From positions 2,039 to 66,038 of the forward strand of contig JAJFLQ010000134.1 of NCBI GenBank assembly GCA_021772615.1: DNA of 64,000 nucleotides. The letters are read 5' to 3'. Under the pieces are notes generated by a model, which saw only the letters and a list, made by a program, of their open reading frames with translations, searched no databases and had not been told where the DNA came from. This document shows, one piece after another, positions 1 to 64,000 of this stretch (positions are counted from its first letter, which is position 1; the number at the start of each line of letters is the position of its first letter). The DNA is from Verrucomicrobiota bacterium (lineage in GTDB: Bacteria; Verrucomicrobiota; Lentisphaeria; JABSQK01; JAJFLO01). A program made the translations under genes and the position numbers.

Positions 1-590
1 TGGTCATGAACCATCGCGGGCCGATCCGTATCGGCGAACTGGTCAGGTCAAGTCCGGGTGCGATAGCCGGCTGTACGTTGCGAGCCCGGCGCGGTTCGAT
101 AGTCTCTGTAGTTGTCAATGATCCATCACAATTCATCACGACCGCGACGCTGACTGCTACAGCTGACATTCCGCCACTGGCAGACATACACTATTTCCTC
201 ACCAACGATGGCGGTGATGCCTGGTTTCGCATAGAGTCCGGCAAGGCATTCGACTTCCCGAAATCAGGTAGCCAACTGCGATGGCGTGCCGATATGTACG
301 CAGTGTCGCCGGCAACATCGCCCATCTTGCGGTCGATCATGATTACCGATGGCTCATCGCTACTGGACCGTCCTGAGAGCAGGAGAATCGGTATGCGCCT
401 CGTCCTCGTCATGGTTATCGTAATTGTCGCTGCGATAGCCTTCTCCGCCGGCTTTGGGACGAGACGCGCGATCCGAACGTTCGCAAGACACAGTTTGATT
501 GGAATGCCGATTGTGTCGCCCAAAATCAGTTGCCGACGATTCAGAAGCCGACTGATCAGCCGGAGATTGCGCTGCGCAGGTAGGGTGTGA
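1..590 (+). CDS. possible 3' end of a CDS entering from upstream (C-terminal hydrophobic segment); weak
   Basis: ORF 6..590 reads as plausible protein (..DGGDAWFRIESGKAFDFPKSG.. then TM-like MRLVLVMVIVIVAAIAFSAGF); no start context visible; overlaps next gene by 35 bp. Confidence 0.2.
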   Translation, partial: VMNHRGPIRIGELVRSSPGAIAGCTLRARRGSIVSVVVNDPSQFITTATLTATADIPPLADIHYFLTNDGGDAWFRIESGKAFDFPKSGSQLRWRADMYAVSPATSPILRSIMITDGSSLLDRPESRRIGMRLVLVMVIVIVAAIAFSAGFGTRRAIRTFARHSLIGMPIVSPKISCRRFRSRLISRRLRCAGRV

Positions 591-1299
591 TTTTTTCCCG
601 TACGGGCAATATTTTGAACAATCGCGAATCTGCGTATCTCTTGTGGGAACGTTGTGCCTCCCGAAGAACCTGGAGCCTCGCGGTCTTCGTCAATGCCGTG
701 TGCCGCCGCTGCTTCCATTCAAAGGTGTACGTCTCGAGATCGGCAAGGCTGCGTGCATCGATTCCAAATTCCTGCGCCACGGATATGATCAGCGGATTAT
801 GGCCTGTTCCTACAATCACTTCCTTCGAAATCGTGGACTGCAACAATTCCCAGGACCCGAATGCAGACGGCCCCACATGTACCTGCATCCCGAGGCGAGT
901 CCAGTCCATCGTTGTTCTGGAGCGGTCCGGCAAAGTTGGATCTAATATAACGCGCGTGAGGTAGGCCGGCGCCTGAATATCAAAATGGTGAATGACCAGG
1001 TCTATGCTGCTTTCTGTCATCGGCGGCGGCCCTTCCGGTAGCTGAGATATCACCGTCTCGTCGTGCCTGTCTTCGTCGGCTACCAGATCCGACACGGCAG
1101 GCTCACGAGCGAGAATGGCATCGTAGCCCCACGCAGTGTCGGAAGAATAACCCGATGTTTTTCGAAATTGATTTCGATCGTGATGGTGAATCGCGGAAAT
1201 GATGTCAACCAGCAGGTATGCTGCACAACCAGCGGATATCAGGACACCAAGGCATGAGAATATTCTAAAAACACTTCTCTCTGAAACGGTTATATTCAT
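556..1299 (-). CDS. putative histidine-phosphatase superfamily protein (SixA/PGM-like) with N-terminal signal/TM
   Basis: ORF 556..1329 trimmed to ATG at 1299 preceded by GGAAGAGGAG RBS; C-terminal VIVGTGHNPLIISVAQEF resembles the second His motif of the histidine phosphatase clade; N-terminal hydrophobic segment. Confidence 0.35.
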   Translation of the reverse strand: MNITVSERSVFRIFSCLGVLISAGCAAYLLVDIISAIHHHDRNQFRKTSGYSSDTAWGYDAILAREPAVSDLVADEDRHDETVISQLPEGPPPMTESSIDLVIHHFDIQAPAYLTRVILDPTLPDRSRTTMDWTRLGMQVHVGPSAFGSWELLQSTISKEVIVGTGHNPLIISVAQEFGIDARSLADLETYTFEWKQRRHTALTKTARLQVLREAQRSHKRYADSRLFKILPVREKITPYLRSAISG

Positions 1300-1729
1300 T
1301 TCAAATGCTCCTCTTCCAGTCCGGCACACCGCACGCGGCGTTGATTATTCAATTCCGAATTCACTTACCACCGTGTGTTGGAGCAAATCGGATGCCAAAC
1401 GATTTTGAAAGAAGAGCTATTCGAGAAGGGTAAGGGAGGGACGTCTTTCCCTTACCTACCAGGTTGTGAAACCAGAAGTCAGTCCTCATATGGGACTGGA
1501 CATATTGCGTAAGTCGCTATATTGCAATGCGCTAATCGAAATATCGACAGATATGAAGAGACAAAGATGGGCATTGCCGCTGACGGTGGCGACGTCGTCC
1601 GCGGCCATTCGTCAGGTTGCCGACGGCGGCGACGTCTTAAGGACGGATTGACGGCGGTTGTTATCTCGCAACACATCCTCTTCATTGCCGCGACCTCCGG
1701 CTCGGGTTTGCCAATAACCGGACAATGAA

Positions 1730-3415
1730 TTACGTAACCGTTGTGTCCGCAACCACGGTTCCTAATCCTGCCGACCGCCCGCACAGCGGCACTTTGATCG
1801 AAAATGTCGTGCCGACGCCGACGGTGCTGTCACAGGTGATCGTCCCGCCGAGTTTCTGCACGATCAGGTTGTAGATGATGTGCAGCCCCAAACCGCTGCC
1901 GCCGGATCCCCGGCGAGTAGTGAAGAACGGATCAAAGATACGTGACAGATTGGCCACTTCGATTCCCTTGCCGTTATCTGAAAACGTGATATGCAAGTCC
2001 GTGTCATCCGCAGTAGCGCGGATGGTAATGGTCCCGGGTTCAGCTTCGGGATCAAACGCATGAATCAATGCATTAAGCACCAGATTCGTAAAAATCTGCG
2101 AAAACACGCCGGGATAGCTATCGAGCTGAATATCCGTTTCGCACTCAATGACTACCGAGTGCGCCGTCTTCTTCAATTTCGGCCCAAGGCTGAGAATAAT
2201 TTCGTTGATGTATTCCCTGAGTTGGAAGGTCCGAATTTCTTCGCTGGACTGGTCGACTGCCACCTGCTTGAAACTCTGAATCAGCTCTGACGCCCGCTCA
2301 AGATTGGTCAATATCATTTGACTGCTCTGGATGCTGGTTTCAACAAACTCCTCGAGATCGGACTTTTTCATCTTTTGCTGGCGAAACAGGTCGCGGAAGT
2401 CCTCGGCATCGCCGGCCAGCACGGACGCAGCCGTAACGCCGACGCCGACGGGCGTGTTTATTTCATGGGCGATCCCGGCAACAAGTCCGCCGAGCGATGC
2501 CATTTTTTCTGCCTCGACAAGTTGTTTCTGCGTCGTTTTCAAATTGTCCAACGCCTCCGAGAGTTCCCGGGTTCGTTCCTCGACCTTCTGCTCAAGGTTT
2601 TGACTGTAATCCTTCAATTTCTTGGACATGTCGATAAATGCAGAGGCAAGAACGCCGACCTCGTTTCGGTCATGGATCTCCAGATGCTCGGCCGCCGCAA
2701 AATTTCCGCCGGCCAGCTCATCCGCGGACTCGGTCAGCTTTATCAGAGGGCTGGATAGTCGGGTGGAAACATAAAGAACGATTCCGGCGCCGATCATGAT
2801 AAATATGATCGATGTGATTGTGGAATTGAGAATCATCCCTCGTATCTGGGTCCGGATGTCGCCGCGTGACGTGATGATTTCCTGATTTAGGGCATCCAAA
2901 GAAAAACCGAGTCGCAGACATCCCCAGCGGCGTATGCCGACGGTTATGGGCCGGATAAATTCCAGGTAGGCAATGTTTTCTCCGGTGTACTCGTTGACGA
3001 CCGGTTTTGTCTGTGCGGCAGCAAAGTCATCCTCTGCTGCCGTCAGGCGCTCGCGGGTTAGGTCGGGTTGTAGGGTGTGAATAAACGCGACATGCTCCGC
3101 ATCCATGATAATGCCGTAGGAAAGGTCACGATTGTCCCTTACCGCGTCATGAACGGCTTCGGTCAGGTTGGAAAAATTCAGGGCCGCGATGTCGTTTTCC
3201 GCCTGCCCTCCCAGATTCTCGGCCAAAGTGGTGCCGCGTTCGACCAGAATTTCCTTCATCAAACCGATCCGGCGCTCAAGATCTGTTTCCATAAGGCGCT
3301 TCTGGGCGGTGATCTGCAATGTGGTGAGAGTGGCCAGCAGGCACACGATCAGGCCAATCATGGTCGTGAGTAAACTTCGACGTATACCGTGCTTTACCTG
3401 AGCCGGCCGAATCAT
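1730..3415 (-). CDS. sensor histidine kinase (TM - periplasmic sensor - TM - HAMP - HisKA - HATPase_c)
   Basis: H-box VAGIAHEINTPVGV; G-boxes DNGKGI.. and GSGLGLHIIYNLIVQKLGGTI; two hydrophobic segments flanking a ~170-aa extracytoplasmic domain. Confidence 0.85.
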   Translation of the reverse strand: MIRPAQVKHGIRRSLLTTMIGLIVCLLATLTTLQITAQKRLMETDLERRIGLMKEILVERGTTLAENLGGQAENDIAALNFSNLTEAVHDAVRDNRDLSYGIIMDAEHVAFIHTLQPDLTRERLTAAEDDFAAAQTKPVVNEYTGENIAYLEFIRPITVGIRRWGCLRLGFSLDALNQEIITSRGDIRTQIRGMILNSTITSIIFIMIGAGIVLYVSTRLSSPLIKLTESADELAGGNFAAAEHLEIHDRNEVGVLASAFIDMSKKLKDYSQNLEQKVEERTRELSEALDNLKTTQKQLVEAEKMASLGGLVAGIAHEINTPVGVGVTAASVLAGDAEDFRDLFRQQKMKKSDLEEFVETSIQSSQMILTNLERASELIQSFKQVAVDQSSEEIRTFQLREYINEIILSLGPKLKKTAHSVVIECETDIQLDSYPGVFSQIFTNLVLNALIHAFDPEAEPGTITIRATADDTDLHITFSDNGKGIEVANLSRIFDPFFTTRRGSGGSGLGLHIIYNLIVQKLGGTITCDSTVGVGTTFSIKVPLCGRSAGLGTVVADTTVT

Positions 3416-3440
3416 AGTGTGTTACCTTCCCGCAGCGGGG

Positions 3441-4373
3441 TTATTCGATAATACGATTCACGGAACCAAGGGCACTGAAATTGATCTTCACGTCGTACGC
3501 TTCGACCTTACGCAGATTCACGGTAATTTCGGTCCCGACAGGGTCCTGAAATCCGGGCGTGGAGGCTTTGTTATTGATAAGATCGTTCACCAGGCCGGCC
3601 GCCTGGCGACCGATCGTAGGAATGTCCGCCGAGACCACCAACATCGCGCCAAGTTCGGCGTAGATCGGATCGTGGGCGAAGACCGGTAACCTCGCCGCAT
3701 CGGCTTTCGAGTAAATATGCAGGATCTGTTCCTTAGAGGAAAACACCACCGGGTCCGGCGTCAACCAAAGTGCATCCACCCGACCTGGCAGGGACTCAAG
3801 TGCCTTGTGGACGTCCTTGACGCGTGCGACGTCGAAACCGACAATCTCAAGATCACGGTCACGTCCGTTTGCAACCGCGACATCCAGCCACTCCTTGTTA
3901 TATTGTTTGCTGTAGATCACGCCGATTCGCCGAACGTCTGGAAACAGATAACGCACCATCGTGAGCTGAAGACTGGCCGGAACCTCGTTGGCGATTCCGT
4001 GGGTTCTCCCGGATAGCGGAAACCGTTTCCAGTTGATCACCGATGAAACCACCAGATACCGCCCGCTCGGAGTCGACGCGGCCAACTGGTATGCCGTCGA
4101 TCCAATGCAGTAGAGCGCCCGAGGATTCGCGGATGTGATCTCCCGCGCCAGTCTGGCGGAGTCGACTCGATCAGCCTCAATGTCCAGGAGCACCAGGGGA
4201 CGCCGTATTTCGTTCACGAACGCTTCTTGTGCCTTCGTGTACTTACCGATAGCGGCATTGGTGTTCATGACGAGGACGCCGTCCGCCCTTGCCGTACCGT
4301 CGCCGACAGCGAGAAGCGTCGTAACGGCAAGAAGGAACACCGTGCTCTCAATGGTTTTCATGAAACAGGTCAT
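3441..4373 (-). CDS. periplasmic substrate-binding protein (ABC_sub_bind/COG2984-like), often partnered with sensor kinases
   Basis: signal peptide MKTIESTVFLLAVTTLLAVGDGTARA; overall fold-family resemblance; 4-bp overlap with the upstream gene. Confidence 0.5.
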   Translation of the reverse strand: MTCFMKTIESTVFLLAVTTLLAVGDGTARADGVLVMNTNAAIGKYTKAQEAFVNEIRRPLVLLDIEADRVDSARLAREITSANPRALYCIGSTAYQLAASTPSGRYLVVSSVINWKRFPLSGRTHGIANEVPASLQLTMVRYLFPDVRRIGVIYSKQYNKEWLDVAVANGRDRDLEIVGFDVARVKDVHKALESLPGRVDALWLTPDPVVFSSKEQILHIYSKADAARLPVFAHDPIYAELGAMLVVSADIPTIGRQAAGLVNDLINNKASTPGFQDPVGTEITVNLRKVEAYDVKINFSALGSVNRIIE

Positions 4374-5179
4374 GGCGCCAAAAGCCCATTTTCGAGGTCG
4401 CCTATTTTTTTCATGCTCTCCAGATTGATCATGCTCAATCGACGCTTTCCGGCCAATTTGTCGCCCATTTTTTCGACCACGTCCACCAGCTGTCTGGCAT
4501 TGTCGTCGGCCGGTTCAAACACGGCGACAATGGGAAGCAGGATTTCCTCACTGGCGCCCAGGACATGGAGCACGCGATAATCCTTGGGGCTGACAACCGC
4601 AAGCGTTTCAAAATTCGATTCGGTGGTCAGGGCAAATTTCACGACGCCAAATCCTATGGCCATCAATCCATCGATATCTTTGGGGACTTTGAGAATTTCA
4701 ACGGAATCGACGATGTCCTGCTGCGCCGCTCCGAGGATCTGCGCCAACATTTCGCGCGTATATTCTTCACTTCCGGCCGACGCGAGCTTCTGGTTCATCA
4801 GCGATGCCGCCGATGTAATGGATTTTTCGGCACACAGGATTCTCCGCTGTGTCGTGCGGCCCTGTACCGTGCCGACCAATACCGGTTCCAGAGCGAAATT
4901 ACTCTGAAGCTGCCGGTAGTGCCAACTGGAGATCAGCAATAACCCGGGAGGCCTCTTCAATAAAAACGTCTCGAAATTCTGGCGATCACTGAACGGTTGG
5001 AATTCGTACGCGCCAAATGTCGAAAGATAGCTATCCAATTCCCCCTTGAGTGAACTGAAATTATTAATGCTGGTTTCCGTGTTGTAGAAAAAAATGGTAT
5101 ACGGCGCCGCGGCGGCCGGCGATGCCGCCAACGCCATAATCACCAGCAGTGGTGCAGTTATTGTTCGGAAATATGCCAT
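4370..5179 (-). CDS. periplasmic PhnD/SsuA-like substrate-binding protein (putative)
   Basis: ORF 4370..5308 trimmed to MAYFRTITAPLLVIMALAASPAAAA signal peptide; periplasmic binding-protein-like composition. Confidence 0.4.
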   Translation of the reverse strand: MAYFRTITAPLLVIMALAASPAAAAPYTIFFYNTETSINNFSSLKGELDSYLSTFGAYEFQPFSDRQNFETFLLKRPPGLLLISSWHYRQLQSNFALEPVLVGTVQGRTTQRRILCAEKSITSAASLMNQKLASAGSEEYTREMLAQILGAAQQDIVDSVEILKVPKDIDGLMAIGFGVVKFALTTESNFETLAVVSPKDYRVLHVLGASEEILLPIVAVFEPADDNARQLVDVVEKMGDKLAGKRRLSMINLESMKKIGDLENGLLAP

Positions 5180-5376
5180 TCGACGACCGTGTTTTCTGAT
5201 TGCGCCACGTTTTTCGGGACCGGATGATATCCGTCGTAACAGTATCGAATCTTCGGTTTTTAACAAATGGAAATCCGGCCTCAATCGTAATTGTTTTTGC
5301 CGCCGCAACTTGTAGGTGACTCTCTGGTGCGATTTATTACGGTATTTGCAATCCCAACATTCTTCGACGGAGACCT

Positions 5377-7560
5377 ATGATGACTGGTAGCGAGAAAATC
5401 CTTTTCCGCGGCGGTTCGATTTTTTTACTAGTCGCCATAAGCTGTCAAATGGCGCTGGCAGAAGAGTCGACGCCGCCGGAACCGAGCGGCATATTGGACT
5501 CACTGGATGACGACATCGAATGGATTCAGGCCGAGGCCGTAATCTTCAGCGCGTCGAAGAAGGAAGAAAAGCTCTTCACAACTTCGGCGGCGGCCTATGT
5601 CGTCACCTCCGAAGACATCCGGCGGTCCGGCGTGACCAGTATTCCCGACGCACTACGGATGGTGCCCGGCGTGAACGTTGCCCAGATAGATGCCAGTAAA
5701 TGGGCCGTGTCCATCCGCGGATTTAACGACCGCTTTGCCAACAAGCTCCTGGTTCTGATCGACGGCAGAAGCATCTATACGCCGGCCTTCAGCGGGGTGT
5801 ACTGGGAAATTCACGATGTCATTCTGGAGGATGTAGACCGAATTGAAGTGATCCGCGGTCCCGGAGCGACGCTGTGGGGCGCCAATGCCGTCAACGGTGT
5901 CATAAACATCATTACCAGGAAAACCGGTACGACACAGGGAGTGTTTGTCGAAGCCGGCGGCGGAAATCAGCAACAGGGATTCGGAAGTTTCCGGTACGGC
6001 GGCAAACTCGGCGATAACGCGACGTATCGCCTTTATGGTAAGTACGTCGACCGGGATAGCAACCACGACGATTCCGTCGTCGATACAGAAGACGACTGGC
6101 GTCTGGCTATGGGTGGATTCAGGATGGATTGGGACATAACCAGCGAGGACCGGCTGATGCTGCAGGCCGGCATGAACACTGTCACAGCCGGCACGTCGCA
6201 GAACCAGGTGAATTTGGCGGTGAACAGCTTCGCATCCAGCCTCACCAAGCCGTTGGAGATCACCACAAACGATGATTTCGAATTCGATACTTTTCATACA
6301 CTGGCCCGATGGGAACACCAGATCGCCGAAAACGAGAGTTTCAGTCTGCAACTATTCTACGATCGCTACGTGCGGCACGATGCGTTGCAGCAATTCCAGG
6401 AAACCATCGACACCATAGATCTGGAGTTTCAACACAACTTTCCACTTCTCGATGTCCATGAAATCACCTGGGGCGCCGGCTACCGGACGGTTTTCAGCGA
6501 TGTCGACAACTCGGCCTTCCTCAATACGACCGATCCGGAGCGAAACGTCGACTTGGTGAATGCGTTTGTCCAGGACCGTTTTACACTGATTCCGGATCGC
6601 CTGTTTCTCACCGCCGGTTCCAAGTTCGAGTATAACGATTTTACCGGGTTCGAAATGCAGCCGGGCATCCGACTTGCATGGACGCCTGGTCCGAAACACA
6701 CGGCATGGGCGTCGGTAACACGAGCCGTTCGCACGCCGTCCCTGCTGGATGACGGCCTCACCGTAGTATCGTCGCTCGATCGCTTTCAGGTGATGGCTCC
6801 GGTGCCCGACCCGTCCGCGCCGCAGAATACCGTTCTCGGGACCGTTCAAGGGATCAATACCACGATTCTCCTCGGCAATGATGATTTTGAAAGTGAGGAG
6901 TTGGTCGCCTACGAAGTAGGCTATCGGCATCAGTTCAACGAGGCGTTGACCGTTGATGTCGCAGCATTCTATAACGATTATTCAGATTTGCGCACCGCCG
7001 ACATCATCCAGGGGGCTCCGACGCTGACCGGCGTTGCCGGCATAAATCCGGTTGTTTACGATGCCATGGCGCAAACGACGATACTATTTAACAATGACAT
7101 GACGGGCGAAACCTACGGCGCCGAGGTTGCGGCGAACTGGCAGGTCACGGATATCTGGCGTTTGGCGGCGACCTATTCCTACGTCGAGATTCAGCTCCAC
7201 AACCGTGCCCAAAGTCCTAACGGCATTATCGAGACCGATGAAGGTCGGACACCTGAAAATCAGGCCAGCCTGCGGTCCCATCTTGACCTGCCGTGGAATC
7301 TCGAATTCGATACCGGGCTGTACTACGCCGACACCATAATCGGCGGCGCGGCAGGCAGGCTTGAACCTGGACCAGGCGTACCTGCGTACCTGCGGCTCGA
7401 TGCAAGAATCGGCTGGCGACCGCGTGAGAATCTGGAATTCAGCGTCGTGGCCCAGAATCTCGGCGACAATCAGCACCGCGAATTCAGCAGTACCCCTGAC
7501 AACGTCAATTCTTCGGAAGTAAAGCGTAGCGTGTACGCGGTTGTCCAGTGCCGGTTCTAA
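5377..7560 (+). CDS. TonB-dependent outer-membrane receptor
   Basis: signal peptide; plug-domain motifs (DIRRSGVTSIPDALRMVPGVNV, IEVIRGPGATLWGANAVNGVINIIT); beta-barrel-like C-terminus ending in aromatic ..VVQCRF. Confidence 0.85.
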   Translation: MMTGSEKILFRGGSIFLLVAISCQMALAEESTPPEPSGILDSLDDDIEWIQAEAVIFSASKKEEKLFTTSAAAYVVTSEDIRRSGVTSIPDALRMVPGVNVAQIDASKWAVSIRGFNDRFANKLLVLIDGRSIYTPAFSGVYWEIHDVILEDVDRIEVIRGPGATLWGANAVNGVINIITRKTGTTQGVFVEAGGGNQQQGFGSFRYGGKLGDNATYRLYGKYVDRDSNHDDSVVDTEDDWRLAMGGFRMDWDITSEDRLMLQAGMNTVTAGTSQNQVNLAVNSFASSLTKPLEITTNDDFEFDTFHTLARWEHQIAENESFSLQLFYDRYVRHDALQQFQETIDTIDLEFQHNFPLLDVHEITWGAGYRTVFSDVDNSAFLNTTDPERNVDLVNAFVQDRFTLIPDRLFLTAGSKFEYNDFTGFEMQPGIRLAWTPGPKHTAWASVTRAVRTPSLLDDGLTVVSSLDRFQVMAPVPDPSAPQNTVLGTVQGINTTILLGNDDFESEELVAYEVGYRHQFNEALTVDVAAFYNDYSDLRTADIIQGAPTLTGVAGINPVVYDAMAQTTILFNNDMTGETYGAEVAANWQVTDIWRLAATYSYVEIQLHNRAQSPNGIIETDEGRTPENQASLRSHLDLPWNLEFDTGLYYADTIIGGAAGRLEPGPGVPAYLRLDARIGWRPRENLEFSVVAQNLGDNQHREFSSTPDNVNSSEVKRSVYAVVQCRF

Positions 7561-7613
7561 CAGGATTCGGACCTTCGGCCGGCCACCATAGACGTTGTCC
7601 GATCGAACCGCTG

Positions 7614-8615
7614 TCAGCCGTTGATGAGATGGGCGTTCTCAAACGCCAATTGCACATTACGGCAAAACAGATCGATCAATTCCTTCTCGTTGTCCCGTAA
7701 CTTACTGCCGCCCTCCAGATATATCAGATTCTCACACGCGTCGTTTGCACGGATAAAAATTACCATGTAATCGTCAGTGTAAAGATTTGTCCGGGAGGAT
7801 ACTGCCCGCTTCAGGCTCTCCTGTACACGTGCAGGCACGACATCGAAGACATTCTGTTGAATCTTGTTTTGGTAGATGCCGGTGCCCGCCAGAATCGAAA
7901 AATCACCGCCGGCAACCTGGGTGACAAAACCGGTGGCCTGACAATACAGCGAGTTTTCCCCAAGATTCAGGAGCGATACCATCTGCGTCAACACGCCGTT
8001 AATAAAATTCTCCAGAGACTGGACCTTGAACAGCGAGAACGACGATTCCACAATCTGACGCAAGCCGATACGACTTTGTTCGATGGATGCAATGTGTTTG
8101 TATGCACGCAACGACGCCACGACAGTGGTAAACAGCCGCTGCTTGGTCAGCTCGGTCTTGGCCTTGTAGTCGTTGATATCATAATCGACGATGACTTTTT
8201 CTTCCGGAGCCTGCCCCGGTTGGCCGGTCCTTAGAATGATCTGAATACTTCGGTTCTGCAGTTCTTCTCGTATGTATTTTGCCAGCTGCAGACCAGCATC
8301 CTCTTCTTCCATGACGACGTCCAGGAGCACCAACGCGGTATCCGAATTTTCAGCGACACATTTCCTGCCCTCGGCGCCGGAGTACGCATGGATAAACGCA
8401 ATGGACTTGTCCTGATACGTGAACTTTCGCAGCGCCAGTTCCGTCACATTGTGAATTTCTTTCTCATCGTCAACGATGAGCACCTTCCAGTGACTCTGCA
8501 GCGCCTTGTCTTCCGCGGACGGTGCGTCTTCAAAAAACAGCAATTCATCGTTGAGGTCCTGGTCATCCGGAGTCACAGTCGGCCTCCTGCAGGTCCGCCC
8601 TGTGTCCCCATGCAT
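7614..8615 (-). CDS. response regulator: REC domain + DUF3369-like C-terminal domain, no recognizable output domain
   Basis: KVLIVDDEKEIH..LLDVVM..ILRTGQPG (REC) then DYDINDYKAKTELTKQ (DUF3369-like); ORF 7614..8726 trimmed to an internal Met so it does not overlap the upstream paralog. Confidence 0.65.
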   Translation of the reverse strand: MHGDTGRTCRRPTVTPDDQDLNDELLFFEDAPSAEDKALQSHWKVLIVDDEKEIHNVTELALRKFTYQDKSIAFIHAYSGAEGRKCVAENSDTALVLLDVVMEEEDAGLQLAKYIREELQNRSIQIILRTGQPGQAPEEKVIVDYDINDYKAKTELTKQRLFTTVVASLRAYKHIASIEQSRIGLRQIVESSFSLFKVQSLENFINGVLTQMVSLLNLGENSLYCQATGFVTQVAGGDFSILAGTGIYQNKIQQNVFDVVPARVQESLKRAVSSRTNLYTDDYMVIFIRANDACENLIYLEGGSKLRDNEKELIDLFCRNVQLAFENAHLING

Positions 8616-8658
8616 CCTGCTATCATAAGTGGCCTTTGTGATGTGCCGTTGACTTCCA

Positions 8659-11049
8659 TTATTTGCTCTCCATATCCCAGACGCCGTCCCAGCCATCTCC
8701 GGGAGGATTCGCAGCGAAGTAGTCACACCGGGTACGATATATGTTGGGAAGTCTATCGCCGGGATTCAACTCGCTGCAGGTATCGAAACAACGCCGGGCA
8801 TCGCCCCAACACCGTTTGAGATAGTATTCGCGTCCCTGTTCAAACGACGCGATGCTGTCAGATAGATTTGGAAACGTGGTTTCATCGTGAAAATCGAGCA
8901 CGTCATACACCAGTACCGGATGGTTCTTGCCTTTGACGCGAATATAATCCGCCGGCCGGCATTGGTACGACCGATTTAATTTCCGGAACGTAAATTCGCT
9001 GATCAATATGCTGCTGCTGTAAAACTTTGTGGCACTTTCAAGTCGCGCGGCAAGATTCACCCCGTCGCCGATCATGGTGTAGTCCATTCGTTTCATCGAT
9101 CCGATATTTCCAGCCAGTATTTCCGCCGTATTGATGCCGAGTCCAATATCCAGGGGATCCTTGCCAATGCGAACACGAGCGGCGTTATGCAGCCTCAATG
9201 CACGCATCATGTCTATGGCCGCGATTACGGATCTGTCAGCGTCGTCATCGGCGGGAAACGGAATGCCGAATGCCGCCATGATGGCGTCGCCGATGTATTT
9301 ATCCAGAATGCCCTTGTTCTCGAAAATAATATCGACCATGATCGTAAAGTAGTCGTTCAGCATCGACACGGTTTCCTGGGCGCCAAGGGCTTCGCTGATT
9401 GTTGTAAAACTTCGGATATCGGAAAACAGTACCGATGCCTCCTGAATCTTTCCCCCCAGAAAATCGTCCTGCGATTCCATAAGCTGCTCGGCAACTTCTT
9501 TGGTCATGTAACGCGCCAGTGTTCCCATCAATCGCTTTTCCATCGTGATGTCTTCCAGGATGAGAAGGAGTCCCAGGCGCTCGTTCTTGACCGTCGTCAA
9601 CGGGACGACTGTCAGATTCACCTGAACCGAGTTTTTGGAATCGATGATCAGGGGAACATCCGCATTGTAGTCAGGCAGCCCGCCGGCCGCGACCCGGTTG
9701 ATGCTGTCCAGAATCCAGGAATTGCGGTTCTGAAAACAGTCGGCGGCCGTACGGCCGATTAGCTCATTCTCCGGTTGCCGAAAAAAAATCAGGGCAGCTT
9801 CGTTGCACTTGGTGATCCGATGGTCTACGTCCAGTGAAACGACGCCGTTACTGAGGCTTTTGAGAATGCTTTCGTCGTAATTCTTCAGATTGAGCACCTC
9901 TTCGAACAGCTTTTCCTTCTCTTCCAGTAAGACGACGTTGCACACCGCCACCGCAGCCTGCGAGGCCAAAGATTTAACCAGACTTTCATCGGCTGGGGAG
10001 AAGGATGTCACGGCGCCCGAGTCCGGGTCCATCGCATTCATCAACTGAATGACGCCAACGGTGATGTTGGCGTCGTTCTTCATCGGCACAACCAGCATCG
10101 ATTGGGATCGATAACCATGTAGTTCGTCGAACTTCTTGGGCCCGGTAAAGTCGAACAGCGCGGAGTGATAGACGTCGGCGATGTTGACGCAGTCGCCTTT
10201 GATAGCCACGTAGGCAGAAACGTTGGTTTCCGCAAGCTCGACGGGAGCGAATGTGATTGCATCACCGGACTCCCCGCCCATGTGGATGTCGAGGCTGTCG
10301 TTCTGGATGATCACGAATTCGAGAGCCTGATCTTTCAGCAAATACAAGGTGCCGGCATCGGCGTTGGTGATGTTGCGGGCATTGGAAAGGATTAATTCCA
10401 GAAGCTTTCCGAAATTGGATTCTGCCGACAGGGCGGTACCGATATGAGTCATCTTGTCGACGACGCTTTCAAGTCGCGCATTTACCTGTACGATTTCACG
10501 GGTACGTTCAGTTACCTTGGCTTCCAGCGACTCATTGAGTTTGAACACCGCCGAAACCAGATCGTAAGACCTCAGGGACGCAACGACCGCCGTAAAGAGT
10601 TTCTGTTTGGTCAGCTCGGTCTTGGACTTATAATCATTGATGTCATAGTCAATGATGATGCTTTCCTCGGGGGCGATGCCGGGCTGCCCGGTTCGTAGGA
10701 TGATTCGCACCTGATCGTTACGCAAGATCTCACGGACATGCCGAATCACGTCCAAGCCGGAATGGTCGTGTTCCATGACGACGTCCAGCAGCATCAGGGC
10801 AATATCGGGATTCGCTTCGACCACGGCTTTCGCTTCGGCGCCCGAGTAGGCGTCGAGGAACTGCAATCGCCGATCGAGGTATTCGAATTTGCGCAAAGCC
10901 AGGTGGGTAACGTTGTGAACCTCCGGTTCATCGTCTACGATCAACACTTTCCACGGAATCGTGGACACGTCCTGGACGTTGGTGTCTTCATCCTGGAAAA
11001 AAATATCTTCGTCTTCGCCCACATCAGTAACGGAATTCACGACATCCAC
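8659..11049 (-). CDS. multidomain signalling protein: REC - DUF3369-like - GAF - PAS - class III adenylate/guanylate cyclase
   Basis: N-terminal ~190 aa paralogous to 7614..8615; C-terminal cyclase motifs FSDIRSFTTISE...YIGDAIMAAFG...GINTAEILAGNIGS..YTMIGDGVNLAARLES. Confidence 0.85.
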   Translation of the reverse strand: MDVVNSVTDVGEDEDIFFQDEDTNVQDVSTIPWKVLIVDDEPEVHNVTHLALRKFEYLDRRLQFLDAYSGAEAKAVVEANPDIALMLLDVVMEHDHSGLDVIRHVREILRNDQVRIILRTGQPGIAPEESIIIDYDINDYKSKTELTKQKLFTAVVASLRSYDLVSAVFKLNESLEAKVTERTREIVQVNARLESVVDKMTHIGTALSAESNFGKLLELILSNARNITNADAGTLYLLKDQALEFVIIQNDSLDIHMGGESGDAITFAPVELAETNVSAYVAIKGDCVNIADVYHSALFDFTGPKKFDELHGYRSQSMLVVPMKNDANITVGVIQLMNAMDPDSGAVTSFSPADESLVKSLASQAAVAVCNVVLLEEKEKLFEEVLNLKNYDESILKSLSNGVVSLDVDHRITKCNEAALIFFRQPENELIGRTAADCFQNRNSWILDSINRVAAGGLPDYNADVPLIIDSKNSVQVNLTVVPLTTVKNERLGLLLILEDITMEKRLMGTLARYMTKEVAEQLMESQDDFLGGKIQEASVLFSDIRSFTTISEALGAQETVSMLNDYFTIMVDIIFENKGILDKYIGDAIMAAFGIPFPADDDADRSVIAAIDMMRALRLHNAARVRIGKDPLDIGLGINTAEILAGNIGSMKRMDYTMIGDGVNLAARLESATKFYSSSILISEFTFRKLNRSYQCRPADYIRVKGKNHPVLVYDVLDFHDETTFPNLSDSIASFEQGREYYLKRCWGDARRCFDTCSELNPGDRLPNIYRTRCDYFAANPPGDGWDGVWDMESK

Positions 11050-11194
11050 TCCCGGAAAACAGCTCCAACCTACGGAAAAGCACTAACCCAAACAATACCC
11101 AGTAAACCTACGTTTACCAAACATTGATCGGCGAATCGGGCTATTTGAGATCGTCTTCAACCGGCAAGCGAAATCCGGGTAGGCGTTCGTTGCA

Positions 11195-11875
11195 CTACGT
11201 CGCGGACAACAGCCCGTCTTCGAGCTGTAACGTACGATTGGCATATTGCGTGAGTGCAGGCTGATGCGTCACCATCAGGATCGTCTTACCCGCGGTATCC
11301 CTAAGGCCTGCCAGAATGCGCATGATATCCTCGCCGCTGCGTTGATCGAGGTTGCCGGTGGGCTCGTCTGCGAGGATGAGATCGGGGTCGTTGACGAGGG
11401 CGCGCGCAATCGCGACACGCTGTTGTTCGCCGCCTGACAATTCGTGGGGATGGTGGTGGAGCCGATGATCCATCCCCAGCTTGGTAAGTAAATCGAGTGC
11501 ATGCCGACGGAGATCCGCCATGCGACTCTTGTTCAGTCGTCCCGGCAGCATGACATTTTCGATGACATCGAGGTCCGGCAGCAGCAGATACGACTGAAAC
11601 ACAAAGCCTATACGGCGGCGGCGCAGCCGGGCGCGGGCAAGACCTCGCATGCCCGACACATTCTCGCCAAAGCAGGAAATGTTGCCGGAGCTGGGTTCGT
11701 CCAACGTTCCGGCGAGCCGCAGCAATGTCGTCTTGCCGCAACCGGACTTACCCGTGAGCATCACCCAGGAACCGGGCTCGACTATAAGATCCACGCCGCG
11801 CAGCACATGAATCGTCTGGGCCTTGTGCTGGTATGATTTTCGTAGCGCCTGAATATGTAATGCCGGCAGGGTCAT
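11195..11875 (-). CDS. lolD: ABC transporter ATP-binding protein, LolD/FtsE-like
   Basis: Walker [10 protein letters not shown]; signature [15 protein letters not shown]; Walker [13 protein letters not shown]. Confidence 0.75.
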
Positions 11876-11883
11876 TTATGTAC

Positions 11884-13161
11884 CTATACTTCGTTATGCA
11901 GCGCCCGCGCAGGTGTAAGCGATGCCGCGTAGATAGCCGGCATGAGTGCACCAAGAACGCAGATGATCATCGCGCTTCCAGTAATGATCAGCACGTCGGA
12001 GGTTTGTACCAGGGCAGGTATCTGGCTGAGATGGTAGAGGTCTTTGGGAAATATTTCAGTACCTGTGACAGTCGCCAGAATGCCGGCTATTGCATTGCGC
12101 CGGTCCACAACAGCGAGACCCAGGGCGACTCCCAGGATGGTCCCCGTCACACCGACGACTGAACCTTTTAGCACAAAAATACCCATAATCGTGAATGGCG
12201 TGGCGCCAAGCGCCTTGAGTATGCCGATCTCTCGTGTCTTCTGTATGACGACGGTGATCAACGTCGCCGCTATGCCAAACGCAGCGACGATCATAATAAA
12301 GATCAGGAGAAAAAACATCAGGTTCTTTTCCACCTGCAGTGCACCGAACAGGCGTTTGTTCGAATGCTGCCATGTTACCGGAAACAACGCCTTGAGATCA
12401 GGGTGTTCACGGATCTTGGCGACCGCGGGATCGAGGTCGAAAGGGTCATCGGCGCAGACCTGGATACTGGTTGCAACACCCCACTCTAGCCCGAATAATT
12501 CATCCGCCTTGTCGAGGTGAAGCACGATAATTTCCGAGTCGTATTCAAACATTCCGAGCGAGAACACTCCGGCAACTGTGACCTCTTCGGGCACGTAAAC
12601 CTCGCTTGAGGACGATTCCACCATGGCGCCGTCCTCGCCGAATTGCACCATTCGGTTCAGTTTCTCGGGTGAGTGAATCAGGAACCGATCGCCAATGTCG
12701 AGGCCGCATTGGAAGGCCAGTTCTTTACCGATCAGGACCTCGTCTTCTGCAATGTCAAATGTGCCGCCGACCATACTGCGGTGAATATCTGTAACATGCT
12801 TCTCAAGGTCGGGTACGATCCCTTTCACGTACTTGGCAAGAATCCGTTGCGACGTCTGGATAAGCACTGGCCCGTCTACGACCGGTGCGGCGCGCACGCC
12901 GATATCGTTCAGTGCGGTCAGTGCAGCGTCTGTATCTGCGATCGGCCGGCCCATGTGCGGACGCAACTGGATGTGTGCCTGCATGCCGAGTATTTTTTCG
13001 CGTATGTCACGATTAAAACCGGCCATGACGGCGAGGACAATAATCAAAACTGCCACACCCAGAATCGGGCCAAGAACAGACAGGAACGTAATTACAGAGA
13101 GCAGCGACCGTTTCGGTTTCAGATACCGTAGCGCCAGAAACGCGCTTGCATTGCGCATCAT
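11884..13161 (-). CDS. LolC/E-family ABC permease (MacB-like periplasmic core + FtsX domain)
   Basis: N-terminal LALRYLKPKRSLLSVITFLSVLGPILGVAV typical of LolC/E; four TM segments with large periplasmic loop; 425 aa. Confidence 0.7.
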   Translation of the reverse strand: MMRNASAFLALRYLKPKRSLLSVITFLSVLGPILGVAVLIIVLAVMAGFNRDIREKILGMQAHIQLRPHMGRPIADTDAALTALNDIGVRAAPVVDGPVLIQTSQRILAKYVKGIVPDLEKHVTDIHRSMVGGTFDIAEDEVLIGKELAFQCGLDIGDRFLIHSPEKLNRMVQFGEDGAMVESSSSEVYVPEEVTVAGVFSLGMFEYDSEIIVLHLDKADELFGLEWGVATSIQVCADDPFDLDPAVAKIREHPDLKALFPVTWQHSNKRLFGALQVEKNLMFFLLIFIMIVAAFGIAATLITVVIQKTREIGILKALGATPFTIMGIFVLKGSVVGVTGTILGVALGLAVVDRRNAIAGILATVTGTEIFPKDLYHLSQIPALVQTSDVLIITGSAMIICVLGALMPAIYAASLTPARALHNEV

Positions 13162-13163
13162 GG

Positions 13164-14531
13164 TCAGGTCCGCAGTTGTCGGGAGAGCTGCCCGACCGCA
13201 TGCCGGAAGGTCTCGTCGACCTGCATTTTCTTCTCTATTTTGCCTACCGCGTGCAGGATCGTCGCATGGTTGCGATTGAACGCGTCGCCGATTGCAGGGA
13301 AGGAAAAATTGGTGAGATTACGCGACAGGTACATAGCGACCATACGCGGCATGGCGATATTCTGCGGCCGCTTCTTCGATGTCATATCAGCGACTCTGAT
13401 GTCATAATACTCCGCCACACGTCGCTGAATGGCCTCGATCGAGAGGAGTTTGCTGGATTCGCTTTCGAATTTATCCACAAGCAGTTCCTCTGCGCGATCA
13501 ATGGTCATCGTTGAACCGAATGCGGAAATATTCATGATCAGCTTGGTAAGGGCGCTCTCGAGATTGCGGATGTTTGAGCGAATACGCTTTGCGATGAGAA
13601 ACAGGATATCGTCGCTGAACTTGATACTTTGCTTTTCCTGCTTCTTCTTCAATATCGCGACCCGTGTCTCAAGATCCGGCGGAAGGATCTCTGCCGACAA
13701 TCCCCACTCGAAGCGGGATACCAGACGTTGCTCCAGGCCGCTCATGTCCTGTGGATTCCGATCGGACGCGACCACGATCTGTTTGTGCGTGTTGTGCATT
13801 GTGTTGAACGTGTGAAAAAATTCCTCTGACGAACCGACCTTTCCTTCGAAAAACTGCACGTCGTCAATGATCAACACATCCAGGCTGCGAAGCCGCCGCC
13901 GAAAAGCCGGAAGCGATTTCTTCTGCATCGCCTCTACGTAAAGATTTACGAACTCTTCACTGGTGAGGTATCTGATACGCGCACACTTGCTTCGACGGAT
14001 GACATCATTGGCGATCGCCTGCAGCAGGTGTGTCTTGCCGAGACCGACGCCACCGTAAACAAATAGCGGATTGTAGGCCTTCCCGGGATCCTTGCTTACG
14101 GCGATCGCAGCGGCGTGGCAGATGCGATTGTTGTTGCCAATGACAAAGGTATCGAAGGAAAAGTCCGGCCGGTATGTAAAAATGGCATCTTCATCGGCAC
14201 TGCGCGGCTTGCGACGGTCTGGTTGGGGCTGCGTCTCGATAGTCGGAGCCACGGCTGATGAAATATCCGCTGCAGCGCGCGTGTGGCCGGATTCGAAAAG
14301 GACTGTGATGCTGGTGCCGAGCACCGCAGACAATACCTCGGCAATGATCGTCTTGTAGTTTGAGTCCAGCCACAACGCCACGAAATCATTTAGAACACCA
14401 AGCGTGAACGCATCGCTTTCCATGTCGAGTGACAGCGGTACGACACCGACCAGATATCGGTTATACGTGTCGGCATCCAGCTTTGCGATAAGCTCCGTCT
14501 GGACCGACGCCCATACCGTTTCACAATTCAT
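13164..14531 (-). CDS. dnaA: chromosomal replication initiator DnaA
   Basis: AAA+ Walker A GGVGLGKTHLL, Walker B IIDDVQFF, C-terminal DnaA-box-binding domain ..LTNFSFPAIGDAFNRNHATILHA; start set at ATG 14531 with GGAGAT RBS (the ORF also allows GTG at 14558). Confidence 0.9.
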   Translation of the reverse strand: MNCETVWASVQTELIAKLDADTYNRYLVGVVPLSLDMESDAFTLGVLNDFVALWLDSNYKTIIAEVLSAVLGTSITVLFESGHTRAAADISSAVAPTIETQPQPDRRKPRSADEDAIFTYRPDFSFDTFVIGNNNRICHAAAIAVSKDPGKAYNPLFVYGGVGLGKTHLLQAIANDVIRRSKCARIRYLTSEEFVNLYVEAMQKKSLPAFRRRLRSLDVLIIDDVQFFEGKVGSSEEFFHTFNTMHNTHKQIVVASDRNPQDMSGLEQRLVSRFEWGLSAEILPPDLETRVAILKKKQEKQSIKFSDDILFLIAKRIRSNIRNLESALTKLIMNISAFGSTMTIDRAEELLVDKFESESSKLLSIEAIQRRVAEYYDIRVADMTSKKRPQNIAMPRMVAMYLSRNLTNFSFPAIGDAFNRNHATILHAVGKIEKKMQVDETFRHAVGQLSRQLRT

Positions 14532-14558
14532 ATTTCTATCTCCATACACCCATGGCAC

Positions 14559-14760
14559 TTAGGTAGTAACTAACATACTATTAACAAGTTATTAACAGGG
14601 GTACCTTCTTGTTCTCCTGATTCAGCTGCGCCAATCTAACAAAGTATAAAAAGCATATCAAGCCAAAAAATATTAATAAAACATTCATATTTCGCGCCGC
14701 ATTTTATAACTCATTCGGGTGAGATTATATAGCCATTTTTCCAAGCCGAATTTTTATCAC
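14559..14760. promoter_or_regulatory. putative oriC / dnaA upstream region (AT-rich unwinding-element candidate)
   Basis: AT-rich stretch directly upstream of dnaA (ttattaacaagttattaaca, aaagtataaaaagcatatcaagccaaaaaatattaataaaacattcatattt) in an otherwise GC-rich window; only degenerate DnaA-box-like words (tttttatcac) seen. Confidence 0.3.
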
Positions 14761-15089
14761 CGTAGCGCGATCAATGGACCGCGTGCGGGCTCGGAACATG
14801 TACCGCAAAACGGAATCGCGGCAGGATCCCGACGGATCTGTTCGGCTGTTTCCTGGGCCCCTTGACGTGCCGGCATATCCCGCCTCATCGCAACGCATTA
14901 TGTGGCATCCTGTCGGCGTGGCAGGCACGCGCTCGCAACAGAGCGTCAGGCGATCTCTTCAATCGCAGAACGTCGATAACCCATTGCACTGCGGTATGCT
15001 AGGAAGCCCCGCGACAAGGTCGCGCGGAGAGTTCGGGCGAAGGCGTTGTCGGCGCGGAAAAACGACGGGCGCAGGTGAATGCCGGAGCG

Positions 15090-16034
15090 TTATTTCGCGA
15101 GAAAAGCACCGGCCTTGTTCGCAGACCAGGTGTCGAGATCCCAGAAGTCGACGATATTGCCATCCGACAACGCGTAAATTCGAGGCGGCGCGTTTCCGAT
15201 ATAGTCAAAAAAATGCATTTCGTCGGGGATGATGTAAGGGAAGTTGGTGTTGGTTTCGAGAAAGAAATCTGCAACAAGGGCTTCGTCGCCATAGAATACG
15301 AAATAGATATTGGCCGAAGCTCGTTCGGCGAGTATCCCGAGTTCTCCAGCCACTTCTTTGCAGTGATCGCATTCCAAACTCAGAAAGGCGGCGAGACATC
15401 GCCCGTTTGTGAAGGTGATGTCGGAGCCGACCGGTACACTTGCATTGAAGATCGCAAATCGGCTCTTATTTGCGACAAGCCGCGGTGCGTCGGCATCAGA
15501 TGCGGCAGGCGACACGTCCTTCTGCCCGATCACACGGACGGGGTAAGCGATACAAATCGCCGTGATAATGAGTGCTAGCATCCCACCGGGAACCCACCAT
15601 CGCCCGGGCGGATCTGCCTTCGAAAAACGATAGGCCAAAGCGATCATGCCGAGAATCACGAGGTTCTTTACGATGGACTCGACGGGCGTCATTTGTATCA
15701 GATCCCCGAAACACCCGCAATCCGTATTATCCGTAAACAGAGCCAGGTAGCCGAGGTAACCGGTAAAAAAGATGGTAATGCTGAATGTCGACGGCAGAAA
15801 GATCCGGCGGGAATACCACGGCAGCAGCAAGCACAGCCCGAGCCACAACTCAATGATAACCAGGGCCCGTGCGCCGTATGCAGCAACCATTCGGTTTTCG
15901 ACCAGTTTCTGCTGAATGATAGTGATTTCGAATTGACCGAGCGATGCCAATTTTGATACCGCCGAGAAAATGAATATGAGGGCGACTAAGACCTTGAATG
16001 CCCACGCGCATCTGGACTTGTTGGAAGCTGACAT
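15090..16034 (-). CDS. membrane protein: MauE/DoxX-like TM domain fused to thioredoxin-like CxxC domain
   Basis: four N-terminal TM helices; C-terminal soluble domain with ECDHCKE CxxC motif and thioredoxin-like spacing. Confidence 0.4.
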   Translation of the reverse strand: MSASNKSRCAWAFKVLVALIFIFSAVSKLASLGQFEITIIQQKLVENRMVAAYGARALVIIELWLGLCLLLPWYSRRIFLPSTFSITIFFTGYLGYLALFTDNTDCGCFGDLIQMTPVESIVKNLVILGMIALAYRFSKADPPGRWWVPGGMLALIITAICIAYPVRVIGQKDVSPAASDADAPRLVANKSRFAIFNASVPVGSDITFTNGRCLAAFLSLECDHCKEVAGELGILAERASANIYFVFYGDEALVADFFLETNTNFPYIIPDEMHFFDYIGNAPPRIYALSDGNIVDFWDLDTWSANKAGAFLAK

Positions 16035-16356
16035 GTGTTATACTCGAAAATTGTGTGGATGGACAATTAACATTGAAAACTGATTCATGAGACACCGGCC
16101 GTTTTCAGGAGTGGCGGATACAGACGTATTTTTCTGCTAAAAAAAAATTACACGGGGAACAATTCGGTTGTTGTTATTTCCGGAATCCGCGCTAGTGTGT
16201 GATTTACCAGTTGGTTACGTGGTAAAAAGCTTACTCTTCCAACAACATGAATATGGACATCGCCGAAGACGGCGAGACGTGAAAAACACCCCTTGATGTC
16301 GCGGCATACACTTGTCCCCGACTCCTGGAATACATTCGAACGATGGAGATTTTTTG

Positions 16357-17265
16357 ATGTCGGGACCCAAGAAAACCGTGCAGGCGCCACTCGCCGCCTC
16401 AAAGACAGTGACGCTGGAGGCGACGGTGATCGAACACCTTAATAAATTTCGGCCTCATTACAAGCAGGCCGGCATCGGAATCGCATGTGTCGCGGCGTTG
16501 GGAATATGCCTGGCGCTGGTAGCGGCCGGAAAGCGCAACAAGATTGCTGACGCCTATGCGCTGCTGCGTGAAGCCACGTCGCTGGACCTGATGGCAACGG
16601 ACCTCAGTGCCGAACAGCGGACGACGCGGGAGGCAGAAAAGCGCGAGAAACTCGATACGGTGATAAGTGACTATGCATCGACGCCTGCAGCGGTTGACGC
16701 TAAATTTCAATTGGCAAAGCTGGCGTTCGATGCTGGAGCATACAGTCAGGCAGCCGAGGCGTTCAAGTCCTTTTATACCGAGTATCCCGACACACCACCT
16801 TTAACGACGATGGCGTATTTCGGCGAGGCCAACAGCTTCATGAGTCAGAACGATTTTACGGGCGCTATCAGTAAATTTCAGGCGCTCGCCGCCAATGAAA
16901 AGCTGCAGAAGCGCGATCCGCAAGCGGTCCAGCAGGCCAAATACCAGATCGCGCTTGCGGGTTTCGTGAGCGGCAATTACGATCAAGCAAAATCTGTGCT
17001 TACAGAGATTCTACCTTCGACTACCAACGAGCAGTTGACCGAAAAAGTACAGTCGCTCCTTGGAAAGTTAAAAATCATCCCGCCGGAGGATGTGAAGTTG
17101 GCACTGAACAAGGCGACATCACGTAGTGCTCAGGGCATAACGGTTGGGTCCGCAGTCCCAGCCGCCGCCCCGGCCCCGGTATCCACCACCGAACCGAAGA
17201 GCGAAGGCAGTGCTTCGGGAGAAACGGAAGGCAGCGGCACTGCCGAGGGCAGCACGACGAAGTGA
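16357..17265 (+). CDS. TPR-repeat protein with N-terminal membrane anchor and Ala/Pro/Ser/Gly/Glu-rich low-complexity tail
   Basis: ORF 16312..17265 trimmed to ATG with GGAGA RBS; TM helix IGIACVAALGICLALVAAG; TPR-like AYSQAAEAFKSFYTEYPD..., C-terminal ..PAAAPAPVSTTEPKSEGSASGETEGSGTAEGSTTK. Confidence 0.5.
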   Translation: MSGPKKTVQAPLAASKTVTLEATVIEHLNKFRPHYKQAGIGIACVAALGICLALVAAGKRNKIADAYALLREATSLDLMATDLSAEQRTTREAEKREKLDTVISDYASTPAAVDAKFQLAKLAFDAGAYSQAAEAFKSFYTEYPDTPPLTTMAYFGEANSFMSQNDFTGAISKFQALAANEKLQKRDPQAVQQAKYQIALAGFVSGNYDQAKSVLTEILPSTTNEQLTEKVQSLLGKLKIIPPEDVKLALNKATSRSAQGITVGSAVPAAAPAPVSTTEPKSEGSASGETEGSGTAEGSTTK

Positions 17266-17417
17266 CCACTGCTGCGAGGTTGATTCAATCCCACCTTTGG
17301 TCTTGATTATCCGATCCCAAGCTCATCGTTACCCGCACGTACTTCGCAGGGCATAGCGGTGATTACTCTGAGTTCCGAACCTGCCTGCCGACGTTCGTTT
17401 CGACGCCGAACCGGACC

Positions 17418-18770
17418 TCAAAGGCCTGCCGCAGCCGGCACGGTTGGCGGCGATGCATATGGCAACGGGGCAACCGTATCCACGGGCCCCCAACGGCGCG
17501 TGAACGGCCAGTACACAAAGACAGCGCGTCCAATGATGTTGCGGCGTGGCACGACTCCCCAGTAACGGCTATCCTGACTGTTCTCGCTATTGTCGCCGAG
17601 CAGAAAATATTCATCCTCGTCGAGCGTGAACGTATCCCCTTCCTCACATAGAAATTGACAACTTTCATGTTGCGGATTGCTGTAGCCGCGGTAGCCGCCG
17701 TGGAAACTATAAATGCGATCAAACGCCTTGTGAAATCCCGCGTCGACGAGAGCGAATTGCTGCTCGCCCGGTCGTTTCACATACAACCTGCGCCCGGCGA
17801 TGCGCAGCTCATCCTTTGGTAGTCCGACGAGGCGCTTGATGTAAAATCGACCGCGCAACGCCTGCCCGTTCTTGTCTCGGATACCGTCGGTCGTGAATAC
17901 GGTAACATCGCCGCGTTTTGGCTCGACGAAATTCAGCGATACCCGGTCGACAAACAAGTGGTCGCCCAATTCGAGGTAGCCCCGCGCCAATGTCTCTCCA
18001 CGGCGGAAGAAATTCGATCCGTGCTGCCGCGAGTTGATACCGGTATAATCCAGAACCTTGCCCGGTTCTCCCGGCAACTTGTACTCCGTGTCGCCTATTT
18101 TCAGTTTGGTGTAAGGAAAGAAAAAGAAGGGATTGTGTCGCGACAGCGACGTTACGGCACCGTCCTGTTCTATCTCCGCATCAACGTAACGCCACGAGTG
18201 ATTTACATAGCGGTGCAGCCGTTGCAGCGGGTTGATATACGCCGCGGCATCATCATGCTCAAAATTTATACCGTTCAGCGTCGGCTGCATGCTCCCGGTA
18301 GGAATCTTGAATGGTTGAAGAAACAACGCACGAGCGCCCATCACTACGCCAAATACGACGATCAACAGTTCAAGCCACTCTTTTACAAAGCCAAGATTAC
18401 CCGGAACCGACGTCTTATGCAGGGCCTTTACATCCTCATTGAGGTCATGGATTTCCTTGTCCACTTCTTCGAGGTCGTTGCGGTCGCGCACGCCGACAAG
18501 CAGCGCGGAAATCTGCTCCTGCATCGTCTCGACTCGCGCGACCTGCTTCGGGGTGAGAATATCACGATCCCAACAACGGCGATGTTCAATCTGTCGCCGA
18601 AGTATCTTCAATTCCTTGATCCGCTTGCCGGGACGCATATAGAAACGTTCGACGAGTCCGAAGCTGGGCAGGCGCAACGTGAGCCACAGAGATTCCAGTA
18701 TCTCAAGCGACAGCCGGACGACAAAGACGATAAGGAAAAGATCAAACAATACGATCGCAAATTGTGTCAT
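17418..18770 (-). CDS. lepB: signal peptidase I (S26) with long N-terminal extension
   Basis: box B IPTGSMQPTL, box D/E GDHLFVDRVS..YFLLGDNSENSQDSRYWG; immediately downstream of lepA. Confidence 0.85.
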   Translation of the reverse strand: MTQFAIVLFDLFLIVFVVRLSLEILESLWLTLRLPSFGLVERFYMRPGKRIKELKILRRQIEHRRCWDRDILTPKQVARVETMQEQISALLVGVRDRNDLEEVDKEIHDLNEDVKALHKTSVPGNLGFVKEWLELLIVVFGVVMGARALFLQPFKIPTGSMQPTLNGINFEHDDAAAYINPLQRLHRYVNHSWRYVDAEIEQDGAVTSLSRHNPFFFFPYTKLKIGDTEYKLPGEPGKVLDYTGINSRQHGSNFFRRGETLARGYLELGDHLFVDRVSLNFVEPKRGDVTVFTTDGIRDKNGQALRGRFYIKRLVGLPKDELRIAGRRLYVKRPGEQQFALVDAGFHKAFDRIYSFHGGYRGYSNPQHESCQFLCEEGDTFTLDEDEYFLLGDNSENSQDSRYWGVVPRRNIIGRAVFVYWPFTRRWGPVDTVAPLPYASPPTVPAAAGL

Positions 18771-18783
18771 ACGGTACGTCCGT

Positions 18784-20637
18784 TCAATTCGACTTTGTTT
18801 GCAGAACCTTTACAAACGCGTCCTGGGGTATACTGACCTTGCCGACCTGCTTCATTCGTTTCTTTCCCTCTTTTTGCTTCTCCAGCAATTTGCGTTTCCG
18901 CGTGATATCGCCGCCATAGCATTTTGCCGTCACATCCTTCCGCATTGCGCCTACGGTTTCGCGAGCGACGACTTTTCCGCCCACGAAGGCCTGAATGGCG
19001 ATTTTGAAGAGGTGCCGCGGAATGATCTCCTTAAGCTTCTCGGCGAGCAGTTTTCCGCGCGTGTGGGCATAGTCCCGATGGACAATGGACGTAAACGCGT
19101 CCACGGGCTCGTCGTTCACGCGGATTTCCATCTTGACAAGCGGTGCAACCTGGTGCCCGGCCGGCTCGTAGTCCATGCTGGCATACCCTCGTGAAATCGA
19201 CTTGAGCTTGTCGTAAAAGTCGATCACGATTTCGTGCAACGGCAATTCGGCATCCATCATCACATGATTCTGATCGACCGTAACCGTTTGCAAACAGATC
19301 CCGCGCTTCTCCATAATCAGGTTCATGATGCTGCCAATGTACACCGACGGCGAAATAATACTGGCGTGGACCAGAGGTTCCTCAATGCGATCGATCGTTG
19401 ACGGGTCCGGCAAGTACAGTGGGTTGTCGATCTCGACCTGTTCACCTGATTTCTGAAAGACACGATATATGACACTCGGGTAGGTCGTGATGATGTCCAT
19501 GCCGTATTCGCGTCGCAGCCGTTCCTGCACGATCTCCATATGAAGCAGTCCGAGGAAGCCGCAGCGGAAACCAAAGCCAAGTGCCACCGACGTTTCCGCC
19601 TGAAATACGAATGCCGAGTCATTGAGGCACAATTTTGACATACTTTGCTTCAACGTTTCGTAGTCGCCGGTGTCTATGGGATAAATACCGCTGTAGACCA
19701 TCGGGCGAACGTCTTTGAAGCCGGGTAGTGGTTCCGTGCACGGATTGTGTTTGCTTGTAATGGTGTCGCCGATTCGCGAATCCTCCGGTGTCTTTACGTT
19801 AGGAATGACGTAGCCGACACTACCAGTGGCGAGCTCGTCGGCCGGCGTCATGGCAGGCCGAAATAACCCGACCTCCTTGATTTCGGATGAGAGCCCATTG
19901 CTGCAGTATTTTATCTGATCGCCGCGTTTGATCGAACCGGATCGGACGCGCACAAAATTTACGACACCGCGGAATGCGTCATACACAGAGTCGAATACGA
20001 GCGCCTGCACCTGCGAATGCGCCGGCTCCGACGGCGCCGGAATGCGATCGACGATAGCCTCCAGAATATCGTCGATCCCGATGCCATCCTTCGCGCTCGC
20101 GAGTATCGCTTCTTCAGCAGGAATCGCGAGGACTTCCTCGAGCTGTTCGAGGCATAGGTCCACATCGGCCGCCGGCAGATCAATCTTATTGATTACGGGA
20201 ATGATCGTCAGTTTTTCGCGTATTGCCAAATTTACGTTGGCGATAGTCTGCGCCTGTACGCCCTGGGCTGCATCAATCAACAGCAATGCCCCTTCACACG
20301 CAGCCAGGCTGCGGCTTACCTCGTAGCTGAAGTCTACATGCCCGGGAGTGTCGATGAGATTCAGCACATAGTCTTCACCGTTGCGGGCTGCATATCGAAT
20401 GGCAACCGGGTGGGATTTTATCGTGATGCCGCGTTCGCGCTCAAGGTCCATATTATCGAGCAGCTGGTCCTGAAATCGTCGTTCATCAATGCTCTTGGTG
20501 TGTTGCAGGAATCGATCGGCCAGTGTCGACTTGCCGTGGTCGATATGTGCGATGATAGAAAAATTGCGTATATGTGTAATCAAAAGCGACCTGCAGGGGT
20601 TTGGGGTGTGGCAGCGGCGAAACGGTGACTTCGGCAC
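18784..20637 (-). CDS. lepA: elongation factor 4 (LepA)
   Basis: IRNFSIIAHIDHGKSTLADR G1 motif, DTPGHVDF, NKIDL; conserved LepA C-terminal domain ..GGDITRKRKLLEKQKEGKKRMK. Confidence 0.95.
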   Translation of the reverse strand: MPKSPFRRCHTPNPCRSLLITHIRNFSIIAHIDHGKSTLADRFLQHTKSIDERRFQDQLLDNMDLERERGITIKSHPVAIRYAARNGEDYVLNLIDTPGHVDFSYEVSRSLAACEGALLLIDAAQGVQAQTIANVNLAIREKLTIIPVINKIDLPAADVDLCLEQLEEVLAIPAEEAILASAKDGIGIDDILEAIVDRIPAPSEPAHSQVQALVFDSVYDAFRGVVNFVRVRSGSIKRGDQIKYCSNGLSSEIKEVGLFRPAMTPADELATGSVGYVIPNVKTPEDSRIGDTITSKHNPCTEPLPGFKDVRPMVYSGIYPIDTGDYETLKQSMSKLCLNDSAFVFQAETSVALGFGFRCGFLGLLHMEIVQERLRREYGMDIITTYPSVIYRVFQKSGEQVEIDNPLYLPDPSTIDRIEEPLVHASIISPSVYIGSIMNLIMEKRGICLQTVTVDQNHVMMDAELPLHEIVIDFYDKLKSISRGYASMDYEPAGHQVAPLVKMEIRVNDEPVDAFTSIVHRDYAHTRGKLLAEKLKEIIPRHLFKIAIQAFVGGKVVARETVGAMRKDVTAKCYGGDITRKRKLLEKQKEGKKRMKQVGKVSIPQDAFVKVLQTKSN

Positions 20638-20662
20638 AAAGGCCAGTACTCTACATCACGTT

Positions 20663-21262
20663 TCAGTTCGCGCAATCGCCGGATCTGGCTATGTGGCATC
20701 GCCGGCAGTCGACGTCTCGCTCCGCAAGTTCGGGATAGGCCGACAAATAGTCGCGAACACGGTCCCAATAGAAATCGTTGTCCTGCCGGCCGTTACAGGT
20801 CGGGCACAGCGGCAATAGTTTGTGAAGTAAATCGATGCGGTCGAGCGCAATACTCAAATCAGTCTTGACCTGGCGAAACTCAGCGTCGAACTGCCTGCGA
20901 TACAACGCGATTTCTATAGCTGCCTTGATCTCGGCGGCGTCGAACGGTTTGGCGATATACCCGTACGGCTTAGCCTCCTTCATTTTCGACAGCGTGTCCG
21001 GATCGGTATGCGCGGTAATGAATATCACCGGAATCTGGTAGGCCGATGCGATGTCGCCGGCGACATCGATTCCGGTCTGGCGACCGTTCAGCATCACGTC
21101 CATTAACACCAAGTCCGGACGTTTGTCGACGATCGACTGCAACGCGTCATCACCGTTCGTAGCGATATCGACGACATCGTGGCCCATGCGTGATACAATG
21201 GATTCGATATCACGGGCGATAATAATTTCATCTTCGACGATCACAATGCATGCAGGCGTCAT
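20663..21262 (-). CDS. single-domain response regulator with C-terminal Cys-rich (CxxC...CxxC) extension
   Basis: REC motifs IVIVEDE, LVLMDVML, KPFD; C-terminus LLPLCPTCNGRQDNDFYW...DCRRCHIA; ORF begins at TTG 21385, trimmed to ATG 21262 (MTPACIVIVEDE). Confidence 0.6.
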   Translation of the reverse strand: MTPACIVIVEDEIIIARDIESIVSRMGHDVVDIATNGDDALQSIVDKRPDLVLMDVMLNGRQTGIDVAGDIASAYQIPVIFITAHTDPDTLSKMKEAKPYGYIAKPFDAAEIKAAIEIALYRRQFDAEFRQVKTDLSIALDRIDLLHKLLPLCPTCNGRQDNDFYWDRVRDYLSAYPELAERDVDCRRCHIARSGDCAN

Positions 21263-21427
21263 CAGGGTCTCTCGCAGTTTCTGCACGCGGCCTAAGGCCG
21301 GCAAAATCTGCACCAGGCGGTTACTACAGGTTTCGCCCAATGCTCCCAGGTCGCGTCGCGTCTGTTGCACCAATGCCGAAATCAATGGCCCCGCCGCACG
21401 CAGCAGGGTATGTCGCCAGAATGACCA

Positions 21428-22615
21428 TCAAGCAGGGTCGTCCTCGACCGCCGGTCGAAGCCAGATGCGGAATGTGGCGCCACCGCTCCGAATCAATTCC
21501 ATGCGACCGCATAATTTATGTGCCACCAGGTCAGAAACAATTTGTAATCCCAGTGTCTTGGTATTCCCCGGCACGACGTGTTCAGGAATCCCGACACCGT
21601 TATCGCGGATCTCAAGCAACAGCTCGTCCTTCTCGGTCGGAACCAGCTGTACGTGGATGTCGCCCGAACGTTGATCCGGAAATCCGTATGTCAATGAATT
21701 GGTAACAATTTCATTGATGATCATTCCGCAGGAAATGGCAGCCCCAAGATCGATCAGTACGTCGGCGATATCCGTGGTCAGCCCGACACGCCGCGGGTCA
21801 ATGGAGTAGGATTTATACAGATCCTGTATGAGGTCCTCGACATAACTCTTGAAATTCACGTGCGAAAGATCATCCGACTGATACAGCTTCTCGTGAATCA
21901 GTGCCATTGACTTCACGCGATTTTCGCATTCGGTAAATATAGATTGGTCGTGGGTGTCAGTGATCCCGTTGCGCTGAATACGGAGAAGGCTGATAATGAT
22001 CTGTAAATTGTTTTTTACACGATGGTGGATTTCTCGAAGCAACGCTTCCTTTTCCCGCAATGCCTTCTTGATATGCACCTCGGCCACACGGCGCTCGTCT
22101 ACTTCGGCGGCGAGACGGCCGTTGATTTGCTGAATTTCCGCCGTCCGCGTATTCACCAGGTCTTCGAGCTGGTCCTGGTGCAACCGCATCTGTTCTTCGG
22201 CATGTTTGCGTTCCGTGATATCGCGAAGAATCCCGGAGAAACACGTTTCATTGCCGACCTTCCACACGGCAAGCGACAGTTCCACCGGAATCTCTTCGCC
22301 GGACTTGTGCAGTCCGCGCAGCTCCGTCGTCCTGCCGATGAGCTTGGCCTCACCGGAACGCAACATACGTTCGAGCCCGGCCTTATGCGCCTCGCGGAAG
22401 CGCTCGGGGATGATAATGGTCAACGGGCGACCAAGTGCCTCATCCTCGTGATACCCGAACATCCTGCAGGCGCACTGGTTCCAGAAGGTGATGTTGCCGT
22501 TGCTGTCGGCAGCGATGATCGCGTCGTTGGCGGACTGTGCCACCGCACGAAAGCGCTCCTCACTCTGGGCCGCGAAGATGTCGCGCGACGATGCGGGTTG
22601 GTCATGACTGTCCAT
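21428..22615 (-). CDS. PAS-domain sensor histidine kinase (HisKA_2-type dimerization/H-box)
   Basis: PAS: ITFWNQCACRMFGY..GRPL; H-box EIHHRVKNNLQIIISLLRIQ; HATPase: IRDNGVGIP...GLGLQIV. Confidence 0.8.
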   Translation of the reverse strand: MDSHDQPASSRDIFAAQSEERFRAVAQSANDAIIAADSNGNITFWNQCACRMFGYHEDEALGRPLTIIIPERFREAHKAGLERMLRSGEAKLIGRTTELRGLHKSGEEIPVELSLAVWKVGNETCFSGILRDITERKHAEEQMRLHQDQLEDLVNTRTAEIQQINGRLAAEVDERRVAEVHIKKALREKEALLREIHHRVKNNLQIIISLLRIQRNGITDTHDQSIFTECENRVKSMALIHEKLYQSDDLSHVNFKSYVEDLIQDLYKSYSIDPRRVGLTTDIADVLIDLGAAISCGMIINEIVTNSLTYGFPDQRSGDIHVQLVPTEKDELLLEIRDNGVGIPEHVVPGNTKTLGLQIVSDLVAHKLCGRMELIRSGGATFRIWLRPAVEDDPA

Positions 22616-25349
22616 TGACGTCCTCTGTCGCCTCCGCGGCAGCCGCGGCCAATTGCTGATGGATCATGTGAATGAGCAGAAAAAGTATACCGTGCACAAT
22701 CGTGAGAATCGAAAACAGGCCCGGTGGTTTCAGCGTTTTGCCAAGAATTGCAAACGTGATCACCGCAGCAACGCACCACGACAGGCTGAGGCCGAATGCC
22801 GTTGGCTTGCGCCAGTCGCCGTGAGCGCGCCAGAAGTCGATGCCGCACCATAGCAGACCGACGACCGTTCCCTTCATGAGACCGCCGTTCAGAAAAGAAT
22901 TGCCGAGAACCAAGCCGATTGCGCCGCCGAAGATAGTGAAAACAGCGTAGGAAAATGGCGAGATGATTAGTAGTAGACAATAGATCAAAACGAGCTTGCT
23001 CGGCAGAACATCGCTGCTATTCTCGAATTTTTTGAGGAATCTGCGGTTCTTGATACGCCACGCCACGGCGACGAATCCTACAAACTGCAGACTGATCGGG
23101 ATAAGAAACTTGGCCAGTAACGGAAGATCTTTGGCAAAATCTTTCCAGTCCATGACCAGTGTTCGGATGGTGCTGATACCGGTAAATCCCCAGAGAACAA
23201 AGAGGACGATGAGCGTGCGCAAGATCAACTGGTTTCGTTTCTTTGTGACAAACCCGCGATGGCGATCGATGTAGGCACTCGCGTACTGACGCTGTTGCGG
23301 AGCGCAGAGGTCCTGTGGTACCGCCAGGAAATGCCGCCACGCCTCTCGGGCCTGAGCAAACTTACGGTGCTTTTCAAGATCCAGCCCGGCATTGTAACGC
23401 GTGGTCGTTTCTTTCTTGATCCGTTTCTTCTGCGCTTCGATCTTGTTGGCGGACATAATCTCGGTTTTCTGTGCCAAATCCATGGTCCGCTGCAGGTCTT
23501 CCCACTTATTATCTTCGATCCAGACCTTGAACACCTCGTCGATCTTGCTGCTCAGCGATGTATGCAGATCACTGACCTGCTTGTCAAAGTCGGTGTCGGC
23601 AGGCGACGGGTGCACCGTTGTCAATCTCTCGGACGTGCGATAGCCGACCAGCTTCTTGTAAGACTTGATTGCCTCCGCAAAATTCGCATTGCCCAGTTGC
23701 ACCTTCAGCAGTCGCAGGGTGTTGTTTCGGTCCTGCAGCATCTCGTGGCACTTCGCCTTGGCTGCATCAAGGCGGTCGTCGCCATCGGGCCCAACTGATC
23801 GCCATTGTTCTGCGGCGTTAAGCATATCCATACACTGCGAAAGACAATTTACCGACATCGCCATGCTGGCCTGAAAAATCGCCTCGCCAAGATCCTTGTT
23901 TATTACCTCCAGCTCTTCGTTCGCCAGCGAGTACTTCTCGCGGCCGAACGCTGCAATCAGCGTCTCGACCGCTTCGATCGCCCGATCGAGATGCAATTCC
24001 TGCCGCGCAGTATCGAGTCGTTGTTCCATGGCAATCCGAAATTTCTCCAGCAGGTCCTGGAGGCGTTTCGGCAATCTATCGTTCGAGAATGTGCGTGCGA
24101 ACTCGTTACACTTTTCCACGATCTCCATGGCGGCGGTGATGTCCTGCCTGTGCACCGCGTCCTCCAGCTGATCGGACAACGCGTCATTCTCACGAAACAT
24201 GATACGCTTCTTTTCGAGTACATCGCCGCCGCAGTGTGAGCAAAAACCCGCGCCAATAAGCAAATCGCCGTTGCAGATCGGACACGCTTCGTAGCCTGAT
24301 ACCCCGCAGCCGACGCATTTCTTATCTGCAATGGTGTTGGTGCGGCCGCAAGCACAGTCCCAACTGTCTGGTTCGTCCTCGGTGGAGGAAATGCCGGCGA
24401 CCGCAATTCCCGTGGCCTTGGTTATCGCGATGTTCAGCTCCCGCCCTGACTGATAACGGTCGTCGGGATTTTTCGCCATCAAACGATTGATAATCAGGCA
24501 AACGCCCTCGGAGATGTCCGGATTGATCTCATTCGGCATCGGCGGTTCAGCCTCCAGATGCCGCGTCGCTATCTCAATCGGTGAATTGCCCGTGAACGGA
24601 AATTCGCCGGTTACGATGTGAAATAATGTCGCGCCCAGACTATAAAGATCGCTACGATTGTCAAGCGGGTTTCCCAGCAGTGTCTCCGGGCATATGTAAT
24701 ACGGCGTGCCCATGATGACGTCCTCATCGGCAGAGTCGTCGGTCATATCGCTGGTGAGTTGCGCCAGCCCGAGGTCGGCAAGTTTGGCGATGCCGTCGAT
24801 GGTCATCATGATGTTGTCCGGCTTGATGTCGCGATGCACCATCTTTTGCTTATTCCAGGCGAAATCCAACGCATCTGCGATCTGGATGATGATTTCCAGC
24901 GCGAGTTCACAGGGCATCTTTTTCTGTTTTGCCAGAATCTCCTGTATCGATTTTCCTTCCACGAATTCCATCGCGAAAAAGTGGAAGCCATTTTCTTCGC
25001 CGACAGCATAAGCCTGGACAATATTGGTGTGGTTAAGCTTGGCTGCAGCCCGCGCTTCCTTTACAAAATTCGTCACGTAACTCTGATGGCGGGAGAATTT
25101 GTCCATCAGAATCTTGAGCGCCACGTCGCGATCGAGGGTGACCTGATGCGCCAGATAGACCGTACCCATGCCGCCTTTTGCGATCTCATGCTTGATCACG
25201 AAATCATTGATCACGACACGAGGCGCCAGTAGCGCGCCCGGAACGTACGTGTTCCGTCCACAATGACTACAGCGTATTTCCCGCGTAAATTCGGATTCGG
25301 GATCGGTGGATACGAGCGTACCGTCGCAATTTGCGCAGAGAAACTTCAC
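22602..25349 (-). CDS. Ser/Thr protein kinase with N-terminal and internal zinc ribbons, coiled-coil region and C-terminal polytopic membrane domain
   Basis: CANCDG..CSHCG; kinase subdomains GGMGTVYLA, VALKIL, HRDIKPDNIMM, DLGLA, GTPYYICPE; CACGRT..CVGCG..CPICNG..CSHCGG; ~6 C-terminal TM helices. Confidence 0.85.
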   Translation of the reverse strand: MKFLCANCDGTLVSTDPESEFTREIRCSHCGRNTYVPGALLAPRVVINDFVIKHEIAKGGMGTVYLAHQVTLDRDVALKILMDKFSRHQSYVTNFVKEARAAAKLNHTNIVQAYAVGEENGFHFFAMEFVEGKSIQEILAKQKKMPCELALEIIIQIADALDFAWNKQKMVHRDIKPDNIMMTIDGIAKLADLGLAQLTSDMTDDSADEDVIMGTPYYICPETLLGNPLDNRSDLYSLGATLFHIVTGEFPFTGNSPIEIATRHLEAEPPMPNEINPDISEGVCLIINRLMAKNPDDRYQSGRELNIAITKATGIAVAGISSTEDEPDSWDCACGRTNTIADKKCVGCGVSGYEACPICNGDLLIGAGFCSHCGGDVLEKKRIMFRENDALSDQLEDAVHRQDITAAMEIVEKCNEFARTFSNDRLPKRLQDLLEKFRIAMEQRLDTARQELHLDRAIEAVETLIAAFGREKYSLANEELEVINKDLGEAIFQASMAMSVNCLSQCMDMLNAAEQWRSVGPDGDDRLDAAKAKCHEMLQDRNNTLRLLKVQLGNANFAEAIKSYKKLVGYRTSERLTTVHPSPADTDFDKQVSDLHTSLSSKIDEVFKVWIEDNKWEDLQRTMDLAQKTEIMSANKIEAQKKRIKKETTTRYNAGLDLEKHRKFAQAREAWRHFLAVPQDLCAPQQRQYASAYIDRHRGFVTKKRNQLILRTLIVLFVLWGFTGISTIRTLVMDWKDFAKDLPLLAKFLIPISLQFVGFVAVAWRIKNRRFLKKFENSSDVLPSKLVLIYCLLLIISPFSYAVFTIFGGAIGLVLGNSFLNGGLMKGTVVGLLWCGIDFWRAHGDWRKPTAFGLSLSWCVAAVITFAILGKTLKPPGLFSILTIVHGILFLLIHMIHQQLAAAAAEATEDVNGQS

Positions 25350-25613
25350 GGATTGAGGCCCTCAGGGTAGAAAAGGCGAAACAGGAATGTGTTGTGATGC
25401 AATCGAAGCAGTGAGCCGGGCACACTGCATTACCAGACAACATACGCAATCCGCGGCGGGAATTCAATCAGCCGGAACAAAGTTCTGGCGCTCTCACGTC
25501 GGCGCTTTCACACTGCGGTAGAACGACCGCCGCACCGACCGTGAACCATGTTGCCGCCACGCCGACAATACCGTCCGCAGCTCACGAAGTTCGCCCCGAC
25601 TCCGGCGATTTTA

Positions 25614-25856
<243 letters not shown>

Positions 25857-25979
25857 TCATCCACGCAACATGGGTATTTAACCCAAGGTTTGAGGGGGAA
25901 TGTACCGATCGAGTCTTCCTCGCAGTCGATTTGCCCATCGCTCACCGAGCCGCCGATAGCTCGCCTCAACGTTCTTGAG

Positions 25980-27506
25980 ATGATCATTCGGGCAGCGGCA
26001 GCCGCAGCGTTGCCGCTGGCCATAGTTGCTGTGTGTCGATTCACATCCATCCCGCCACAAAGCGAAAACGCCTTCGACAGCTTTTACCATGTCGCCATGG
26101 CCGACGGATTTCCGGCACGGTGCCTGAGTCGTACGTTTCCGTATACCACCATGTCTATATGGGAACAGCATTTCTATGATAAGGAATTGTTGTTCCACGC
26201 CGGTATCGCTGCAGTGCGCTCCCTGTCCCGTGCGATCGGCATGTCCGCCGCCCCGCCATTCCATCTTCCCGCACTCGCCTTCGTCGGCGCCTTTTTCTGG
26301 GTGTTCAATCTCGTATCGATACGCCGCAGGCTGCCTCTAACGATCGTATGGACAGCCTTGCTGGTGATCCTGTCGCCGGCGCTGTTCGATCGCCTCGGTG
26401 TCCTGAGACCACACCTGCTTGGCATGACCATGATGGTTGCCGGCAGCCACATTCTCGCGTCGATCAGCCGCTCCACGCAGCTCTGGCAGGCGGCAGCTCT
26501 CGGATATGTGATGGTTTTTTCGTATTCACAACCCCACTTTGTGCTGATCCCCGCCATCATAGCAGCACTCCACTGGGCCGCCGCGCATCGCACACGGTTC
26601 GGTGTGCAGATCGTCATGCTCACAGTCTTCGGGCTAGTGGCGGGGATGATCATCCATCCACAATTTCCCAACACCGTGATGTTGTGGAAAATCCAATGTG
26701 TTGACGTCGTCGCCGGCATTATCAGCGGAGAAACCACCGTCGCCCTTGGACAAGAGCTCGCCGCACCGTCACCGGGGTGGCTGATGCAGAACGGTTTGGT
26801 TTTTATACTGGCTGTGCTAAATTTCGTGCTGATGTATCAAACCGGGGGATATCGGATATTGTACCGATGCTCCCGCGACACCGTGATTTTCACGGGCACC
26901 CAGGCGGTGTTTACTGCCGGGCTTTTTTTGTCAATGCGATGCATCGAATATGCGGCGCCGTTCGGCATTTTGGCACTTGGTGCGATCGTTCGTGACCGGC
27001 TGACGAAGATGGCAGTAAGGAGTCCGCGTACCACAAAAATCCAACGTCGGATGGTCGCGAGCGGCGTTGTCGTCGCATTGGCGATCGCGGCAACGTATTA
27101 TACATCGAGTCATTACCGCCGGGGAGCGGTGACTATCGGGTCCTTTGGCAACTGGGCGGGGCAAAACATTCCGCCGGGAACCAAGATCGCCAATCCGTAC
27201 TGGTCAGATTTTCCGATGCTGTTCTATTCGGGTGTAAGGTATCGATATTCCTGGGGCCTCGATCCGATGTTCGGGTACCGCCGGGATCCGGAAGCAGCCT
27301 CGAAAATGGCCTTGTTCGCCAACGGGAAGTGGACGCCGTCGGTTGACGAGATGAGACACGTTACAGGCGCACGATATATGTTCATTTCGAGCTACGGAAA
27401 ACCGCGTGTTGACGCCCTGCCCTGGGCTGGAGCGCGGTGCGTTTATCACGGAAGTGACGGCTGGCTGTTTGATCTCCGGGACGACAACCAGAAATCGGAC
27501 CGATGA
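25980..27506 (+). CDS. polytopic integral membrane protein of unknown function (possibly glycosyltransferase-like)
   Basis: ORF 25548..27506 trimmed to first ATG clear of the tRNA; >=10 predicted TM helices; soluble C-terminal ~120 aa. Confidence 0.45.
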   Translation: MIIRAAAAAALPLAIVAVCRFTSIPPQSENAFDSFYHVAMADGFPARCLSRTFPYTTMSIWEQHFYDKELLFHAGIAAVRSLSRAIGMSAAPPFHLPALAFVGAFFWVFNLVSIRRRLPLTIVWTALLVILSPALFDRLGVLRPHLLGMTMMVAGSHILASISRSTQLWQAAALGYVMVFSYSQPHFVLIPAIIAALHWAAAHRTRFGVQIVMLTVFGLVAGMIIHPQFPNTVMLWKIQCVDVVAGIISGETTVALGQELAAPSPGWLMQNGLVFILAVLNFVLMYQTGGYRILYRCSRDTVIFTGTQAVFTAGLFLSMRCIEYAAPFGILALGAIVRDRLTKMAVRSPRTTKIQRRMVASGVVVALAIAATYYTSSHYRRGAVTIGSFGNWAGQNIPPGTKIANPYWSDFPMLFYSGVRYRYSWGLDPMFGYRRDPEAASKMALFANGKWTPSVDEMRHVTGARYMFISSYGKPRVDALPWAGARCVYHGSDGWLFDLRDDNQKSDR

Positions 27507-27510
27507 TGCG

Positions 27511-29655
27511 ATGAGCAACGAATCACAAGCACCGCCAATCGATCCCATGTTCGGAGCGGGTATCCCTTCGTCGCCGAAACTGGGGCCGATTCTGGTCGTC
27601 CCGCAACTACTATTCCTCAGCGATTATCTCGTGTGCACGGACGTGATTTCGCAAGAATACGATTCCGATCTGGCCCGTTCCATGCCCGACAAGTCGAGTC
27701 TCGGCCTCTCTCCTGCAGAAATCTCGGATTACCTGGAAACCCCCGCGTACGCAACATCGCCCTCCCCTTCCGGTTCGCCGTCGTTTTCCCGCGGCCGCGG
27801 GAAATTATCGAAAGCAATGGCGCAGAAGAAGGCAGCGGTTACGCTGGGGGTCGCTCAAGCACTCTACGATACGGCGCCACATTTATTTGCCACCGACTGG
27901 GACGGTGACTTTGTGCGGCTGATCATTGATGAAGCCAACCGCGCTCAAGTTGTAGACAACATTTCGGTGCTGGATCACGTACATCCACGTATGACCGTAC
28001 CGGCACGACGGGACATACCGGCCAAGTCGACGTTGAAGGACTTCGAATGGCAGCAGTGGCTGCTGGAGGGTATACGCCGTGAACGTTTCCGTACATTAAT
28101 TCAGCTCGATGCCGATGCTGCCCATTTCAAACGAATCCAGAAGCTGCTGCACGAGCGGTTGTGGCAGAACGCGATGTTTCAACAGTTTCTGAATCGCTGG
28201 CTCTTCCCCAACGATTTCAAGGAAATGCTTCGCGAGTTGACCATTTCACAACCGCATGAGTTTATCAGCCGTTTCTGGGCCGAATACTACGCACCATCAT
28301 TGAATCCCGATGGTGTCGTTATTCATAGCGGCGGAGGACTTTTCAGGCGGTTGCTGCATGCCGTCACCGTAAGGCGCTATGCATCCGCACTCAGGAAAAC
28401 GCGCACCGCTGTACGGGAAACCGTGTTGTCGATTGAACCAGGCGGCAGCATTTTCGCCTTTCTTGACGATCATTTCGCCCAGGCCGGCGACGTTGCAGAG
28501 AAGGACATCCTGGCCATTCGGGGCCACCATCGTGCGGCGATCGCGCTGGGTCTATCTCCTATCGATACCGACGACCTGGCGCACTCCGCTGCGACCGAGA
28601 CAGCCGTATTCGCCGCTGTTCTCGATTCCAACGATCCCAAATACGCCGATGATTCGGACGATCCCGAAGAGATGGCGACACAGGACGGGCTGCTTCCGGT
28701 CGACGAGCCGGAGGACGGGATGGACACGCAGGATCCGTTTGTGCTGGACGACGCTGATGCCGACGACCTCGACTTCGATGCGGTACCGACGATGATGGAC
28801 AGCAACACCGTGCCGCTCGAGCCGGCTACAGCGCCTGTCGCTGTGGAAAAAGCACCGGCACCCCCAACCAATCCCTACCGGCAAGTAAAGGAACATGCCA
28901 TACACCTGCTCGGCGACGATGTAGAACATATCAGGATGGCCGATCTCACCAGAATCAAGGTCGGATCGTTCGTTCAGTTCCATATCAACTACAAAGATTT
29001 TTACTACACGCTGGAGAAGGTCTCGGAACGTACGTTTCGAATGTGGTCAAAGAAGTCCGACTGCGCGCAATCCGGCCGTCCTTCGGAGTTGATAGAGTTC
29101 GACGACAGCGGCACGTTGGCCATAGGCCAGTCACTGACACTGGCGAAACCCGAGCCGGATCGCGAATTGGAGCAGGATCGTTGGCCTACCAACGGTATTC
29201 CTCCTTTTGTCACGATGATCCGCTGTTTTTCCAAGGATGTCCTGAAGAACGCACGACGCAAGTCCGCGCCGGTCGATAAGTTAGCAAAGCAGCCGCGCCT
29301 GTTTTTTCTCTCCAAGCAAATGTGTCGATTTGCGATCGACGGAACCGGGCTCACCGTGGGCACGCTCGACAGGGTTTGGCATTTCAGTGACGTAACCGAA
29401 GGCAAGCGCATTCTGCTCGGCCGAATGCCAAATAACGATATCCACCTCAAAGGTGTCGGCGGCATATCCAGACGCCACTGCGCGATCGTGCCGGAAGGCG
29501 GCCAGTGGTTTCTCGCTGACCTGGATTCAACAAACGGCTGCTTCTACGCCGGTCAGCAACTCAAATCCGGCACCAAGAACAAGCGCAACTGGATAAAACT
29601 TCCCGAAGGCTCCCGCCAGCAGGATAACAAAATCGTCGGCAAACGCATGACGTAA
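27511..29655 (+). CDS. FHA-domain protein with long acidic/low-complexity N-terminal region
   Basis: C-terminal FHA: ILLGRMPNNDIHLKGVGGISRRHCAIVPEGGQWFLADLDSTNGCFYAG; acidic tract DDSDDPEEMATQDGLLPVDEPEDGMDTQDPFVLDDADADDLDFD; start MSNESQ 5 nt after upstream stop. Confidence 0.75.
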   Translation: MSNESQAPPIDPMFGAGIPSSPKLGPILVVPQLLFLSDYLVCTDVISQEYDSDLARSMPDKSSLGLSPAEISDYLETPAYATSPSPSGSPSFSRGRGKLSKAMAQKKAAVTLGVAQALYDTAPHLFATDWDGDFVRLIIDEANRAQVVDNISVLDHVHPRMTVPARRDIPAKSTLKDFEWQQWLLEGIRRERFRTLIQLDADAAHFKRIQKLLHERLWQNAMFQQFLNRWLFPNDFKEMLRELTISQPHEFISRFWAEYYAPSLNPDGVVIHSGGGLFRRLLHAVTVRRYASALRKTRTAVRETVLSIEPGGSIFAFLDDHFAQAGDVAEKDILAIRGHHRAAIALGLSPIDTDDLAHSAATETAVFAAVLDSNDPKYADDSDDPEEMATQDGLLPVDEPEDGMDTQDPFVLDDADADDLDFDAVPTMMDSNTVPLEPATAPVAVEKAPAPPTNPYRQVKEHAIHLLGDDVEHIRMADLTRIKVGSFVQFHINYKDFYYTLEKVSERTFRMWSKKSDCAQSGRPSELIEFDDSGTLAIGQSLTLAKPEPDRELEQDRWPTNGIPPFVTMIRCFSKDVLKNARRKSAPVDKLAKQPRLFFLSKQMCRFAIDGTGLTVGTLDRVWHFSDVTEGKRILLGRMPNNDIHLKGVGGISRRHCAIVPEGGQWFLADLDSTNGCFYAGQQLKSGTKNKRNWIKLPEGSRQQDNKIVGKRMT

Positions 29656-29680
29656 CGCGAGGCCGGATTCGGCAATTGCC

Positions 29681-29938
29681 ATGACCTTCGTATTCTTGAC
29701 CGTGCTTGTGGGTATCGTCGGCGGCGTTGTATGGGCTGTCGACCGATTCTCTGAAGACCGTCCCCGCGTGACGACTCTGCTTATCGGATCGATTCTCTTT
29801 TTCGCGGCTGTGATTGTCGCGAAAGAAGCCAGATATGCTCCACGGTTTCTGGCGATGATAGTCAGTAGCGTGCAGGTCAGCGGACTGGTTTTGTGTATTG
29901 TCGGTGTCGTCCGCTTACTGCGGAAGCCGGAAGATTGA
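29681..29938 (+). CDS. small (85 aa) three-helix membrane protein
   Basis: MTFVFLTVLVGIVGGVVWAV...LLIGSILFFAAVIVA...MIVSSVQVSGLVLCIVGVV; weak RBS. Confidence 0.3.
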   Translation: MTFVFLTVLVGIVGGVVWAVDRFSEDRPRVTTLLIGSILFFAAVIVAKEARYAPRFLAMIVSSVQVSGLVLCIVGVVRLLRKPED

Positions 29939-30035
29939 CGCGGCAGCTCCGGCCGAAACGTGCCGATCGGGAAAATCTCCACATCGCAATACCAACATCT
30001 CGAAATTGATTCAAGACCAAGGGTGCGTGGCGTCA

Positions 30036-33000
30036 ATGGCCGTCAAAACATTAAAGATGCGGATTCTTATCAGCCTGGTTTCGGCCTTGCTTCCCGCAAC
30101 AGTGTTCGCGCAATCGTTCACCGGTGAGCGACATGTGACGGATGCCGTGACCGACGGCGCCCGACCGTGTTACATCGTTGGCGCCGATGTCGAGGTGACC
30201 TTGTCGCTGACATTCGATGTTCCGGGCGGCAACGTCGGAGTATGGGGCATTAGCGAACGGATTCCGGCCGGTTGGGCCTTTGTCTCCGCAAACAACAATG
30301 GGGAGTACGACGCTCCAGGCAAGCGGGTTAGCGGGACGGCAACGGGAAATCCACCGCCTGAAGTGAGCTATATCCTGACACCGACATCCGTTGGGGACAC
30401 GACGTTTTCCACCATAGAAATGGGCTTGTTCGCCGGGATGCTCATCACCGGCACAATGGATGACACGATTCTACCGGAATGTGCTGACGACGACGTTGCG
30501 CCCGAGTCGTCCGTAATAACCAGCGGCATCCACGGCCCGCAGACGTGGAGCGGCGTCATACATGGGACGGCATCGGACGACACCAGTGGCGTCGCCTCGG
30601 TGATAGTGACCATCCAGCGTCTGTCAGACGGGCGGTCGTGGAACGGGGAGTTATGGACAGTCGGATTTTTCTCGCGCCCCGTGAGTCGTGGTACGACGAC
30701 ATGGGAGTACGACTTGCCCCTGGCTGCGCTTGAAGAGGCTGGATCCGGCGTTGGCTACGTGGTGGTGAGCCGTGCAACGGACGCTGTCGGAAACGTGCAA
30801 AACGAGCCAGGTTCGAATACCTTTAGTTTTGACTCCGCGCCGCCGACAGGTGTGTATTTCATTGGGTCAGGCGACCCCACCTATACAACGTTGCTGAACG
30901 TCACTCTCGACGTCGTCGTCGCCGGCGCCACCGAGATGCGATTTCGCAACGTATCGGGGATGTTTCCCGAGTCGTGGACAAGCATTGCCGGCACATTCGA
31001 TTTTCCGCTCGACGGAGGAGATGGCACAACAACAGTTTTTGCAGAGTTTCGCGATGCGGCGCTGAACGTGCTGGAATTGAGTGACGATATCATAGTCGAC
31101 ACCACACCACCGATGTCAGCAGTATCGACGTCTGGTGTTTTTGGCCCCGCGACGTGGCCGGGCTCGATCGCCGGTTCCGCCTCCGACAATGTGAGCGGCG
31201 TGTCAAATGTTCATCTTCGACTACACCGCAGCGACGATGATATGTATTGGAACGGAGCTGCGTGGGGCAGTGATTCAACCACCTTCATTTCGGCATCCGG
31301 CGATACAACGTGGTCATCAATCATCCCTGTTGCCGCCTTGTCCGACGGTCACAGTTACGCCGTCGACAGTCGTGCACTCGATGCGGCCGGCAACGCCGAG
31401 AGCAACCTGGGCAATGGATTCTTTCAATTCGACGCGTCGGCACCGGTTGGTTCCTTCTCTATCGGAATGGGCGATCCGCCATTCGTGATCTCGCCGAATG
31501 TAACGTTGGCCGTAGCCGTGAGCGGTGCGACAGAAATGAGATTTCGCAACGCATCGGGGATTTTTCCGGAGTCGTGGTCAAGTGTTGCCGCACCTTTCGG
31601 TTTTGCGCTCGACGGCGGAGACGGCATGAAAACAGTGTTCGCCGAGTTTCGGGATACAGCGCGAAACGTGCTGGCACTCACCGACGATGTCGTACTCGAC
31701 GCGACGGATCCGATCTCGACCGTGTTGACGGCGGGAACAGTTGGTCCCAACACCTGGTCGGGCCCGATTGCGACAGTCGGGGGAACGGCGTCGGACTCGA
31801 CCAGTGGTGTGGACCAGGTAACCGTGACGATCCAACGTCTTGCCGACGGACGGTCATGGGACGGCGATACCTGGCAGTTCGGATTCTTCCCGCTGGGTGT
31901 CAGCCGCGGGACGACAGAGTGGGAATACGATTTGCCGTTTACAGCCTTAGCGGAAGCAGGAAATGGTGTCGGCTACGTAGTCGTCAGCCGCGCGACGGAT
32001 GTCGCCGGAAACGAGCAATCGGAGCCGGGTTCAAATTCGTTTACCTTCGACTCCGAGCCGCCCACGGGCCTGTTTACCATCGGGACAGGCGACCCGTCCT
32101 ACACCACCTCTCCAGAGGTCACGCTGGGCGTTGCCGTCACCGGCGCCACCGAGATGCGATTTCGCAACGCCTCGGGAAACTTTCCGGAGGCGTGGACAAG
32201 CGTTGCCGGCACGCTCGACTTTGCACTTGCTCAGGGAGACGGTACGAAAACGGTATTCGCCCAATTCCGCGATGCGGCACTGAACGTGCTGGCGGTCAGC
32301 GACAGTATCGTCCTCGACGCGACGATGCCGGTATCGGCAGTTTCGACATCTGGTGCATTCGGACCCAGTACATGGCCTGACTCCATTGTGACTACGGCGT
32401 CGGATAATCTGAGCGGCATTTCCGCTGTTCACATTCGGCTGCAGCGATCAAGCGATGATAGATATTGGAACGGCAGTGAATGGGGCGATGAATCGGAGAC
32501 ATTTCTGGCTGCCTCGGGTGACGGCGTCTGGTCGTTGTCCGTTTCTGCCGGCGCACTGACGAACGGCGTCAACTATGGGGTAAACAGCCGCGCAACCGAC
32601 CTTGCCGGCAATATCGAGGCGGATTTTGGGAGCAGCACATTCCAGTACGACGCATCACCGCCGGCCGGTGCCTTTTTTATTGTCGACGACATGACTGTCT
32701 ACACCAATACGCCGACCGTTGTACTCAATAATAGGATAACCGGCGCAGACGAAATGCGTATCCGTAACGCCGGTGCCGCATTTCCCAATGTCTGGTTAAT
32801 TTTTGATTCGGCTCCTGTGTGGCTCCTGGACACAACCGCAGACGATGGCGCACAAATGGTTGAAATCGAATTCCGCGATTTTGCCGGCAATGTGTTGCAC
32901 CTGTCTGATACGATTATTCTCGATCGCGTCGATCCTGATACGTCATTGCAGCCACCGGACGTGTTCGGCCCACTTACGTGGCCTGGCGAAATTACGGGGT

Positions 33001-34214
33001 CGGCAACAGAGCAGACGTCCGGCGTCGCTGCAGTCGACGTGCGGTTGCGCAATGACGATGACGGCACCTTCTGGAACGGCGCTTCCTGGCAGCAAAACGA
33101 GATCTGGATCGCGGCGACAGCGGATCTTCCCGCATGGTCCTTATCCGTATCCAGCGCGGCGCTTACACATGACACGACGTACTCGGTGAGCGCACGGGCG
33201 AATGACGCTGCCGGTAACGTTGACAACACACCGGCGACATCGTCATTTTCCTACGACGCCGTCGCGCCGGATATTGCCGTTGTCGAGGTATTGATCAACG
33301 TGCCGTTCGATAGTGGTTCGGTCGACATTGCCGCAGGCGTAGCGGCAACAGACGCCCATCTGGGAGTGATATCGACTCCGGACGTGCACGTTTCACCTGA
33401 TGCGATTGACAGTACTATCATCGGCGAAACACGTATTAGCTACAGCGCAGCAGACGCAGCGGGTAATACATCGAATGCATTTCGTGATTATCGCGTCGGC
33501 TTTCAAATTTCCGGAAATATCACATATGACAAGGCGACGGCGTCCACGCCGCTGATTGACGTTACTTCTCATGGCCAGGAAACCGATAGCATCGACGCGT
33601 CTGTTGCCGGCAACGGACCGTGGACATTTACATTGTTCATCGTCGGTGAGTCCGGAACATACGACCTGGCAGCGGTACTTGACACATCAGCCGACGGCGA
33701 GCCCGATGCCGAAGAGCCGGGCGACCGGTATGCCAACCGCAATGTGACCATTACGGACAATCTTGCGGACATCAATTTTCACGTCGCAGAATGGGAAGAT
33801 CTTGTGAGCTACGACGCCGGATGGAATTTCGTTGCGTTTCCGGGCCAACCGTTTTTCTCGGCTCCACATCAATTGATCGCAGGTGCACGGCCGGAATTAT
33901 GGGAAATCGATAACAGCAACAGTGGTTACCGACCGGCTTCGGAATTTTCTGCACTAAGCGGCCAATGGGTTTACCTCGACGTTCCTGCCCGCAATGTGCT
34001 TGTGCGCGGCAACTACCTGCCAGATTCGACTCAGACCATACCTGCCGGATGGCGGGCGATCGGCGTCAGGAACAGTCTGGTAAAACCTAATCTTCTGGGC
34101 CCGGTTTGGGAGTGGCGTGCGAATCGCTATCTTCTCGTCCCTCCGGGGAGTACGCTTCAGCGGTATTGTGGATATGTCGTTTTCGCCGCTGCGACAGTAA
34201 TATTCGTTTATTGA
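30036..34214 (+). CDS. giant secreted repeat protein (~1393 aa): signal peptide, 5 tandem ~200-aa repeats, HYR/Ig-like C-terminal region
   Basis: signal peptide MAVKTLKMRILISLVSALLPATVFAQS; repeated modules ..TxPPxSxVxTSGxFGPxTWxGxIxGxAxDxxSGVxxV..YWNG..SRAxDxAGNxE..FxFDxxPPxGxFxIGxGDP..NVTLxVxVxGATEMRFRNxSGxFPExW..GDGxKTVFAEFRDxAxNVL; C-terminal ..RISYSAADAAGNTSNAF. Confidence 0.8.
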   Translation: MAVKTLKMRILISLVSALLPATVFAQSFTGERHVTDAVTDGARPCYIVGADVEVTLSLTFDVPGGNVGVWGISERIPAGWAFVSANNNGEYDAPGKRVSGTATGNPPPEVSYILTPTSVGDTTFSTIEMGLFAGMLITGTMDDTILPECADDDVAPESSVITSGIHGPQTWSGVIHGTASDDTSGVASVIVTIQRLSDGRSWNGELWTVGFFSRPVSRGTTTWEYDLPLAALEEAGSGVGYVVVSRATDAVGNVQNEPGSNTFSFDSAPPTGVYFIGSGDPTYTTLLNVTLDVVVAGATEMRFRNVSGMFPESWTSIAGTFDFPLDGGDGTTTVFAEFRDAALNVLELSDDIIVDTTPPMSAVSTSGVFGPATWPGSIAGSASDNVSGVSNVHLRLHRSDDDMYWNGAAWGSDSTTFISASGDTTWSSIIPVAALSDGHSYAVDSRALDAAGNAESNLGNGFFQFDASAPVGSFSIGMGDPPFVISPNVTLAVAVSGATEMRFRNASGIFPESWSSVAAPFGFALDGGDGMKTVFAEFRDTARNVLALTDDVVLDATDPISTVLTAGTVGPNTWSGPIATVGGTASDSTSGVDQVTVTIQRLADGRSWDGDTWQFGFFPLGVSRGTTEWEYDLPFTALAEAGNGVGYVVVSRATDVAGNEQSEPGSNSFTFDSEPPTGLFTIGTGDPSYTTSPEVTLGVAVTGATEMRFRNASGNFPEAWTSVAGTLDFALAQGDGTKTVFAQFRDAALNVLAVSDSIVLDATMPVSAVSTSGAFGPSTWPDSIVTTASDNLSGISAVHIRLQRSSDDRYWNGSEWGDESETFLAASGDGVWSLSVSAGALTNGVNYGVNSRATDLAGNIEADFGSSTFQYDASPPAGAFFIVDDMTVYTNTPTVVLNNRITGADEMRIRNAGAAFPNVWLIFDSAPVWLLDTTADDGAQMVEIEFRDFAGNVLHLSDTIILDRVDPDTSLQPPDVFGPLTWPGEITGSATEQTSGVAAVDVRLRNDDDGTFWNGASWQQNEIWIAATADLPAWSLSVSSAALTHDTTYSVSARANDAAGNVDNTPATSSFSYDAVAPDIAVVEVLINVPFDSGSVDIAAGVAATDAHLGVISTPDVHVSPDAIDSTIIGETRISYSAADAAGNTSNAFRDYRVGFQISGNITYDKATASTPLIDVTSHGQETDSIDASVAGNGPWTFTLFIVGESGTYDLAAVLDTSADGEPDAEEPGDRYANRNVTITDNLADINFHVAEWEDLVSYDAGWNFVAFPGQPFFSAPHQLIAGARPELWEIDNSNSGYRPASEFSALSGQWVYLDVPARNVLVRGNYLPDSTQTIPAGWRAIGVRNSLVKPNLLGPVWEWRANRYLLVPPGSTLQRYCGYVVFAAATVIFVY
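30825..33300 (+). repeat. five intragenic tandem repeats, ~600-615 bp period, recognisable at nucleotide level
   Basis: recurring gagatgcgatttcgcaacg (30931, 31536, 32150; diverged at 32750) and FDSxPP junctions near 30825, 31425, 32042, 32640, 33245. Confidence 0.8.
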
Positions 34215-34267
34215 TTACAACTGCCGTCGGCATTGAGTTCCCCGGGACAATGCCATTGAATTAGGCA

Positions 34268-34307
34268 TTTTCGTTGGCATTCACATTCCCGGGAATGTGA
34301 ACGCTCC
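34268..34307 (+). repeat. dispersed repeat type X copy 1 with perfect 18-bp palindrome (cacattcccgggaatgtg), preceded by a second hairpin at 34230..34255
   Basis: ttttcgttggcattcacattcccgggaatgtgaacgctcc; related to 49112..49160. Confidence 0.55.
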
Positions 34308-34437
34308 GTTTGCGAGACGCCGAAAAGCCACATCAAAAGCCGTGAACAACGAAGTGCGTAAGATATTGCCGATTCACGCCGTGGATTATGTTTCGATGGT
34401 TGGCGAATACACGGAATGAAGGCCCGACAGGTATCGC

Positions 34438-35469
34438 ATGACACCACCACCGCCGATCGCCCCTCCGGTATCTGAGCAGGATGCCGACCACCGGTGTGTA
34501 CTGCACATTGGCTTGCCGAAAACCGGATCGAAGCTGCTTCAATGGCACCTGTTTGCGCGCCACAGCGAAGTCGATTTTCTTGGTCTGTATATCGGCGATG
34601 TTGCACGGCCCTACCAACAGTTCGGCAATTGCCGAACGGCTGCGGTTGAAAGCGTGATGCAGGAACTGCTGTGGAAAAACGTAGGCAATCCCGATATCGA
34701 ACGCTGCCGGGAGATTATTAAGGCATCGATCCTTCCGGCATTTGACAACGGAAAGATCCCTGTCTGGTCGTGGGAGTCACTCGCCACGGACAATCTCAAG
34801 GTTCGGCGAATGCGGGCCAGGAATCTATACAACGCCTTTGGTTCGTGCAAGATCATTGCTGCGGTCCGACATCCGTTTGACCTTCTCGAGTCCGCGTATT
34901 TCCAGATGCTGAAACGAGAAAATCTCTCCGTGCCTTTTCGTCGCCTTGACGGCGGCCGAGCCGCATACTGCATCGGAATTAAAAAATGGCTGGAAGATCA
35001 CTTTGGCGACGTCGTTATGGAGCATCTTGACTATGCCAAAACGATCAACATCTATAGCGAACTTTTCGGCAAAAACGCCGTGGCCGTCTTTCTTTACGAA
35101 GATTTGCGGGAAAATACGCCCGTGCATATAGAGAATGTGTGCCGTTTCATCGGCATCAATGCAGCCGAGGGCGTGACCTTAACCGATGGAAAGCAGGTGA
35201 ATTTACGATGGACTCAAAAGCAATTTGAAAATTTGAAACACATTCAGGCTTCGATGCTCAGGTCCCTGCTATTTCGGTTCACCTACAACACAAAACGACA
35301 TCGGGTTCTCGGATTCAGGTCGAACCCGGGACTGCGCGTTGGCCCCCCGGCTCGCGTCGCGATTCCCAAGGTATGGAAACGAAAAATCAGCGATGTAACC
35401 CGAAACGGGAATCGGTGGCTGGAGCAGGAATGGGGACTGCCGCTTCAGCGCTACGGCTATCCACTCTAG
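34438..35469 (+). CDS. sulfotransferase-family protein (intact PAPS-binding motifs)
   Basis: 5'-PSB-like HIGLPKTGSKLLQ; 3'-PB-like VRHPFDLLESAYFQ (RxPxDxxxSxY). Confidence 0.7.
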   Translation: MTPPPPIAPPVSEQDADHRCVLHIGLPKTGSKLLQWHLFARHSEVDFLGLYIGDVARPYQQFGNCRTAAVESVMQELLWKNVGNPDIERCREIIKASILPAFDNGKIPVWSWESLATDNLKVRRMRARNLYNAFGSCKIIAAVRHPFDLLESAYFQMLKRENLSVPFRRLDGGRAAYCIGIKKWLEDHFGDVVMEHLDYAKTINIYSELFGKNAVAVFLYEDLRENTPVHIENVCRFIGINAAEGVTLTDGKQVNLRWTQKQFENLKHIQASMLRSLLFRFTYNTKRHRVLGFRSNPGLRVGPPARVAIPKVWKRKISDVTRNGNRWLEQEWGLPLQRYGYPL

Positions 35470-35713
35470 AGGATTTCGAGCAAGAAATTCCAATTCATAA
35501 GCATCAAATGGCAAATAAACCACAATCTCGAATTAGCGAAATTGGCGATTCTGGAAAAAGTTTAAAGGAGGACTTGTCGGGACTCAGAAGTTTTCGTGTG
35601 AGCCGGCTCCGAATCATTTTTCGACAGTCTTCTGCAAACACGATCGACCTTATCTCGGTTGGCCCGAGAGCCAGGATATATGAAGAAACATATCAAATCA
35701 TACGCAAGCGGCG

Positions 35714-36757
35714 TTGAATCACCATCCGATGATCACCGATCGCAACATGGAGCCGGGCATCAGCTTTGCAGCGGAAGACAAACGCACCGGCGGCGGCGAC
35801 AACTGCGCCTGTATTCACATTGGCCTGCCCGGCGCCGACGCCCGTCTCCTGCAGGCGCATCTGTTCCCGACTCACAGTGAGGTATACTATCTTGGCCGCC
35901 ATGCTAACGAGGACTGTTTGTGGCGGAACCGTACCGTTCAGCAATTCGTCGCGGAGCTGCAGCGCCCGGGAATATCCCGTACCGAACTGTCGTCTTGTCG
36001 GGAGCTCGCAAACGAACTTATTACCACTGCATCCACTTCACTGCAACAATTGGTATTCTCATGGGAACGCCTGAGTACGGGCACGCGGGACAATCGATCT
36101 GCATGGCCGGAGTTGCTGCAGTCTATATTCGGAAATTGTAAGATTCTTGTTGTGCTCATGCACCCGGTCGCATTGATTGAATCCGCCTACTTCCGAATGT
36201 TGACGCGGCAATATGTCGGCGCCAATGCCCGCTGCGGGCGACTCGCCGATTTCGAAACCATCGAGGACTGGATTTCTCGGACTAATATCCTGCAACGCAA
36301 CGATGGATTGTTGGATTACCAGGAAACGGTGGCATCCTATGCCATTCTTTTTGGCAACGATGCCGTCAACGTCTTCCCCGCCGAAGCGATGGAAGAGCAA
36401 CGGGATTCTTATACACGGACGTTGTGCCGCTTTATCGGCATAGGCGCTGACGAAGACGTTACAGCATGTGAGCAATTTGAAGGTGCAAAACATCGCTGGA
36501 CATCGGCACAGGTCGAACGTTTGCAGAATGTTCAGCGCAACTTCTGGCAAGCTCTCAGATTTCGATTCGCGGACCGACGGATGCGCCGCATTCTTCTGGG
36601 CATGCACAAGGGGGATCCTGCTTTTGCAGCGCCGCCGGCCCGTGCGGCCATCTCCGACCGACATCGTGAGATCATCCAAGACCGAACACGAGAAGGCAAC
36701 CGATGGATTGCAGAGACGTGGCACGTACCGCTCGAAGAATATGGTTATCCACTGTAG
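35714..36757 (+). CDS. sulfotransferase paralog with degenerate PAPS-binding motifs (likely non-catalytic)
   Basis: same overall architecture as 34438..35469 (C-terminal ..NRWxxxxWxxPLxxYGYPL shared) but HIGLPGADARLLQ and MHPVALIESAYF replace the PKTGS and RxPxD motifs. Confidence 0.6.
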   Translation: MNHHPMITDRNMEPGISFAAEDKRTGGGDNCACIHIGLPGADARLLQAHLFPTHSEVYYLGRHANEDCLWRNRTVQQFVAELQRPGISRTELSSCRELANELITTASTSLQQLVFSWERLSTGTRDNRSAWPELLQSIFGNCKILVVLMHPVALIESAYFRMLTRQYVGANARCGRLADFETIEDWISRTNILQRNDGLLDYQETVASYAILFGNDAVNVFPAEAMEEQRDSYTRTLCRFIGIGADEDVTACEQFEGAKHRWTSAQVERLQNVQRNFWQALRFRFADRRMRRILLGMHKGDPAFAAPPARAAISDRHREIIQDRTREGNRWIAETWHVPLEEYGYPL

Positions 36758-36952
36758 CCACCCGTAGTTCAAAAAGGCCTGCAATATAGCGCACTGCAAC
36801 GCGTGATCGGTGCAGCATCCGGGACAGACGACTCAGCCCCCCCCGCATGGCGGCGGTTTAGGCTACTTTGTAGCTGTGAATCCAGCGTTTCGGAGACCTT
36901 TTCGAAAGGGCTGGCGAATGCGAACGATAGCAAGAAACAGAAGGGGTTGACA

Positions 36953-38095
36953 ATGCGAGGCGTCAAGTATATCGGCCCGGTTTTTGATGGAAGCGGGTAC
37001 GCGGAAGCGGCGCGGAACAACGTGCTCGCAATGGCGAGACAGGGATGTCCAGTGACGCTGGCACCGGTATCGTTTGACAGTATTCGGCCGGACCTGGGCG
37101 AGAACGGTGCGGTCTTGCGTCGCCTCGTCGACAAAGACATCCCCTACGACATCGTTATTATTCATTGCACCCCGGACATCTGGCGATTTTACGCCCAACA
37201 CGAAACAGATAAATACGTCATTGGTTGCACGATTTGGGAAACTACACGGCTGCATCCGGTATGGACAGCGGCATGCAACCGGATGCATGAAGTATGGGTG
37301 CCGACCCGCTGGAATAGTGATGTGTTCAGGGCATCCGGCGTCACGGTGCCATTGTACGACATTCCGTATTGCATGGACGTACCTGATGCAAATACGATAG
37401 AAACGATGCAAATACCTGGGGTGTCGGGCGATGACTTCGTATTTTATGCCATCTTTCAATGGCAGGAACGCAAGAATCCGCTCGGCCTGATCGCGACGTA
37501 CCTATCGGCTTTCACGGGAAACCGGAAGGTCGCCCTGGTTCTGAAATCTTACCTGAGCGACTATGAAACCGATCAGGACGCTATAAAAAAAATTATTAAT
37601 GCATTCAAGGCAGAGATGAATCTCGCGCACTATCCTAAAATCATCGTGTTGTCTGAAAATTTCAGCCGACACGAGCTGCTTTCTCTGCATCGGCGAGGCG
37701 ACTGTTTTGCGCTGCTGCAACGTTCGGAAGGCTGGGGCCTTCCGCATTTCGAGGCGGCAGCCTGCGGAAATCCCGTCGTGACGCCCCGATACGGCGCGCA
37801 GACAGAATTCCTAAACGATCACAACGCCTACCTGGTCGATTATTCGCTGCGGCCCGTGACCGGCATGTCGTGGTCGCCATATTATACCTCGACACAACTG
37901 TGGTGTGAACCCGACCAGGAACATGCAATGACCCTGCTGCGGTACGTGTATGAAAATCGTGATGAGGCCAATGCAAAAGGTCGTCTGGCAAGAGCTTTTG
38001 TTGAACAGCATTTCACCCCGGAACACGTGGGACAACGCATCGAGTCGCGATTGAACGCCATTCAACTCCCATTCCCGGATGTCGACGGCAATTGA
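36953..38095 (+). CDS. GT4-family (group 1) glycosyltransferase
   Basis: ORF 36803..38095 trimmed to ATG with AAGGGG RBS; C-terminal E..E motif region SEGWGLPHFEAAACGNPVVTPRYG. Confidence 0.8.
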   Translation: MRGVKYIGPVFDGSGYAEAARNNVLAMARQGCPVTLAPVSFDSIRPDLGENGAVLRRLVDKDIPYDIVIIHCTPDIWRFYAQHETDKYVIGCTIWETTRLHPVWTAACNRMHEVWVPTRWNSDVFRASGVTVPLYDIPYCMDVPDANTIETMQIPGVSGDDFVFYAIFQWQERKNPLGLIATYLSAFTGNRKVALVLKSYLSDYETDQDAIKKIINAFKAEMNLAHYPKIIVLSENFSRHELLSLHRRGDCFALLQRSEGWGLPHFEAAACGNPVVTPRYGAQTEFLNDHNAYLVDYSLRPVTGMSWSPYYTSTQLWCEPDQEHAMTLLRYVYENRDEANAKGRLARAFVEQHFTPEHVGQRIESRLNAIQLPFPDVDGN

Positions 38096-38115
38096 TATTA
38101 TCCAAATTTCGAGTC

Positions 38116-38182
38116 TGAGGTAAAGCCCTGTAAAGATGAACGTCCATTGGGGGGGACATCCGTTCGACGATGCGGTCGCCGC
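38116..38182 (+). repeat. dispersed intergenic repeat, type Y, copy 1 (carries small ORF 38136..38288)
   Basis: tgaggtaaagccctgtaaagatgaacgtccattgggggggacatccgttcgacgatgcggtcgccgc, ~75% identical to 48964..49035. Confidence 0.6.
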
Positions 38183-38232
38183 AGCACGGAAGAAGCAGGG
38201 CGTTCAAATGAATAGTATTACCGAGCGCTGGT

Positions 38233-39357
38233 TCACCGGAATCGCACGGGCACCATGCCGTTGTCCAGTTCATCGAGGCACTCAATGACCCGATCAATAG
38301 CCCGCTGCCACGTGTATTCCTTGCGGACACTATCGGCGGCGGTCGCCGCTTTCTTCGCCAGGTCGACCGCGTTCGCGTTGTAAGCGTCTACAAGGAAATC
38401 CACCAGCGTATCCACCGGTGTCTCACAGAAGTCAACGCCATCAAGGTCTTCCTCGAATCCCAGCGTGTTGAATGCAAACCGGCGATTGACCGGCAGAGCA
38501 ATCCGTTTAACCGGCAACATGAACGCGTTGGACGGCGTACAATAATCTCTGCACGCACCAAAGTTCGGGACAATCGGCGGAGTGCCGGTTGCCAGCGCTT
38601 CAAGTATCGGTGATGCAAAACCCTCCGCGCGGTACGGAAAAACAGCAACATCGCAACGCCTGTAGAGCGACGCGAGATCAGCGGCTTCAAGGTACGCATT
38701 GATGTAGATGATTTCCGGTGCATCGCGGTCGCGCGACACCCGATGGATCTGGTCTTTATAGGAAATGTTCGAATAAAACACATCACCGGAATGGTCTTTG
38801 ATAACCAGGGCAACGTCATCGTCACGGGAAAAAGCTCGGGTGTACGCGTCCAGCAGGATATCGATACCCTTGCGCTTGACCGCAGCGCCGACAAACAGGA
38901 ATACGAAGCGTTTTGGGGACGGCAGACGGTATCGAGGACCTTCGCGCCGGAATACGGCATGGTCAAATGCGAGCGGTATCACCCGGACCCGGTCCGCTGC
39001 AATACCGGAATTTACCGCCTGCTCGCAAACCCACCTGCTGTAAACCCACAGTTGATCACATTGCGCGTTTATGATATCGACCCACGCTGGCGGGTAAGGT
39101 CCGAAATCCCAGGTCCTCACAGCGACGAATTTGCCGTGCTCCGGAGGCTTAATCTCGCCAAATCGATCTTCGAAATCATGATGAATGACGACAGTGGCGG
39201 TCCGGCCAACGCCGGCAGAATCGGCATCTGTGATCACGCGATAACCGCGTTTGCGCAGGCCGGCGACCCACATCCGGTTCACAAGTGAATAGGCGCTTTT
39301 TTTCGTCGTGCTGCCGCGCAAGACAATGCAAGGACGATGGTCTTTCGGAGCTTCCAT
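38233..39357 (-). CDS. GT4-family (group 1) glycosyltransferase
   Basis: ORF 38233..39570 trimmed to MEAPKDHRPCIVLRG (avoids overlap with upstream gene); AEGFASPILEALATGTPPIVPNFGACRDY. Confidence 0.8.
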   Translation of the reverse strand: MEAPKDHRPCIVLRGSTTKKSAYSLVNRMWVAGLRKRGYRVITDADSAGVGRTATVVIHHDFEDRFGEIKPPEHGKFVAVRTWDFGPYPPAWVDIINAQCDQLWVYSRWVCEQAVNSGIAADRVRVIPLAFDHAVFRREGPRYRLPSPKRFVFLFVGAAVKRKGIDILLDAYTRAFSRDDDVALVIKDHSGDVFYSNISYKDQIHRVSRDRDAPEIIYINAYLEAADLASLYRRCDVAVFPYRAEGFASPILEALATGTPPIVPNFGACRDYCTPSNAFMLPVKRIALPVNRRFAFNTLGFEEDLDGVDFCETPVDTLVDFLVDAYNANAVDLAKKAATAADSVRKEYTWQRAIDRVIECLDELDNGMVPVRFR

Positions 39358-39532
39358 ATTGGTCGTGTTTTGGTTATCGATGCGTTTTGTTCGCTGCCCA
39401 CGTTTCACAATCAGCTGTAAGTTGATCACCTGCGCATGACCAGGCGGCTCGCGGGGCCGCCCGCCCTCCCCCAAGAGCGCTACCGATACGGGTTTGGAGG
39501 GGGAGCGGCACCGCGAGCCGATCCCTGCTGAT

Positions 39533-41704
39533 TTATGGTGCTTTGCTCTGCAAGAATTCAGCCAGCGCATCCAGATCCTGCAGATTTCTGCTGAGCGTTA
39601 GATCGAATACCTGCGTGGAGGCGGTCAAATCCCGGATAAACTGGTCAAACGCATCGCGATCCCCTGAATCAAAAAACCGATAGCGTTCGTGGATAACTTC
39701 GGTGATTCGAGCAAACGCGTCGTCACTGGTAATCGGCGTGATTTCGAATACATCGCCGATATGCGGAAAGAAAATGCGATCGAGCCCCCGGTCCTCATAG
39801 GGAGCGGCTGTGACATGATCGCTTAGTCTGATCTCCTTCTTTTTCACCCCGGCGAAATCTTTCCACTCGCAATCGATTTTTTCCGGAAAAAAGTGCTTTT
39901 CCGTCGCGGCAGTCACCCGCATTTTTCCATCGCAGCCGGAAATAAAGAACTGCCCTTCCTTACGTCGAAGAACAACGTGATCTTCCGCCAGGACCACCGC
40001 GCCGGCCTGGCCAAGGCGCAGGCTCATGGTTGATTTGCCCGAGCCATTGTGGCCAAAAAACATGTTCGTAGTCGCCCCCATCTGAATCCCTGCAGCATGA
40101 AGGTGAATGCGCCGGAAGCAGTACAGCAATCGGTACATTACGACCATGACGCTGTGCAGGATATAGTCACGGCTCTCACCTCGCGACATGATCGGCATGA
40201 CTATGATTGTGTGTTGTTCCCGCCGAAAAATGTGCGCAGCGACGGCATCATAGTAAATAATCGTGACATCTTCCAATTCCCGCCGTATGAAAATCGGCTT
40301 AAAGCCGTCGGAGTGATTCCTGCGTATAACCCACGGATCGTTACGTATCGTTTCGTCGTCAACGTCCAGGATGCAAAGCCGAATGTCCGGCGGATTCTTG
40401 CTGCCTGCGTCGGAGCAGCGGTGAAATTCGAGGCGAAACAAATCCTCGATCATGTCGATGTACGTCTCGTTCTCATATATAATGTGCGCAGACAGACTGC
40501 CAAAACGGAACCGCCCTTCCCGGTACGGCATAGCGTCGTCTGTCAATCGAAGGGGATTGCGAAGGAGGTAGTCGACGTTCCAGTCACGATGGGCGGATTG
40601 TGCACCCGAACGTCCCCCCAGCCTCCTAGTCAGGCCCCGAAAGAACGTCTTGTGATAAATCACGAGCCAGACGGGTAGACCGGCGATCCACCACACTTTT
40701 GCCGTTGCCGTACCGCAGGCATATTGCTGGAACGCCCACCGCTTTTTCTCCGCCAGAGTACTGTTTCCCAGCAAATGAAAATACTTCAGGCGGTCTGCGC
40801 GCAGACGCCATAATTGCTCGTGCTTCTTCACTGTCGCGGTGAGTGCCGGGAATTCGCCGTCGCACTCGAAAACAATCAGAAACATTGCCAGTACATTGGC
40901 CGCAATTGCTAGACACCCTTCGTGATCGCGCTCCGAGAAAAAATCGTCCCACGACAAAGAATCGTGAATTTTCCTGAGGATCATATAGAGATCGACGAAC
41001 GGACGGACCGTTATCGTTCCCAGGCTGATATCCTGATGAATTGTCAGGATCTGGGTGACAAGACAATACGTATCTGCAAGGCCGAGAAACGAATGGCTAT
41101 TTAAGGCAATCGTACATTTGCTGGCCCATATTCTATCGTAATCGAGGCGCAGCGCGATGTGCGTCCGCAGTTGATGGTGCAGGTCTAGCGGAATGCCGTC
41201 GTTGTGGAATTCGACATGATGCACAAAGCGAAACAGCAGATGCGATGTCAGCGTGACGCCCGACTCGGGTGCGAACCCCAGCTCGCGCAGCAGGCGTCTG
41301 CTGTGGTCGAAATCCCGAGGTCGCACCATCAAGTCGATGTCATGCGCCTCGCGGCGGTCGATATTGCCGTAAAATCGGCTGGCTAGATGGGGGCCCTTGA
41401 GAACAAGGAACTCGATGCCGGCAGACTCGAATCGTGTTGAGATCCGCCCCAGCTCCTGCACGAATTTCTCGTTGCGCTGCCATTGCATGAAATAACGATA
41501 CTTGAAGCGCGACCGGACATCACCGGGAAATATCGCCCGTTCGTGATCGCTCTTCAGGCATGTGTAAACAAAGCCGGCAAGTTGATTTTCCTGGCAGAAA
41601 TCAAAAAAACGATGCGGATCCGACTGTGCGAGCTGGTATCGAGCCAACTCGAATTCAGGCTTGACGATCGCTTTCAGTATTAAAAAGCCATGGAGGTCTG
41701 TCAT
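39533..41704 (-). CDS. fusion protein: N-terminal uncharacterised nucleotidyltransferase (NTP_transf_5-like) + C-terminal HprK-related P-loop kinase domain
   Basis: N-term FLVLKGPHLASRFYGNIDRREAHDIDLMVRP (NTP_transf_5-like); C-term LHAAGIQMGATTNMFFGHNGSGKSTMSLRLGQAGAVVLAEDHVVL (HprK-like P-loop). Confidence 0.65.
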   Translation of the reverse strand: MTDLHGFLILKAIVKPEFELARYQLAQSDPHRFFDFCQENQLAGFVYTCLKSDHERAIFPGDVRSRFKYRYFMQWQRNEKFVQELGRISTRFESAGIEFLVLKGPHLASRFYGNIDRREAHDIDLMVRPRDFDHSRRLLRELGFAPESGVTLTSHLLFRFVHHVEFHNDGIPLDLHHQLRTHIALRLDYDRIWASKCTIALNSHSFLGLADTYCLVTQILTIHQDISLGTITVRPFVDLYMILRKIHDSLSWDDFFSERDHEGCLAIAANVLAMFLIVFECDGEFPALTATVKKHEQLWRLRADRLKYFHLLGNSTLAEKKRWAFQQYACGTATAKVWWIAGLPVWLVIYHKTFFRGLTRRLGGRSGAQSAHRDWNVDYLLRNPLRLTDDAMPYREGRFRFGSLSAHIIYENETYIDMIEDLFRLEFHRCSDAGSKNPPDIRLCILDVDDETIRNDPWVIRRNHSDGFKPIFIRRELEDVTIIYYDAVAAHIFRREQHTIIVMPIMSRGESRDYILHSVMVVMYRLLYCFRRIHLHAAGIQMGATTNMFFGHNGSGKSTMSLRLGQAGAVVLAEDHVVLRRKEGQFFISGCDGKMRVTAATEKHFFPEKIDCEWKDFAGVKKKEIRLSDHVTAAPYEDRGLDRIFFPHIGDVFEITPITSDDAFARITEVIHERYRFFDSGDRDAFDQFIRDLTASTQVFDLTLSRNLQDLDALAEFLQSKAP

Positions 41705-41707
41705 GCG

Positions 41708-42184
41708 CTAAACCGATCGCACCCTGCGTCGACCGCCAAAGCCCGGCACCATTGTGATCAACCAGCGCCACCACGACCGCAGCAAATTAAATCTGGTGGC
41801 CCGCCGCCAGGCGAGGTCGTTTTCTGTTAACCACATGTCGTTGCGCCGACGTGCGGTAACCTTACCAAGAATCTCACTGAAGCTCACGTGATACTCCAGT
41901 GCGTGATCCATGCTGTCGCCTTTTATGATCACATATTGTTTTGGCCGATTTACGAAAATAACACGACGGGTCGGAAACTTGTCATCAAAACGATAGGTGA
42001 TAATATCTCCACATGAAATCCCCGAACCTTGGACAGCGCGGACAACCAGCTGATCGCCTTCCATCAGCAGCGGCAGCATGGTTTCGCCGTGAAAATACAC
42101 CGGGCGACGCGAGCTCGACGCGAGCAATTGCAGCTCCTTTGCGATGATGTGGCGATGTTCATGGTCCATGGTACTGTCACTCAC
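41708..42184 (-). CDS. S24/S26-like peptidase-fold protein with non-canonical catalytic positions
   Basis: HGETMLPLLMEGDQLVV / GDIITYRF / TRRVIFV resemble signal-peptidase boxes B/C/D but with Thr and Arg where Ser and Lys are expected; by-eye alignment only. Confidence 0.4.
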   Translation of the reverse strand: MSDSTMDHEHRHIIAKELQLLASSSRRPVYFHGETMLPLLMEGDQLVVRAVQGSGISCGDIITYRFDDKFPTRRVIFVNRPKQYVIIKGDSMDHALEYHVSFSEILGKVTARRRNDMWLTENDLAWRRATRFNLLRSWWRWLITMVPGFGGRRRVRSV

Positions 42185-42255
42185 GGAGCTACCTGAGTTG
42201 GTCTGAGGTCAATTATTCTCAATACCATTCTATAATCAGAAATGAAAGGTGAGCC

Positions 42256-42669
42256 ATGGAAAGTCGGTTTTCAGTGAACAGTGAGAATGCGGCGTGGCGA
42301 ATGGTAGAGGGCGAGGTGGTTATATTAAATGCCGAAACAACATACTACTACAGCCTGAACCCCACCGGCACCATCATATGGAAGCTGTTGCTTGACGATT
42401 TTTCCACGGTGCCAATAATCGCCACGTTCCTTGTCGGCATTACAAATCAATCACAGGACGTACTGGAACGCGTCGTCAAGGACTTTCTCGACCAGCTCGA
42501 AGACGAACAGTTGATTTTGAGCGATTTTGCCGAAGAACGCAACGACATCCAGCCGGATCCGGAATTGATTATGGCCGATATCTCAGCCGGTTTCGATGAG
42601 ACGGAGTATGAGGCGCCGGTGCTGCTGAAACATGACTCCCTCCAGCAACTGATTGTCAGCGCAGAGTAG
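42256..42669 (+). CDS. PqqD-family protein (RiPP-recognition-element-like peptide chaperone) with ~45-aa acidic C-terminal extension
   Basis: WRMVEGEVVILNAETTYYYSLNPTGTIIWKLL..VVKDFLDQLEDEQLIL matches the PqqD fold signature; RBS AAAGGTGAG. Confidence 0.75.
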   Translation: MESRFSVNSENAAWRMVEGEVVILNAETTYYYSLNPTGTIIWKLLLDDFSTVPIIATFLVGITNQSQDVLERVVKDFLDQLEDEQLILSDFAEERNDIQPDPELIMADISAGFDETEYEAPVLLKHDSLQQLIVSAE

Positions 42670-42832
42670 TGGGCGCCACCGACATTGAACCGCATGTCAC
42701 GGCGGGCATCGCGCCGGGGCGATAGTCGCGGACCGTGGAGCGACTGGCCGAGAAGGTATCGCAGAGTTTTTGCGTACTGTATCGCTACGGGACGGAGCCG
42801 GGTACAACGTTGAAAAACCGCCAATGGTTTGA

Positions 42833-44068
42833 TTGATCATGACCTCTACAAAATCCGACATCGTCATCGTGGGCGCGGGTGCGGCCGGCCTAATGGCGGC
42901 AATCTGGGCCGGCCGAACCGATTCCCGACGATCGATCATCCTGCTTGATGGCGCGCGAAAGTTGGGAGCCAAGATCCTCGTGGCCGGAGGCGGCCGCTGC
43001 AACGTAACGCACTACCACGTTGACCCGAAACGTTACGCCGGCTCGACCACACCGGCGATCGCGCGGGTGCTACGCCGTTTCGATGTCGCCGAAACGACAC
43101 GCTTTTTCAAAGAAATGGGAATATCGCTGAAACGCGAATCGACGGGAAAACTGTTCCCGACCTCAGATAAGGCCCGCGATGTCCTCAATGCGTTGCTCAC
43201 TGCGGCGAACGACGCGAATGTCGATATTCGCAACCCGTGCCGTGTCGACAATGTGAGTCGTACACCAGACGGTTATGCCGTCGACGGCGAATGGGGGCAT
43301 CTGACGTGTGAGAAACTCGTGTTGGCGACCGGCGGCTACAGCCTGCCAAAGTCGGGGTCCGACGGTAAGGGATTCGAATTCGTGAGTGCTCTGGGCCACT
43401 CGCCGACACGCACCTTCCCGGCTCTGGTTCCGTTGACACTGCCTGGCGATGATCAGATTTGTCAATTGAGCGGTATCACCTTACCCGCCTGTATTCGGCT
43501 TCATTCCGCAACCGGTAAGCGGATCGCAGCATTTACGGATTCGACACTTTGCACGCATTTTGGACTTTCTGGCCCGGCAATCCTCGACATCAGCAGGTAC
43601 TATCTGGATGCGGTCAGCAAGGATCCGGCTTCATACTTGACGATCAACTGGCTCCCCGCCATGTCGACTGACAACGTCGACGACGGCCTGCAGGCGCTCG
43701 GTCGTCGATCCGTGCAGGCGTATTTGCGGAAATGCGGATTGCCGGAGCGGCTGTCGGCGATGCTCTGCCGGTGTGCCGGTATCCCCGAAGGAACCAGGGG
43801 CGATCAACTCTTGCGTCGTCAACGACTGGACTTGTCGACAGCCGCTACAGCGATGCGGCTCGCCATTACCGGCGATCGCGGTTACACATTCGCCGAGGTC
43901 ACTGCGGGCGGCATTCCGTTAAATGAAATCACCCTGAAAAGCATGGAATCGCGTTGTTGCCCGGGGCTCTACCTGTGCGGTGAGCTATGCGCTGTCGACG
44001 GCCCGATCGGTGGTTTGAACTTTCAATGGGCCTGGGCCAGCGGCTATGTCGCCGGTGTATCGATCTGA
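42833..44068 (+). CDS. HI0933/BaiN-like FAD-dependent flavoprotein
   Basis: DIVIVGAGAAGLMAAIWAG...ILVAGGGRCNVTH..., C-terminal GELCAVDGPIGGLNFQWAWASG typical of this family. Confidence 0.8.
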   Translation: MIMTSTKSDIVIVGAGAAGLMAAIWAGRTDSRRSIILLDGARKLGAKILVAGGGRCNVTHYHVDPKRYAGSTTPAIARVLRRFDVAETTRFFKEMGISLKRESTGKLFPTSDKARDVLNALLTAANDANVDIRNPCRVDNVSRTPDGYAVDGEWGHLTCEKLVLATGGYSLPKSGSDGKGFEFVSALGHSPTRTFPALVPLTLPGDDQICQLSGITLPACIRLHSATGKRIAAFTDSTLCTHFGLSGPAILDISRYYLDAVSKDPASYLTINWLPAMSTDNVDDGLQALGRRSVQAYLRKCGLPERLSAMLCRCAGIPEGTRGDQLLRRQRLDLSTAATAMRLAITGDRGYTFAEVTAGGIPLNEITLKSMESRCCPGLYLCGELCAVDGPIGGLNFQWAWASGYVAGVSI

Positions 44069-44218
44069 ATCATTCATGCGATATTCAAACCAGGGTTCGA
44101 CGGGCGCAGCAGAGGGTGTACGAATTATTAAGGTTAGATGAGTCGTAACATATGCGAGCGACAGCGAGTGTATGATATTGCTCTCACTCTTTTGTTCTGT
44201 GGCCATTATTGCCTTCGC

Positions 44219-44674
44219 TCACGCGTTGGTTTGTTCATGCCAGTCAACCGGGAGGATCTGAATAATCGCGTCGACCGTACAGCGCCCCGAGAACTTCCCA
44301 TCACTACACGTTGCCTTCCAGAAAAACAGCGGAGTCTCGGAATCGAGCGACTCGAAATTTCTGACCCATTCCTCCATTATTGGGATCGTCTTCTTGTTCC
44401 TCTCCATAAACTCACGCCGCCGCCCGCGCCAAGCTCCAAGCTGGTCGTCAGCCAGTGCAAGTTTCCCTTGCTCCAATAGTTTCGACCCCCTGAGTCGACC
44501 TCGCCAAATGTCGAGTTGATGGTCACGAGGATAAAATGGCTCGCCGTGTCTGTCTCTGTCTACACGGCATTCCTCAATCTCGACGATGGATACGTCAGTA
44601 TATCCGGCTTTCGCCAGCTCTCTTGTCAGGTCATTTTTATTCATTTTAAACTGCAACAGAACGGCGACAATCAC
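44219..44674 (-). CDS. hypothetical protein
   Basis: 151-aa ORF with no recognisable motifs; coding status uncertain. Confidence 0.25.
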   Translation of the reverse strand: MIVAVLLQFKMNKNDLTRELAKAGYTDVSIVEIEECRVDRDRHGEPFYPRDHQLDIWRGRLRGSKLLEQGKLALADDQLGAWRGRRREFMERNKKTIPIMEEWVRNFESLDSETPLFFWKATCSDGKFSGRCTVDAIIQILPVDWHEQTNA

Positions 44675-44974
44675 CGCGCCGGAACGAATGGTTTAAACAT
44701 TGAACAACGCTGAGATTTCCCTTTTCGTTTCGCCCTGTTCTTTGAAGCAGCTGAGTACTATGGCCACATAATCCCGTTGGATCCACCTGAGATCGACTGC
44801 ATAGGCGGAAAGTAGCTCGGGTATTCATGAAACGCTTTTTCCAGAATTCCAATTTTGGGATTGATCACAGGCACATGATTTTCTTGGCCAACGGGACGCT
44901 CACCACGGGGAAGCCGCCGCAGCGCATTCCCCGTTAGCGTGAAGCGACTTTATCGGGGGAAATCCGACAACTTA

Positions 44975-47710
44975 TCATGATTCGGAGATTTTGATCTGCA
45001 TACTTTTAAGCGTTTGCCTGGCCAGTTCGCAAACTTGTACGGAAATAGTCTTACGAGACGACTCGATGGCTTCCAATATGGGAACGCCTTTCGGATCTCC
45101 ACAGTGGCCTAATGCTTCGACAACCTCGGTTATTAACGCATTCTTCTTACGCCTTGGTATTTCGGCAATTACTTGCCACACGCTCGCATCTTTGCGATAG
45201 GTTAGTCCGACAGCCGCAATTAACCTGGTTTCCTGCTCGTCAGATTCAAGAGACTTCTTCAGTAATTCAAGTCCGTGAGCGGTGCCGATTAACGCCATTC
45301 CTCGCGCTGCCTTTGAGCGAAGATGAATGCGTACATCGTCATCCTGAAAAGTTGGCAGTCGCGGAGAAATGTAGGTCGATGGATCCAGGAAAAGAGTCTG
45401 CAAGATCTCCATCGCCGTAACATCACCTATTGTTCCGAGTGTCTTCGCAGCGGCGACTTGGACAGTCCAGATTGGATCACGTAGAGCTTGGATCAAAGGT
45501 CGAACGGCCTGTTGGTCGCCGACGTGTCCCAAAGAATTGGCTGCAGAGCAGCGTAGTGAATCAGACGGCGAACCAAGCGCCTTTATGAGGGCTGGAGAAA
45601 CACGAGAATCTCTGGTGTAACGCAACCCGTACGCAGCTGCGCTACCACAGTCATCCTTCTTAAGTCGAGACAGCAAACCGGATACAGAAGCACGTGTGTT
45701 AATGCGACCTAGCGCCTGCGCTGCGCTGCAGGTAATCATGGAATACTGGCCTGGCGTGCCCTCACCGGCCGTCAGTTCATATGTTTTGCCGTCTAGACTC
45801 CGCAACAACGGCCTAATCGCACGAGGATCTCCCATTTTTCCGAGCGCAATCGCTGCTGCTTTCCTGAACGGCCGTATGCCGCCCCCATCCCGCCAGGCCC
45901 GTGGTGAACAACAATCCAACAACGGCGCCGATCAGGCACCGATGTAGAAGTGTGCGCCTGCGGTTTCGCCGACTCTGTTCGATCCTGCTCGCGGCGATGA
46001 GGCGTTGCTCATGCGGCATTAACACACCCAGCCCCATTGCACCCTGTTCTACGACCAGCAAATCCGGTCCGTCGAGGATCGCACCGTGATGGTCGTTGGC
46101 CCACTCCACAGCGCGATTTTTCAGTATCCGTCGAGCGCGTGGCCCAGGAAGATCCGACTCGTCGAATTTGTGTCGTATCGGCAAGGCCAAGGTGTCGTGG
46201 GCCAAGCGCGTCGTTCTCTTCGCGCTGTTGCCTTTTGAGCCAGATTCGAACAGTAGATAAAGGTTCTTGCATTCCTCCAGGAGTCCGGAAAGCTCCTGCT
46301 TGTGATTATTGTACATCTTCATCAGGTCATCTCGACACCGCTCAGCCGCTGTCATTTGTGGTGTGGTATGATACACCAACAGGTCAAGCACAAACCCGGA
46401 CGACACCAAATCTGGATAGACTCCCGCCAACTGCGCGAGCTGGCGATCTACAAAGTCGTCCAGGAGCAGACCCTGCTTTTTGATTCGTAGGTAAAGGGAT
46501 TCGGTAAATGCTGGCGTGGCGCTACTCAACTCCGCGGCTTCTTCCCACATCTTTGTCAACAAGATTTGCAGTGCCGGCGCCGTCGGGGAGTCGCGATCGT
46601 TAAGCAGGTCATCGGCAATCTGTTCCGGAACATGGGTTTCTATGGTAAGGCCATATTGCTTTTGCAATCGTGCCGTGCTCACCAGCCCGTTCACAATTTC
46701 AATAACGGCGTCTCGATCCAATGCCTCAAGGAATACTCTTCCAAAGCTTACCGCGTTCAGATCGAATATTTTCTGGACCTCCGGGAACCACTCCTTACGA
46801 AATGACACGAGTATCTTTCCCTGAAAATCGCGACCGTCGACCGTGAATATTTCACTGAGCGCCTGCGCCAATTCAGCCAATTCATTGGGCCGGTCCGCGT
46901 TCGGATGCGTAAACACTTCCTCTACCTGATCCAATAGAATGATGAGCGGCTTGCCGACCGCGACCTCGGCGGTCCGCCATGCCACCCTCAAGGGGGTTCC
47001 AACTGTGGAATGCCCCGGGCCATCGCTCCCGTCCTGATCGTCGGCCAAATGGATTAAGGCCTTTTGAATCGTGATCGTAAGACTGTCCTTCTGGTCCCGG
47101 CGAATGTACAGGATCTCGTAATCCCTCTTCAATCGCGGCAGGAGGCCGGCAGCCAGGAATGACGATTTTCCCACTCCAGTTTGCCCATAGAGCATTGTGA
47201 TCGGTGCGGCGGCGGCGCTGGTGATCCGCTGGTACAAACTCTTCAGTTCCCGATTGCGACCGAAAAATATTTCGGCATCTGTTTCGACGAAATACTGTAA
47301 TTAACGGAACGGCTTCGCCGGCAGATCGCGCCGGGGCAGACCAGGCAAACCCCAGCAAGGGTCTGGAATCGGCAAGATATCGGCGCATCGTTCCGTAACA
47401 GTCGCGATTGGCGCAGGTCCGCCAGCGGCAACGGACGAACAGGCAACGGAGTCACACATTCAAGCAACGCCCAATCTTCATGCTGATCATGAAATGCGCC
47501 GTAAATTACGGCTTCGGTCGTGTGCTCCGGAAATTTCAGCGTGATTGTGCCGGGGGCAGGAACGGGTGGGGTTTGGAAACGATCTGCGACTACATGCAAC
47601 GCAGTGAGCATCAGCCGCTCGGACACCAGGCATCCGGTTCCGCGACTGATATTCGTGCCATCGTCGACGATATCAATGCGAGCGATGGCGTTTCGGACCA
47701 CAGAATCCAT
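44975..47710 (-). pseudogene. decayed paralog of the protease-NTPase-repeat gene: trypsin-like domain (internally deleted) - STAND-type NTPase - TM - HEAT repeats, split by nonsense and frameshift
   Basis: ORFs 47243..47710 (trypsin N-term, MDSVVRNAIARIDIVDDG..GTGCLV..LTALHVVAD), 45813..47237 (P-loop MLYGQTGVGKSSFLAAGLLPRL.., TM) and 44975..45922 (HEAT/PBS repeats LGKMGDPRAIRPLL..) are collinear with the intact 54580..58902 gene; in-frame TAA at 47301..47303 where the intact copy has Tyr (PFRY-LQYF); frame changes near 47375..47415 and in the overlap 45813..45922 containing a C5 tract (45881..45885). Confidence 0.55.
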
Positions 47711-48349
47711 GATAAAACCAACTCAGGGTTTATGTAATCGCAGAGCTTGGCTTCCGTGACGACGGTCTCGCGCCGACACGGGGATAGAATGTCATCAACG
47801 GCGACCAATGGCAAGTATACCACTTTTGCCGTGCTGCGTCATGTGCGGCTGATGTACCGCAAGGCTATCAACGTAAGTGTGCAAATACAAATTAATTATC
47901 GAAAGATAGACAATTGTTCTATCTCAAGCAAGCGATTACGTGGTTGCGGTGCATACTGTGTGGATGACTCTGTTTCGCGTCTCGAACGTCACGCAAAGCT
48001 CTGAAAACTGCCCCGATTGCTTCAACTGCTGATAGCTCGACAGCTGTTTTGATCCATCGGGCTTCTACAGCAAGGCTTTCAGTGCACCGAAGGCAGATGT
48101 GTAGGTATGTGCGCAGGCGGTGCAAAATGCGCCTTACAAATCGCTTACAAAGTTGCTTCGCTCTTCTGGGGCGGTGGCACGGATTCCCCGACCAGATGGC
48201 GTTCGCTGCGATCGAGAAACGTCCAACTTACCGCTCACCGACTTATGAGCCGATAGCCCCGACGAACGACCCGTTATCCCGGGAATCTCGCATGTGTGAC
48301 TCTTGAATGCATATGGGTATGATGTATTGTAATACCAAAAGGGGCTGAT

Positions 48350-48592
48350 ATGCCAACTGCAAAAATTGCGATAAGTATCGACGAATCTATACTTGGACGT
48401 TTAGATCGCCTAGTCCAGTCACACGTTTTCCCAAATCGTAGTAAGGCCGTTCAAAGGGCTATTGAAGAAAAGTTAAATCGGATAGATAAGACTCGTCTCG
48501 CCAGGGAGTGTGCAAAACTTGATCCCAAACTCGAACAATGCTTGGCGGAAGAGGGAATGGATTGGGAAGTCGACGAATGGCCAGAATACTAA
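48350..48592 (+). CDS. type II antitoxin (ribbon-helix-helix-like, MazE/PemI-type)
   Basis: 80 aa, [22 protein letters not shown]...[14 protein letters not shown]; overlaps the downstream toxin gene by 16 bp; locally low GC. Confidence 0.65.
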
Positions 48593-48915
48593 GGGGTGAC
48601 ATTATTTGGGCGGACTTTAGTCCTGTTCGCGGTCATGAACAGTCTGGCAAACGACCCGTATTGATTTTGAGTCACGATGTTTTCAATGAACGTTCCGGTA
48701 CCGTGATAGCAATGGCGTTGACAAGCCAACCGCAACGTGCAGGCTATCCCTTGACTTACCAAATCACCACTTCGGATATGCCTAAGTCGTCGTGGGTTAA
48801 GATCAGTCAAATAAGGACTATCTCGACTCAGAGACTGGGCCGAAAAGTAGGAAAATTGGCATCGGAAGAGCTGGAAATTATCATTGATGGGCTAAACGAA
48901 ATAATCGGAGGATGA
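48577..48915 (+). CDS. MazF/PemK-family toxin (mRNA interferase)
   Basis: [34 protein letters not shown]...VIAMALTSQ typical PemK/MazF N-terminus; start set at internal Met 14 of ORF 48538..48915. Confidence 0.8.
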
Positions 48916-48963
48916 CCAGATAGCCACGAGCCGAATGATGAATCTTAGCAGAGCTCGGCAGTT

Positions 48964-49035
48964 TGAGGTAAAAGCCCAGTAACGTTGAACGTCCATTTTG
49001 GGGATCATCAAATCGATGGTGCGGGCGACCACGTT
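48964..49035 (+). repeat. dispersed intergenic repeat, type Y, copy 2 (carries small ORF 48985..49089)
   Basis: tgaggtaaaagcccagtaacgttgaacgtccattttggggatcatcaaatcgatggtgcgggcgacca. Confidence 0.6.
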
Positions 49036-49111
49036 ACCGTTCCTGTCATGATATATCCAATGGCACGCCGGCTGCAATCTGTAGCGTGATCAATTGTCGT
49101 TGGATAAAGGC

Positions 49112-49160
49112 TTTCGTTGGCGTCCACATTCCCGCTGAGCGGTGGCTGTGAACGTCCAAC
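49112..49160 (+). repeat. dispersed repeat type X copy 2
   Basis: tttcgttggcgtccacattcccgctgagcggtggctgtgaacgtccaac. Confidence 0.55.
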
Positions 49161-49415
49161 CCGTGTCGACTTACATGTCTCTTGGAGAAAAATTCATAAT
49201 TTGAACCGTACAATGCGGAATTTTGATCCAGGTTTCGGCAGGTCGCCGCGTCGCGTTAATGAGCTGAAACGCATCGAAGACTGCCGTCCCGCAAAAATGC
49301 GGGAGCGGTACCAAAACAGATCGCTCGTTCCGCAAGGCTTGTCACTACGCAAGTTACAGATGGTTATGGGATTGCTATTTACGCCTAACCTATTCGAGAG
49401 CACGTGCTTTGAGAC

Positions 49416-50825
49416 CTACTCGCTCCATTTCGAGGCATGCTCGGATTGCCGGCGGTAGAGGGCGGGATTGAAATATTTCTCGTAATATTCCAGTTCGATA
49501 TGGCATACCTGTACCCAGGTCCCCGGCGCGTAAAAGGCGTCGGTGTGCGCGGGAAAGCGACCATAGGTATCGAAGATATAGTTACAAATTTCCTTGGTGT
49601 ATTCTATGGTCTCCGGAGAATACTGCATACCGCTCGCTCGAAATCGCTCAACATCGCCTGCATCCCGGTACGAACGGCTGAAAATGGCGGTGTCCGCATA
49701 GGCTGCACGCTTGTCCTCAAGATGGCGATCGACGGCTTCGTCCATTGACGTCACATAAGGCGGACAGAGCCCCTCAAGAACACCATTAATTCCTACCGGA
49801 TTTGGCTGAGTCGACGGTAAAGGCGGCCAGCACGTCCATTCTTTTTTGGGGGTCTCCATGCGAAAACCAAGACCGTGTAATCCTTTCTCGTCGTCACGCT
49901 GAAAGATGTAAGGCGCCTGCGCGCAGGCATGCACCCAGCTGCCCAGCCCCAACGCCTGGGATACGAGCATCAGGTTTTGTTGTATGAAATAGGCTTCGTG
50001 ATCGGACAGCATCGTGCGAGCGAGACCGAGCGGGAACATAATTTTGGGATTCACGAACCCGCCTTTGACGCGGTCAACGCCCCCAATTGGCTGGTAAGGA
50101 ATATCTGGTATGAGTCCCAGATGATCGGCCGCCCAGGCCGCCCAGTCTTTGATATTGCGGGGATGGAAATGCTGCCAGTCATCGATGAACAAGGGGCGTT
50201 CGCCATCCGGACTCGCCAGCACATTCAGGATGCCGTTTATGTACATGCGCGTGGTATCGACAATCGGGAGAAACATGGTCGTGCCGGGGACATTGGAAAT
50301 TTGTCGATTCCACCCCATGTAATACGGGAATTTTCTCGGAAAATCGAGACGACGGTCCGAAATTCTGTGTTTTGCGGTATCCGCGACGTGCAGCCAATCC
50401 GCTTCTGCCCAGTCCTCCCAGCGCGCTGGAAGATCCTTGAGAAGATCAAGTCCTTCTTTTCCCTCCAACCGCCGAATTAACCACGTGCCGTCATCATTGG
50501 TCATGAATATCCGTGTCGGCTGGCTGTTATCCGGACTGCTTGCCGCCCTGCCGAGAATATTCATGAATGGTGTGGCCAGCTCTTTACCGTCGTCTTTGTA
50601 ATCGAGTGGACCATCGTGAGTAGTAATGGCCGTGAGCCCTGTCGAAGCAATGAGAATGGCTTCCTCAAGAGGGCGTAAAGGGGCCGGCGCGTTGGTGCTC
50701 TCGTGGCTCATCGCGCCGGAGTGAATCGAGGTGCCTTGGGCTACCCTCCGACTACGGCGATGGAGAATGGCGGACAGTAAGGGGTAGTCGAAGAGTTCTT
50801 TGAGGCCGCTTTTTTTATTTGGCAT
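49416..50825 (-). CDS. large (469-aa) nitroreductase-fold protein (SagB/ThcOx-like size), function unknown
   Basis: N-terminal LSAILHRRSRRV (RRSxR FMN-binding-type motif) and C-terminal NLMLVSQALGLGSWVHA (nitroreductase LGLGxxW motif); both by-eye. Confidence 0.4.
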   Translation of the reverse strand: MPNKKSGLKELFDYPLLSAILHRRSRRVAQGTSIHSGAMSHESTNAPAPLRPLEEAILIASTGLTAITTHDGPLDYKDDGKELATPFMNILGRAASSPDNSQPTRIFMTNDDGTWLIRRLEGKEGLDLLKDLPARWEDWAEADWLHVADTAKHRISDRRLDFPRKFPYYMGWNRQISNVPGTTMFLPIVDTTRMYINGILNVLASPDGERPLFIDDWQHFHPRNIKDWAAWAADHLGLIPDIPYQPIGGVDRVKGGFVNPKIMFPLGLARTMLSDHEAYFIQQNLMLVSQALGLGSWVHACAQAPYIFQRDDEKGLHGLGFRMETPKKEWTCWPPLPSTQPNPVGINGVLEGLCPPYVTSMDEAVDRHLEDKRAAYADTAIFSRSYRDAGDVERFRASGMQYSPETIEYTKEICNYIFDTYGRFPAHTDAFYAPGTWVQVCHIELEYYEKYFNPALYRRQSEHASKWSE

Positions 50826-50874
50826 GGTAACTCACTTTGTGATTTAAGATTAGTCTGATCAATTCCTTTCAGCC

Positions 50875-51098
50875 GTGCGGTCGCTGGGGACATCGACCCT
50901 CCACAAGACCGTAAAACGTGTCGTGCGGTCGGTGCGGACATCGACCCTCCACAAGACTGCAAAACGTGTGGTGCGGTCGCTGGGGACATCGACCCTCCAC
51001 AAGACTGCATAACGTGTGGTGCGGTCGCTGGGGACATCAACCCTCCACATGACTGCAGAACGTGTCGTGCGGTCGCTGGGGATCTGTGTCCTCTACGC
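50875..51098. repeat. 48-bp tandem repeat, ~4.6 copies (minisatellite)
   Basis: units gtgcggtcgctggggacatcgaccctccacaagactgcaaaacgtgtc at 50875, 50923, 50971, 51019 plus a partial at 51067; a few substitutions per unit; intergenic between two minus-strand genes. Confidence 0.85.
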
Positions 51099-51114
51099 TA
51101 CAATTAAATCCCCC

Positions 51115-54100
51115 TCAACTTCCCCGCTCCAGTTCTTCCACGATGATCGGAAAGACATCCCGATGGGCGTTTTTTCCGATCATACAGTCCAGATGAGCAT
51201 AATCCGGGATGACCCGCCGAGTGTACAGCTCTGTACCGTTGTTTTCGCGTAACCATAAGTAGGTTTTCTCGGAGCCGTCGGGGAAGAACATGGTATTTTT
51301 CGCACCGTGAATCAGGGAGATCGGTAAGGCGAGGCTTTTTACATTCGGCATATAAGTATCCTTGCCGTCCTTGTCCACGATGTACCCCTTCTGAAGGATC
51401 TTCAGGATCTGATGGAATACGTGAACGTTAAACGTCCCGAACATTTCCTGTATCGCATCATGCACTGCCGGATTCAGCTGGGCGTGCGTGTAGCAGTGTC
51501 CGAATATCGCGAAGATCCGGCGACAGACGGTACTGTTGCACTGCTCTTCCCTGGGGATTGGGTATAGCTTGACGATCTGATCAACAACATCGGCTCCGAG
51601 ACTTCCGCCGGGATCCGTTGTAAGCTCGTGTATGCCGAGATCCTCGCAAATAGTGGCCAGGCGTATGTCGGCTTTGAGTTTGCCATCGAGCTGGATGTCT
51701 GGATGAGGTGTAAATTGCGATGCAACAAACGAACGCACGCCTTTGAGCCCCGCGAGAAGAGCCATAAAACACGTTAGCGAGCCGACACAATGCGCCACCA
51801 CCTGTACGTCCTTACTCTTCGTTACCGAGCAGACCTCCCGCACCGCTGCCGGCCAGTCGCGCCTGGCGATATCGTCGAGCATAAACTGAGTACGTGAGAC
51901 CGGCAAATCCGGGCTTGCGCGGTAGTCCAATAACCACGTATCATACCCCTTTCCGCTAAGGTATTCAGCCAGATTCACCTCAACAGCGTCGAACGTGAAG
52001 CCATACGTTGAATTCCCGAAGCCGGGAGCGCAAATCACAGGCCCCTTCTCGCCTCCCTGAAAACGAATGAGCCGCAATTCAGCGCCGTCATCCGCAGTGA
52101 AATGGTGAATGTCCGGAGCCGGCGCGTTGAGCGGGCGTTTTTTACGCTGGAATCTCTCCCCCACCGTGCAACAGTCTGCGGTCACTCCTCCGTAACTCTG
52201 CCAGAGAGAGCCGGCAAAGAATTCGCCAAAGCGAGCCAGGGCACTGAGGCGTTGGGCCTCATTTTCGGCATTTGTAACGGCAATAGTCGTCATTTGCATC
52301 ATGAAATCCGCCGGCGCAATTTTGAGGATGCCTTTGCCGAGTACGGGCGCCTGTTCGTTCTCACCGTCATAAAGGGTGATGTACAGGGTTGTGGTTTGCG
52401 GCCATGCATTCAGCAGTGAACCATGGTTGATCACCTTATAGCCGTAGAAGTAGTAAACGCGCCCGTCTTCCGCGTGAAGTTTCATCTTGTAACGCATATT
52501 TCGCGTTTCGACTTCATCCTCATTGCTGATAAACAGGTTGAACGTCGCATCGCTTACGGTGAGCGACTGCGGCGAGAGCTCAGGAGCTGTGACGGTTCCG
52601 TGCATCTTCGCCTCATGCGCCGGATTATCGATAAGCTTATTGACGTCATCCGATACTACGCTGAGTACGAAATCGAGCATAGATCCGTCTTTCTCTCCCT
52701 GCTTCGCTGCTGCTGCAAAATCGTCTTTTACCTGGCACGAGAAGTAGCCTTTCATTTTCTCCGTAAATCGGATGCCGATCGTCTGCGCTACAGAGGGTTT
52801 TCGGGGTTTCGATCCGAATGTATAGTCGATCGACCATCCACGATCCTCCGCTATAATCGCGCAGCATCGCTCGGCCAGCGCCGAAATTGTCAGGAGAGGA
52901 TTCACGCCGACACTGGCAGGCAGGACAGCGCCGTCGCAAACGTAGAGCCCGTCATGGACCTCCTGTCCTTCATTACCGGAAAAAGCCTGTCCCTTGTGAT
53001 TGACGACGCCCGATTCTGCTCGATCGGCCATCACACAACCGCCCAATGGATGCACGGTGATCAGGCTTTTATGGAAGTGTTTGCTCCAGATAGGATTCTT
53101 GACATACTCACCATCCAACGCCTTTGTAGCCTCGTGCAAGCTTTCATTTATCGTTTCGAAGATGGGTTTTTTGCCTACATTCGGCCACGATATCCGAAGT
53201 CTATCATCCTGGAGCGTCATCTCGCCATCGCTATCATCATGGGCCATCACCAGATATGTCTGTGTATGTCTCGTCGCACCGAAGTATGCGCCGTGAAGCA
53301 GGCTTTCAGCGACTCTTGCAGTTCGTTCGATGCCTTCAAGAAAACCGACGTTCTTGTCGAGCCCCAGTGCGACCGCGGCCTCATTGAGTGCGCACGGCAG
53401 GATCCCTGCCATCGCACCAGGCATCACGCCTTCTTCGATGACATAACCGTCATGCACATTCGGCGTCTCACGATGATCGATGATGCCGGTTATGCAGGGT
53501 CCGGCAGGTGACGCGTGCCCGGGCCTGCGACGGCCCAACCCGATACCATTGATCTCGTCAGCGCAATTATAGCCAAAGCCGAGAACGTCCCCGTTGCCGG
53601 TAAAATTCCGGCCGAGCATATCCGGCAGGGACAAGCCTTTTTCCCGAGACCTCAGGAGGATTTGGGTTGAGCCAAGCGAGCCGGCAGCCACTATCACGAT
53701 ATCGCAGCTTACAAAGAGACTTTCAGCCTCGAATTTCTCGCGGCCTTCGCCAATAGTCTGGTAGAAAACCATCCATTTGCCATCGCGGCGTTCAACATTT
53801 CGAACGTTGATCTGCGTAAAGATCTCGGCGCCGTGATTCCATGCGTCCGGCAGGACATTCATTAACGTCGTGTTCTTTGCCGAATAATTACAACCGGAAA
53901 CACAATCGCCGCAACCGTTGCACGCCTTTTGCTCTACGCCCACAGGATTTGTCCCGTCCGCAAATGTGACATTGATCGGCGGACGATAAAACTCCCCCTC
54001 CAACCCCATACTTCGTGCTGATTTTTCCTGCGCCTTCAACTTTCCCAGTTCCGGAAAATCATCTGGATACGGCGTCGCTCCCAGGACCTTTTTCGCACGC

Positions 54101-54513
54101 TCATAGCCGTCCTTGATGCGTCCGTCCACATCGGCGCGAATTTCGTCCGGCCATCGCGGATCGTCCCATACTCGGGGATCCGCATGCAGCGACACATTCG
54201 CATTGATCAACGAGGTGCCGCCAAGTCCGCAGCCGACCAGCGCATTCATCTCTTCGTTGACATGGAACTCGAACATTCCCTCGTGGGAACCGACGTGGCC
54301 GGTTGGTGTATTGAGCTGGATCTCGGCCAACGCCTCCAATTCGGTATCCGGATATTCACCCGGGTGAATTTCGCGTCCGCGTTCCAGGACGCACACGTCT
54401 TGCCCCGCCCGCGACAATCGCGATGCCGCGATACCGCCGCCGTAGCCGGAACCAATGACGACAACCGTGTAGTGGTCCTTCATGTCGCTTGTTGGCGATG
54501 ATAAACGATTCAT
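51115..54513 (-). CDS. fusion protein: GMC-family FAD oxidoreductase (cholesterol-oxidase-like) + C-terminal alpha/beta-hydrolase domain
   Basis: N-term VVVIGSGYGGGIAASRLSRAGQDVCVLERG (FAD bab motif), GMC C-terminal active-site region HPLGGCVM...VCDGAVLPASVGVNP; C-term nucleophile elbow VVAHCVGSL; start MNRLSS with AAGGGGGG RBS (ORF 51115..54576 trimmed). Confidence 0.8.
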   Translation of the reverse strand: MNRLSSPTSDMKDHYTVVVIGSGYGGGIAASRLSRAGQDVCVLERGREIHPGEYPDTELEALAEIQLNTPTGHVGSHEGMFEFHVNEEMNALVGCGLGGTSLINANVSLHADPRVWDDPRWPDEIRADVDGRIKDGYERAKKVLGATPYPDDFPELGKLKAQEKSARSMGLEGEFYRPPINVTFADGTNPVGVEQKACNGCGDCVSGCNYSAKNTTLMNVLPDAWNHGAEIFTQINVRNVERRDGKWMVFYQTIGEGREKFEAESLFVSCDIVIVAAGSLGSTQILLRSREKGLSLPDMLGRNFTGNGDVLGFGYNCADEINGIGLGRRRPGHASPAGPCITGIIDHRETPNVHDGYVIEEGVMPGAMAGILPCALNEAAVALGLDKNVGFLEGIERTARVAESLLHGAYFGATRHTQTYLVMAHDDSDGEMTLQDDRLRISWPNVGKKPIFETINESLHEATKALDGEYVKNPIWSKHFHKSLITVHPLGGCVMADRAESGVVNHKGQAFSGNEGQEVHDGLYVCDGAVLPASVGVNPLLTISALAERCCAIIAEDRGWSIDYTFGSKPRKPSVAQTIGIRFTEKMKGYFSCQVKDDFAAAAKQGEKDGSMLDFVLSVVSDDVNKLIDNPAHEAKMHGTVTAPELSPQSLTVSDATFNLFISNEDEVETRNMRYKMKLHAEDGRVYYFYGYKVINHGSLLNAWPQTTTLYITLYDGENEQAPVLGKGILKIAPADFMMQMTTIAVTNAENEAQRLSALARFGEFFAGSLWQSYGGVTADCCTVGERFQRKKRPLNAPAPDIHHFTADDGAELRLIRFQGGEKGPVICAPGFGNSTYGFTFDAVEVNLAEYLSGKGYDTWLLDYRASPDLPVSRTQFMLDDIARRDWPAAVREVCSVTKSKDVQVVAHCVGSLTCFMALLAGLKGVRSFVASQFTPHPDIQLDGKLKADIRLATICEDLGIHELTTDPGGSLGADVVDQIVKLYPIPREEQCNSTVCRRIFAIFGHCYTHAQLNPAVHDAIQEMFGTFNVHVFHQILKILQKGYIVDKDGKDTYMPNVKSLALPISLIHGAKNTMFFPDGSEKTYLWLRENNGTELYTRRVIPDYAHLDCMIGKNAHRDVFPIIVEELERGS

Positions 54514-54579
54514 TATTCCCCCCTTTTGGTCTATCTTGTCGTTACCCGCTTTCACGGATCGGTTACGGCGGCGCATGGG

Positions 54580-57500
54580 TCAATCAACATGCCGTGCAAC
54601 TACGCTTTGCTGATCAATCGGCACAGTTTTCCACAGGCAGCGCTTACAAACCTTGGATGCGTCCCTCATCAACTGTGATTTCTCCGAACGATACTTGAAC
54701 TCGTACTGCAAGCGGTTACAGGCGATCTCAAGCCAATCGCGCCAATCCACGCGCCAGTGCCAAATCTGATTATCGGAGCTGCCGACAATGAGGTACTTAC
54801 CGTCTGCGCTGAAGGCCAGGGACGTGAATGTCGCCGCGCGGTAATCAGCAAGCACATCCGATATCAGCTCCATGCCACGGCCCCAGAGCCGCGCGACACC
54901 GTCTACTCCCGTGCTGGCAATCCTGCTGCCATCCGGACTGAATGCGAGAGCCGTTATGGGACCGTTATGCGCTCTCTTTTCACTCACCAGATTCGTGTTC
55001 GTGTCCAAATGCCACGAAAGAATAAATCCGTTTTCGGTACCGCTGAGAAGTATGTGTCCCGCCGGGTTGAAGGCCAGACTCGTTGGCGTGGAATACAGGT
55101 CCGATGTTGTTTGCAGAAGATTGCCGTCCAGATCCCACAATCGGACTGTGAGATCATCCGAGCACGTCGCGATACGATCTCCCTGCGGGTGGAAGGCAAC
55201 GGCTGTAATTACACCGCTATGCCCAACGAGATCACTCACGCATTGTCTCGTATCCACATCCCATAATCGCACCTGCTGATCAGCGCTGCCGCTGGCCACT
55301 AAATTGCCGTCCGGGCTGAACGCAATACAGGTTATCGGGGCGTAATGTCCCGACAACGGATCGCCGTCCGATTTACCTCCTGCCGTCCAAAACCTGAGAT
55401 ACTCATCGATCCCGCCGCTGACAAGGACGGTCCCGTCGGGATGTATGGCGAGGGACGATATGGAACCGGAACGGACTTCCACATTCCAGCCCGGCCGGTG
55501 TGTAGCCGCCGACCACCTGCGAATTGTGCCGCCCTGGCCGGCGCTGAAAAAGGCGTCGCCATCCGGGCTGTATGCCACCGCATTTACGGCAGCATCGTGA
55601 GCCTCAATCGGTTTCCCCACCATTATGCCCTCGGGATCAAGGAATTTAAGGGTTCCCTGATCGGTCCCGAATGCAATGAATGTGCCATTCGGATGGTAGC
55701 CTAGCGATTCCACGTTACCGACGTAACCCGTGAAGTCGGGGGCCACGTTGTTACCTTCGAAGTCGATAAAACGGATGGCACGGTCGTCGCCGGCACTGAC
55801 GATTCGCTCGCCATTCGAATGAACAACCAGGCTGGTGACCGCGCCGCCATGATGGGTAAACGGCTCTTTCGCCGCACTCCCGTCGAGATGCCACAACCGC
55901 ACCGTTCCATCGTCGCCACCGCTGACGAGCATGTCTCCTGCCGGATTGAACACAACGGCATTCACGCTCCCTGCGTGCCCGTCAATTGAGGTGAGCGATT
56001 CGTCTTCGAACTGAAATATGTGGATCTTGCCGTCACCGCTGGCGCTGGCAAAAGAAGTGCCGTCCGGGTTGAAAGAAATCTGATGGATGACCGCATGGTG
56101 TGCTTCTTTTGGCAATCGCAAGCTGGCGCCATTCGCGTCCCACAACTGTATCGACCCATCCCAGCAACCACTAAGTATTCTTGTACCATCAGAACTGATC
56201 GCCACTGCCGTAACATACTTGCGATTCGGTACGGGTTCACACCACACCTCGACACCCTCGGTAGTCCAAAAACACACTGTCCCGGCAGCACCGCCGCTGA
56301 CGATATGACAACCGTCCGGCGTGTAGACGACGGATTCAACACCTTCCTCATGCCCGGTAAAATTTTTATTAACAACCGTTCCATCCAACATTACCTGCTG
56401 GATAACAGGTTTGATTCCTCCGCATGCAACCGTGTGCCCATCCGGACTGAATGCGATCGAGTTGATGCCCCCCAACTTCGGAAACCAGATCGCATTCTTC
56501 TCCCGTGCGACTTCCACAGCACTGCTTAGTCCATGTTGTATGCCGTGCAGAACCCGATCGAACTGATCTTCGCTCTTGCCTACTAAAGCCACCGCGTTCG
56601 CCAGCGCCAACGCGGGTTCCTTTGAGAGCTTCTCGGGCATTTCGGCCGCTTCTTTTCGGATTAATGCTTCTTTGAATCGCCGTTGGGCCGTTTGTTTCTC
56701 CTCCTCCGCCTTCCTGCGTTCGGCCAACGCCGTGTTCTTATCGCGCTCAGCATCTACCTTTGCCTCTCTCGCCTCATGCGCCTTTTTTACCGCTTCATGC
56801 ATTCCGGTCCAGGCGAGTCCCGTCATAATCACCATTCCAACCACCGCCGCCGCCAGGCCCATATGCAACATCTGCCGAACACGATCTCTGCGTTTACGTT
56901 CAATCTTGCTGGCGGCCACGAGCCGTTTTTCATGCGGCATCAACACACCAAGGCCGCTTGCGCCGGCTTCGACAATCGCCAGGTCTGCCCTGTCCAGGAC
57001 GGCGCCAACTCGGTCGTCCTTCCATTCCATTGACCGATTCCCCAGGATACGACGAGCACGCGGACCCGGAAGATCCGATTCGTCGAAACGACAGCGAACC
57101 GGCAATGCGAGCGTATCGTGAGCCAGGCGAGTAACCTTCTTACCGGCCATCTGGTCATTCGACGAGTCGACGAGGAGGTATAGGCTCTTGCATCGCTCTA
57201 TCAAGGCGTCCAGATCATACCGGTGATTGCAATAGGTACGGTGAAGCTCATCTTCGCTGCGTGCCGCGGCAGTCATCATCGGTGTCGTGTGATAAACCAG
57301 GAGATTTAGCACGAAACCGGTATCCACCGCGTCACGGTGGTGTGCCGCCAGCTGACCCAGCTGACGATCCACAAAATCAGCCAGCAGCAGCCCGCATTTC
57401 TTGACGTCGTGATAGAGCTCGATCGTAAACGCCGGTGCCGAATTATTCGATTCCGTGGCTGCCTCCCACATCTTCGTCAGTAGGATTTGCAATGCAGGAG

Positions 57501-58902
57501 CGGTTGGCGACTCACGGTCTCTGAGGAGGTCATTGGCGACGAGCGCTGGTACCGCCGGATCTATGGTCAGCCCATAGTGTTGGCGAAGGCGCACGGTACT
57601 GTGCAGTCCGGCAACGATTTCGATGACGGCTTCATGATCGAGTGCTTCAAGAAAAACCTTGCCGAACCCCACGTCGCTCGATTCGAAAACCTTTTGTACT
57701 TCCGGGTACCACTCTTTGCGAAACGAGAAAATGATCCTGTTTCTGGACGACGGATTCCCGTTGGAGAACATGTGTTTCAGCACCTGAACAAGTTCGACGA
57801 GTTCATCTGGCTGGTTTTCGGTAGGTCGCGTAAAAACCTCCTCAACCTGGTCCAGTAAGATGACTATCGGTTTGCGAGCGTCGGTTTCCGCGGCACTCCA
57901 CACAGCAGGCAAGGGATCGGAAACAGAAGAATGCGGCTGCGAGTTAGCAGACGCGGGATCGGCTGTCAACTGAATCAATGCCCTGCGAATCGAACCGGAC
58001 AAGGTATCGTACTGGTCGCGGCGAACATAGAGAATTTCGTAGTGCCACGCCAGTCTGGGCAAGAGCCCGGCCGCGAGGAAGGATGACTTTCCTACTCCGG
58101 ACTGGCCATAGAGCAACGTGATCGGGGATGCGTCCTCGGCGATGACCCGTGAATACAAGGACCTGATCTCTCTATTCCTGCCAAAGAAAATTTCCGCGTC
58201 CTGCTCATCGAAATACTGTAGGTATCGAAAAGGTTTGACCGGTAATGGTCGACGCTGCAGACCGGGCAGTCCCCAACAGGGGTCGGGTATCGGCAGAAAG
58301 TCGGCGCATTTATCGATTATTGCAGCAATCGGACAGGCATACAACGTACCGGCCACAGCCTGATCATCCTTCATCAGAGCGAATCGCAACACACCCACGA
58401 TGGCGTTGTCTACGATCATCGGTGCGCCCGAGAGCCCTTTCACGGGTGCGCCTTCTCCTCCGGCAGCCTGCTTGCTGAACAATTGAATCGCGTCGATACC
58501 GTTGAGTAGTGCCTTGTGATTCTCCACCGTTCCCGTCTGGATCATGCCGTCAACCGGTTGGGAATCTGGAAATCCGTAGGTGACGAAATCGCCACCGGAC
58601 CTGCCGAGGTTGGCAAGGGGAATCGGCCGCGCCGAAACGGTATTCAGGCACGTTAACAACACCCAATCACTGTGGGGATCGAAGTATGAATCATAGATGG
58701 CTGCTTCGACGACGCCTTCGGGGAATTGCAGAAATATCGTGCCAGGGTGTGGCAGGGGCGGATTCTTTTCACGGTCGGCGACGACATGAAGAGCGGTAAG
58801 CACCAGACCGTCTGCAATCAGGCATCCGGTCCCACGACTCTTGCTTCTGCCTTCATCACCAACTTCGATGCGGGCGATAGCGTTTCGGACCAACGCGTCC
58901 AT
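54580..58902 (-). CDS. 1440-aa multidomain protein: trypsin-like serine protease - STAND-type P-loop NTPase - single TM - coiled coil - WD40 beta-propellers
   Basis: protease: GTGCLIADGLVLTALHVVAD..GLSGAPMIVDNAIVGVL; NTPase: ITLLYGQSGVGKSSFLAAGLLPRL, Walker B IVILLDQVEEVF; TM MGLAAAVVGMVIMTGLAWTG; Lys/Glu/Arg-rich coiled coil; >=12 WD repeats (..GHxxxVxxVAFSPDG..GSxDxTVRLWD..). Confidence 0.85.
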   Translation of the reverse strand: MDALVRNAIARIEVGDEGRSKSRGTGCLIADGLVLTALHVVADREKNPPLPHPGTIFLQFPEGVVEAAIYDSYFDPHSDWVLLTCLNTVSARPIPLANLGRSGGDFVTYGFPDSQPVDGMIQTGTVENHKALLNGIDAIQLFSKQAAGGEGAPVKGLSGAPMIVDNAIVGVLRFALMKDDQAVAGTLYACPIAAIIDKCADFLPIPDPCWGLPGLQRRPLPVKPFRYLQYFDEQDAEIFFGRNREIRSLYSRVIAEDASPITLLYGQSGVGKSSFLAAGLLPRLAWHYEILYVRRDQYDTLSGSIRRALIQLTADPASANSQPHSSVSDPLPAVWSAAETDARKPIVILLDQVEEVFTRPTENQPDELVELVQVLKHMFSNGNPSSRNRIIFSFRKEWYPEVQKVFESSDVGFGKVFLEALDHEAVIEIVAGLHSTVRLRQHYGLTIDPAVPALVANDLLRDRESPTAPALQILLTKMWEAATESNNSAPAFTIELYHDVKKCGLLLADFVDRQLGQLAAHHRDAVDTGFVLNLLVYHTTPMMTAAARSEDELHRTYCNHRYDLDALIERCKSLYLLVDSSNDQMAGKKVTRLAHDTLALPVRCRFDESDLPGPRARRILGNRSMEWKDDRVGAVLDRADLAIVEAGASGLGVLMPHEKRLVAASKIERKRRDRVRQMLHMGLAAAVVGMVIMTGLAWTGMHEAVKKAHEAREAKVDAERDKNTALAERRKAEEEKQTAQRRFKEALIRKEAAEMPEKLSKEPALALANAVALVGKSEDQFDRVLHGIQHGLSSAVEVAREKNAIWFPKLGGINSIAFSPDGHTVACGGIKPVIQQVMLDGTVVNKNFTGHEEGVESVVYTPDGCHIVSGGAAGTVCFWTTEGVEVWCEPVPNRKYVTAVAISSDGTRILSGCWDGSIQLWDANGASLRLPKEAHHAVIHQISFNPDGTSFASASGDGKIHIFQFEDESLTSIDGHAGSVNAVVFNPAGDMLVSGGDDGTVRLWHLDGSAAKEPFTHHGGAVTSLVVHSNGERIVSAGDDRAIRFIDFEGNNVAPDFTGYVGNVESLGYHPNGTFIAFGTDQGTLKFLDPEGIMVGKPIEAHDAAVNAVAYSPDGDAFFSAGQGGTIRRWSAATHRPGWNVEVRSGSISSLAIHPDGTVLVSGGIDEYLRFWTAGGKSDGDPLSGHYAPITCIAFSPDGNLVASGSADQQVRLWDVDTRQCVSDLVGHSGVITAVAFHPQGDRIATCSDDLTVRLWDLDGNLLQTTSDLYSTPTSLAFNPAGHILLSGTENGFILSWHLDTNTNLVSEKRAHNGPITALAFSPDGSRIASTGVDGVARLWGRGMELISDVLADYRAATFTSLAFSADGKYLIVGSSDNQIWHWRVDWRDWLEIACNRLQYEFKYRSEKSQLMRDASKVCKRCLWKTVPIDQQSVVARHVD

Positions 58903-59257
58903 GGTGAAACCAAATCAGGTTTTATATAATCGCATGGATTGGCTTCCGTGCCGGTAAGCGGATCTCAACGGCAACCAACGCATGGCACTGATTTTGCCAT
59001 GCTGCGACAATCGCGACCTGCGAATACGGTAAGGCTAACAGCGGAAGTGCCCGAATACAAATGAATTGTCGAAACGGCTCCAGATTCCCGCGCAGATCTT
59101 GCAATACAGCCACTGCACCGCTACAGTTTTATCGCAGAGCATACGTCAAGAACCGCGATCAAGCTGGATGTATCCGCGTACGGCTGGCTACCTTTAACCG
59201 AAGAATCGATTTTGCGATCGATTGCTTCATTTTCTCAACAAGGGGGAACGGTATCTC

Positions 59258-61105
59258 ATGCAAAAAGGCAAACTGAAAATACTGGCGGGCTCTGGGGCTT
59301 TGGTTCGTCTCATTGGACGAGCGGCGGAAACATACGATGTAACCGTCGATAAGGATGTTCTCGTGTGGACTCACAGCCCAAGCTCACCGAACGGCACGCT
59401 GGAGGGCAAACAAATTCAGTCGGTCACACGACACGGAGCGGCCTTCATCGTGAATCTCCTGGCGAATACCAACGGAATACCGGCGTTGACATTTGAAGCT
59501 TCATCTGTATCAGACGCAAAGAAATGGACCACTGCTATTGAGGGGATTATCGGAAAAGCGCAAACCTGTATCCCCGACGCAGTACCAGCTGGGGTGGCGG
59601 ACGCAACGCCGGTGAGTGTGACGTACCAGGTAGCGAATTCCAACGCGGTCACAAAAGACTGTGCGCTCCTGGTAATCGCTTGTGATCCCAGGAATCTGGA
59701 TGGCGTGATTGATTATACCTCAGAGGAATCGGACATTTTCAGCAAGCTGATCAATTTCACATTTCACACAACGCTAATGAATGTGGAGGTACAAGGGCCT
59801 CAATCGTACGGCGTCATTTTTGCGCCGGGTCCTCTGGACGATATGAATGGCAGCTTCTACGGTTTTCGAAACGAAACGGCCAAACAATTCGGCCTGGACG
59901 CCGCCAATAAATTGTCTCACAATCTGGTGACGGTATATCAACTCGCAGGTCCCAGAGACACACCCTGGACTGATGAAGAATTCCAAAAGCTCCTGAAGCA
60001 ACAGCTGAAGACCAGTGACTGGTGGCCTTACGGGGACAAGTACGATATTCGTAAGACGGTGACGACACCCTACTTTGATCATTTCTCACAAGCCGGATTA
60101 AAAGAACACCTGCCTTGGAAAATTCTTGATTTGCAGGGCCAAAAGAATACCCTGTTTGTCCATGCCTTCACGTGTTTTGAGTCGGTGTTGCATTGTTGGG
60201 GTTATGCCAATTTGATGCTGGACAATTATCCGTGTGCGAAACAGGCGCTACCCAGGGAACTTGATGCCCCCATAGTCATACTCGGGGCCGGCCCCAGCGG
60301 ACTTTTGTTCGCCACGGCGCTTAAGCAACGCGGCTACACCAATGTGCAGATTCTGGAGGTTACGGATCGATATGGTGGAAAAACGCATACCGTCCTTGAA
60401 GATGGGCCGTGTCCTCCTGGAGCAACCGAAAAAACAGTCTGCGAATTGGGCACCTGTTATCTGTCTCCGGCGTACGATCCAATGGTCACCGCACTCAAGG
60501 AGTTTCTTACTGGAAACAAACAAATCGACTTCACCGCCGACAATCCAAATTTTCGAGGAATCGTAACAACTGGCGAGTTGCCTCCTTCACCCGACCTCGA
60601 CACCGTGATTGATTATGGCGAATACGTAATTCTAAAGGCGGAAGAAGAACTCGATTTCCCAAATTCCAAATTGAACCGAATCCTGGCGACGCTGGATATC
60701 GCGCTCGACCTCGGTAAGTATTCGTTAATTCACGCGGAATACATGGGATGGACGTTGCCGATGCCCAGCAATCCGCCGGAGGCGCTCGATCAAAAATTTG
60801 GCAACCAGAAATTTATTGATTTCCTGCGGTACCATAAGTTGATGTCTCTTGCCGGAATGTTGGAGTACGGTTATGAAGTACAGGGCTACGGCAGACTCAC
60901 CTCGATTCCGGCCTACTACGGGTTGCTATGGATGACACCCGCCATTACCTGGACGATATTACTGGACCAGCTCAAGTTGGAAGACAAACCCGTCGTCACC
61001 GCATGGACAAAAGGTTGGGGAGATGTATGGGATCAGATCGTCCGGAAGCAAGGTATCAATATCACCCTAAATGCAAAAACAACCTCCATCACGCGAACGA
61101 GATGA
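59258..61105 (+). CDS. two-domain protein: N-terminal PH-like domain + C-terminal FAD-dependent amine-oxidase-like domain
   Basis: start MQKGKLKIL with AAGGGGGAAC RBS (ORF 59222..61105 trimmed); dinucleotide-binding motif IVILGAGPSGLLFATALKQRGYTNVQILEVTDRYGGK at ~aa 335. Confidence 0.5.
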   Translation: MQKGKLKILAGSGALVRLIGRAAETYDVTVDKDVLVWTHSPSSPNGTLEGKQIQSVTRHGAAFIVNLLANTNGIPALTFEASSVSDAKKWTTAIEGIIGKAQTCIPDAVPAGVADATPVSVTYQVANSNAVTKDCALLVIACDPRNLDGVIDYTSEESDIFSKLINFTFHTTLMNVEVQGPQSYGVIFAPGPLDDMNGSFYGFRNETAKQFGLDAANKLSHNLVTVYQLAGPRDTPWTDEEFQKLLKQQLKTSDWWPYGDKYDIRKTVTTPYFDHFSQAGLKEHLPWKILDLQGQKNTLFVHAFTCFESVLHCWGYANLMLDNYPCAKQALPRELDAPIVILGAGPSGLLFATALKQRGYTNVQILEVTDRYGGKTHTVLEDGPCPPGATEKTVCELGTCYLSPAYDPMVTALKEFLTGNKQIDFTADNPNFRGIVTTGELPPSPDLDTVIDYGEYVILKAEEELDFPNSKLNRILATLDIALDLGKYSLIHAEYMGWTLPMPSNPPEALDQKFGNQKFIDFLRYHKLMSLAGMLEYGYEVQGYGRLTSIPAYYGLLWMTPAITWTILLDQLKLEDKPVVTAWTKGWGDVWDQIVRKQGINITLNAKTTSITRTR

Positions 61106-61129
61106 ATCCATCTCGGGCAATGATTGATT

Positions 61130-61290
61130 CATTGCTGATGTTTGTAGTACTCGTCGGCCTGCCTGTCTTTCATAAGCGTGGATCGCAGCAGAGCGACAAC
61201 GGCATCGTCGATGATCATCGGCGCACCTGAAAGGCCTTTTACTGGAGCGCCCTCGCCTGCTGCCGCCTGTTTACCAGAGCTCGACTTATG
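61130..61290 (-). pseudogene. orphan 3' fragment of a trypsin-like protease domain
   Basis: minus-strand translation SSGKQAAAGEGAPVKGLSGAPMIIDDAVVALLRSTLMKDRQA matches the catalytic-Ser region of 54580..58902; preceded by in-frame stop. Confidence 0.5.
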
Positions 61291-61477
61291 TTGAGCTCAA
61301 CCGTCTGTAAAGTTGAATGCCATCATCCTTGCACCGTTTAGAAGGGACGCGGCGTGTTGATAAAGGACAACTATACAGCTCTGTCCAACTCTGGTTAACG
61401 TTTGCCGGGGGATTTTGCTTTCTTTTTTTCTTTGCGGCTTTGCGTCTCTGCGCGAGTTCAATTTCGTTACGGATTGA

Positions 61478-61557
61478 TGTAGCCACGGCTCTGTGAGCTG
61501 TGCCACGCAACGCGAAGCAACGTAAAGTACGGCACGTCTCACAGAGACGTGGCTACA
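61478..61557. repeat. long imperfect hairpin (20-bp arms, 1 mismatch, 40-nt loop with nested pairing)
   Basis: tgtagccacggctctgtgag ... ctcacagagacgtggctaca. Confidence 0.6.
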
Positions 61558-61624
61558 CGCTGCCGCTTCCACCAGCGTTTGGCGTACAGACTTTTGACGT
61601 GTAGCTGCAAACGACGTTGGTTTC

Positions 61625-61706
61625 GGGGTGTAGGCGACCGCTTTACAGTTACTCGGCCGGGCAACCACAAAATCTGCGCGAACTGTAAAGCGGTCGCCTA
61701 CACCCC
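61625..61706. repeat. perfect 26-bp inverted repeat with 30-bp spacer
   Basis: ggggtgtaggcgaccgctttacagtt ... aactgtaaagcggtcgcctacacccc. Confidence 0.7.
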
Positions 61707-61740
61707 GGACGCGGCATGTTTAAAAAATGGGCGTTCAACC

Positions 61741-62289
61741 TTACAGCTCTGTCGAACTCTGGAGAGCGAACCGCAGCACACCAACCACGGCGTTGTCCAT
61801 CAGCATTGGTGCGCCCGACAACCCCTTAACGGGCGCTCCGTCGCCGGCCGCCGCCTGCTTGCTGTATAGCTGAATGGCATGAATGCCGTTTAGCTGCCCG
61901 TGATGGTTCTCCACGGTTCCGGTCTGAATCATGCCGTCAACCGGTTGCGAATCGGGGAACCCGTAGGTAACGAACTCGCCGCCCGACTCGCGGAGGTCTG
62001 CAAGCGGGAGGGGCTGGATTGGGACCGATTCTTCGCACTTCAATATCGCCCAGTCGCCCTGGGGATCGTAATAGGTTTCATACAGCGTCGCTTCGACCTT
62101 ACATTCAGGAAAGGTGAGCGTGATTGTGCCGGGATAAGCGGCAGGGGGATTCTCGAACCGATTCGCGACGACGTGCAACGCCGTAAGCACCAGCCGATCG
62201 GCTACCAGGCAACCGGTACCGCGACTGAGATTTTTGCCGCCGTCGTTGACGTCGATTCGAGCGATAGCATTTCGGACCAACGCGTCCAT
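61741..62289 (-). CDS. stand-alone trypsin-like protease domain (third paralog, truncated after protease domain)
   Basis: MDALVRNAIARIDVNDGGKNLSRGTGCLVADRLVLTALHVVAN...GLSGAPMLMDNAVVGVLRFALQSSTEL*; high identity to N-terminus of 54580..58902 but stops where the intact gene continues into the NTPase. Confidence 0.55.
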   Translation of the reverse strand: MDALVRNAIARIDVNDGGKNLSRGTGCLVADRLVLTALHVVANRFENPPAAYPGTITLTFPECKVEATLYETYYDPQGDWAILKCEESVPIQPLPLADLRESGGEFVTYGFPDSQPVDGMIQTGTVENHHGQLNGIHAIQLYSKQAAAGDGAPVKGLSGAPMLMDNAVVGVLRFALQSSTEL

Positions 62290-62932
62290 GATGAAACCCA
62301 ATCTGTGCAAGCGCAATGTTTGCCTACGGCGACATCGATCTCTTGCCAGGTAGAGAACGAATGATGTCACAACTGGTGGCCGCTAAATGATTGTAACCAC
62401 CGCAGCGATGCGACACCAAAGAACATTACTGGCGTACACCGCAAGGCTAACCGCAGAAATATAAGAATGCAAACCAACTACGAATAGACCTCCCCCAACC
62501 TATCGACCATCGACATCATGTTTCGCGCCAGGACGCGTCTGCGCAACAACGTCTGGAGGGCGGATGGCCCCAGCCGCCGATTTAAACCAATCTTGCGCGC
62601 TCGCAAGCCGAGGGCGGTTCCAAGACTATATCGCACACCAACTTGTAGCGGGAAATCCGGCGAGATCGGCCCAGGAATCGGCAAAATATTGACATCTAAG
62701 TGTACGATTAATACCTTTTGTATAGCTAGATGTCAATCTAGGGAATCGTAATCTGTGATAATTCTTACGCACGCCTAGCCTCAGTAACGACATGGCGTAT
62801 AGTATGAGCTACTTTCGCGGGAAATGATGGATTTTGTAAGAAGGCAAAATCGTTAACCTCTCACATTTGCCTACTTCAACGTGAAGTATATTCGTATAAG
62901 AAACTTGTGTCATAGTAGAATTACTAACAAGA

Positions 62933-63769
62933 ATGGAGATTAGTATTATGATCGGATTTATTCCTAAAGAAATTCATATAGTATTCGTAGTCATTGGACT
63001 TATTTCATTGAATTCGGCTACCCTTTTTGCTGGTGGAATCACAAATGATTTCAGTTCCCTCGCTGGATTAACCATAGACAGCGGATCAACGGATAACGGT
63101 ATTGTTATTGGTGGTGGCGTTGGAGGATCAAATGCTTATTTTGGGGGTAGTTCGCCTACCCCTCCTGTTGGAGGAGGCTACTTCGGAAATGCTGCTACGT
63201 TCGTCGCACCCAATTTAACCTTTGATTTGGCCGCTGGAGATGTAACCATTTCAGCAGTAATGCGGAATAGCAGTTCAAGTACACTATTGAATGAGTCATA
63301 CTTGTGGTTTGGGCCAGAAGTGACTGTACTAGGCAACCCTCTTGCTGATTTCCCGACTGTAGAAAGAGAAGGAATCCTTTTTGGTGGAGCGTCGAACCTC
63401 GCCACTTATCAAGTTTGGGACTTGGGTGATTCTGTGACGAATGACCTACTATTGTTTTCCGATACACCGGGAATCCCACTGGATTCATGGTTCGATATAG
63501 AAGCGACGCTGGGGATCAATGCGAGTAGTGAACTTATCCTTACCACAGCAATCGACGGAGTGCCGACTGGTCCCTTTAATTTAGGATTGGCATCGAATTA
63601 CCCTTGGATAAACAATATGAGAGTTGGGTTAGGCGTAGATGATTTAGCCGACAGCTTTAGCGTTAATTCAGCCGTCCCTGAACCCTCCACCTACGCACTG
63701 ATCCTGACGGGTTTTCTTGGACTCGGCTGGATCAAACGCAAGCGCCAGAATGCGGTTTACGTCGCATAA
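62933..63769 (+). CDS. PEP-CTERM-anchored secreted protein (exosortase substrate)
   Basis: N-terminal signal/TM; C-terminus VPEPSTYALILTGFLGLGWIKRKRQ = PEP motif + hydrophobic helix + basic cluster; gene markedly AT-richer than surroundings. Confidence 0.8.
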   Translation: MEISIMIGFIPKEIHIVFVVIGLISLNSATLFAGGITNDFSSLAGLTIDSGSTDNGIVIGGGVGGSNAYFGGSSPTPPVGGGYFGNAATFVAPNLTFDLAAGDVTISAVMRNSSSSTLLNESYLWFGPEVTVLGNPLADFPTVEREGILFGGASNLATYQVWDLGDSVTNDLLLFSDTPGIPLDSWFDIEATLGINASSELILTTAIDGVPTGPFNLGLASNYPWINNMRVGLGVDDLADSFSVNSAVPEPSTYALILTGFLGLGWIKRKRQNAVYVA

Positions 63770-64000
63770 GACCCAGTATGTTTAATTGAATAACAAGCCC
63801 TCGATGCTCCGGTTTCGGGGGCTTGTTCTTGCTTCGATTTCGGAACAATTGGAAATTCCTGACGTCTATATCAGTAACGAACGGATTGACCCCCTGTCAA
63901 ATAAACGCATCAAGGCCAGCAAGGCCTTAACGTACTGACTATACAGTGGATGCATCATCCCGACGTTGCTTCATTTTTATCACGAGAGCAGGACAAGTTG

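Follow-up and report, generated by a model that had tools for sequence, protein, structure and literature searches.

A predicted secreted, rod-like protein with old, diverged Ig-like repeats and a shared C-terminal domain in a PVC-superphylum bacterium

Giant adhesins such as SiiE of Salmonella, MpIBP/MpAFP (region II) of Marinomonas, the Aeromonas RTX adhesins and the LapA-type proteins are built from Ig-like (BIg) extenders, tandem beta-sandwiches of ~90-115 aa that form a rod; extenders stiffened by Ca2+ are very acidic. In other secreted proteins, repeated C-terminal modules with a conserved Gly-Trp retain the protein on an envelope polymer. T9SS cargo, for example RgpB of Porphyromonas gingivalis, has a third layout: a signal peptide, a passenger, an Ig-like domain and a conserved all-beta C-terminal domain (CTD), a seven-strand sandwich of ~80 aa (PMC4804311). 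Here we compare with these systems one gene from a stretch of 64,000 nucleotides (the window). By its sequence, the host is a diderm PVC-superphylum bacterium, Lentisphaerota/Verrucomicrobiota-like: LepA from the window is 68% identical to that of a Victivallales MAG and 61-65% identical to those of Verrucomicrobiota, and a TonB-dependent receptor is also encoded in the window.

The gene, its product and the architecture of the predicted rod

The gene is of an ordinary kind, encoding a large, probably secreted and rod-like bacterial surface protein with old, diverged Ig-like repeats; its interest is modest, and rests on a terminal domain that is undescribed in the domain and structure databases searched. 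Its parts, all on the forward strand, are as follows:

30036..34214, +, whole gene, 1392 aa plus stop (ATG at 30036, stop at 34212-34214)
30036..30113, +, predicted Sec (SPase I-type) signal peptide, aa 1-26 (sequence features and hydropathy)
30114..30491, +, N-terminal orphan domain, presumed distal "head", aa 27-152
30492..30839, +, A1, Ig-like type A, aa 153-268
30840..31109, +, B1, Ig-like type B, aa 269-358, with GATEMRFRN...GDGxxTVFAEFRD motifs
31110..31439, +, A2, aa 359-468, weak Big_13 / Big_3_2 matches
31440..31709, +, B2, aa 469-558
31710..32327, +, A3+B3, aa 559-764, the modelled module, two consecutive beta-sandwiches
32328..32657, +, A4, aa 765-874
32658..32933, +, B4, aa 875-966, the B copy furthest diverged (about 40% to the others)
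32934..33263, +, A5, aa 967-1076, without a B partner, best Big_13 match
33264..33491, +, H, HYR-like / Bact_surface_Ig-like domain (sub-threshold), aa 1077-1152
33492..33800, +, M, ~105-110-aa domain before the terminal domain, aa 1153 to ~1255
33801..34211, +, all-beta C-terminal domain, ~135 aa, aa 1256-1392

An independent gene call on a Logan contig gave the identical protein, and the same protein is found in both of two independent assemblies. The product is very acidic (D+E 167, K+R 60, net charge about -107), with 19% Ser+Thr and three Cys. Its N-terminus (MAVKTLKMRILISLVSALLPATVFA, then QS) has a basic n-region, a hydrophobic core (KD 2.0-2.9) and a VFA-Q cleavage-type site, where the signal peptide is probably cleaved; there is no lipobox, the N-terminus having no Cys, and hydropathy shows no TM-like stretch elsewhere in the protein. 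A preliminary description had called the product a large secreted protein, which its length and predicted signal peptide bear out. The domain that follows (aa 27-152) has no sequence match in Pfam, NCBIfam or PDB, and resembles the GEVED-containing repeats of one protein (P0067) only weakly, at 22.5 bits in total.

The rod consists of nine Ig-like beta-sandwiches of two alternating types in the order A1B1A2B2A3B3A4B4A5, that is, four complete A+B modules (206, 200, 206, and 202 aa) and a lone fifth A, or 4.5 modules. The five modules of ~200 aa described earlier thus hold as repeating modules with two sub-domains, but not as five equal units; the quoted motifs (SRAxDxAGNxE, GATEMRFRNxSGxFPExW, and GDGxKTVFAEFRD) are present in the protein. 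The periodicity is clear, with self-identity far above background in both protein and nucleotides, with an actual period of 406 aa (1218 nt): shifted by that distance the protein is 43% identical to itself, and shifted by 200, 206, or 608 aa it is 19-23% identical (background 7.6 +/- 2.2%), while nucleotide self-identity is 52% at an offset of 1218 and 35-36% at 600 and 618 (background 25.7 +/- 1.9%). Two modules together form the dominant unit of repetition, a super-repeat (A1B1A2B2, then A3B3A4B4), A1 sharing 69% identity with A3, and A2 59% with A4, against only 44% between A1 and A2. Type B is distantly related to type A (hhalign 4.7e-5). Big_13 scores 42.3 bits (cut-off 27), and NCBIfam Ca_tandemer stays below its cut-off (32.1 vs 50).

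The AF2 model of one module, A3+B3 (pLDDT 96.7, pTM 0.83), has two beta-sandwiches, in agreement with the two sub-domains proposed earlier. It retrieved 103 PDB matches with Foldseek at E<=1e-3, the top ones being SiiE (2yn3/2yn5, TM 0.61), RTX-adhesin extenders (6xi1/4p99), GhpA, RbmA, and titin; the A3 alignment profile matched MpAFP RII at 1.1e-13 and the RTX-adhesin 5irb at 2e-5. Because the model is confident and both sequence and fold matches include adhesin extender domains, the nine domains would form a long spacer, separating the orphan N-terminal domain from a C-terminal cassette of the HYR-like Ig domain, M and the terminal domain.

The C-terminal cassette and the family of its terminal domain

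The HYR/Ig-like segment noticed before near the C-terminus corresponds to H, an HYR-like Ig domain, although the HYR match itself is sub-threshold (E 0.044, 14.6 bits, cut-off 21.7; Bact_surface_Ig-like E 0.002). M has no family match in Pfam/NCBIfam-type searches; homologues of it stand immediately before a terminal domain of this family in P0042, P0055, and P0070, and P0042 keeps the whole cassette (32% over 312 aa, 2e-39). The terminal domain consists of two homologous halves (hhalign E 4.5e-18), each with G-W-N ... W-x-W ... G-Y-W, and probably represents a tandem duplication of a beta unit of ~65 aa with conserved Gly/Trp/Tyr positions. Its AF2 model (pLDDT 94.5, pTM 0.87) has 14 strands. 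The domain has no match in Pfam, NCBIfam or PDB, and the model no Foldseek neighbour in PDB or BFVD; the fold may be a remote version of a known one, such as a lectin or jelly-roll-like sandwich. As stated earlier, there is no sortase, PEP-CTERM or T9SS tail (no Pfam or NCBIfam match, and no C-terminal TM segment). The conclusion once drawn from this, that anchoring is unclear for want of a tail, does not follow through, since the final ~135 aa form a conserved and confidently modelled domain that dozens of secreted proteins share.

Counting the window protein, 39 of 1.84 billion representatives match this domain at E<=1e-3. In 28 of 30 representatives it stops 0-14 aa short of the C-terminus, and 17 of the 24 members that look full-length have a signal-peptide-like N-terminus. 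It is carried by Ig, cadherin, HYR, Calx-beta, and VWA proteins, and by one protein with C25 and M14 peptidase domains (P0059). The best relative of the window protein shares 40% identity with it. Four uncharacterised metagenomic proteins of 1538-2199 aa (P0002, P0003, P0005, and P0007) are the only ones in which this A-B alternation was detected (36-42% identity over 36-65% of the query), and they end in a terminal domain of the same type (hhalign 95.6%, 1.2e-8). Unlike the window protein, they begin with a cohesin-like N-domain, have additional kinds of repeat after the A-B array and before the tail, and lack the H+M cassette. A comparison of their N-domain with that of the window protein shows no relationship. 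Upstream of their genes lies a conserved membrane-anchored cohesin-like protein of ~240 aa; this partner gene is absent from the window, and therefore the window protein may be handled differently from its relatives.

We lean towards reading the product as a strongly acidic, rod-shaped stalk with ancient repeats, exported by Sec to the outside of the cell or its surface and adhesin-like by analogy, in which the terminal domain is the holding module. The signal peptide would take the protein across the inner membrane, and the terminal domain would most likely fasten the rod to a component of the envelope or matrix; that it is a ligand-binding tip is less likely.

One could instead suppose a freely released, RbmA-like matrix or biofilm scaffold, whose terminal domains cross-link an exopolysaccharide, possibly sulfated, that the cell itself makes with the neighbouring cluster:

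34438-35469, +, sulfotransferase
35714-36757, +, sulfotransferase paralogue
36803-38095, +, GT4 glycosyltransferase

The fold matches of the module include RbmA, and the gene adjoins GT4 genes and these two paralogous sulfotransferases; where PF13469-type sulfotransferases sit within GT2/GT4 clusters of PVC bacteria, they are interpreted as making sulfated exopolysaccharide, and such clusters in PVC relatives make sulfated GAG-like exopolymers (PMC7356697). The conserved Trp/Tyr positions of the terminal domain, of a kind often seen in sugar-binding modules, would also fit. However, no relative examined shares this neighbourhood (the genes that flank this one in the window do not reappear beside theirs), no carbohydrate-binding family is matched, and a net charge of about -107 is ill-suited to binding a polyanionic sulfated glycan directly, unless cations bridge the two. 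We therefore consider the scaffold unlikely.

Quite improbable, in our judgement, is that the terminal domain acts like the T9SS CTD, as a C-terminal signal for export or sorting, recognised and possibly cleaved by an outer-membrane translocon, with the cargo attached covalently to a surface glycan. The near-exclusive C-terminal position and the presence on peptidases would also be expected of a sorting signal; as with the T9SS CTD, a single domain ends many unrelated, signal-peptide-bearing cargoes, a C25 peptidase among them, and comes after an Ig-like domain (PMC4804311). But P0053 and P0063 carry the domain at the N-terminus, P0106 has a genuine T9SS type-A tail after it, and it occurs in proteins of ~150-250 aa that hold little else and in records named Woesearchaeota and Pacearchaeota (DPANN names, without an outer membrane), which is why a binding role seems to us more probable than that of an export signal removed by cleavage. 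In addition, it is an internal duplication of 135 aa and 14 strands, against 7 strands and ~80 aa in the T9SS CTD (PMC4804311), the window protein has no PF18962/TIGR04183 match, and the host is PVC-like rather than a member of Bacteroidota. Next to the gene no secretion-system gene was recognised, and no translocon-like neighbour is conserved in four related loci.

Age of the repeats

The gene had been credited with DNA-level repeat identity, which overstates the case: blastn self-matches are 70-74% identical, the codon-aligned nucleotide identity among repeats is 47-73% with dS from 0.95 to saturation, and Tandem Repeats Finder reported nothing. The longest exact repeat, and the only recombination substrate in the gene, is a tract of 30 nt in two copies 1218 nt apart:

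30922..30951, +, copy 1, within the GATEMRFRN motif of B1
32140..32169, +, copy 2, in B3

A 19-mer said to recur every ~605 bp has just two exact copies, which start at 30933 and 32151 (a distance of 1218 nt), and a third copy with two mismatches. With DNA identities of 47-74% and saturated synonymous sites, the repeats are ancient and lack homogenisation, and the suggested recombinational expansion and contraction is thus unsupported; the repeats would be ancient duplications, retained for length and rigidity rather than as a variable-number device. It is accordingly very improbable, and already disfavoured, that this is a contingency gene whose module number shifts by recombination between near-identical repeats and whose product receives sulfate or sugars from the enzymes encoded alongside: the 30-nt tract would yield an in-frame deletion or duplication of 406 aa, Ser+Thr is high, and sulfotransferases and GTs adjoin the gene, but the divergence of the repeats means no concerted evolution, Tandem Repeats Finder is blank, two independent assemblies give an identical protein, the best relative (40% identity) leaves no close orthologue for comparison, and the neighbourhood lacks conservation.

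Comparison with envelope-binding modules and giant adhesins

For the stalk with a holding module, GW modules (Listeria InlB/Ami), SLH domains, and choline-binding repeats offer a likeness of function only, which we give as a lead: none of 29 terminal-domain members matches the GW, SLH or CW_binding families at E<=1, and the model of the terminal domain has no Foldseek match to the SH3-like GW modules or any other PDB entry. Giant adhesins are type 1 substrates without an N-terminal signal peptide, end in C-terminal RTX repeats and carry tens of near-identical extenders, whereas the window protein has a Sec-type signal peptide, no RTX/HemolysinCabind match, a different terminal domain and only nine repeats of two alternating types. 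What it shares with them is the rod itself, a tandem array of Ig-like beta-sandwiches that match their extenders in fold and in profile, and the strong acidity seen in extenders stiffened by Ca2+.

Export and domain architecture of the stalk protein

A single long ORF extends from a TTG at 29898 to the stop codon at 34214; its in-frame ATG at 30036 opens the stalk-protein gene (30036-34214, +), and translated from this ATG the 1392-aa product begins with MAVKTLKMRILISLVSALLPATVFA, followed by QSF. An independent gene call in the Logan assembly of SRR15505516 has the same start and gives an identical 1392-aa protein. In the N-terminal region a hydrophobic core (Kyte-Doolittle 2.0-2.9 over 10-12 residues) is accompanied by basic residues and by a VFA site made of small residues; these features indicate a Sec-type signal peptide, in agreement with the preliminary description of a secreted protein, and we infer that the protein is Sec-exported. 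Since the N-terminus has no Cys, the protein is not a lipoprotein; beyond the signal peptide no hydrophobicity of transmembrane level was found (no 19-aa stretch with Kyte-Doolittle above 1.6). The following domains were delimited.

Domain map of the stalk protein, from motif positions and alignments
aa 1-26, signal peptide
aa 27-152, N-domain
aa 153-268, A1
aa 269-358, B1
aa 359-468, A2
aa 469-558, B2
aa 559-674, A3
aa 675-764, B3
aa 765-874, A4
aa 875-966, B4
aa 967-1076, A5
aa 1077-1152, H (HYR-like)
aa 1153-~1255, M
aa 1256-1392, terminal domain

Two types of Ig-like domain alternate in the repeat array: five A domains (110-116 aa, motifs SGV..V.V and SRAxDxAGN) and four B domains (90-92 aa, motifs GATEMRFRN and GDGxKTVFAEFRD). 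The periodic modules of two sub-domains proposed earlier are thus present, but their number is 4.5 rather than five. Whole-protein comparison with Pfam gave Big_13 at 42.3 bits (cut-off 27), and single domains match this class under the cut-off, at 17.8-20.1 bits; B, the N-domain, M and the tail have no Pfam match, and NCBIfam gave sub-threshold or borderline matches to Ca_tandemer, MXAN_2561 and OmpL47-type models. An AlphaFold2 model of one module (A3+B3), built on an alignment of 32 sequences, predicts two beta-sandwiches (pLDDT 96.7, pTM 0.83). Foldseek gave 103 PDB hits for this model at E<=1e-3, every one of tandem Ig/FN3-like type. The best were BIg domains of SiiE, the Salmonella giant adhesin (TM 0.61); the RTX-adhesin extenders 6xi1 and 4p99, GhpA (a grappling-hook protein), RbmA and titin came next. 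The module sequence profile reached 1.1e-13 against the MpAFP region II tetra-tandemer and 2e-5 against an RTX adhesin. The Big_13, fold and profile matches therefore identify the repeat array as an Ig rod of extender type. Acidic residues far outnumber basic ones (167 D+E, 60 K+R, of which only 7 are Lys), and so strongly acidic a composition is typical of extenders that Ca2+ stiffens. Large surface proteins with Ig repeats are frequent, and the window protein is a Sec-exported Ig-repeat stalk protein of the ordinary kind.

In its C-terminal strands B shows a distant relationship to A (hhalign E 4.7e-5). Among other proteins, P0006 (Anaerolineae) and P0004 have 9-15 A domains in a row, and P0010 has 11 B domains in a row; judged from these arrangements, A and B are independent evolutionary units. 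Their alternation as in the window protein was seen only in P0002, P0003, P0005 and P0007. Segment H scores 14.6 bits against HYR (PF02494; gathering score 21.7, E 0.044) and 18.4 against Bact_surface_Ig-like (27), so the HYR label given to it earlier is not sustained, and H is an Ig-like segment of uncertain subfamily. The N-domain has no match in the PDB, shows no relation to the cohesin-like N-domains of relatives, and reached 22.5 bits, summed, in the first pass against the repeated GEVED-domain units of P0067 (1907 aa, with the same terminal domain), the stronger jackhmmer values being a product of iteration. The Pfam GEVED model has no match to the window protein, and the likeness to the P0067 units may be taken as a weak lead.

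Age of the repeats

Self-comparison of the gene confirmed the periodicity at both levels. Ungapped protein self-identity reaches 43% at an offset of 406 aa (background 7.6 +/- 2.2%), with weaker peaks at 200, 206 and 608 aa; DNA self-identity reaches 52% at 1218 nt (background 25.7 +/- 1.9%), so the main period is not the ~605 bp first noted, the peaks at 600 and 618 nt being weaker (35-36%). A1 and A3 share 69% identity and A2 and A4 59% in protein alignment, against ~40-44% for neighbouring A domains; the unit copied in the latest duplication was therefore a block of two modules, 406 aa long.

The preliminary description had further proposed that the repeats are identical enough at the DNA level to expand and contract by recombination, and neither part of this proposal is supported. 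Tandem Repeats Finder detected 0 arrays in 29000-35500, blastn self-matches of the gene are 70-74% identical, and codon-aligned repeat pairs have nucleotide identities of 47-73%, with dN of 0.20-0.64 and dS from 0.95 to saturation; none of these comparisons gave a sign of concerted evolution or homogenisation. The longest exact repeat is 30 nt (at 30922 and 32140, within the most conserved peptide motif), and this single tract offers homologous recombination very little to act on; the recurring 19-mer reported earlier is exact in two copies, but a third has two mismatches. Judged by their divergence, the repeats are old, and they are unfit as a switch because they are too diverged. A contingency or variable-number tandem-repeat gene is not supported, as high-identity, homogenised DNA repeats were not found. 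The gene has one sequence, the same in NCBI and Logan; the best other homologue, at 40% identity, is no close orthologue with which copy numbers could be compared, and the protein was not found among GTDB species representatives.

Gene neighbourhoods in the window and in relatives

The window LepA shares 68% identity with that of a Victivallales MAG and 61-65% with those of Verrucomicrobiota, and a TonB-dependent receptor encoded in the window marks the host as diderm. The genes next to the stalk-protein gene are as follows.

Neighbours of the stalk-protein gene
22602-25349 (-), Ser/Thr protein kinase, upstream
27406-29655 (+), FHA-domain protein, FHA C-terminal with ~650 unassigned residues ahead of it
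29681-29938 (+), 85-aa membrane protein, directly upstream
34438-35469 (+), sulfotransferase, downstream
35714-36757 (+), second sulfotransferase-like ORF, paralogue of 34438-35469, no Pfam match

Same-strand gaps are 25 nt between the FHA gene and the 85-aa gene, and 97 nt between the latter and the stalk-protein gene; these three genes may form an operon. Both sulfotransferase paralogues carry an N-terminal IHIGLP..... and a C-terminal ...NRW..E.W..PL..YGYPL, and this clear paralogy means that the cluster contains two sulfotransferase-like genes; GT4 glycosyltransferases are also encoded downstream. In Kiritimatiellales, PF13469 sulfotransferases within GT clusters were read as synthesizing a sulfated glycosaminoglycan-like exopolymer (PMC7356697), and this is the default reading of the window cluster. 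The stalk protein was earlier suggested as a substrate for sulfation or glycosylation by this cluster; we did not adopt a functional link, which is possible but unsupported, because neither the sulfotransferases and GT4s nor the FHA protein, 85-aa membrane protein and kinase recur beside relatives in the fetched loci.

Elsewhere in the window, a tRNA-Arg(CCG) at 25761-25837 (+) falls near the 5' end of, and inside, a 652-aa ORF that was called mechanically (25548-27506), so the true gene start must lie downstream of the tRNA; the product is a multi-pass membrane protein without a Pfam match even at E<=1. The window also contains dnaA (13164-14558, -), lepA (18784-20637, -) and a signal peptidase I homologue that is long at 450 aa (17418-18770, -); cumulative GC skew falls over most of the window, with no clear turn near dnaA. 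A 1440-aa protein (54580-58902, -) joins an nSTAND1 NTPase to a long array of WD40 repeats, and a second nSTAND1 protein is encoded at 45813-47237 (-); both are STAND-type proteins of signalling or conflict systems and have no connection with the stalk protein.

In the relatives, every fetched locus encoding a terminal-domain protein (P0002, P0003, P0070/P0080, P0057) has a conserved gene for a ~240-aa protein just upstream; in locus L088 it is next but one upstream, with a second cohesin-like ORF between.

Genes for the ~240-aa upstream protein in fetched loci
L083, 3-533
L084, 3044-3793
L087, 5749-6465
L088, 3433-4173
L089, 57-770

In this protein an N-terminal TM anchor is joined by a linker to a ~150-aa domain with a weak likeness to cohesins, at 35-39% mutual identity (Pfam Cohesin: E 0.005 for the related 177-aa ORF in L088, E 0.2 for the L084 protein, no match for the other two). 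Genes for DUF1573 and TPR proteins are found close by. The ~240-aa protein may be a partner or anchor for terminal-domain proteins; this gene and its DUF1573 and TPR neighbours are absent from the window.

The terminal domain: a family, and its likely role

An HMMER search with the last 137 aa against 1.84 billion representatives returned 38 other proteins at E<=1e-3 (phmmer E 4e-12 to 1e-3), whereas the last 240 aa had no match in a k-mer search for homologues; the family was revealed by the exhaustive HMMER search only. In 28 of 30 examined proteins (carriers of 155-3072 aa) the domain ends 0-14 residues from the C-terminus, with 0 aa following it in the window protein; in the other two it comes straight after the signal peptide. 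A signal-peptide-like N-terminus is present in 17 of the 24 family members that look full-length. The family alignment shows two similar halves, each L..GWNL[IV]S.P ... W.W...Y ... GYWVY ... v.G, which align with one another at hhalign E 4.5e-18; W14, W62 and Y131 are invariant and G/W/N columns near-invariant, and these are kept in the window copy, where the second GWN is GWR and GYW appears as GQW and GYV.

None of the 29 aligned members matches a Pfam or NCBIfam model at E<=1 or a PDB sequence. The AlphaFold2 model of the domain (pLDDT 94.5, pTM 0.87) has 14 strands; Foldseek found no neighbour for it in the PDB (best E 0.1, TM <=0.26) or BFVD, and a literature search for the motif strings returned nothing relevant. 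The family is thus undescribed, Pfam, NCBIfam and the PDB being without it, and this is the noteworthy part of the finding. Its carriers are surface proteins of Ig, cadherin, HYR, Calx-beta, VWA and CHB_HEX_C type, and in P0059 (2070 aa) it is attached to Peptidase_C25 and Peptidase_M14. The tails of P0002, P0003, P0005 and P0007 are the same domain by family profile (profile-profile probability 95.6%, E 1.2e-8); hhalign of the window tail alone against them was insignificant. The cassette of H, M and terminal domain is entire in P0042 (32% identity over 312 aa), M plus terminal domain is common to P0055, P0070 and the window protein, and a metagenome scan with M plus terminal domain as query found only 6 loci.

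As the preliminary description had it, the protein has no sortase, PEP-CTERM or T9SS tail: whole protein and isolated tail match no such Pfam or NCBIfam model (E<=5), and there is no terminal helix, as a tripartite C-terminal anchor (motif, hydrophobic helix, basic tail) would have. The hydrophobic end ...ATVIFVY is instead modelled as the last beta-strand (residues 139-142; segment pLDDT about 89-95). We favour the view that the terminal domain is a binding module, which most probably holds the rod to some component of the envelope or matrix. An export signal fits less well: the C-terminal position and diverse cargoes recall the T9SS CTD (PMC4804311), but the domain also stands N-terminally, right after the signal peptide, in P0053 (with TSP3 and Calx-beta downstream of it) and P0063, is followed in P0106 (269 aa) by a true type-A tail of the T9SS, occurs in records named Woesearchaeota and Pacearchaeota, and is found in ~150-250-aa proteins with little else. 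The binding module is favoured because a self-contained module, for binding or for assembly, accounts for this distribution better than a signal for a single outer-membrane machine would. Reading the terminal ...FVY as an OMP beta-signal was rejected, since other family members lack an aromatic last residue.

Rather unlikely, in our estimate, is a fuller version of the binding reading, in which a new-fold module of Bacteria and DPANN Archaea would tether Sec-exported stalks and enzymes, by non-covalent contacts, to a glycan of the envelope or matrix; in this genome, the sulfated product of the adjacent sulfotransferase/GT cluster might be the glycan concerned. As a testable candidate module, for which an alignment and a high-confidence model are available, the terminal domain gives a handle on how Sec-exported proteins are retained at the surface in such organisms: it stands at the end of numerous secreted multi-domain proteins, in part from lineages that are little known (this PVC bacterium, and records named as DPANN archaea). 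The family would also improve annotation of "hypothetical" carriers.

Compared with known systems, the protein departs from the type 1-secreted giant adhesins (LapA, SiiE, MpIBP), as NF033510 Ca_tandemer reaches 32.1 bits against a cut-off of 50. Adhesins of this group lack an N-terminal signal peptide and end in RTX nonapeptides and a T1SS signal, whereas the window protein has a Sec-type signal peptide, no RTX/HemolysinCabind match at E<=1, and a different beta-rich C-terminal domain. T9SS cargo carries PF18962/TIGR04183 or TIGR04131 at the C-terminus, which the window protein does not match. The T9SS CTD is a seven-strand Ig-like sandwich of ~80 aa (PMC4804311), whereas the terminal domain has 14 modelled strands over ~135 aa in two homologous halves and no Foldseek match in the PDB at E<=1e-3. 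If the glycan-tethering role considered above as rather unlikely holds, the terminal domain would be a new class of surface-anchoring domain beside SLH domains, GW modules and the T9SS CTD.

Follow-up and report, generated by a model that had tools for sequence, protein, structure and literature searches.

The locus raises the question of what a peptide-tailoring machinery acts upon when it is encoded with neither a canonical core enzyme nor a separate precursor. In a 64-kb stretch of DNA from a Verrucomicrobiota bacterium (hereafter the window), seven genes spanning positions 34438-42669 encode two sulfotransferase paralogues (ST1 and ST2), two GT4 glycosyltransferases (GTa and GTb), a fusion of a nucleotidyltransferase (NTase) and an HprK-like kinase, a protein with a signal-peptidase fold (SpI-like) and a PqqD/RRE protein (Table 1). 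With a probability of roughly one half, we read this cassette as an RRE-dependent peptide-tailoring set resembling that of the linear polyphosphorylated peptides (LPP), in which no separate gene encodes the substrate peptide and the RRE protein supplies it as its C-terminal tail. The machinery would probably decorate the chaperone's own tail with phosphate, sugar and sulfate, since the leader sits on that tail, kinase and NTase are fused, and the "peptidase" is devoid of its catalytic residues.

Table 1. Positions of the cassette genes and their parts in the 64-kb window.
Feature	Position	Strand	Size or residues	Evidence
ST1, sulfotransferase	34438-35469	+	343 aa	Pfam Sulfotransfer_1 9.7e-10, Sulfotransfer_3 1.6e-7
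ST2, sulfotransferase paralogue	35714-36757	+	347 aa	35% identity to ST1, 3e-57
GTa, GT4-type glycosyltransferase	36803-38095	+	430 aa (longest ORF)	Glycos_transf_1 3.1e-8, Glyco_trans_1_2, Glyco_trans_1_4
GTb, GT4 glycosyltransferase	38233-39570	-	445 aa (longest ORF)	Glycos_transf_1 1.3e-18, Glyco_trans_1_4 1.1e-13
NTase-kinase fusion	39533-41704	-	723 aa	NTP_transf_5 and HprK-like P-loop domain
NTase half	40637-41704	-	aa 1-356	PF14907 (NTP_transf_5) 7.6e-40 over aa 28-274
Linker between halves	40532-40636	-	aa 357-391	Disordered; pLDDT < 50
Kinase half	39533-40531	-	aa 392-723 and stop	HprK/PEPCK-fold P-loop
SpI/LppS-like protein, archaeal-type signal-peptidase-I fold	41708-42184	-	158 aa	TIGR02228 7.2e-7, Peptidase_S24 2.3e-3
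PqqD/RRE protein	42256-42669	+	137 aa	PF05402 3.2e-13
RRE domain (PqqD-fold, lasso-B1/LPP type)	42256-42525	+	aa 1-90	PF05402; AlphaFold2 pLDDT ~90
RRE-tail linker	42526-42603	+	aa 91-116	Hypervariable, low confidence
C-terminal tail	42604-42669	+	aa 117-137 and stop	Alignments A1, A3, A5

Every gene named in the original prediction was found in its place, with the PqqD/RRE gene divergent from the SpI-like, fusion and GTb genes across an intergenic gap of 71 bp. The predicted absence of a lasso cyclase, B2 peptidase, YcaO or radical-SAM protein also held among the main ORFs of the window. The interval had been drawn to 44068, where a HI0933-like flavoprotein gene (42833-44068, TIGR00275 2e-110) closes it; this gene is conserved with the set in none of the related loci and was rejected as a member, so that the cassette ends at 42669. 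Two further proteins that had been described as neighbours do exist, namely a PEP-CTERM protein (62933-63769), which lies about 19 kb from the cassette, and a large 1438-aa Big_13 protein with Ig-like repeats (29898-34214), which is not conserved with it.

At least seven independent loci bring together orthologues of the cassette genes, in differing order, an association far beyond chance. The order in loci L002 and L003 is RRE-tail, ABC, ST, ST, GTa, GTb, fusion, SpI-like, and the set is also carried by L005, L007 and L009, the last from a Lysobacterales MAG. Most relatives, among them L016 (with ST, GT and ST) and L017, include an MsbA-like ABC exporter in the set, and none is encoded within the 64-kb window; the SpI-like gene is missing from L005 and L019. 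Natural fusions tie the genes together further: the SpI-like domain lies N-terminal to NTase and kinase in a triple fusion (P0011, L016) or to the NTase (P0019), and the NTase is likewise fused to Sulfotransfer_2 (P0028), GT4 (P0120) or PqqD (P0073, P0135).

These loci bear on the question of whether the cassette is an ordinary sulfated exopolysaccharide or capsule locus, with the PqqD, kinase, NTase and peptidase-like genes as unrelated neighbours or regulators. Two GT4 and two sulfotransferase genes, the presence of the PEP-CTERM and Ig-like-repeat proteins in the window, and the fact that LPP clusters of Bacilli are embedded in capsule loci (PMC13381572) would agree with such a role. However, the locus encodes no polysaccharide polymerase, flippase or chain-length regulator, no priming phosphoglycosyltransferase and no synthesis of sugar nucleotides. 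The sulfotransferase and GT4 orthologues accompany the RRE-tail and NTase-kinase genes in unrelated genomic backgrounds, and sulfotransferase-NTase and GT4-NTase fusion proteins exist. As the first of the two neighbours is remote and the second not conserved, and given the conservation of the RRE and its tail, a pure exopolysaccharide function, which had been put forward as the alternative, is very unlikely.

The closest solved folds to the RRE domain in Foldseek searches are the lasso B1 RREs TbiB1 (5v1v/5v1u, E 1.6e-4, TMt 0.88) and TfuB1, and its profile matches TbiB1 (8e-14), PbaB1 (1e-11) and LppB (4e-6). Its near-invariant residues Leu34, Asn35 and Leu86 align with Leu32, Asn33 and Leu83 of LppB, all of which contact the leader. 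Beyond the domain follows a linker of 17-31 aa with a mean pairwise identity of 17% among 25 homologues (pLDDT 53-67, below 50 for residues 94-98), and then a tail, E-Y118-E-A-P121-V-L123-L-K-H-D-S128-L-Q-Q-L-I-V-S135-A-E137, which is the most conserved part of the protein (identity 70%, compared with 44.5% in the RRE domain and 17% in the linker, in at least 25 homologues). Its family motif, YxxPxLxK[YFH]D[TS]LxxLIV[S/C][G/A]E-COOH, is an LPP/lasso-type leader and combines [Y/W]xxPx[L] with a LIV[S/C][G/A]E-COOH end. Just two columns are invariant in the 28-sequence alignment A3, Leu81 of the RRE, which aligns with Met78 of LppB, a residue of the second leader pocket, and Pro121 of the tail, which aligns with LppA Pro-13. 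AlphaFold2 places a confident strand at tail residues 123-126 (pLDDT 86), and contact between tail and groove is suggested by this secondary structure and its pLDDT rather than by coordinates.

We therefore propose that the tail is a tethered recognition peptide and acceptor. The search for a separate precursor gave nothing, with no conserved small ORF in any locus, and the leader-like tail had escaped the original prediction; the motif is absent from other ORFs in every locus searched and occurs once per locus, on the RRE protein. A tethered leader is plausible because LppB without its leader is insoluble. This behaviour, like the only marginal folding of PbaB1 without leader, could mean, on the other hand, that a built-in leader is purely structural. 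The tail would then merely fill and stabilise the RRE groove and recruit the SpI-like adaptor and the NTase-kinase, and the real substrate could lie elsewhere, either in a peptide or protein whose gene is outside the cassette or in an intermediate, glycan or lipid, that the cassette enzymes build and the ABC exporter moves. We regard such a scaffold as the less likely of the two readings. It would account for the putative acceptor Ser135 being Cys in the WxxP subfamily (L007-L009, L019), but a groove occupied by a tethered leader leaves no obvious RRE site for another peptide, no locus yielded a further ORF with a leader, and the C-terminal end is as conserved as the RRE-binding motif. Conservation of a segment beyond the binding part suggests a role of its own.

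The NTase half carries a Pol-beta-type domain in which D122 and D124 are invariant (alignment A2), and its AlphaFold2 model matches the nucleotidyltransferases ANT(2'')-Ia and LnuA (about 1e-3, TMt 0.67-0.69). In the kinase half, a Walker A motif (G551..G-x-G-K557-S-T) is accompanied by an E574-D575-H576 motif. Whereas HMM searches supported the predicted PqqD, NTP_transf_5, Sulfotransfer_1/3 and Glycos_transf_1 assignments, the HprK-like matches are weak (TIGR04355 HprK_rel_B 1.3e-4, FomB kinase 1.5e-3). The suggested membership of an "HPr-rel-A" set failed, with no TIGR04352 or TIGR04353 match and 21 bits for HprK_rel_B against a cut-off of 200. The kinase profile aligns to the P-loop regions of HprK/P and PEPCK, and Foldseek with the AlphaFold2 model of the fusion (pLDDT 84.7; PEPCK 1.4e-8, HprK/P 1e-5) confirms the HprK/PEPCK fold at the level of the model. 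Stand-alone NTases (~360 aa) are abundant among the homologues, stand-alone kinases (~330 aa) exist, and L019 has an adjacent, unfused pair. As the fold also covers small-molecule kinases (FomB and PEPCK matches), a sugar or phosphonate could be the substrate rather than the tail, which would suit a scaffold role for the tail, as would the location of LPP clusters in capsule loci, the final LPP products being not known, and LppN's lack of activity towards the phosphopeptide in a heterologous host (PMC13381572). In RRE contexts, however, the characterised relatives of the kinase all phosphorylate peptides.

ST1 retains both an intact 5'-PSB loop (P27-K-T-G-S-K) and the RHP 3'-phosphate motif, ends in a family-specific ...YGYPL-COOH, and has orthologues in L002, L005, L009, L010, L011, L016 and L017 (1e-38 to 1e-116). 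ST2 has no match in Pfam or NCBIfam and carries degenerate PAPS-binding motifs (PKTGSK to PGADAR, RHP to MHP), and judged from these motif columns it is probably non-catalytic; in L002 and L010, unlike here, the second copy has kept the motifs. GTa has orthologues in L002, L007 and L009 (1e-139 to 1e-155) and in L016, L017 and L019, and its likely true start is M51 at 36953, giving about 380 aa, in line with orthologues of 378 aa. GTb, the longest ORF of which overlaps the end of the fusion gene, likely starts at M72 (39357), giving about 374 aa; its orthologues in L002, L005, L009, L016, L017 and L019 have 369-373 aa.

A peptidase-fold gene had also been predicted, and the signal-peptidase fold was recovered with weak homology scores (E about 1e-3 to 1e-7), whereas the catalytic Ser and His/Lys are missing; no TM segment is evident. 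In family profile A4, GxTMLP aligns with GESMDP of SpsB and SGSMEP of SEC11C, and TRRV with VKRV and VHRV, which puts Thr35 (42080-42082) at the position of the nucleophile Ser and Arg73 (41966-41968) at that of His/Lys, with Asp90 kept. Thr and Arg are invariant in all nine SpI-like homologues. By its residues the protein is probably a pseudo-peptidase or adaptor, though Thr35 might conceivably act as nucleophile. One might also see here, as in the ST2 motifs and the lack of an exporter in the window and of a separate precursor, a decaying, non-functional remnant of a phosphorylated lasso-peptide or LPP cluster that has lost its cyclase, its B2 or active peptidase and its precursor. We give this very little credence: the Thr/Arg pair (at least nine homologues) and the tail-borne leader (at least 25) are invariant across lineages, and invariant "defects" are a signature of selection, not of decay. 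Moreover, all ORFs of the cassette are full length, and NTase, kinase, ST1 and both GT4s keep their catalytic motifs.

For the tail as substrate, the following route can be envisaged. The [Y/W]xxPxL tail is predicted to dock in the canonical leader groove of its own RRE domain (in cis) or of the partner in a dimer (in trans), with residues 122-127 adding a beta-strand to the RRE sheet and Pro121 and Leu123 packing against a conserved pocket of Leu34, Asn35, Phe77, Leu81 and Leu86. The SpI-like protein, which has kept its fold and a conserved N-terminal helix, would no longer cleave, because Thr and Arg replace Ser and His, and may instead hold the RRE-tail platform and present the free C-terminal ...LIV-S/C-G/A-E; an adaptor fits both the fusions N-terminal to NTase-kinase in some relatives and the lack of a core peptide to release. 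We infer the tail to be the acceptor, and likewise the residue that accepts, the product of the NTase, and both sugars and sulfation. By homology, the kinase half would phosphorylate a tail hydroxyl, with Ser135 favoured because the Ser modified by LppK and the paeninodin kinases lies at the end of the segment recognised, or close to it, and Ser/Thr128 as the alternative. Cys at position 135 in the WxxP subfamily is awkward for a Ser kinase, and position 128 is mostly Thr among homologues, which counts against it as LppK does not accept Thr (PMC13381572). The NTP_transf_5 half might then elaborate the phosphate, as in pseudomycoidin, where the NTase PsmN adds a hexose to phospho-Ser (PMC8498205). 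From family membership and strict co-occurrence, the GT4 pair would extend a short glycan and PAPS-dependent ST1 sulfate it. Since the window holds no exporter, export would proceed through a gene elsewhere, or the product would stay cell-associated; the predicted product is a protein of about 15 kDa, or a fragment of it, that carries a sulfated phosphoglycan at the conserved C-terminal tail.

Lasso clusters are documented to carry kinase, NTase and sulfotransferase genes as accessories, with sulfotransferase genes occurring in those of Firmicutes (PMC8498205), in agreement with the original prediction. Among known systems, the LPP RiPP family comes closest; it was shown experimentally in 2026 and is reported from Bacillota only (Popov et al. 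2026, PMC13381572). Its core consists of an SpI-like peptidase, an RRE, a kinase resembling HprK, an NTP transferase and an exporter resembling MsbA; the peptidase receives RRE plus leader, and the kinase polyphosphorylates Ser three residues past the leader (PMC13381572). This shared core supports the prediction of a RiPP-like tailoring set built on a PqqD chaperone, an HprK-like kinase and a PF14907 NTase. The first 12 positions of the tail match the LPP leader consensus, YxxPxVLxHQxIxFETxxS (PMC13381572), in register (Y, P, V/L, -8 aromatic/His, -7 polar, -5 aliphatic), but past -5 the tail diverges, with no F-E-T and with Ser one residue out of register. The predicted strand 123-126 corresponds to the LppA leader segment -12 to -7, which in the crystal structure of LppB-LppA is paired with the RRE sheet (PMC13381572). 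In contrast to LPP systems, where LppS has S29/H68/D93 for Thr35/Arg73/Asp90 here, the cassette joins kinase and NTase on one polypeptide, counts sulfotransferases and GT4s among its core members and, in place of a separate precursor, has the leader motif on its own RRE protein, as the C-terminal tail.

Several lineages share a cassette, here of seven genes between positions 34438 and 42669, that represents a conserved and rare variant of the machinery of linear polyphosphorylated peptides (LPPs, a RiPP family). It encodes two sulfotransferases (ST1 and ST2), two GT4-type glycosyltransferases (GTa and GTb), a nucleotidyltransferase (NTase)-kinase fusion, a signal-peptidase-I-fold (SpI-like) protein, and a PqqD-fold peptide-recognition domain (RRE) carrying a C-terminal tail. 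Domain searches confirmed this gene set as the original prediction had described it. Its observation that canonical core enzymes are missing was confirmed as well, since a search of the main ORFs over all 64 kb of the window found neither a lasso cyclase nor a B2 peptidase, YcaO protein or radical-SAM enzyme. Eight long ORFs lie in the interval 34438-44068, the last of which encodes a flavoprotein. This protein was rejected as a cassette member because none of the related loci has it; as it never accompanies the set, the system ends at 42669. A promoter and terminator scan of 34000-44300 gave results at chance level, and a PADLOC scan gave no match to defence systems.

Features of the window and of related loci (L numbers denote loci of relatives; RRE, RRE protein; ST, sulfotransferase; GT, glycosyltransferase)
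Sequence	Feature	Position	Strand	Remarks
Window	MacB/Lol-type ATPase	11195-11875		sole ABC match in the window
Window	DnaA	13164-14558		upstream housekeeping gene
Window	Signal peptidase I LepB	17418-18770		upstream housekeeping gene
Window	LepA	18784-20637		upstream housekeeping gene
Window	tRNA-Arg (CCG)	25761-25837		inside listed ORF 25548-27506
Window	ST1	34438-35469		Sulfotransfer_1 38.7 bits (cut-off 22), Sulfotransfer_3 32.3 bits (cut-off 27)
Window	ST2	35714-36757		paralogue of ST1, 35% identity, 3e-57
Window	GTa, GT4-type	36803-38095	+	Glycos_transf_1 33.8 bits (cut-off 26.4)
Window	GTb, GT4-type	38233-39570	-	Glycos_transf_1 67.5 bits (cut-off 26.4)
Window	NTase-kinase fusion, 723 aa	39533-41704	-	NTP_transf_5 7.6e-40 plus C-terminal P-loop region
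Window	SpI-like protein, 158 aa	41708-42184	-	weak matches to archaeal-type signal peptidase I and to S24
Window	PqqD/RRE-tail protein, 137 aa	42256-42669	+	divergent from SpI-like gene, 71 bp away
Window	HI0933-like flavoprotein	42833-44068		TIGR00275 2e-110
Window	HEAT/PBS-lyase-like repeat protein	44975-45922	-	first of three consecutive genes
Window	nSTAND1 NTPase	45813-47237	-	
Window	Trypsin-like peptidase	47243-47710	-	
Window	GMC-oxidoreductase/alpha-beta-hydrolase fusion, 1153 aa	51115-54576	-	adjoins 1440-aa nSTAND1
Window	nSTAND1 NTPase, 1440 aa	54580-58902	-	many WD40 repeats
Window	Trypsin-like peptidase	61741-62370		adjoins PEP-CTERM gene
Window	PEP-CTERM protein	62933-63769		PF07589 5e-5; tail ...VPEPSTYALILTGFLGLGWIKRKR; about 19 kb from cassette
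L007	WxxP-tail RRE	2773-3180		ends LIVCGE
L009	WxxP-tail RRE	9022-9429		ends LIVCGE
L019	WxxP-tail RRE	4009-4413		ends LIVCGE
L007	Large sulfatase	38-2485		flanks cassette
L017	Arylsulfotransferase and Sulfotransfer_2 gene	4094-6529		flank cassette
L010	Tandem PqqD-like/DUF218 protein	8585-9911		precedes fusion
L011	Tandem PqqD-like/DUF218 protein	8365-9723		precedes fusion
L012	Tandem PqqD-like/DUF218 protein	8565-9926		precedes fusion
L014	Tandem PqqD-like/DUF218 protein	141-1448		precedes fusion
L002/L003	Gene order			RRE, ABC exporter, ST, ST, GTa; opposite strand: GTb, fusion, peptidase-like
L009 (Lysobacterales MAG)	Gene order			RRE, peptidase-like, fusion, GTa, GTb, ST
L007/L008	Gene order			RRE, peptidase-like, fusion, GTa
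L005/L013/L015	Gene order			ST, RRE, fusion, GTb
L016	Gene order			GT4 and 929-aa peptidase-like+NTase+kinase triple fusion; divergent: RRE, ABC exporter, ST, GT, ST
L017 (GCA_041579435.1)	Gene order			ST, RRE, peptidase-like, fusion, GT4, GT, ABC exporter
L019	Gene order			RRE, then unfused neighbouring NTase and kinase, then two GTs

Solved RREs all stop at the equivalent of residues 87-90 of the PqqD protein, which extends 47 residues further and consists of a lasso-type RRE fold with the pocket residues present, followed by 47 residues of linker and tail. The solved structures nearest to the RRE domain are those of TbiB1 (E 1.6e-4, TMt 0.88) and TfuB1, both lasso B1 proteins with leaders, and the sequence profile ranks TbiB1 (8e-14) and PbaB1 (1e-11) ahead of LppB, the RRE of LPP clusters (4e-6). 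In the RRE-tail homologues, 28 of which were aligned, the mean pairwise identity was 44.5% for the RRE domain, 17% for the linker and 70% for the C-terminal tail. The tail is the best-conserved region of the protein and the linker, of 17-31 residues, is hypervariable. Tails follow the consensus P-Y-x-x-P-x-L-x-K-[Y/F/H]-D-T-L-E-x-L-I-V-S-G-E-COOH; the window protein reads E-Y118-E-A-P-V-L-L-K and, after Lys125, HDSLQQLIVSAE, with the conserved serine at position 135 and the terminal glutamate at 137.

Lasso-type RREs recognise leader peptides by the motif [Y/W]xxPx[L/V/I] (PMC10368454; PMC13381572). A B1-type RRE and a [Y/W]xxPxL motif, here placed in the tail, are thus both present in the protein, and their binding is predicted. 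The only invariant columns in the 28-sequence alignment are Leu81 of the RRE and Pro121 of the tail. Residues were mapped by HMM alignment to LppB onto the contacts in the crystal structure of LppB with its precursor LppA: Leu81 aligns with LppB Met78 (second hydrophobic pocket), Leu34 and Asn35 with Leu32 and Asn33, Phe77 with Phe74, and Leu86 with Leu83, while Pro121 and Leu123 of the tail correspond to leader residues Pro-13 and Val-11. In that structure the kink that the leader makes at its proline is held in place by LppB Asn33 (PMC13381572). In an AlphaFold2 model (pLDDT 81) the linker is disordered and tail residues 123-126 form a beta-strand with good confidence (block pLDDT 86). This is the segment that extends the RRE sheet in the LppB-LppA structure (-12 to -7), and the model suggests that the tail docks in the RRE groove. 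Tail and LPP leader consensus are in register over the first twelve positions, sharing Y, P, V/L, an aromatic residue or His, a polar and an aliphatic residue through -5, and then diverge. A comparison of the tail profile with PDB chains, aimed at the LppA leader in 9x8z, gave no meaningful match, and the likeness to LPP leaders therefore rests on the published consensus.

A subfamily (L007-L009 and L019) has W for Y and Cys for Ser in the tail (WxxP...LIVCGE), and its RRE strand reads YYGLN instead of YYSLN. The three traits possibly define a co-varying subfamily, judged from three sequences. Covariation between the W/Y of the tail and the RRE pocket was considered as evidence and dropped, because no more than three sequences are of the W type.

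No precursor outside the main genes emerged when the small ORFs of the intergenic gaps were enumerated. All-against-all BLAST with the small ORFs of seven loci found none conserved outside these genes either, the matches being only alternate-frame shadows of conserved genes, and in a six-frame scan of all loci no other ORF carried the tail motif. No precursor of 35-200 aa with an N-terminal leader and a variable core was found in the window or the related loci; the leader-like motif occurs solely as the C-terminal tail of the RRE protein, with no core after it. This bears on the main rival explanation, that the tail serves only as a tethered pseudo-leader or scaffold and that the modified molecule is to be sought elsewhere. 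The HprK/PEPCK kinase fold covers small-molecule kinases too, and Ser135, the candidate acceptor residue, is Cys in one subfamily. On the other side stand the strong conservation of the tail up to its end and the lack of any second carrier of the motif at these loci. We consider this rival somewhat unlikely.

The SpI-like protein was placed in its fold by weak scores (7e-7 to 2e-3, with TIGR02228 at 7.2e-7). The general base of signal peptidases is Lys in S26A members and His in the archaeal/ER type. A family profile built from six members aligns G-x-T35-M-L-P to G-E-S-M-D-P of S. aureus SpsB and S-G-S-M-E-P of human SEC11C, and P-T-R73-R-V-I to V-K-R-V-I and V-H-R-V-I, respectively, so that the nucleophile Ser is replaced by Thr and the general base by Arg. 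Asp90 of the G/A-D motif is retained, and a conserved N-terminal helix, [I/V]A[K/R/M]EL[Q/R/A]L, precedes the GxTMLP motif. Compared with the type I signal peptidases S26 (SpsB, LepB) and archaeal/ER-type (SipW, SEC11), the beta-strands of the catalytic core are similar and the GxSMxP-like, (K/H)RV-like and GD motifs are common to both, whereas this family has Thr and Arg in all members, has no evident membrane anchor and is sometimes fused to the cytoplasmic NTase-kinase. Profile comparison with the housekeeping LepB of the window was not significant; its presence means that the genome has a normal S26 signal peptidase besides the degenerate SpI-like protein. The altered residues could be taken as signs of a decaying remnant, but all nine SpI-like homologues, fused forms included, carry this Thr and Arg (codon positions were verified), and decay is judged extremely unlikely.

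HMM matches of the C-terminal P-loop region of the fusion were weak and limited to HprK-related kinase B and FomB kinase, and a structure model was therefore needed. The AlphaFold2 model, built on 10 fusion homologues (pLDDT 84.7), matches ATP-dependent PEPCK (1.4e-8) and HprK/P (about 1e-5) in its C-terminal half and the Pol-beta-type nucleotidyltransferases ANT(2'')-Ia and LnuA in its N-terminal half, with a disordered linker (aa 357-391) in between. The fusion homologues show little or no variation at Walker A (G551...GKST), at E574-D575-H576 and at the NTase residues D122 and D124.

ST1 has intact 5'-PSB (PKxGT/S) and 3'-PB (R..P) motifs. Its paralogue ST2 gave no HMM match and lacks both motifs: where the motif alignment has PKTGSK and RHP, ST2 reads PGADAR and MHP, with loss of the Lys, Thr, Gly and Ser of the PAPS-binding loop and of the Arg of the 3'-phosphate motif, and ST2 is probably non-catalytic. 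The second sulfotransferase copies of L002 and L010 retain the PAPS motifs, unlike ST2, and the sulfotransferases of these cassettes share a conserved C-terminus, ...YGYPL-COOH. GTa and GTb are likewise paralogues (26% identity).

An exhaustive HMMER search with the fusion protein against 1.84 billion representatives gave about 10 clusters of full-length fusions and hundreds of stand-alone NTases (~360 aa) and stand-alone kinases (~330 aa); a word-index search with the same protein returned only the self-match. Together with about 25 clusters of tail-RREs, these are few among billions of proteins. Conserved co-occurrence in other genomes had been named as a check by the original prediction, and the same orthologues do recur in several related loci, albeit in varying order and orientation. 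The linkage of SpI-like protein and RRE is kept in L002, L007, L009, L016 and L017, and the SpI-like gene is missing from two lineages of relatives. An MsbA-like exporter belongs to the set at L002, L010, L016 and L017; no homologue was found within the 64-kb window. Further fusions join the NTase to the peptidase-like domain (homologous proteins P0011 and P0019), to PqqD (P0073, P0135), to GT4 (P0120) and to a Sulfotransfer_2 domain (P0028). Neither a lasso cyclase nor a B2 peptidase was found in the called genes of related loci. In four distant relatives (Ca. Multivoradales, Thermoanaerobaculia; L010, L011, L012 and L014) the fusion is preceded by a different protein, with two tandem PqqD-like domains, a DUF218/YdcF-like domain and no LIVSxE tail; sulfotransferases still adjoin. 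The genes flanking the cassettes of L007 and L017 are consistent with sulfate chemistry around these loci.

A giant Big_13 protein and the PEP-CTERM protein were also considered as linked to the cassette, as the original prediction had suggested for its secreted neighbours. Neither is conserved with the set, the latter lying 19 kb off, and both were rejected. A plain sulfated exopolysaccharide locus, to which sulfotransferase and glycosyltransferase genes could also belong, is judged very unlikely, these genes recurring together with the kinase-NTase and the RRE. Beside the cassette, the genes at 44975-47710 resemble a STAND-type conflict or signalling module and are not conserved with it. The tRNA-Arg gene lies within an ORF, the N-terminal part of which is therefore probably not coding.

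We tentatively propose, with a probability of roughly 35%, that a RiPP pathway has turned into a self-contained carrier-protein system, where the RRE protein is the covalent acceptor for a phosphate-linked sulfated glycan and a signal-peptidase-derived pseudo-enzyme is the adaptor of the fused kinase-NTase. In the mechanism considered most likely, which builds on the domains, conservation, gene associations, fusions and motifs observed here, the RRE domain would bind its own C-terminal tail, and the Thr/Arg SpI-like protein would recognise this platform without cleaving it, as the LPP peptidase LppS does with LppB and leader, and pass the free C-terminal segment to the kinase-NTase. Such an adaptor role would account for its occasional fusion to the kinase-NTase, and catalysis would be dispensable because no core is left to release. 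The kinase may phosphorylate a tail hydroxyl (Ser135 is favoured, Ser/Thr128 possible), after which the NTase would elaborate the phosphate, the GT4s extend the glycan and ST1 sulfate it. At loci with an MsbA-like exporter, this would export the product.

If the RRE protein is indeed the acceptor, the cassette would direct protein-tail (or protein-primed) synthesis of a sulfated phosphoglycan, also in Gram-negative lineages outside Bacillota. Neither this kind of modification nor such a role for an RRE has been described so far, and sulfated phosphoglycans linked to a peptide or protein would add a new chemistry to bacterial modifications. The cassette would likewise represent a natural RRE fused to its recognition peptide and paired with the conversion of a peptidase to an adaptor, which is what the cassette appears to be; such a fusion bears on RiPP pathway evolution and on the engineering of leader-independent tailoring enzymes. 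The candidate acceptor is a defined, conserved 20-residue tail on a soluble protein, which mass spectrometry could track far more easily than a core that is unknown and variable, and the cassette supplies it along with a complete downstream enzyme set for a pathway with LPP-type machinery.

Phosphorylated and phosphoglycosylated lasso clusters (paeninodin PadeK, the Bsf family, pseudomycoidin PsmK/PsmN) share several features with the cassette. In lasso precursors the C-terminal Ser is the target of HprK-like kinases; the phosphate on this Ser receives hexoses from the PF14907 enzyme PsmN, and some Firmicutes lasso clusters contain sulfotransferase genes (PMC8498205). The cassette RRE is most like lasso B1 proteins, above all TbiB1, PbaB1 and TfuB1, and the pair of HprK-like kinase and PF14907 NTase and the recognition motif YxxPxL are common to both. 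In contrast to these clusters, the cassette has no cyclase, no B2 cysteine peptidase and no precursor with a macrolactam-forming core, and the lasso kinases act on separate precursors. Identity as a lasso cluster was rejected, as the window has neither an Asn-synthetase-like cyclase nor a transglutaminase-like B2 peptidase.

The RiPP-like reading of the original prediction held in outline, with families of the LPP type in a conserved set; it had overlooked the tail, and the database family it named, HPr-rel-A, did not hold. No window protein matched TIGR04352 (kinase) or TIGR04353 (PqqD) at E<=0.01. The best NCBIfam matches were TIGR04355 for the kinase (21.2 bits, cut-off 200) and lasso_PqqD_Bac for the PqqD protein (35 bits, cut-off 80), and with scores this far under the curated cut-offs HPr-rel-A membership was rejected. 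HPr-rel-A and related sets (TIGR04352, TIGR04353, TIGR04355, SynChlorMet ScmC/ScmD) resemble the cassette in that an HprK-superfamily kinase adjoins a PqqD-family chaperone, and there are weak cross-matches to HprK_rel_B, ScmC and ScmD, but no tail-bearing RRE, SpI-like, sulfotransferase or GT4 component is recorded for them.

The closest known system is the LPP family, defined only in 2026 and regarded as restricted to Bacillota (Popov et al., Nat Commun 2026, PMC13381572). Its core comprises the archaeal-type SpI-like LppS, the discrete RRE LppB, the HprK-like LppK, the NTP transferase LppN and the MsbA-like exporter LppD. LPP precursors carry YxxPxVLxHQxIxFETxxS in their N-termini, and LppK polyphosphorylates Ser3 of the core and does not accept Thr. 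Leader removal by LppS (S29/H68/D93) depends on presentation of the leader by LppB, which in turn needs the leader to be soluble; LppN was inactive in a heterologous host (PMC13381572). With GT4s and sulfotransferases encoded beside the NTase, enzymes on which LppN may depend are at hand here, and reconstitution with seven genes is conceivable. The two systems share the archaeal-type SpI-fold protein, lasso-type RRE fold, HprK-like kinase, PF14907 NTP transferase and [Y/W]xxPx[V/L]-type motif, both lack a macrolactam cyclase, and both are associated with glycosylation genes. Unlike in LPP clusters, where a separate 35-200-aa precursor bears it at the N-terminus, the leader-like motif here makes up the C-terminal tail of the RRE protein, which ends two residues past the conserved Ser/Cys and leaves no variable core. 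Thr35 and Arg73 take the places of Ser and His/Lys, so that the LppS-type Ser-His-Asp triad is absent. Kinase and NTase form a single 723-aa polypeptide, in some relatives with the SpI-like domain too and in L019 as an unfused pair, and most relatives have an MsbA-like exporter, whereas the window has none. This compact unit, which occurs outside Bacillota, in a Lysobacterales MAG and others, has two GT4s together with one or two sulfotransferases as fixed downstream enzymes; LPP-like machinery is thus present in other phyla. Having no separate precursor, no catalytic Ser/His and no exporter in the window, and with relatives that are not Bacillota, the cassette is not a member of the LPP family but a variant of the LPP/phosphorylated-lasso kind.

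Follow-up and report, generated by a model that had tools for sequence, protein, structure and literature searches.

nSTAND1 is a clade of STAND NTPases named by Kaur, Iyer, Burroughs, and Aravind (2021, eLife; PMC8195603), whose members carry variable N-terminal effectors, peptidases included, and have been proposed to act in counter-invader conflict systems; nSTAND1 proteins have also been described as putative antigen sensors (Doré et al. 2024; PMC10907252). The window analyzed here, a 64,000-nucleotide stretch of DNA from a Verrucomicrobiota bacterium, contains an intact gene of this kind, in which a single frame encodes Trypsin_2, nSTAND1 (PF20703), a transmembrane (TM) helix, a coiled coil of about 100 aa, and WD40 propellers. 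The order of trypsin-like effector, NTPase, (TM helix), and repeats is common to this intact paralog and to database nSTAND1 STAND proteins such as P0002, P0014, and P0076. To our knowledge, no experimental function has been reported for the trypsin-nSTAND1-TM-WD40 subgroup. By analogy, the intact paralog would sense a ligand through its WD40 repeats, oligomerize on NTP binding, and activate the protease, and the arginine-rich segment that precedes the TM helix suggests a topology with protease and NTPase in the cytoplasm and the WD40 part across the membrane.

A second copy lies on the minus strand at 44975..47710, in three overlapping or abutting reading frames (Table 1). Compared with nSTAND1 STAND proteins in general, it is without the serine motif of the protease and without a sensor, and a premature stop has been added. 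The most probable reading, and one we hold with good confidence, is that 47710..45860 is a pseudogene, an old paralog recently inactivated, and that the HEAT-repeat frame following it is a separate downstream gene that a deletion brought up against it.

Two other described systems resemble parts of the locus. Avs1b, the AVAST type 1 protease, has a similar N-terminal protease (PADLOC E = 1.8e-13 for the intact gene and 4e-17 for a third fragment of the family), and the NCBIfam Avs1b model scored 40.7 bits (E = 4e-11) against a cut-off of 1500, with only the first ~180–270 residues aligning. Being weak and local to the protease, this match does not place the genes in Avs1; the NTPase clade differs, and neither the TM helix nor WD40 is an Avs1 feature by these models. 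All PADLOC matches were weak and at the level of single domains. NACHT-HEAT STAND proteins (P0229, P0234, P0235) have a HEAT_PBS array as their C-terminal module, an architecture present in six of the seven long HEAT matches sampled. They differ in having an NTPase of another clade (NACHT) and much longer arrays (600–900 aa), and their similarity to the HEAT ORF of the window is that of single repeats, in many short stretches.

Table 1. Features of the decayed copy, its intact paralog, and the conserved upstream regions (window coordinates)
Feature	Position	Strand	Basis or remark
155-aa ORF	47243..47710	-	first 102 residues trypsin-like
474-aa ORF	45813..47237	-	nSTAND1 NTPase by score
315-aa open frame	44975..45922	-	HEAT/PBS repeats (Pfam)
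Upstream leader/promoter region (candidate)	47711..47950	-	three-way alignment A2
Trypsin-like protease domain remnant, codons 1–102	47405..47710	-	tblastn and Pfam
Internal out-of-frame deletion junction	47405..47414	-	tblastn, frame reading
Nonsense codon TAA for paralog Tyr227 (TAC)	47301..47303	-	codon-by-codon comparison
nSTAND1 NTPase module	45939..47300	-	Pfam, tblastn
Predicted transmembrane helix CLIGAVVGLLFTTGLAGW	45885..45938	-	Kyte-Doolittle, alignment to intact helix
NTPase gene/HEAT gene breakpoint, one base out of frame	45860..45866	-	frame display, tblastn
NTPase-frame stop codon	45813..45815	-	ORF list, frame display
HEAT-repeat gene without its first ~50 codons	44975..45859	-	tblastn, alignment A1, Pfam
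Intact paralog, 1440 aa	54580..58902	-	Pfam; reference gene
Conserved upstream regions	47711..47950, 58903..59150, 62290..62540	-	blocks including TTAGCCTTGCGGTA and TGTCGCAGCA

Lesions in the protease and NTPase parts

Using tblastn, we obtained two matches of the intact protein in two different minus-strand frames: residues 1–102 aligned to 47710..47405 (58% identity, E = 8e-34) and residues 190–708 to 47414..45858 (61% identity, gapless, E = 0.0). At the nucleotide level the two copies are 65–74% identical, and the alignment of 44975..47710 with 54580..58902 is collinear over 47710..45860. These collinear matches confirm that the decayed copy keeps the order of trypsin, P-loop NTPase, and TM helix found in the intact gene, as had been read from its translation in the original prediction. 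No single frame passes through effector, NTPase, and sensor repeats, the reading being interrupted by two frame breaks and one stop.

The 155-aa ORF matched Pfam Trypsin_2 (PF13365; 29.3 bits, E = 1.7e-6) and retains the His (LTALHVV) and Asp (DWALL) motifs. The His/Asp/Ser triad is incomplete, as GLSGAP (intact residues ~156–161) falls inside a 271-nt deletion; GLSGAP is the usual serine-nucleophile motif of the trypsin-like fold (GxSGxP), and the His, Asp, and Ser residues of this protease are presumably catalytic, judging from what is known of these motifs. Both copies exceeded the nSTAND1 cut-off of 27.1 bits, the intact one with 113.7 and the decayed one with 71.2, which assigns the decayed copy to the family, although its NTPase ORF spans only profile positions 31–279. 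Walker A (GQTGVGKSS, ~47163..47186) and Walker B (LIILLDQVEE) both align with those of the intact copy. So does the predicted TM helix, which is preceded by an arginine-rich stretch and reaches a best 19-residue Kyte-Doolittle mean of 1.72, compared to 1.92 in the intact copy. The decayed copy contains no homolog of any relative's sensor, and a search for a WD40 remnant near it returned none.

The first frame break is an internal deletion. Relative to the intact paralog, the net loss at 47405..47414 is exactly 271 nt (3n+1), given by the offset to the intact gene (571 − 300), and covers codons ~103–190 (~88 codons), the GLSGAP motif included. As the net loss is 3n+1, one event accounts for both the missing ~88 codons and the change of frame. 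The frame break and the loss of the serine region had been recognized beforehand, with a size of ~100 aa that tblastn and frame comparison correct to about 88 codons. At the junction, the same bases read ...LADLRQS in frame 0 and APIATVTERCAD... in frame +2, and both frames are paralog-like across it (LRQS in one, APIA in the other). The shared heptamer CCAATCG suggests a microhomology deletion between short repeats. The ancestral length of this region is known, since the third family copy is gapless relative to the intact gene over aa 1–181.

The second lesion is a nonsense codon: KPFR-TAC-LQYF of the intact copy, with TAC encoding Tyr227, reads KPFR-TAA-LQYF in the decayed copy. Codon-by-codon comparison thus bears out, as a TAC to TAA change, the in-frame stop that had been proposed at a tyrosine of the paralog. 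TAA is an ordinary stop in this DNA, ending 6 of the 24 large ORFs in the window, and there is therefore no sign of recoding. The 519-codon NTPase stretch contains no other stop.

The junction between the NTPase and HEAT frames

The HEAT ORF (44975..45922) matched Pfam HEAT_2 (E = 7e-32) and HEAT_PBS, and gene callers start the gene at ATG 45835, giving 286 aa. Pfam and the frame display agree with the original prediction that the C-terminal continuation is a HEAT array in another frame, and the NTPase stop at 45813 gives the 110-bp overlap between the two ORFs that it described. Its candidate indel site, a C5 tract within this overlap, proved to be misplaced. The run occupies 45882..45886, one base off the 45881..45885 given before, and paralog similarity in the NTPase frame extends beyond it (GLAGWGRHTAV vs GLAWTGMHEAV), ruling it out as the frameshift site. 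The last paralog-matching residue is a Val at 45869..45867 and the first HEAT-family residue an Ala at 45859, in the +1 frame. Both genes are cut within the same 7-nt spot, 45860..45866, with no linker: the TM helix is followed directly by sequence from midway through the second HEAT repeat, and the NTPase frame reads 17 out-of-frame codons of HEAT-gene DNA before its stop. The common 7-nt cut and the missing linker look like the result of a deletion joining two neighboring genes, and one deletion would be the simplest account of this 3′ junction.

The relatives of the HEAT frame are free-standing proteins of the HEAT/PBS-lyase type (P0126/P0127-like, ~350 aa). From 45859 to 44975 the frame aligned with such proteins of 314–441 aa at 39–53% identity in one collinear stretch, running from residue ~45–57 of the relatives to their end. 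The best word-indexed matches were P0126/P0127 (354 aa, ~50–53% identity, 97% coverage), P0128 (347 aa), and P0129 (314 aa). P0126 residues 52–344 (51.5% identity) and P0128 residues 51–337 aligned by tblastn to 45859..44996, and tblastn found no counterpart of P0126 residues 1–51 at the locus. Unlike the free-standing proteins, the window ORF lacks about one and a half repeats at its start (~50 residues), and its 5′ end is joined to NTPase pseudogene DNA. In alignment A1 it begins inside the second repeat, directly after the VQV of the relatives, at AAAxALGxxGD; P0129 is also short at its N-terminus. An exhaustive HMMER search was dominated by giant repeat proteins matching in many short stretches, and its single-stretch collinear matches were 354–441 aa proteins only (P0127, P0307, P0340), again starting from residue 45–57.

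We found no nSTAND1 gene beside P0127, P0128, or P0129 on their three readable contigs, and no HEAT domain in any of the 120 best-scoring NTPase relatives (0/120). The C-terminal modules of these 120 proteins were WD40, TPR, FGE-sulfatase, LRR, and PF07603, and their N-terminal effectors Trypsin_2 or CHAT. With its kin free-standing, no nSTAND1 neighbor on those contigs, no HEAT domain among the NTPase relatives, and no linker at the junction, the proposal that the sensor had been swapped from WD40 to HEAT is not supported: the array lies in a different frame and its closest kin stand alone, and it is not seen as a C-terminal domain of the NTPase, either here or in those 120 relatives. Downstream of the HEAT gene, tblastx against L003–L007 showed no conserved synteny. 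Unique substitutions in the HEAT ORF (33/106) were not in excess of those in relatives (29/102 and 22/95), indicating that it is still usable from an internal start or was only recently truncated. Translation from that start may continue, or the HEAT ORF may have become a new pseudogene in its own right.

We also considered whether a Trypsin-nSTAND1-TM-HEAT chimera was once one working frame and decayed later, through a 1-nt frameshift at the junction and the two other lesions. HEAT_PBS arrays are common as C-terminal modules of bacterial NACHT-type STAND proteins, the two frames are one base apart with an A3 run at the junction (GGAAAG), and the HEAT ORF shows neither stops nor visible degradation, all of which a chimera would accommodate. 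It is nevertheless an unlikely history, as the HEAT part is orthologous along its whole length, to the C-terminus, to standalone ~350-aa proteins and starts inside their second repeat. A chimera would moreover have had no linker between TM helix and repeats, where the intact copy has its coiled coil, would represent an nSTAND1-HEAT fusion seen in none of the 120 closest relatives, and would require one mutation more than the deletion model, with the proposed C5 indel site excluded. Similarly improbable is that the 3′ junction is a snapshot of NLR-like sensor gain, in which the chimera made by the deletion worked for a time and was then lost, within a birth-and-death cluster of old STAND paralogs that includes the fragments at 61156..62370 and would be comparable to plant or fungal NLR clusters. 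That the HEAT ORF could still work leaves room for some selected role of the junction.

Age of the decayed copy and the course of its decay

Over the 519 gapless codons, the decayed and intact copies differ with pS = 0.80 (saturated) and pN = 0.25. At sites conserved in nine outgroup proteins, unique changes numbered 19 in the decayed and 16 in the intact copy (p = 0.74). Saturated synonymous sites without rate acceleration indicate an old paralog that died recently, and the constraint signal together with the sole stop indicates that for nearly the whole period since duplication the gene evolved under constraint and presumably worked. Diversifying selection had been suggested as the force behind the locus. 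The data do not support this, as the NTPase part carries a signal of strong purifying selection without rate asymmetry. The central claim, a decayed paralog of the intact gene, holds: it has a nonsense codon, an out-of-frame deletion of the serine motif, and no sensor.

The pseudogene carries three lesions, whose order and timing we infer. A single 271-nt out-of-frame deletion, probably between the CCAATCG repeats, took the serine motif of the protease, and a TAC to TAA change introduced the stop at Tyr227. A larger deletion, beginning just past the TM helix and reaching codon ~50 of the gene that follows, would have removed the original sensor, the stop codon, the spacer between the two genes, and about one and a half repeats at the start of the HEAT array, joining the NTPase and HEAT genes out of frame. 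We expect no product of the locus to function as a STAND switch, as there is no nucleophile, a truncated NTPase start, and no sensor; the longest NTPase ORF can start only after the conserved FFGRNRE segment. No close ortholog of the decayed copy was found, with genome contigs reaching only 43–44% identity and metagenome contigs yielding none, and cluster look-ups returned no relatives at ≥90% identity to the window proteins. The ancestral sensor and the full downstream HEAT gene are therefore reconstructed rather than observed.

It is very unlikely that the locus is instead a remodeled, working gene set, composed of an NTPase-TM protein of 460–474 aa and a 286-aa HEAT partner. Gene callers annotate both ORFs, which are long and stop-free, and Walker A and B are intact, but an absence of further stops is equally expected of a recent pseudogene. 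The first start (TTG 47237) comes after the conserved PFRYLxxF...FFGRNRE, leaving nSTAND1 positions 1–30 missing, the NTPase ORF terminates in its 17 out-of-frame codons, and the arrangement was seen in no relative among the top 120 NTPase kin and the three HEAT contigs.

The sequence itself was reproduced in a second assembly. Positions 44792..50904 of the window (6113 bp) match Logan contig L002 (run SRR15505516) at 100% identity, and gene calls on L002 gave the same 155-, 474-, and 286-aa products; the intact paralog has an identical protein in the independent Logan contig L001. An assembler-specific error at the lesions is very unlikely. Least credible of all is that the lesions are sequencing or assembly errors in a locus truly encoding one intact protein: the contig is metagenome-derived, the NCBI and Logan assemblies may share reads, and a 1-nt frameshift in the relative on L008, whose contig naming may mean long reads, could be such an error, but two different assemblers agree completely over 6.1 kb, one lesion is a base substitution and the other two are losses of 271 nt and of several kb, rather than the homopolymer indels typical of sequencing error, and repairing every frame would bring back neither the serine motif nor a sensor.

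Other copies, upstream regions, and interrupted relatives

Upstream of the intact gene, the family is represented by two further fragments. An ORF consisting of the trypsin domain alone (61741..62370, minus strand) covers aa 1–181 at 70% identity, keeps GLSGAP, and ends after VLRFAL; the second is a 39-codon fragment (61156..61272, minus strand) covering aa 144–182 at 77% identity. Their pS against every other copy is 0.65–0.77, near saturation, indicating that the fragments at 61156..62370 are remnants of old paralogs. The 61741..62370 fragment shows an excess of unique changes (11 vs 2). A 27-nt direct repeat (89% identity; 61368..61394 and 61736..61762) brackets sequence interrupting this third fragment, and the bracketed sequence contains an inverted repeat (61624..61707) whose 27-nt arms match perfectly around a 30-nt loop; the bracketed sequence may be a small insertion element. 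Beside the 39-codon fragment, an amine-oxidase-like ORF (59222..61105, plus strand) matches only Pfam positions 2–230 of 443, at its C-terminal end. It looks 3′-truncated, which would make it another rearrangement scar.

The ~230 nt upstream of three of the copies (the decayed copy, the intact gene, and the third fragment) have a mean column identity of 71% in the three-way alignment A2. Such conservation, despite saturated synonymous sites in the coding sequence, suggests a constrained leader or promoter. The leader matched no Rfam family, a tRNA at 25761..25834 being the sole Rfam match in the whole window, and RNAalifold on three sequences offered too little covariation to judge. A promoter and terminator scan of 44700..48400 gave counts no different from those of shuffled sequence. 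Elsewhere in the neighborhood, a ribbon-helix-helix antitoxin and a PemK/MazF toxin form a pair (48350..48592 and 48538..48915, both on the plus strand) at a distance of 640 bp from the pseudogene's 5′ end. Between ORF 49416..50825 and a GMC-oxidoreductase gene, a 48-nt unit is repeated about five times in tandem (50875..51114), and Logan contigs L001 and L002 end in or beside this array.

Frame breaks also occur in several of the closest metagenomic Trypsin-nSTAND1 relatives, within the ~50–90 codons upstream of the TM helix or at it. On L008 (7930..8034) and L010 (2190..2215), the WD40 part resumes in a different frame; the breaks in P0015 and P0017 were judged solely by reading the C-termini of the proteins. 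Such breaks could be repeated pseudogenization, sequencing error, or something regular, and their sites and contexts differ. Short Trypsin-nSTAND1 proteins (654–677 aa) were considered as a natural sensorless form. This was rejected, as P0009 (L008) and P0005 (L010) come from genes of full length in which a frameshift interrupts the frame shortly before the TM helix, and P0003 extends to the end of its contig.

The feature is an ordinary one: a paralog belonging to a known type of STAND NTPase that was inactivated recently. Its apparent change of sensor is most simply an effect of deletion and should not be counted as sensor-domain shuffling. With no fewer than three broken copies and one intact one in 18 kb, the locus provides a modest example of the turnover of bacterial STAND/NLR-like genes, and the broken copies, along with the interrupted metagenomic relatives, fit the idea that such genes are lost repeatedly.

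Follow-up and report, generated by a model that had tools for sequence, protein, structure and literature searches.

The window considered here is a stretch of 64,000 nucleotides from a bacterium of the Verrucomicrobiota, and it holds an open reading frame of 1440 codons (Table 1) that is as intact as the initial annotation had claimed; the identical protein is also predicted from an NCBI contig of 66.6 kb and, independently, from a Logan contig. From its N-terminus onward, the protein comprises a trypsin-fold protease, an nSTAND1 NTPase, a transmembrane (TM) helix, a helical stalk, 14 WD40 blades, and a C-terminal cap. The window also carries dnaA and lepA, a chromosomal setting, and its TonB-dependent receptor and PEP-CTERM genes are signs of a diderm host. 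The host itself seems to be an uncultured PVC bacterium of a Lentisphaerota-like kind and not a known multicellular or predatory one, and the suggestion that such an architecture is typical of multicellular or predatory bacteria found no support here.

Downstream on the same strand, one ORF fuses a GMC oxidoreductase, a small module, and an α/β-hydrolase; translation probably starts at 54513 or 54483, the product predicted by the gene caller has 1122 aa, and no terminator-like site was found between this ORF and the STAND gene. Colinear homologues of this set lie beside STAND relatives in other organisms, in three different arrangements, and the set is missing from most relatives' neighbourhoods. 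It is possible that the fusion is a functional partner of the STAND gene. In five independent contexts, relatives have a metallophosphoesterase-like gene 8–20 nt upstream; this partner is absent from the whole window, and three other relatives (L003, L006, and L060) also lack it upstream. Linked protease-effector modules have been described in which a conserved partner (MBL, α/β-hydrolase, Pepco, EACC1, MPE, and others) lies beside the protease gene (PMC12642450). Here, the α/β-hydrolase domain adjoining the STAND gene sits in the GMC-oxidoreductase fusion, an MPE-like partner is absent, and no small protease partner of the Pepco, EACC1, or MBL kinds stood out in an ORF and Pfam survey of 40–64 kb. 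A PADLOC scan of nine window neighbours returned no known defence gene, just repeat and P-loop noise and paralog remnants, and residence in a defence island was rejected on this basis.

Where the initial annotation counted at least two decayed paralogs within the same 18 kb, we count three. The first retains the N-terminal half of the protease, lacks aa 103–189, including the catalytic serine, is frameshifted, and carries an in-frame stop codon in place of Tyr227; it keeps the nSTAND1 module and the TM helix, with a stop 22 residues after the latter. A HEAT-repeat ORF in another frame, overlapping its end, is most likely its former sensor, of a repeat class differing from that of the intact copy. 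The second remnant, a solo protease domain, keeps the His, Asp, and Ser residues but breaks off ahead of the final barrel strands, while the third is a short fragment. Remnants with a different sensor class suggest paralog turnover by duplication, sensor exchange, and decay, and arrays of paralogs that include decayed copies are seen both in the window and at the loci of two relatives (L002 and L057).

Table 1. Features of the locus, with coordinates counted from the first nucleotide of the window
Feature	Residues	Coordinates	Strand	Remarks
Intact ORF	1–1440	54580..58902	-	ATG start, no internal stop; stop codon 54580-54582
HtrA/DegS-like serine protease domain	1–200	58303..58902	-	
H39	39	58786-58788	-	putative catalytic
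D79	79	58666-58668	-	putative catalytic
S158	158	58429-58431	-	in GLSGAP; putative catalytic
Linker motif LPxPDPCxGLPG	203–214	58261..58296	-	protease-NTPase junction; columns L203-G214 invariant or nearly so
nSTAND1 NTPase module	224–650	56953..58233	-	PF20703
Predicted NTPase subdomains	261–418; 423–536; 550–608; 612–646			NBD; helical domain; winged-helix-like domain; helices
Walker A, GQSGVGKS	266–273	58084-58107	-	
Extended Walker B, IVILLDQVEE	346–355	57838-57867	-	
Arg/Lys-rich juxtamembrane segment, SKIERKRRDRVRQM	664–677	56872..56913	-	predicted cytoplasmic
Single predicted TM helix, LHMGLAAAVVGMVIMTGLAWTGM	678–700	56803..56871	-	hydropathy, AlphaFold2, conserved position
Charged helical stalk and three short helices	701–800	56503..56802	-	predicted extracytoplasmic; helix continuous to aa 753
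WD40 blades (14), modelled as two propellers	801–1384	54751..56502	-	predicted sensor
Helical C-terminal cap, W..WL...C.RL...(~25 aa)...C	1385–1440	54583..54750	-	AlphaFold2 helices
GMC oxidoreductase, ~205-aa module, and α/β-hydrolase in one ORF		51115..54576	-	downstream
Decayed paralog 1		45858-47710	-	58–61% identical to intact copy
HEAT-repeat ORF		44975-45922	-	other frame, overlapping paralog 1 end
Paralog remnant 2, 209-aa ORF		61741-62370	-	70% identical to aa 1–181
Paralog remnant 3, 39 residues		61156-61272	-	matches aa 144–182, 77%

Protease and NTPase

The Trypsin_2 profile matches aa 24–154 (E 2.8e-9, 38.3 bits against a cutoff of 27.6), and the domain has the ordered His-Asp-Ser triad, the GxSGxP motif around the serine, and the double β-barrel of HtrA-like proteases of the chymotrypsin fold (PA clan), with DegS/HtrA-family proteins as the closest solved folds. 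Mapping of the catalytic triad, which had been proposed as a check, located H39, D79, and S158, all invariant in the relatives' alignments. The protease is apparently catalytically competent, and the Walker motifs of the NTPase are intact. Its top PADLOC matches are the protease domains of the defence proteins Avs1b, LmuA, and RT-protease. Identity with Avs1b (NCBIfam NF041810, PADLOC PDLC02159) was rejected, given 40.7 bits against an equivalog cutoff of 1500; aa 2–275 alone match, at positions 3–238 of 1931, that is, in the protease domain only.

Membership in nSTAND1 was judged by the Pfam gathering threshold over most of the model length, and PF20703 matches aa 224–598 over profile positions 1–340 of 379 (E 9e-34, 113.7–118.1 bits against a cutoff of 27.1). 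Rival P-loop models scored below or near their own cutoffs (NACHT, 15.6 against 26.7; AAA, 16.2 against 21.2), and the profile search thus agrees with the annotated STAND-type NTPase, of a conflict-system clade and not a housekeeping AAA+ family. The STAND class delineated by Leipe et al. in 2004 reportedly combines a Walker A motif GxxxxGK[ST] and a Walker B motif with downstream acidic residues in an NBD that is followed by helical and winged-helix domains, with C-terminal superstructure-forming repeats as the sensor. In our protein, Walker A is GQSGVGKS, Walker B and its acidic residues lie in IVILLDQVEE, and the repeats are the 14 WD40 blades, whose sensing role is putative. Walker A, extended Walker B, and R395 are invariant in the alignments, D351 being invariant and Q352, E354, and E355 conserved; R395, in FRKEW, is a candidate sensor-1 residue by its position. 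Two AlphaFold2 models are confident (pLDDT 88.4 and 89.6), with the NTPase module mostly above 90. Foldseek matched this module to Cdc6/Orc1 over 398 columns, and no solved STAND was among the matches listed, the lists being filled by protease matches.

Membrane helix, stalk, and propellers

The TM segment has the highest hydropathy in the protein (Kyte-Doolittle 1.92 over 19 residues), and outside the protease core, 19-residue windows of at least 1.6 start only at aa 678–683; the peptide quoted in the initial annotation begins at aa 681. With seven K/R residues in the 15-residue flank on its N side and two on its C side, the protein has the one hydrophobic helix of about 20 residues and the positive excess on the predicted cytoplasmic flank that characterise single-pass type II (N-in/C-out) sequences. 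Both models place the segment inside a long helix, unbroken from aa 656 to 753 in the second, where it is isolated and unpacked against either domain. AlphaFold2 confidence is low (~46) around aa 700–720. E, K, R, D, Q, and A make up 74% of the next 50 residues (family median, 52%), and the "charged coiled coil" annotated there is confirmed as a charged helical stalk, which may pair as a coiled coil.

The helix recurs about 401 residues (381–463) past Walker A in 96 of 120 word-indexed matches and in 109 of 117 independent 50%-cluster representatives, and its N flank is the richer in K/R in 94 of 96 and 104 of 109 of these, or 198 of 205. It is always single, always follows 5–9 K/R residues, and contains 19–25 consecutive apolar residues with a Kyte-Doolittle value of up to 2.9. 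Around 90% or more of 237 relatives have it, whatever their effector or sensor, as do most distant cyanobacterial relatives, and most apparent TM-less relatives show a slightly weaker helix at the equivalent site. The helix itself was annotated correctly, while the idea that it marks a transmembrane-signalling variant was not borne out, as it is the norm in this family. Five relatives without it (P0119, P0188, P0200, P0209, and P0227) are nevertheless long enough for large C-terminal regions, so that a sensor may also function where no membrane separates it from the NTPase.

By the positive-inside rule, the protease and NTPase are probably cytoplasmic and the WD40 double propeller on the other side of the membrane, a topology whose basis is hydropathy and this rule. 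The proposed separation of the two parts by the membrane is consistent with the rule; the location of the sensor is what we infer from it. In the proteins that have been characterised, such WD40 repeats mostly occur in the cytoplasm, which counts against outside-facing propellers.

The annotated WD40 propellers were recovered as 11 repeats above the profile threshold, extended by a 42-residue register to the 14 blades of a double seven-bladed propeller, which AlphaFold2 models confidently (pLDDT ~90). Their best solved match is the 14-blade repetitive propeller 2ymu (E 3e-54, 31% identity), and Apaf-1 was matched too. In the cap, the motif cysteines are Cys1395 and Cys1419/1422. Both positions are Cys in most of 35 close WD40-type relatives, as read from the tail-alignment rows listed, and the strict pattern occurs in 19 of 85 members of a wider set.

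Relatives and known systems

The family comprises more than 1000 clusters at 50% identity (E<=1e-30). Its effectors are trypsin or CHAT domains and its sensors WD40, FGE-sulfatase, TPR, LRR, or HEAT domains, and the TM helix is retained while these are exchanged. Relatives are scattered unevenly over phyla, are at most ~54% identical, and show no confinement to core genomes with conserved synteny; together with the predicted helix and an NTPase outside the housekeeping AAA+ families, this leaves standing an annotation that any of the opposite results would have undermined. The swapped effectors and sensors, the multiplying and decaying paralogs, and the patchy, low-identity spread are together typical of conflict systems (PMC7159879, PMC8195603) and not of conserved signalling pathways. 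Homology agrees with the proposed kinship to NTP-dependent conflict systems, the STAND clade of the protein being one associated with conflict, and we infer a defence function for the gene.

Several known systems share parts of this architecture. Kaur, Iyer, Burroughs, and Aravind named nSTAND1 (PF20703) in 2021 and predicted a counter-invader system with an N-terminal effector (trypsin or caspase), an NTPase, and a C-terminal ligand-binding domain (PMC8195603), as in our protein, which scores far above the PF20703 threshold. Their section on the family describes FGE/lectin sensors binding invader molecules and mentions no membrane helix, whereas here and in most surveyed relatives a TM helix lies between NTPase and sensor, and the sensor here is WD40. 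A preprint by Evans et al. (2025) mentions in passing "transmembrane STAND ATPases" fused to Pepco-associated proteases (Pepco section and Fig. 5A; PMC12642450). These likewise join a protease, a STAND ATPase, and a TM segment, and the logic, in which a latent effector nearby is licensed by the protease, is alike, but they appear there as an uncharacterised sensor class, and the relatives found here pair with a metallophosphoesterase-like gene.

The protease-type Avs proteins Avs1b, Avs2, and Avs4 were reportedly described by Gao et al. in 2022. Such proteins (see also PMC13581612; bioRxiv 10.64898/2026.08.25.746987) resemble ours in their N-terminal trypsin-like protease, nearest to Avs1b in the defence library, their STAND switch, and their C-terminal repeat sensor, but the NTPase clade probably differs, and Avs sensors are cytoplasmic, TPR-like, and phage-protein-binding, in contrast to WD40 propellers that are predicted to be extracytoplasmic. 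In Apaf-1 and its bacterial counterparts with β-propeller sensors, tandem WD40 propellers also come after a STAND NTPase, and Apaf-1 likewise has a protease as its output, which it recruits where our protein has one fused; in Apaf-1, however, the NTPase is of the AP-ATPase clade, there is no TM helix, and the propellers close around a cytosolic ligand and are in direct contact with the NOD (PMC13581612). EsrA of Actinomycetes carries a WD40-class propeller, its most variable part, outside the cell on a stalk for the proposed detection of antagonists (PMC13622651), but it is a separate secreted protein that signals via kinases and an FHA protein, with no STAND and no fused protease, and its architecture is not homologous. 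DegS/HtrA proteins are likewise membrane-tethered proteases activated by a sensed ligand, although in DegS both the protease and the PDZ sensor are periplasmic, whereas a cytoplasmic protease controlled by an NTPase is predicted for our protein.

Possible mechanism and alternatives

As a whole, we lean, with reservations, towards an N-in/C-out single-pass nSTAND1 protein with a sensor-triggered cytoplasmic protease and a function in conflict. The protease and NTPase would face the cytoplasm and the stalk and propellers the periplasm, where the propellers would bind an extracytoplasmic ligand, for instance an invader or envelope-associated molecule; EsrA provides a precedent for a surface-exposed WD40 threat sensor (PMC13622651), and nSTAND1 was defined in counter-invader systems (PMC8195603). 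The sensing of phage proteins in the cytoplasm, known for characterised protease-Avs (PMC13581612), would be unworkable for an outside-facing sensor. As the membrane would bar the sensor from folding back on the NTPase, the signal might pass when a bound ligand makes the stalk and TM helices cluster or rearrange, leading to NTP-dependent oligomerisation of the cytoplasmic modules, which would gather and activate the protease domains. Protease-fused sensors of other STANDs have been shown to activate latent effectors by cleavage (PMC12642450), and the active protease might similarly cut a latent effector or targets in the cell, so that growth stops or the cell dies. Among relatives, the best candidate substrate would be the metallophosphoesterase-like product of the gene just upstream, while the only linked candidate in the window would be the downstream GMC-oxidoreductase/α/β-hydrolase fusion.

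It is less probable, though worth serious thought, that a protein of the same topology is a receptor responding to the envelope or the environment (to contact between cells, the state of an exopolysaccharide, or envelope stress, for example), whose protease processes a regulator or enzyme, for instance the putatively co-transcribed GMC/hydrolase fusion. The chromosomal setting with dnaA and lepA, the lack of known defence genes nearby, and the close linkage of the fusion on the same strand, uninterrupted by a terminator-like site, would all suit such a receptor, as would the recurrence of the GMC set in three arrangements and the fact that membrane-anchored HtrA-fold proteases such as DegS work in envelope-stress signalling. 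Against it stand the swapping of effectors between trypsin and CHAT/caspase and of sensors across four or five repeat classes, the multiplication and decay of paralogs, the patchy distribution at low identity, and the absence of the GMC set around most relatives.

We consider it distinctly unlikely that the hydrophobic segment is a buried or peripheral helix, such as an oligomerisation element or monotopic anchor, and that a wholly cytoplasmic protein acts on an intracellular protein like canonical Avs or an Apaf-1-type STAND. Characterised Avs, protease-fused ones included, do sense cytoplasmic phage proteins (PMC13581612, PMC12642450), the cytoplasmic Apaf-1 has the double WD40 propellers that the model matches, TM-less members occur, and model confidence is low just past the segment; but the length and apolarity of the segment, its constant singleness behind basic residues, and the flank asymmetry are hard to reconcile with this, as are its modelling as an isolated helix leading into some 50 residues of solvent-type charged helix and the Gao laboratory survey's label of "transmembrane STAND ATPases" (PMC12642450). 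That we are dealing with a relic headed for decay, intact by chance and functionless because its usual metallophosphoesterase partner is missing from the window, is hardly credible: three decayed copies lie within 18 kb, but the 4.3-kb frame has no stop, all family-invariant catalytic and nucleotide-binding residues are kept, all 14 blades are modelled confidently, and three relatives also do without the upstream gene.

We found no experiments on any member of this abundant, experimentally unstudied family in the literature. The gene typifies a large family that already has a name, and it is not a one-off variant.

Domain architecture and conserved residues

The gene that the initial annotation had described as an intact STAND-type protein of 1440 residues lies exactly where it was placed (see the table), runs for 1440 codons on the minus strand and begins with ATG, and gene calls on a Logan contig of 9 kb and an NCBI contig of 66.6 kb give the identical protein. 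The claimed combination of a protease, a P-loop NTPase, a transmembrane (TM) helix and WD40 repeats was borne out by Pfam and, for the helix, by hydropathy. With the protease core excluded, 19-residue windows with a Kyte-Doolittle score of at least 1.6 start only at residues 678 to 683, and the hydrophobic peptide quoted in the initial annotation begins at residue 681. The WD40 region contains 14 blades in a 42-residue register, and Tandem Repeats Finder detected no array in positions 54580-56500, so recent homogenisation of the repeat DNA was not seen there.

Two AlphaFold2 models, covering residues 1-830 (pLDDT 88.4) and 640-1440 (pLDDT 89.6), predict a protease with a double β-barrel, followed by the three NTPase units listed in the table. 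The hydrophobic segment falls inside a single long helix, unbroken over residues 656-753 in the second model, after which come three short helices, the 14 blades and a helical C-terminal cap. The coiled coil that had been proposed next to the membrane helix survives in the form of a predicted charged helical stalk, given that AlphaFold2 models it as helix and that E, K, R, D, Q and A make up 74% of the first 50 residues past the TM segment. The cap, residues 1385-1440 (54583-54750), follows the last blade and carries the motif W..WL...C.RL...(~25 aa)...C. By our own reading of the alignment, both cysteines are present in most of 35 close WD40-type relatives, and the strict motif matches just 19 of 85 wider relatives. 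A putative disulfide between them would suit an oxidising, extracytoplasmic site, which we take as a weak hint.

Two alignments, one of 12 and one of 48 relatives, show which residues are conserved. The catalytic triad, whose mapping had been proposed as a check, corresponds to H39, D79 and S158 (within GLSGAP), all three invariant, as are G266-S274 of Walker A, D351 of Walker B and R395/K396 of the FRKEW motif; Q352, E354 and E355 of Walker B are conserved. The Walker B sequence is hhhhDQVEE, which we interpret as the extended, acidic form of the motif known from NACHT NTPases.

A housekeeping AAA+ identity, a doubt attached to the NTPase claim, can be rejected, since nSTAND1 scores far above its cutoff and AAA, AAA_22, NACHT and Orc1/Cdc6 score near or below theirs. 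In PDB fold searches with the model of residues 1-830, the NTPase module aligned with Cdc6/Orc1 across 398 columns; the matches listed in two such searches were mostly to the protease and included no solved STAND, and a PDB sequence search found no solved nSTAND1 relative. Assignment to the STAND class therefore draws on the curated family model, together with the motifs and the order of the predicted domains. Membership of Avs1b was considered and rejected, as the match is confined to the protease.

Locations of features in the window, the STAND protein (aa) and the loci of relatives (L numbers)
Feature	Location	Strand	Detail
STAND gene	54580-58902	minus	1440 codons
Trypsin_2	aa 24-154		38.3 bits, cutoff 27.6 (Pfam)
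nSTAND1 (PF20703)	aa 224-598		114-118 bits, cutoff 27.1 (Pfam)
α/β nucleotide-binding core	aa 261-418		AlphaFold2
Helical domain	aa 423-536		AlphaFold2
Helix-plus-hairpin unit	aa 550-608		AlphaFold2
WD40 repeats	aa ~810-1390		Pfam
GMC/hydrolase gene	51115-54576	minus	directly downstream of STAND gene
Paralog copy 1	45858-47710	minus	58-61% identical to STAND protein
HEAT-repeat ORF	44975-45922		other frame, overlaps copy 1
Paralog copy 2	61741-62370		209-residue protease-only ORF, 70% identical, ends before last strands
Paralog fragment	61156-61272		39 residues
dnaA	13164-14558
lepA	18784-20637
Metallophosphoesterase-like gene	L002:4446-5981
Metallophosphoesterase-like gene	L004:4479-5990
Metallophosphoesterase-like gene	L038:8425-9993
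Metallophosphoesterase-like gene	L039:3038-4636
Metallophosphoesterase-like gene	L057:6454-7983
GMC-set homologues	L004:1026-4355
GMC-set homologues	L038:7396-8169 and 14344-16726

Relatives, neighbouring genes and paralog remnants

A word-indexed search with residues 1-800 gave 358 matches, the best just 47-54% identical, from sources including Thermoanaerobaculia, Betaproteobacteria, Polyangium, Planctomycetota, Chloroflexota, KSB1 and Methanothrix; genome matches further included Gemmatimonadota, Acidobacteriota, Rhodothermaceae, Bacteroidia and a Thiosymbion symbiont, with remoter relatives in filamentous cyanobacteria. An exhaustive HMMER search of residues 221-720 against 1.84 billion 50%-cluster representatives returned 15,034 matches at E ≤ 1e-3, 2,214 at ≤ 1e-10 and 1,077 at ≤ 1e-30. 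In precomputed domain lists, the family has Trypsin_2 or CHAT (caspase-like) at the N-terminus, nSTAND1 at the centre and WD40, FGE-sulfatase, TPR, LRR or nothing recognisable at the C-terminus. According to the section on nSTAND1 in Kaur et al. 2021 (PMC8195603), who named the clade, architectures joining an effector, nSTAND1 and FGE or lectin domains are predicted counter-invader systems. The gene described here is one more member of this named, abundant and experimentally untouched family and adds neither a new architecture nor an Avs1b member. The observation in the initial annotation holds up, and its interpretation does so in part. What goes beyond the existing descriptions consulted is a near-universal TM helix of uniform predicted orientation, a recurrent metallophosphoesterase-like partner and the association with GMC, 205-residue and α/β-hydrolase modules.

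The partner is a gene of about 500 residues, assigned to Metallophos (calcineurin-like phosphoesterase) by weak Pfam matches, which lies 8-20 nt upstream of trypsin-nSTAND1-TM-WD40 genes on the same strand. It recurs in five independent contexts (L002; the L004/L005/L058/L059 group; L038; L039; L057), counted among about ten trypsin-type loci, and two of the proteins share 46% identity. Metallophosphoesterases appear in PMC12642450 among the protease-associated effector classes that are still uncharacterised, and the protein is a likely protease substrate or effector in these relatives. It is absent from the window by tblastn; a 469-aa ORF at 49416-50825, which has no Pfam match, was considered as the missing partner and rejected for lack of similarity. 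Between that ORF and the GMC/hydrolase gene lies an intergenic tandem repeat (50874-51082, 48 bp x 4.4 copies, 92% matches).

The GMC/hydrolase gene encodes 1122-1153 residues, with a GMC oxidoreductase, a module of about 205 residues and an α/β-hydrolase in one ORF, and lies 66-96 nt from the STAND gene with no terminator-like site between them; promoter and terminator scans around the STAND gene are uninformative, as shuffled controls yielded more matches. Three separate genes for the same parts adjoin the metallophosphoesterase-like/STAND pair in a Betaproteobacteria MAG lineage (L004, L058, L059), and in L038 the homologues are divided across both sides of the pair. The parts are just 26-45% identical to these homologues and colinear with them. 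That the set takes three arrangements, in hosts that seem unrelated, hints at a cassette or at a functional connection, in a small sample in which most relatives are without the set. The one conflict-systems paper searched for the set does not mention it. Together, these recurrent neighbours point to candidate protease substrates.

The window is chromosomal, as it contains dnaA and lepA. The closest named relatives of LepA belong to Lentisphaeria/Victivallales MAGs, at no more than 75% identity, which makes an uncultured bacterium of the PVC group, tentatively Lentisphaerota-like, the probable host; it is not known as multicellular or predatory, contrary to the setting that had been supposed. 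Elsewhere, a cluster at 22602-34214 encodes a 915-aa Ser/Thr kinase, a 749-aa FHA-domain protein and a 1438-aa bacterial Ig-like-domain protein; it appears to resemble kinase/FHA threat-signalling sets and has no sequence relationship with the STAND gene. An Rfam scan of the window found only a tRNA, away from the STAND gene. The tRNA-Arg (CCG) at 25761-25837 falls within the mechanical ORF 25548-27506, at least the 5′ part of which is therefore probably non-coding. A 723-aa protein (39533-41704, minus strand) has an "uncharacterised nucleotidyltransferase" domain (NTP_transf_5, E 8e-40) and a weak P-loop kinase-like match (AAA_33).

The initial annotation counted at least two decayed paralogs, a slight underestimate, as tblastn of the STAND protein against the window detected three remnants. 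Copy 1 has lost residues 103-189, including the catalytic serine, with a frame change at the same point, and has an in-frame stop at the codon for Tyr227; it retains the Arg-rich patch and TM helix and stops 22 residues past the latter. The HEAT-repeat ORF that overlaps it is most simply its former sensor, in which case this sister copy had a different sensor class. Several database relatives (P0003, P0006, P0017 and P0044), 650-770 aa long, do not extend past the TM position, and some stop just short of it; their tails look out of frame. For these and copy 1, the NTPase/sensor junction may be a site of repeated breakage or mis-assembly, or sensor-less forms may be real. Three intact copies stand in tandem at L002, and in L057:2059-18402 fragments of nSTAND1 and trypsin accompany two intact copies; such local arrays of intact and fragmented paralogs, the window's included, suggest repeated duplication and decay.

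These observations also bear on the possibility that the protein serves non-immune transmembrane signalling, possibly governing the linked GMC/hydrolase enzyme. A PADLOC scan of nine window neighbours found no known defence gene, as would be expected in that case, whereas the swapping of effectors and sensors across the family and the turnover of paralogs fit it poorly.

The membrane helix and its predicted orientation

Relative by relative, we looked 330-520 residues past Walker A for a hydrophobic 19-mer. It was found in 96 of the 120 matches listed, at a median distance of 401 residues (range 381-463), and in 94 of these 96 the 15 residues before the helix are richer in K/R than the 15 after. 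Among 117 further independent cluster representatives, 109 have the helix and 104 of those the same bias. Many of the apparent exceptions can be put down to truncation or to a just-subthreshold helix at the same place; in about five (P0119, P0188, P0200, P0209 and P0227), a charged helix truly replaces it. These five proteins also lack the Arg-rich patch, yet are long, and provide natural TM-minus comparators. In most of the distant cyanobacterial relatives, 27-37% identical in the P-loop region, a segment that lies 350-445 residues past Walker A is hydrophobic as well. Since the helix is kept while effectors and sensors are exchanged, it belongs to the conserved core of the family. It is a family trait, and the description of this protein as a transmembrane-signalling variant was not borne out.

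The conserved charge asymmetry predicts an N-in/C-out orientation and thereby supports the proposal that the protease and NTPase lie on the opposite side of the membrane from the sensor; the ATP dependence of the NTPase likewise suggests that the N-terminal half is cytoplasmic. With genes of the TonB-dependent receptor and PEP-CTERM types in the window, the host is a diderm, and the sensor would therefore be periplasmic. A helix that does not span the membrane, in a wholly cytoplasmic protein, would agree with known Avs biology and with the existence of TM-less relatives, but it is hard to reconcile with flank asymmetry in 198 of 205 proteins and with models that show an isolated helix. In the searchable literature, "transmembrane STAND ATPases" receive a single passing mention, as sensors fused to Pepco-associated proteases (PMC12642450), and the section on nSTAND1 in PMC8195603 does not mention a membrane helix.

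That the gene is a decaying relic is unlikely, given its open 4.3-kb frame and the retention of every invariant residue. It is a clean intact representative suited to topology and activation experiments, because its sensor has 14 blades, its catalytic residues are all present, and it has decayed sisters with another sensor type.

Possible signalling across the membrane

To our knowledge, every prokaryotic STAND immune sensor characterised so far recognises its ligand inside the cell, with the sensor folded against the NTPase. In Apaf-1 and Avs proteins, the sensor contacts the NTPase, whereas here a bilayer is predicted to lie between them; a transmission step would be needed because the sensor could not touch the NTPase through it. 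The domain order, the intact catalytic residues, the conserved single hydrophobic helix with its conserved charge asymmetry and the modularity of the family are seen directly in the sequences; the following scheme is an inference. Periplasmic WD40 propellers would bind a ligand, and clustering or rearrangement of the stalk and TM helices could carry the signal across the membrane. NTP-dependent oligomerisation of the cytoplasmic modules would then activate the protease domains by proximity, and these might cut either a latent effector or targets in the cell. Other protease-STAND fusions have been demonstrated to license neighbouring effectors by proteolysis (PMC12642450), and EsrA is a precedent for a surface-exposed WD40 threat sensor (PMC13622651).

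The defence function, topology and substrate of the protein are predictions from sequence. Tentatively, and as a possibility we rate below even chances, the family may form a large, overlooked bacterial and archaeal class of NLR-like receptor-type STANDs, in which an outside sensor induces oligomerisation and a cytoplasmic protease licenses undescribed effectors. If so, threats would be detected before or without cytoplasmic entry, and the triggers might be, for example, adsorbing phage parts, periplasmic predators, epibionts, or the toxins and surfaces of competitors. The licensed effectors would be the metallophosphoesterase-like protein in relatives and possibly the GMC/α/β-hydrolase enzyme in the window. 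If the helix does span the membrane, more than 1000 clusters from bacteria and at least one archaeon would join an outside repeat sensor to an inside NTPase and protease, and activation would have to work by another mechanism and respond to another class of trigger.
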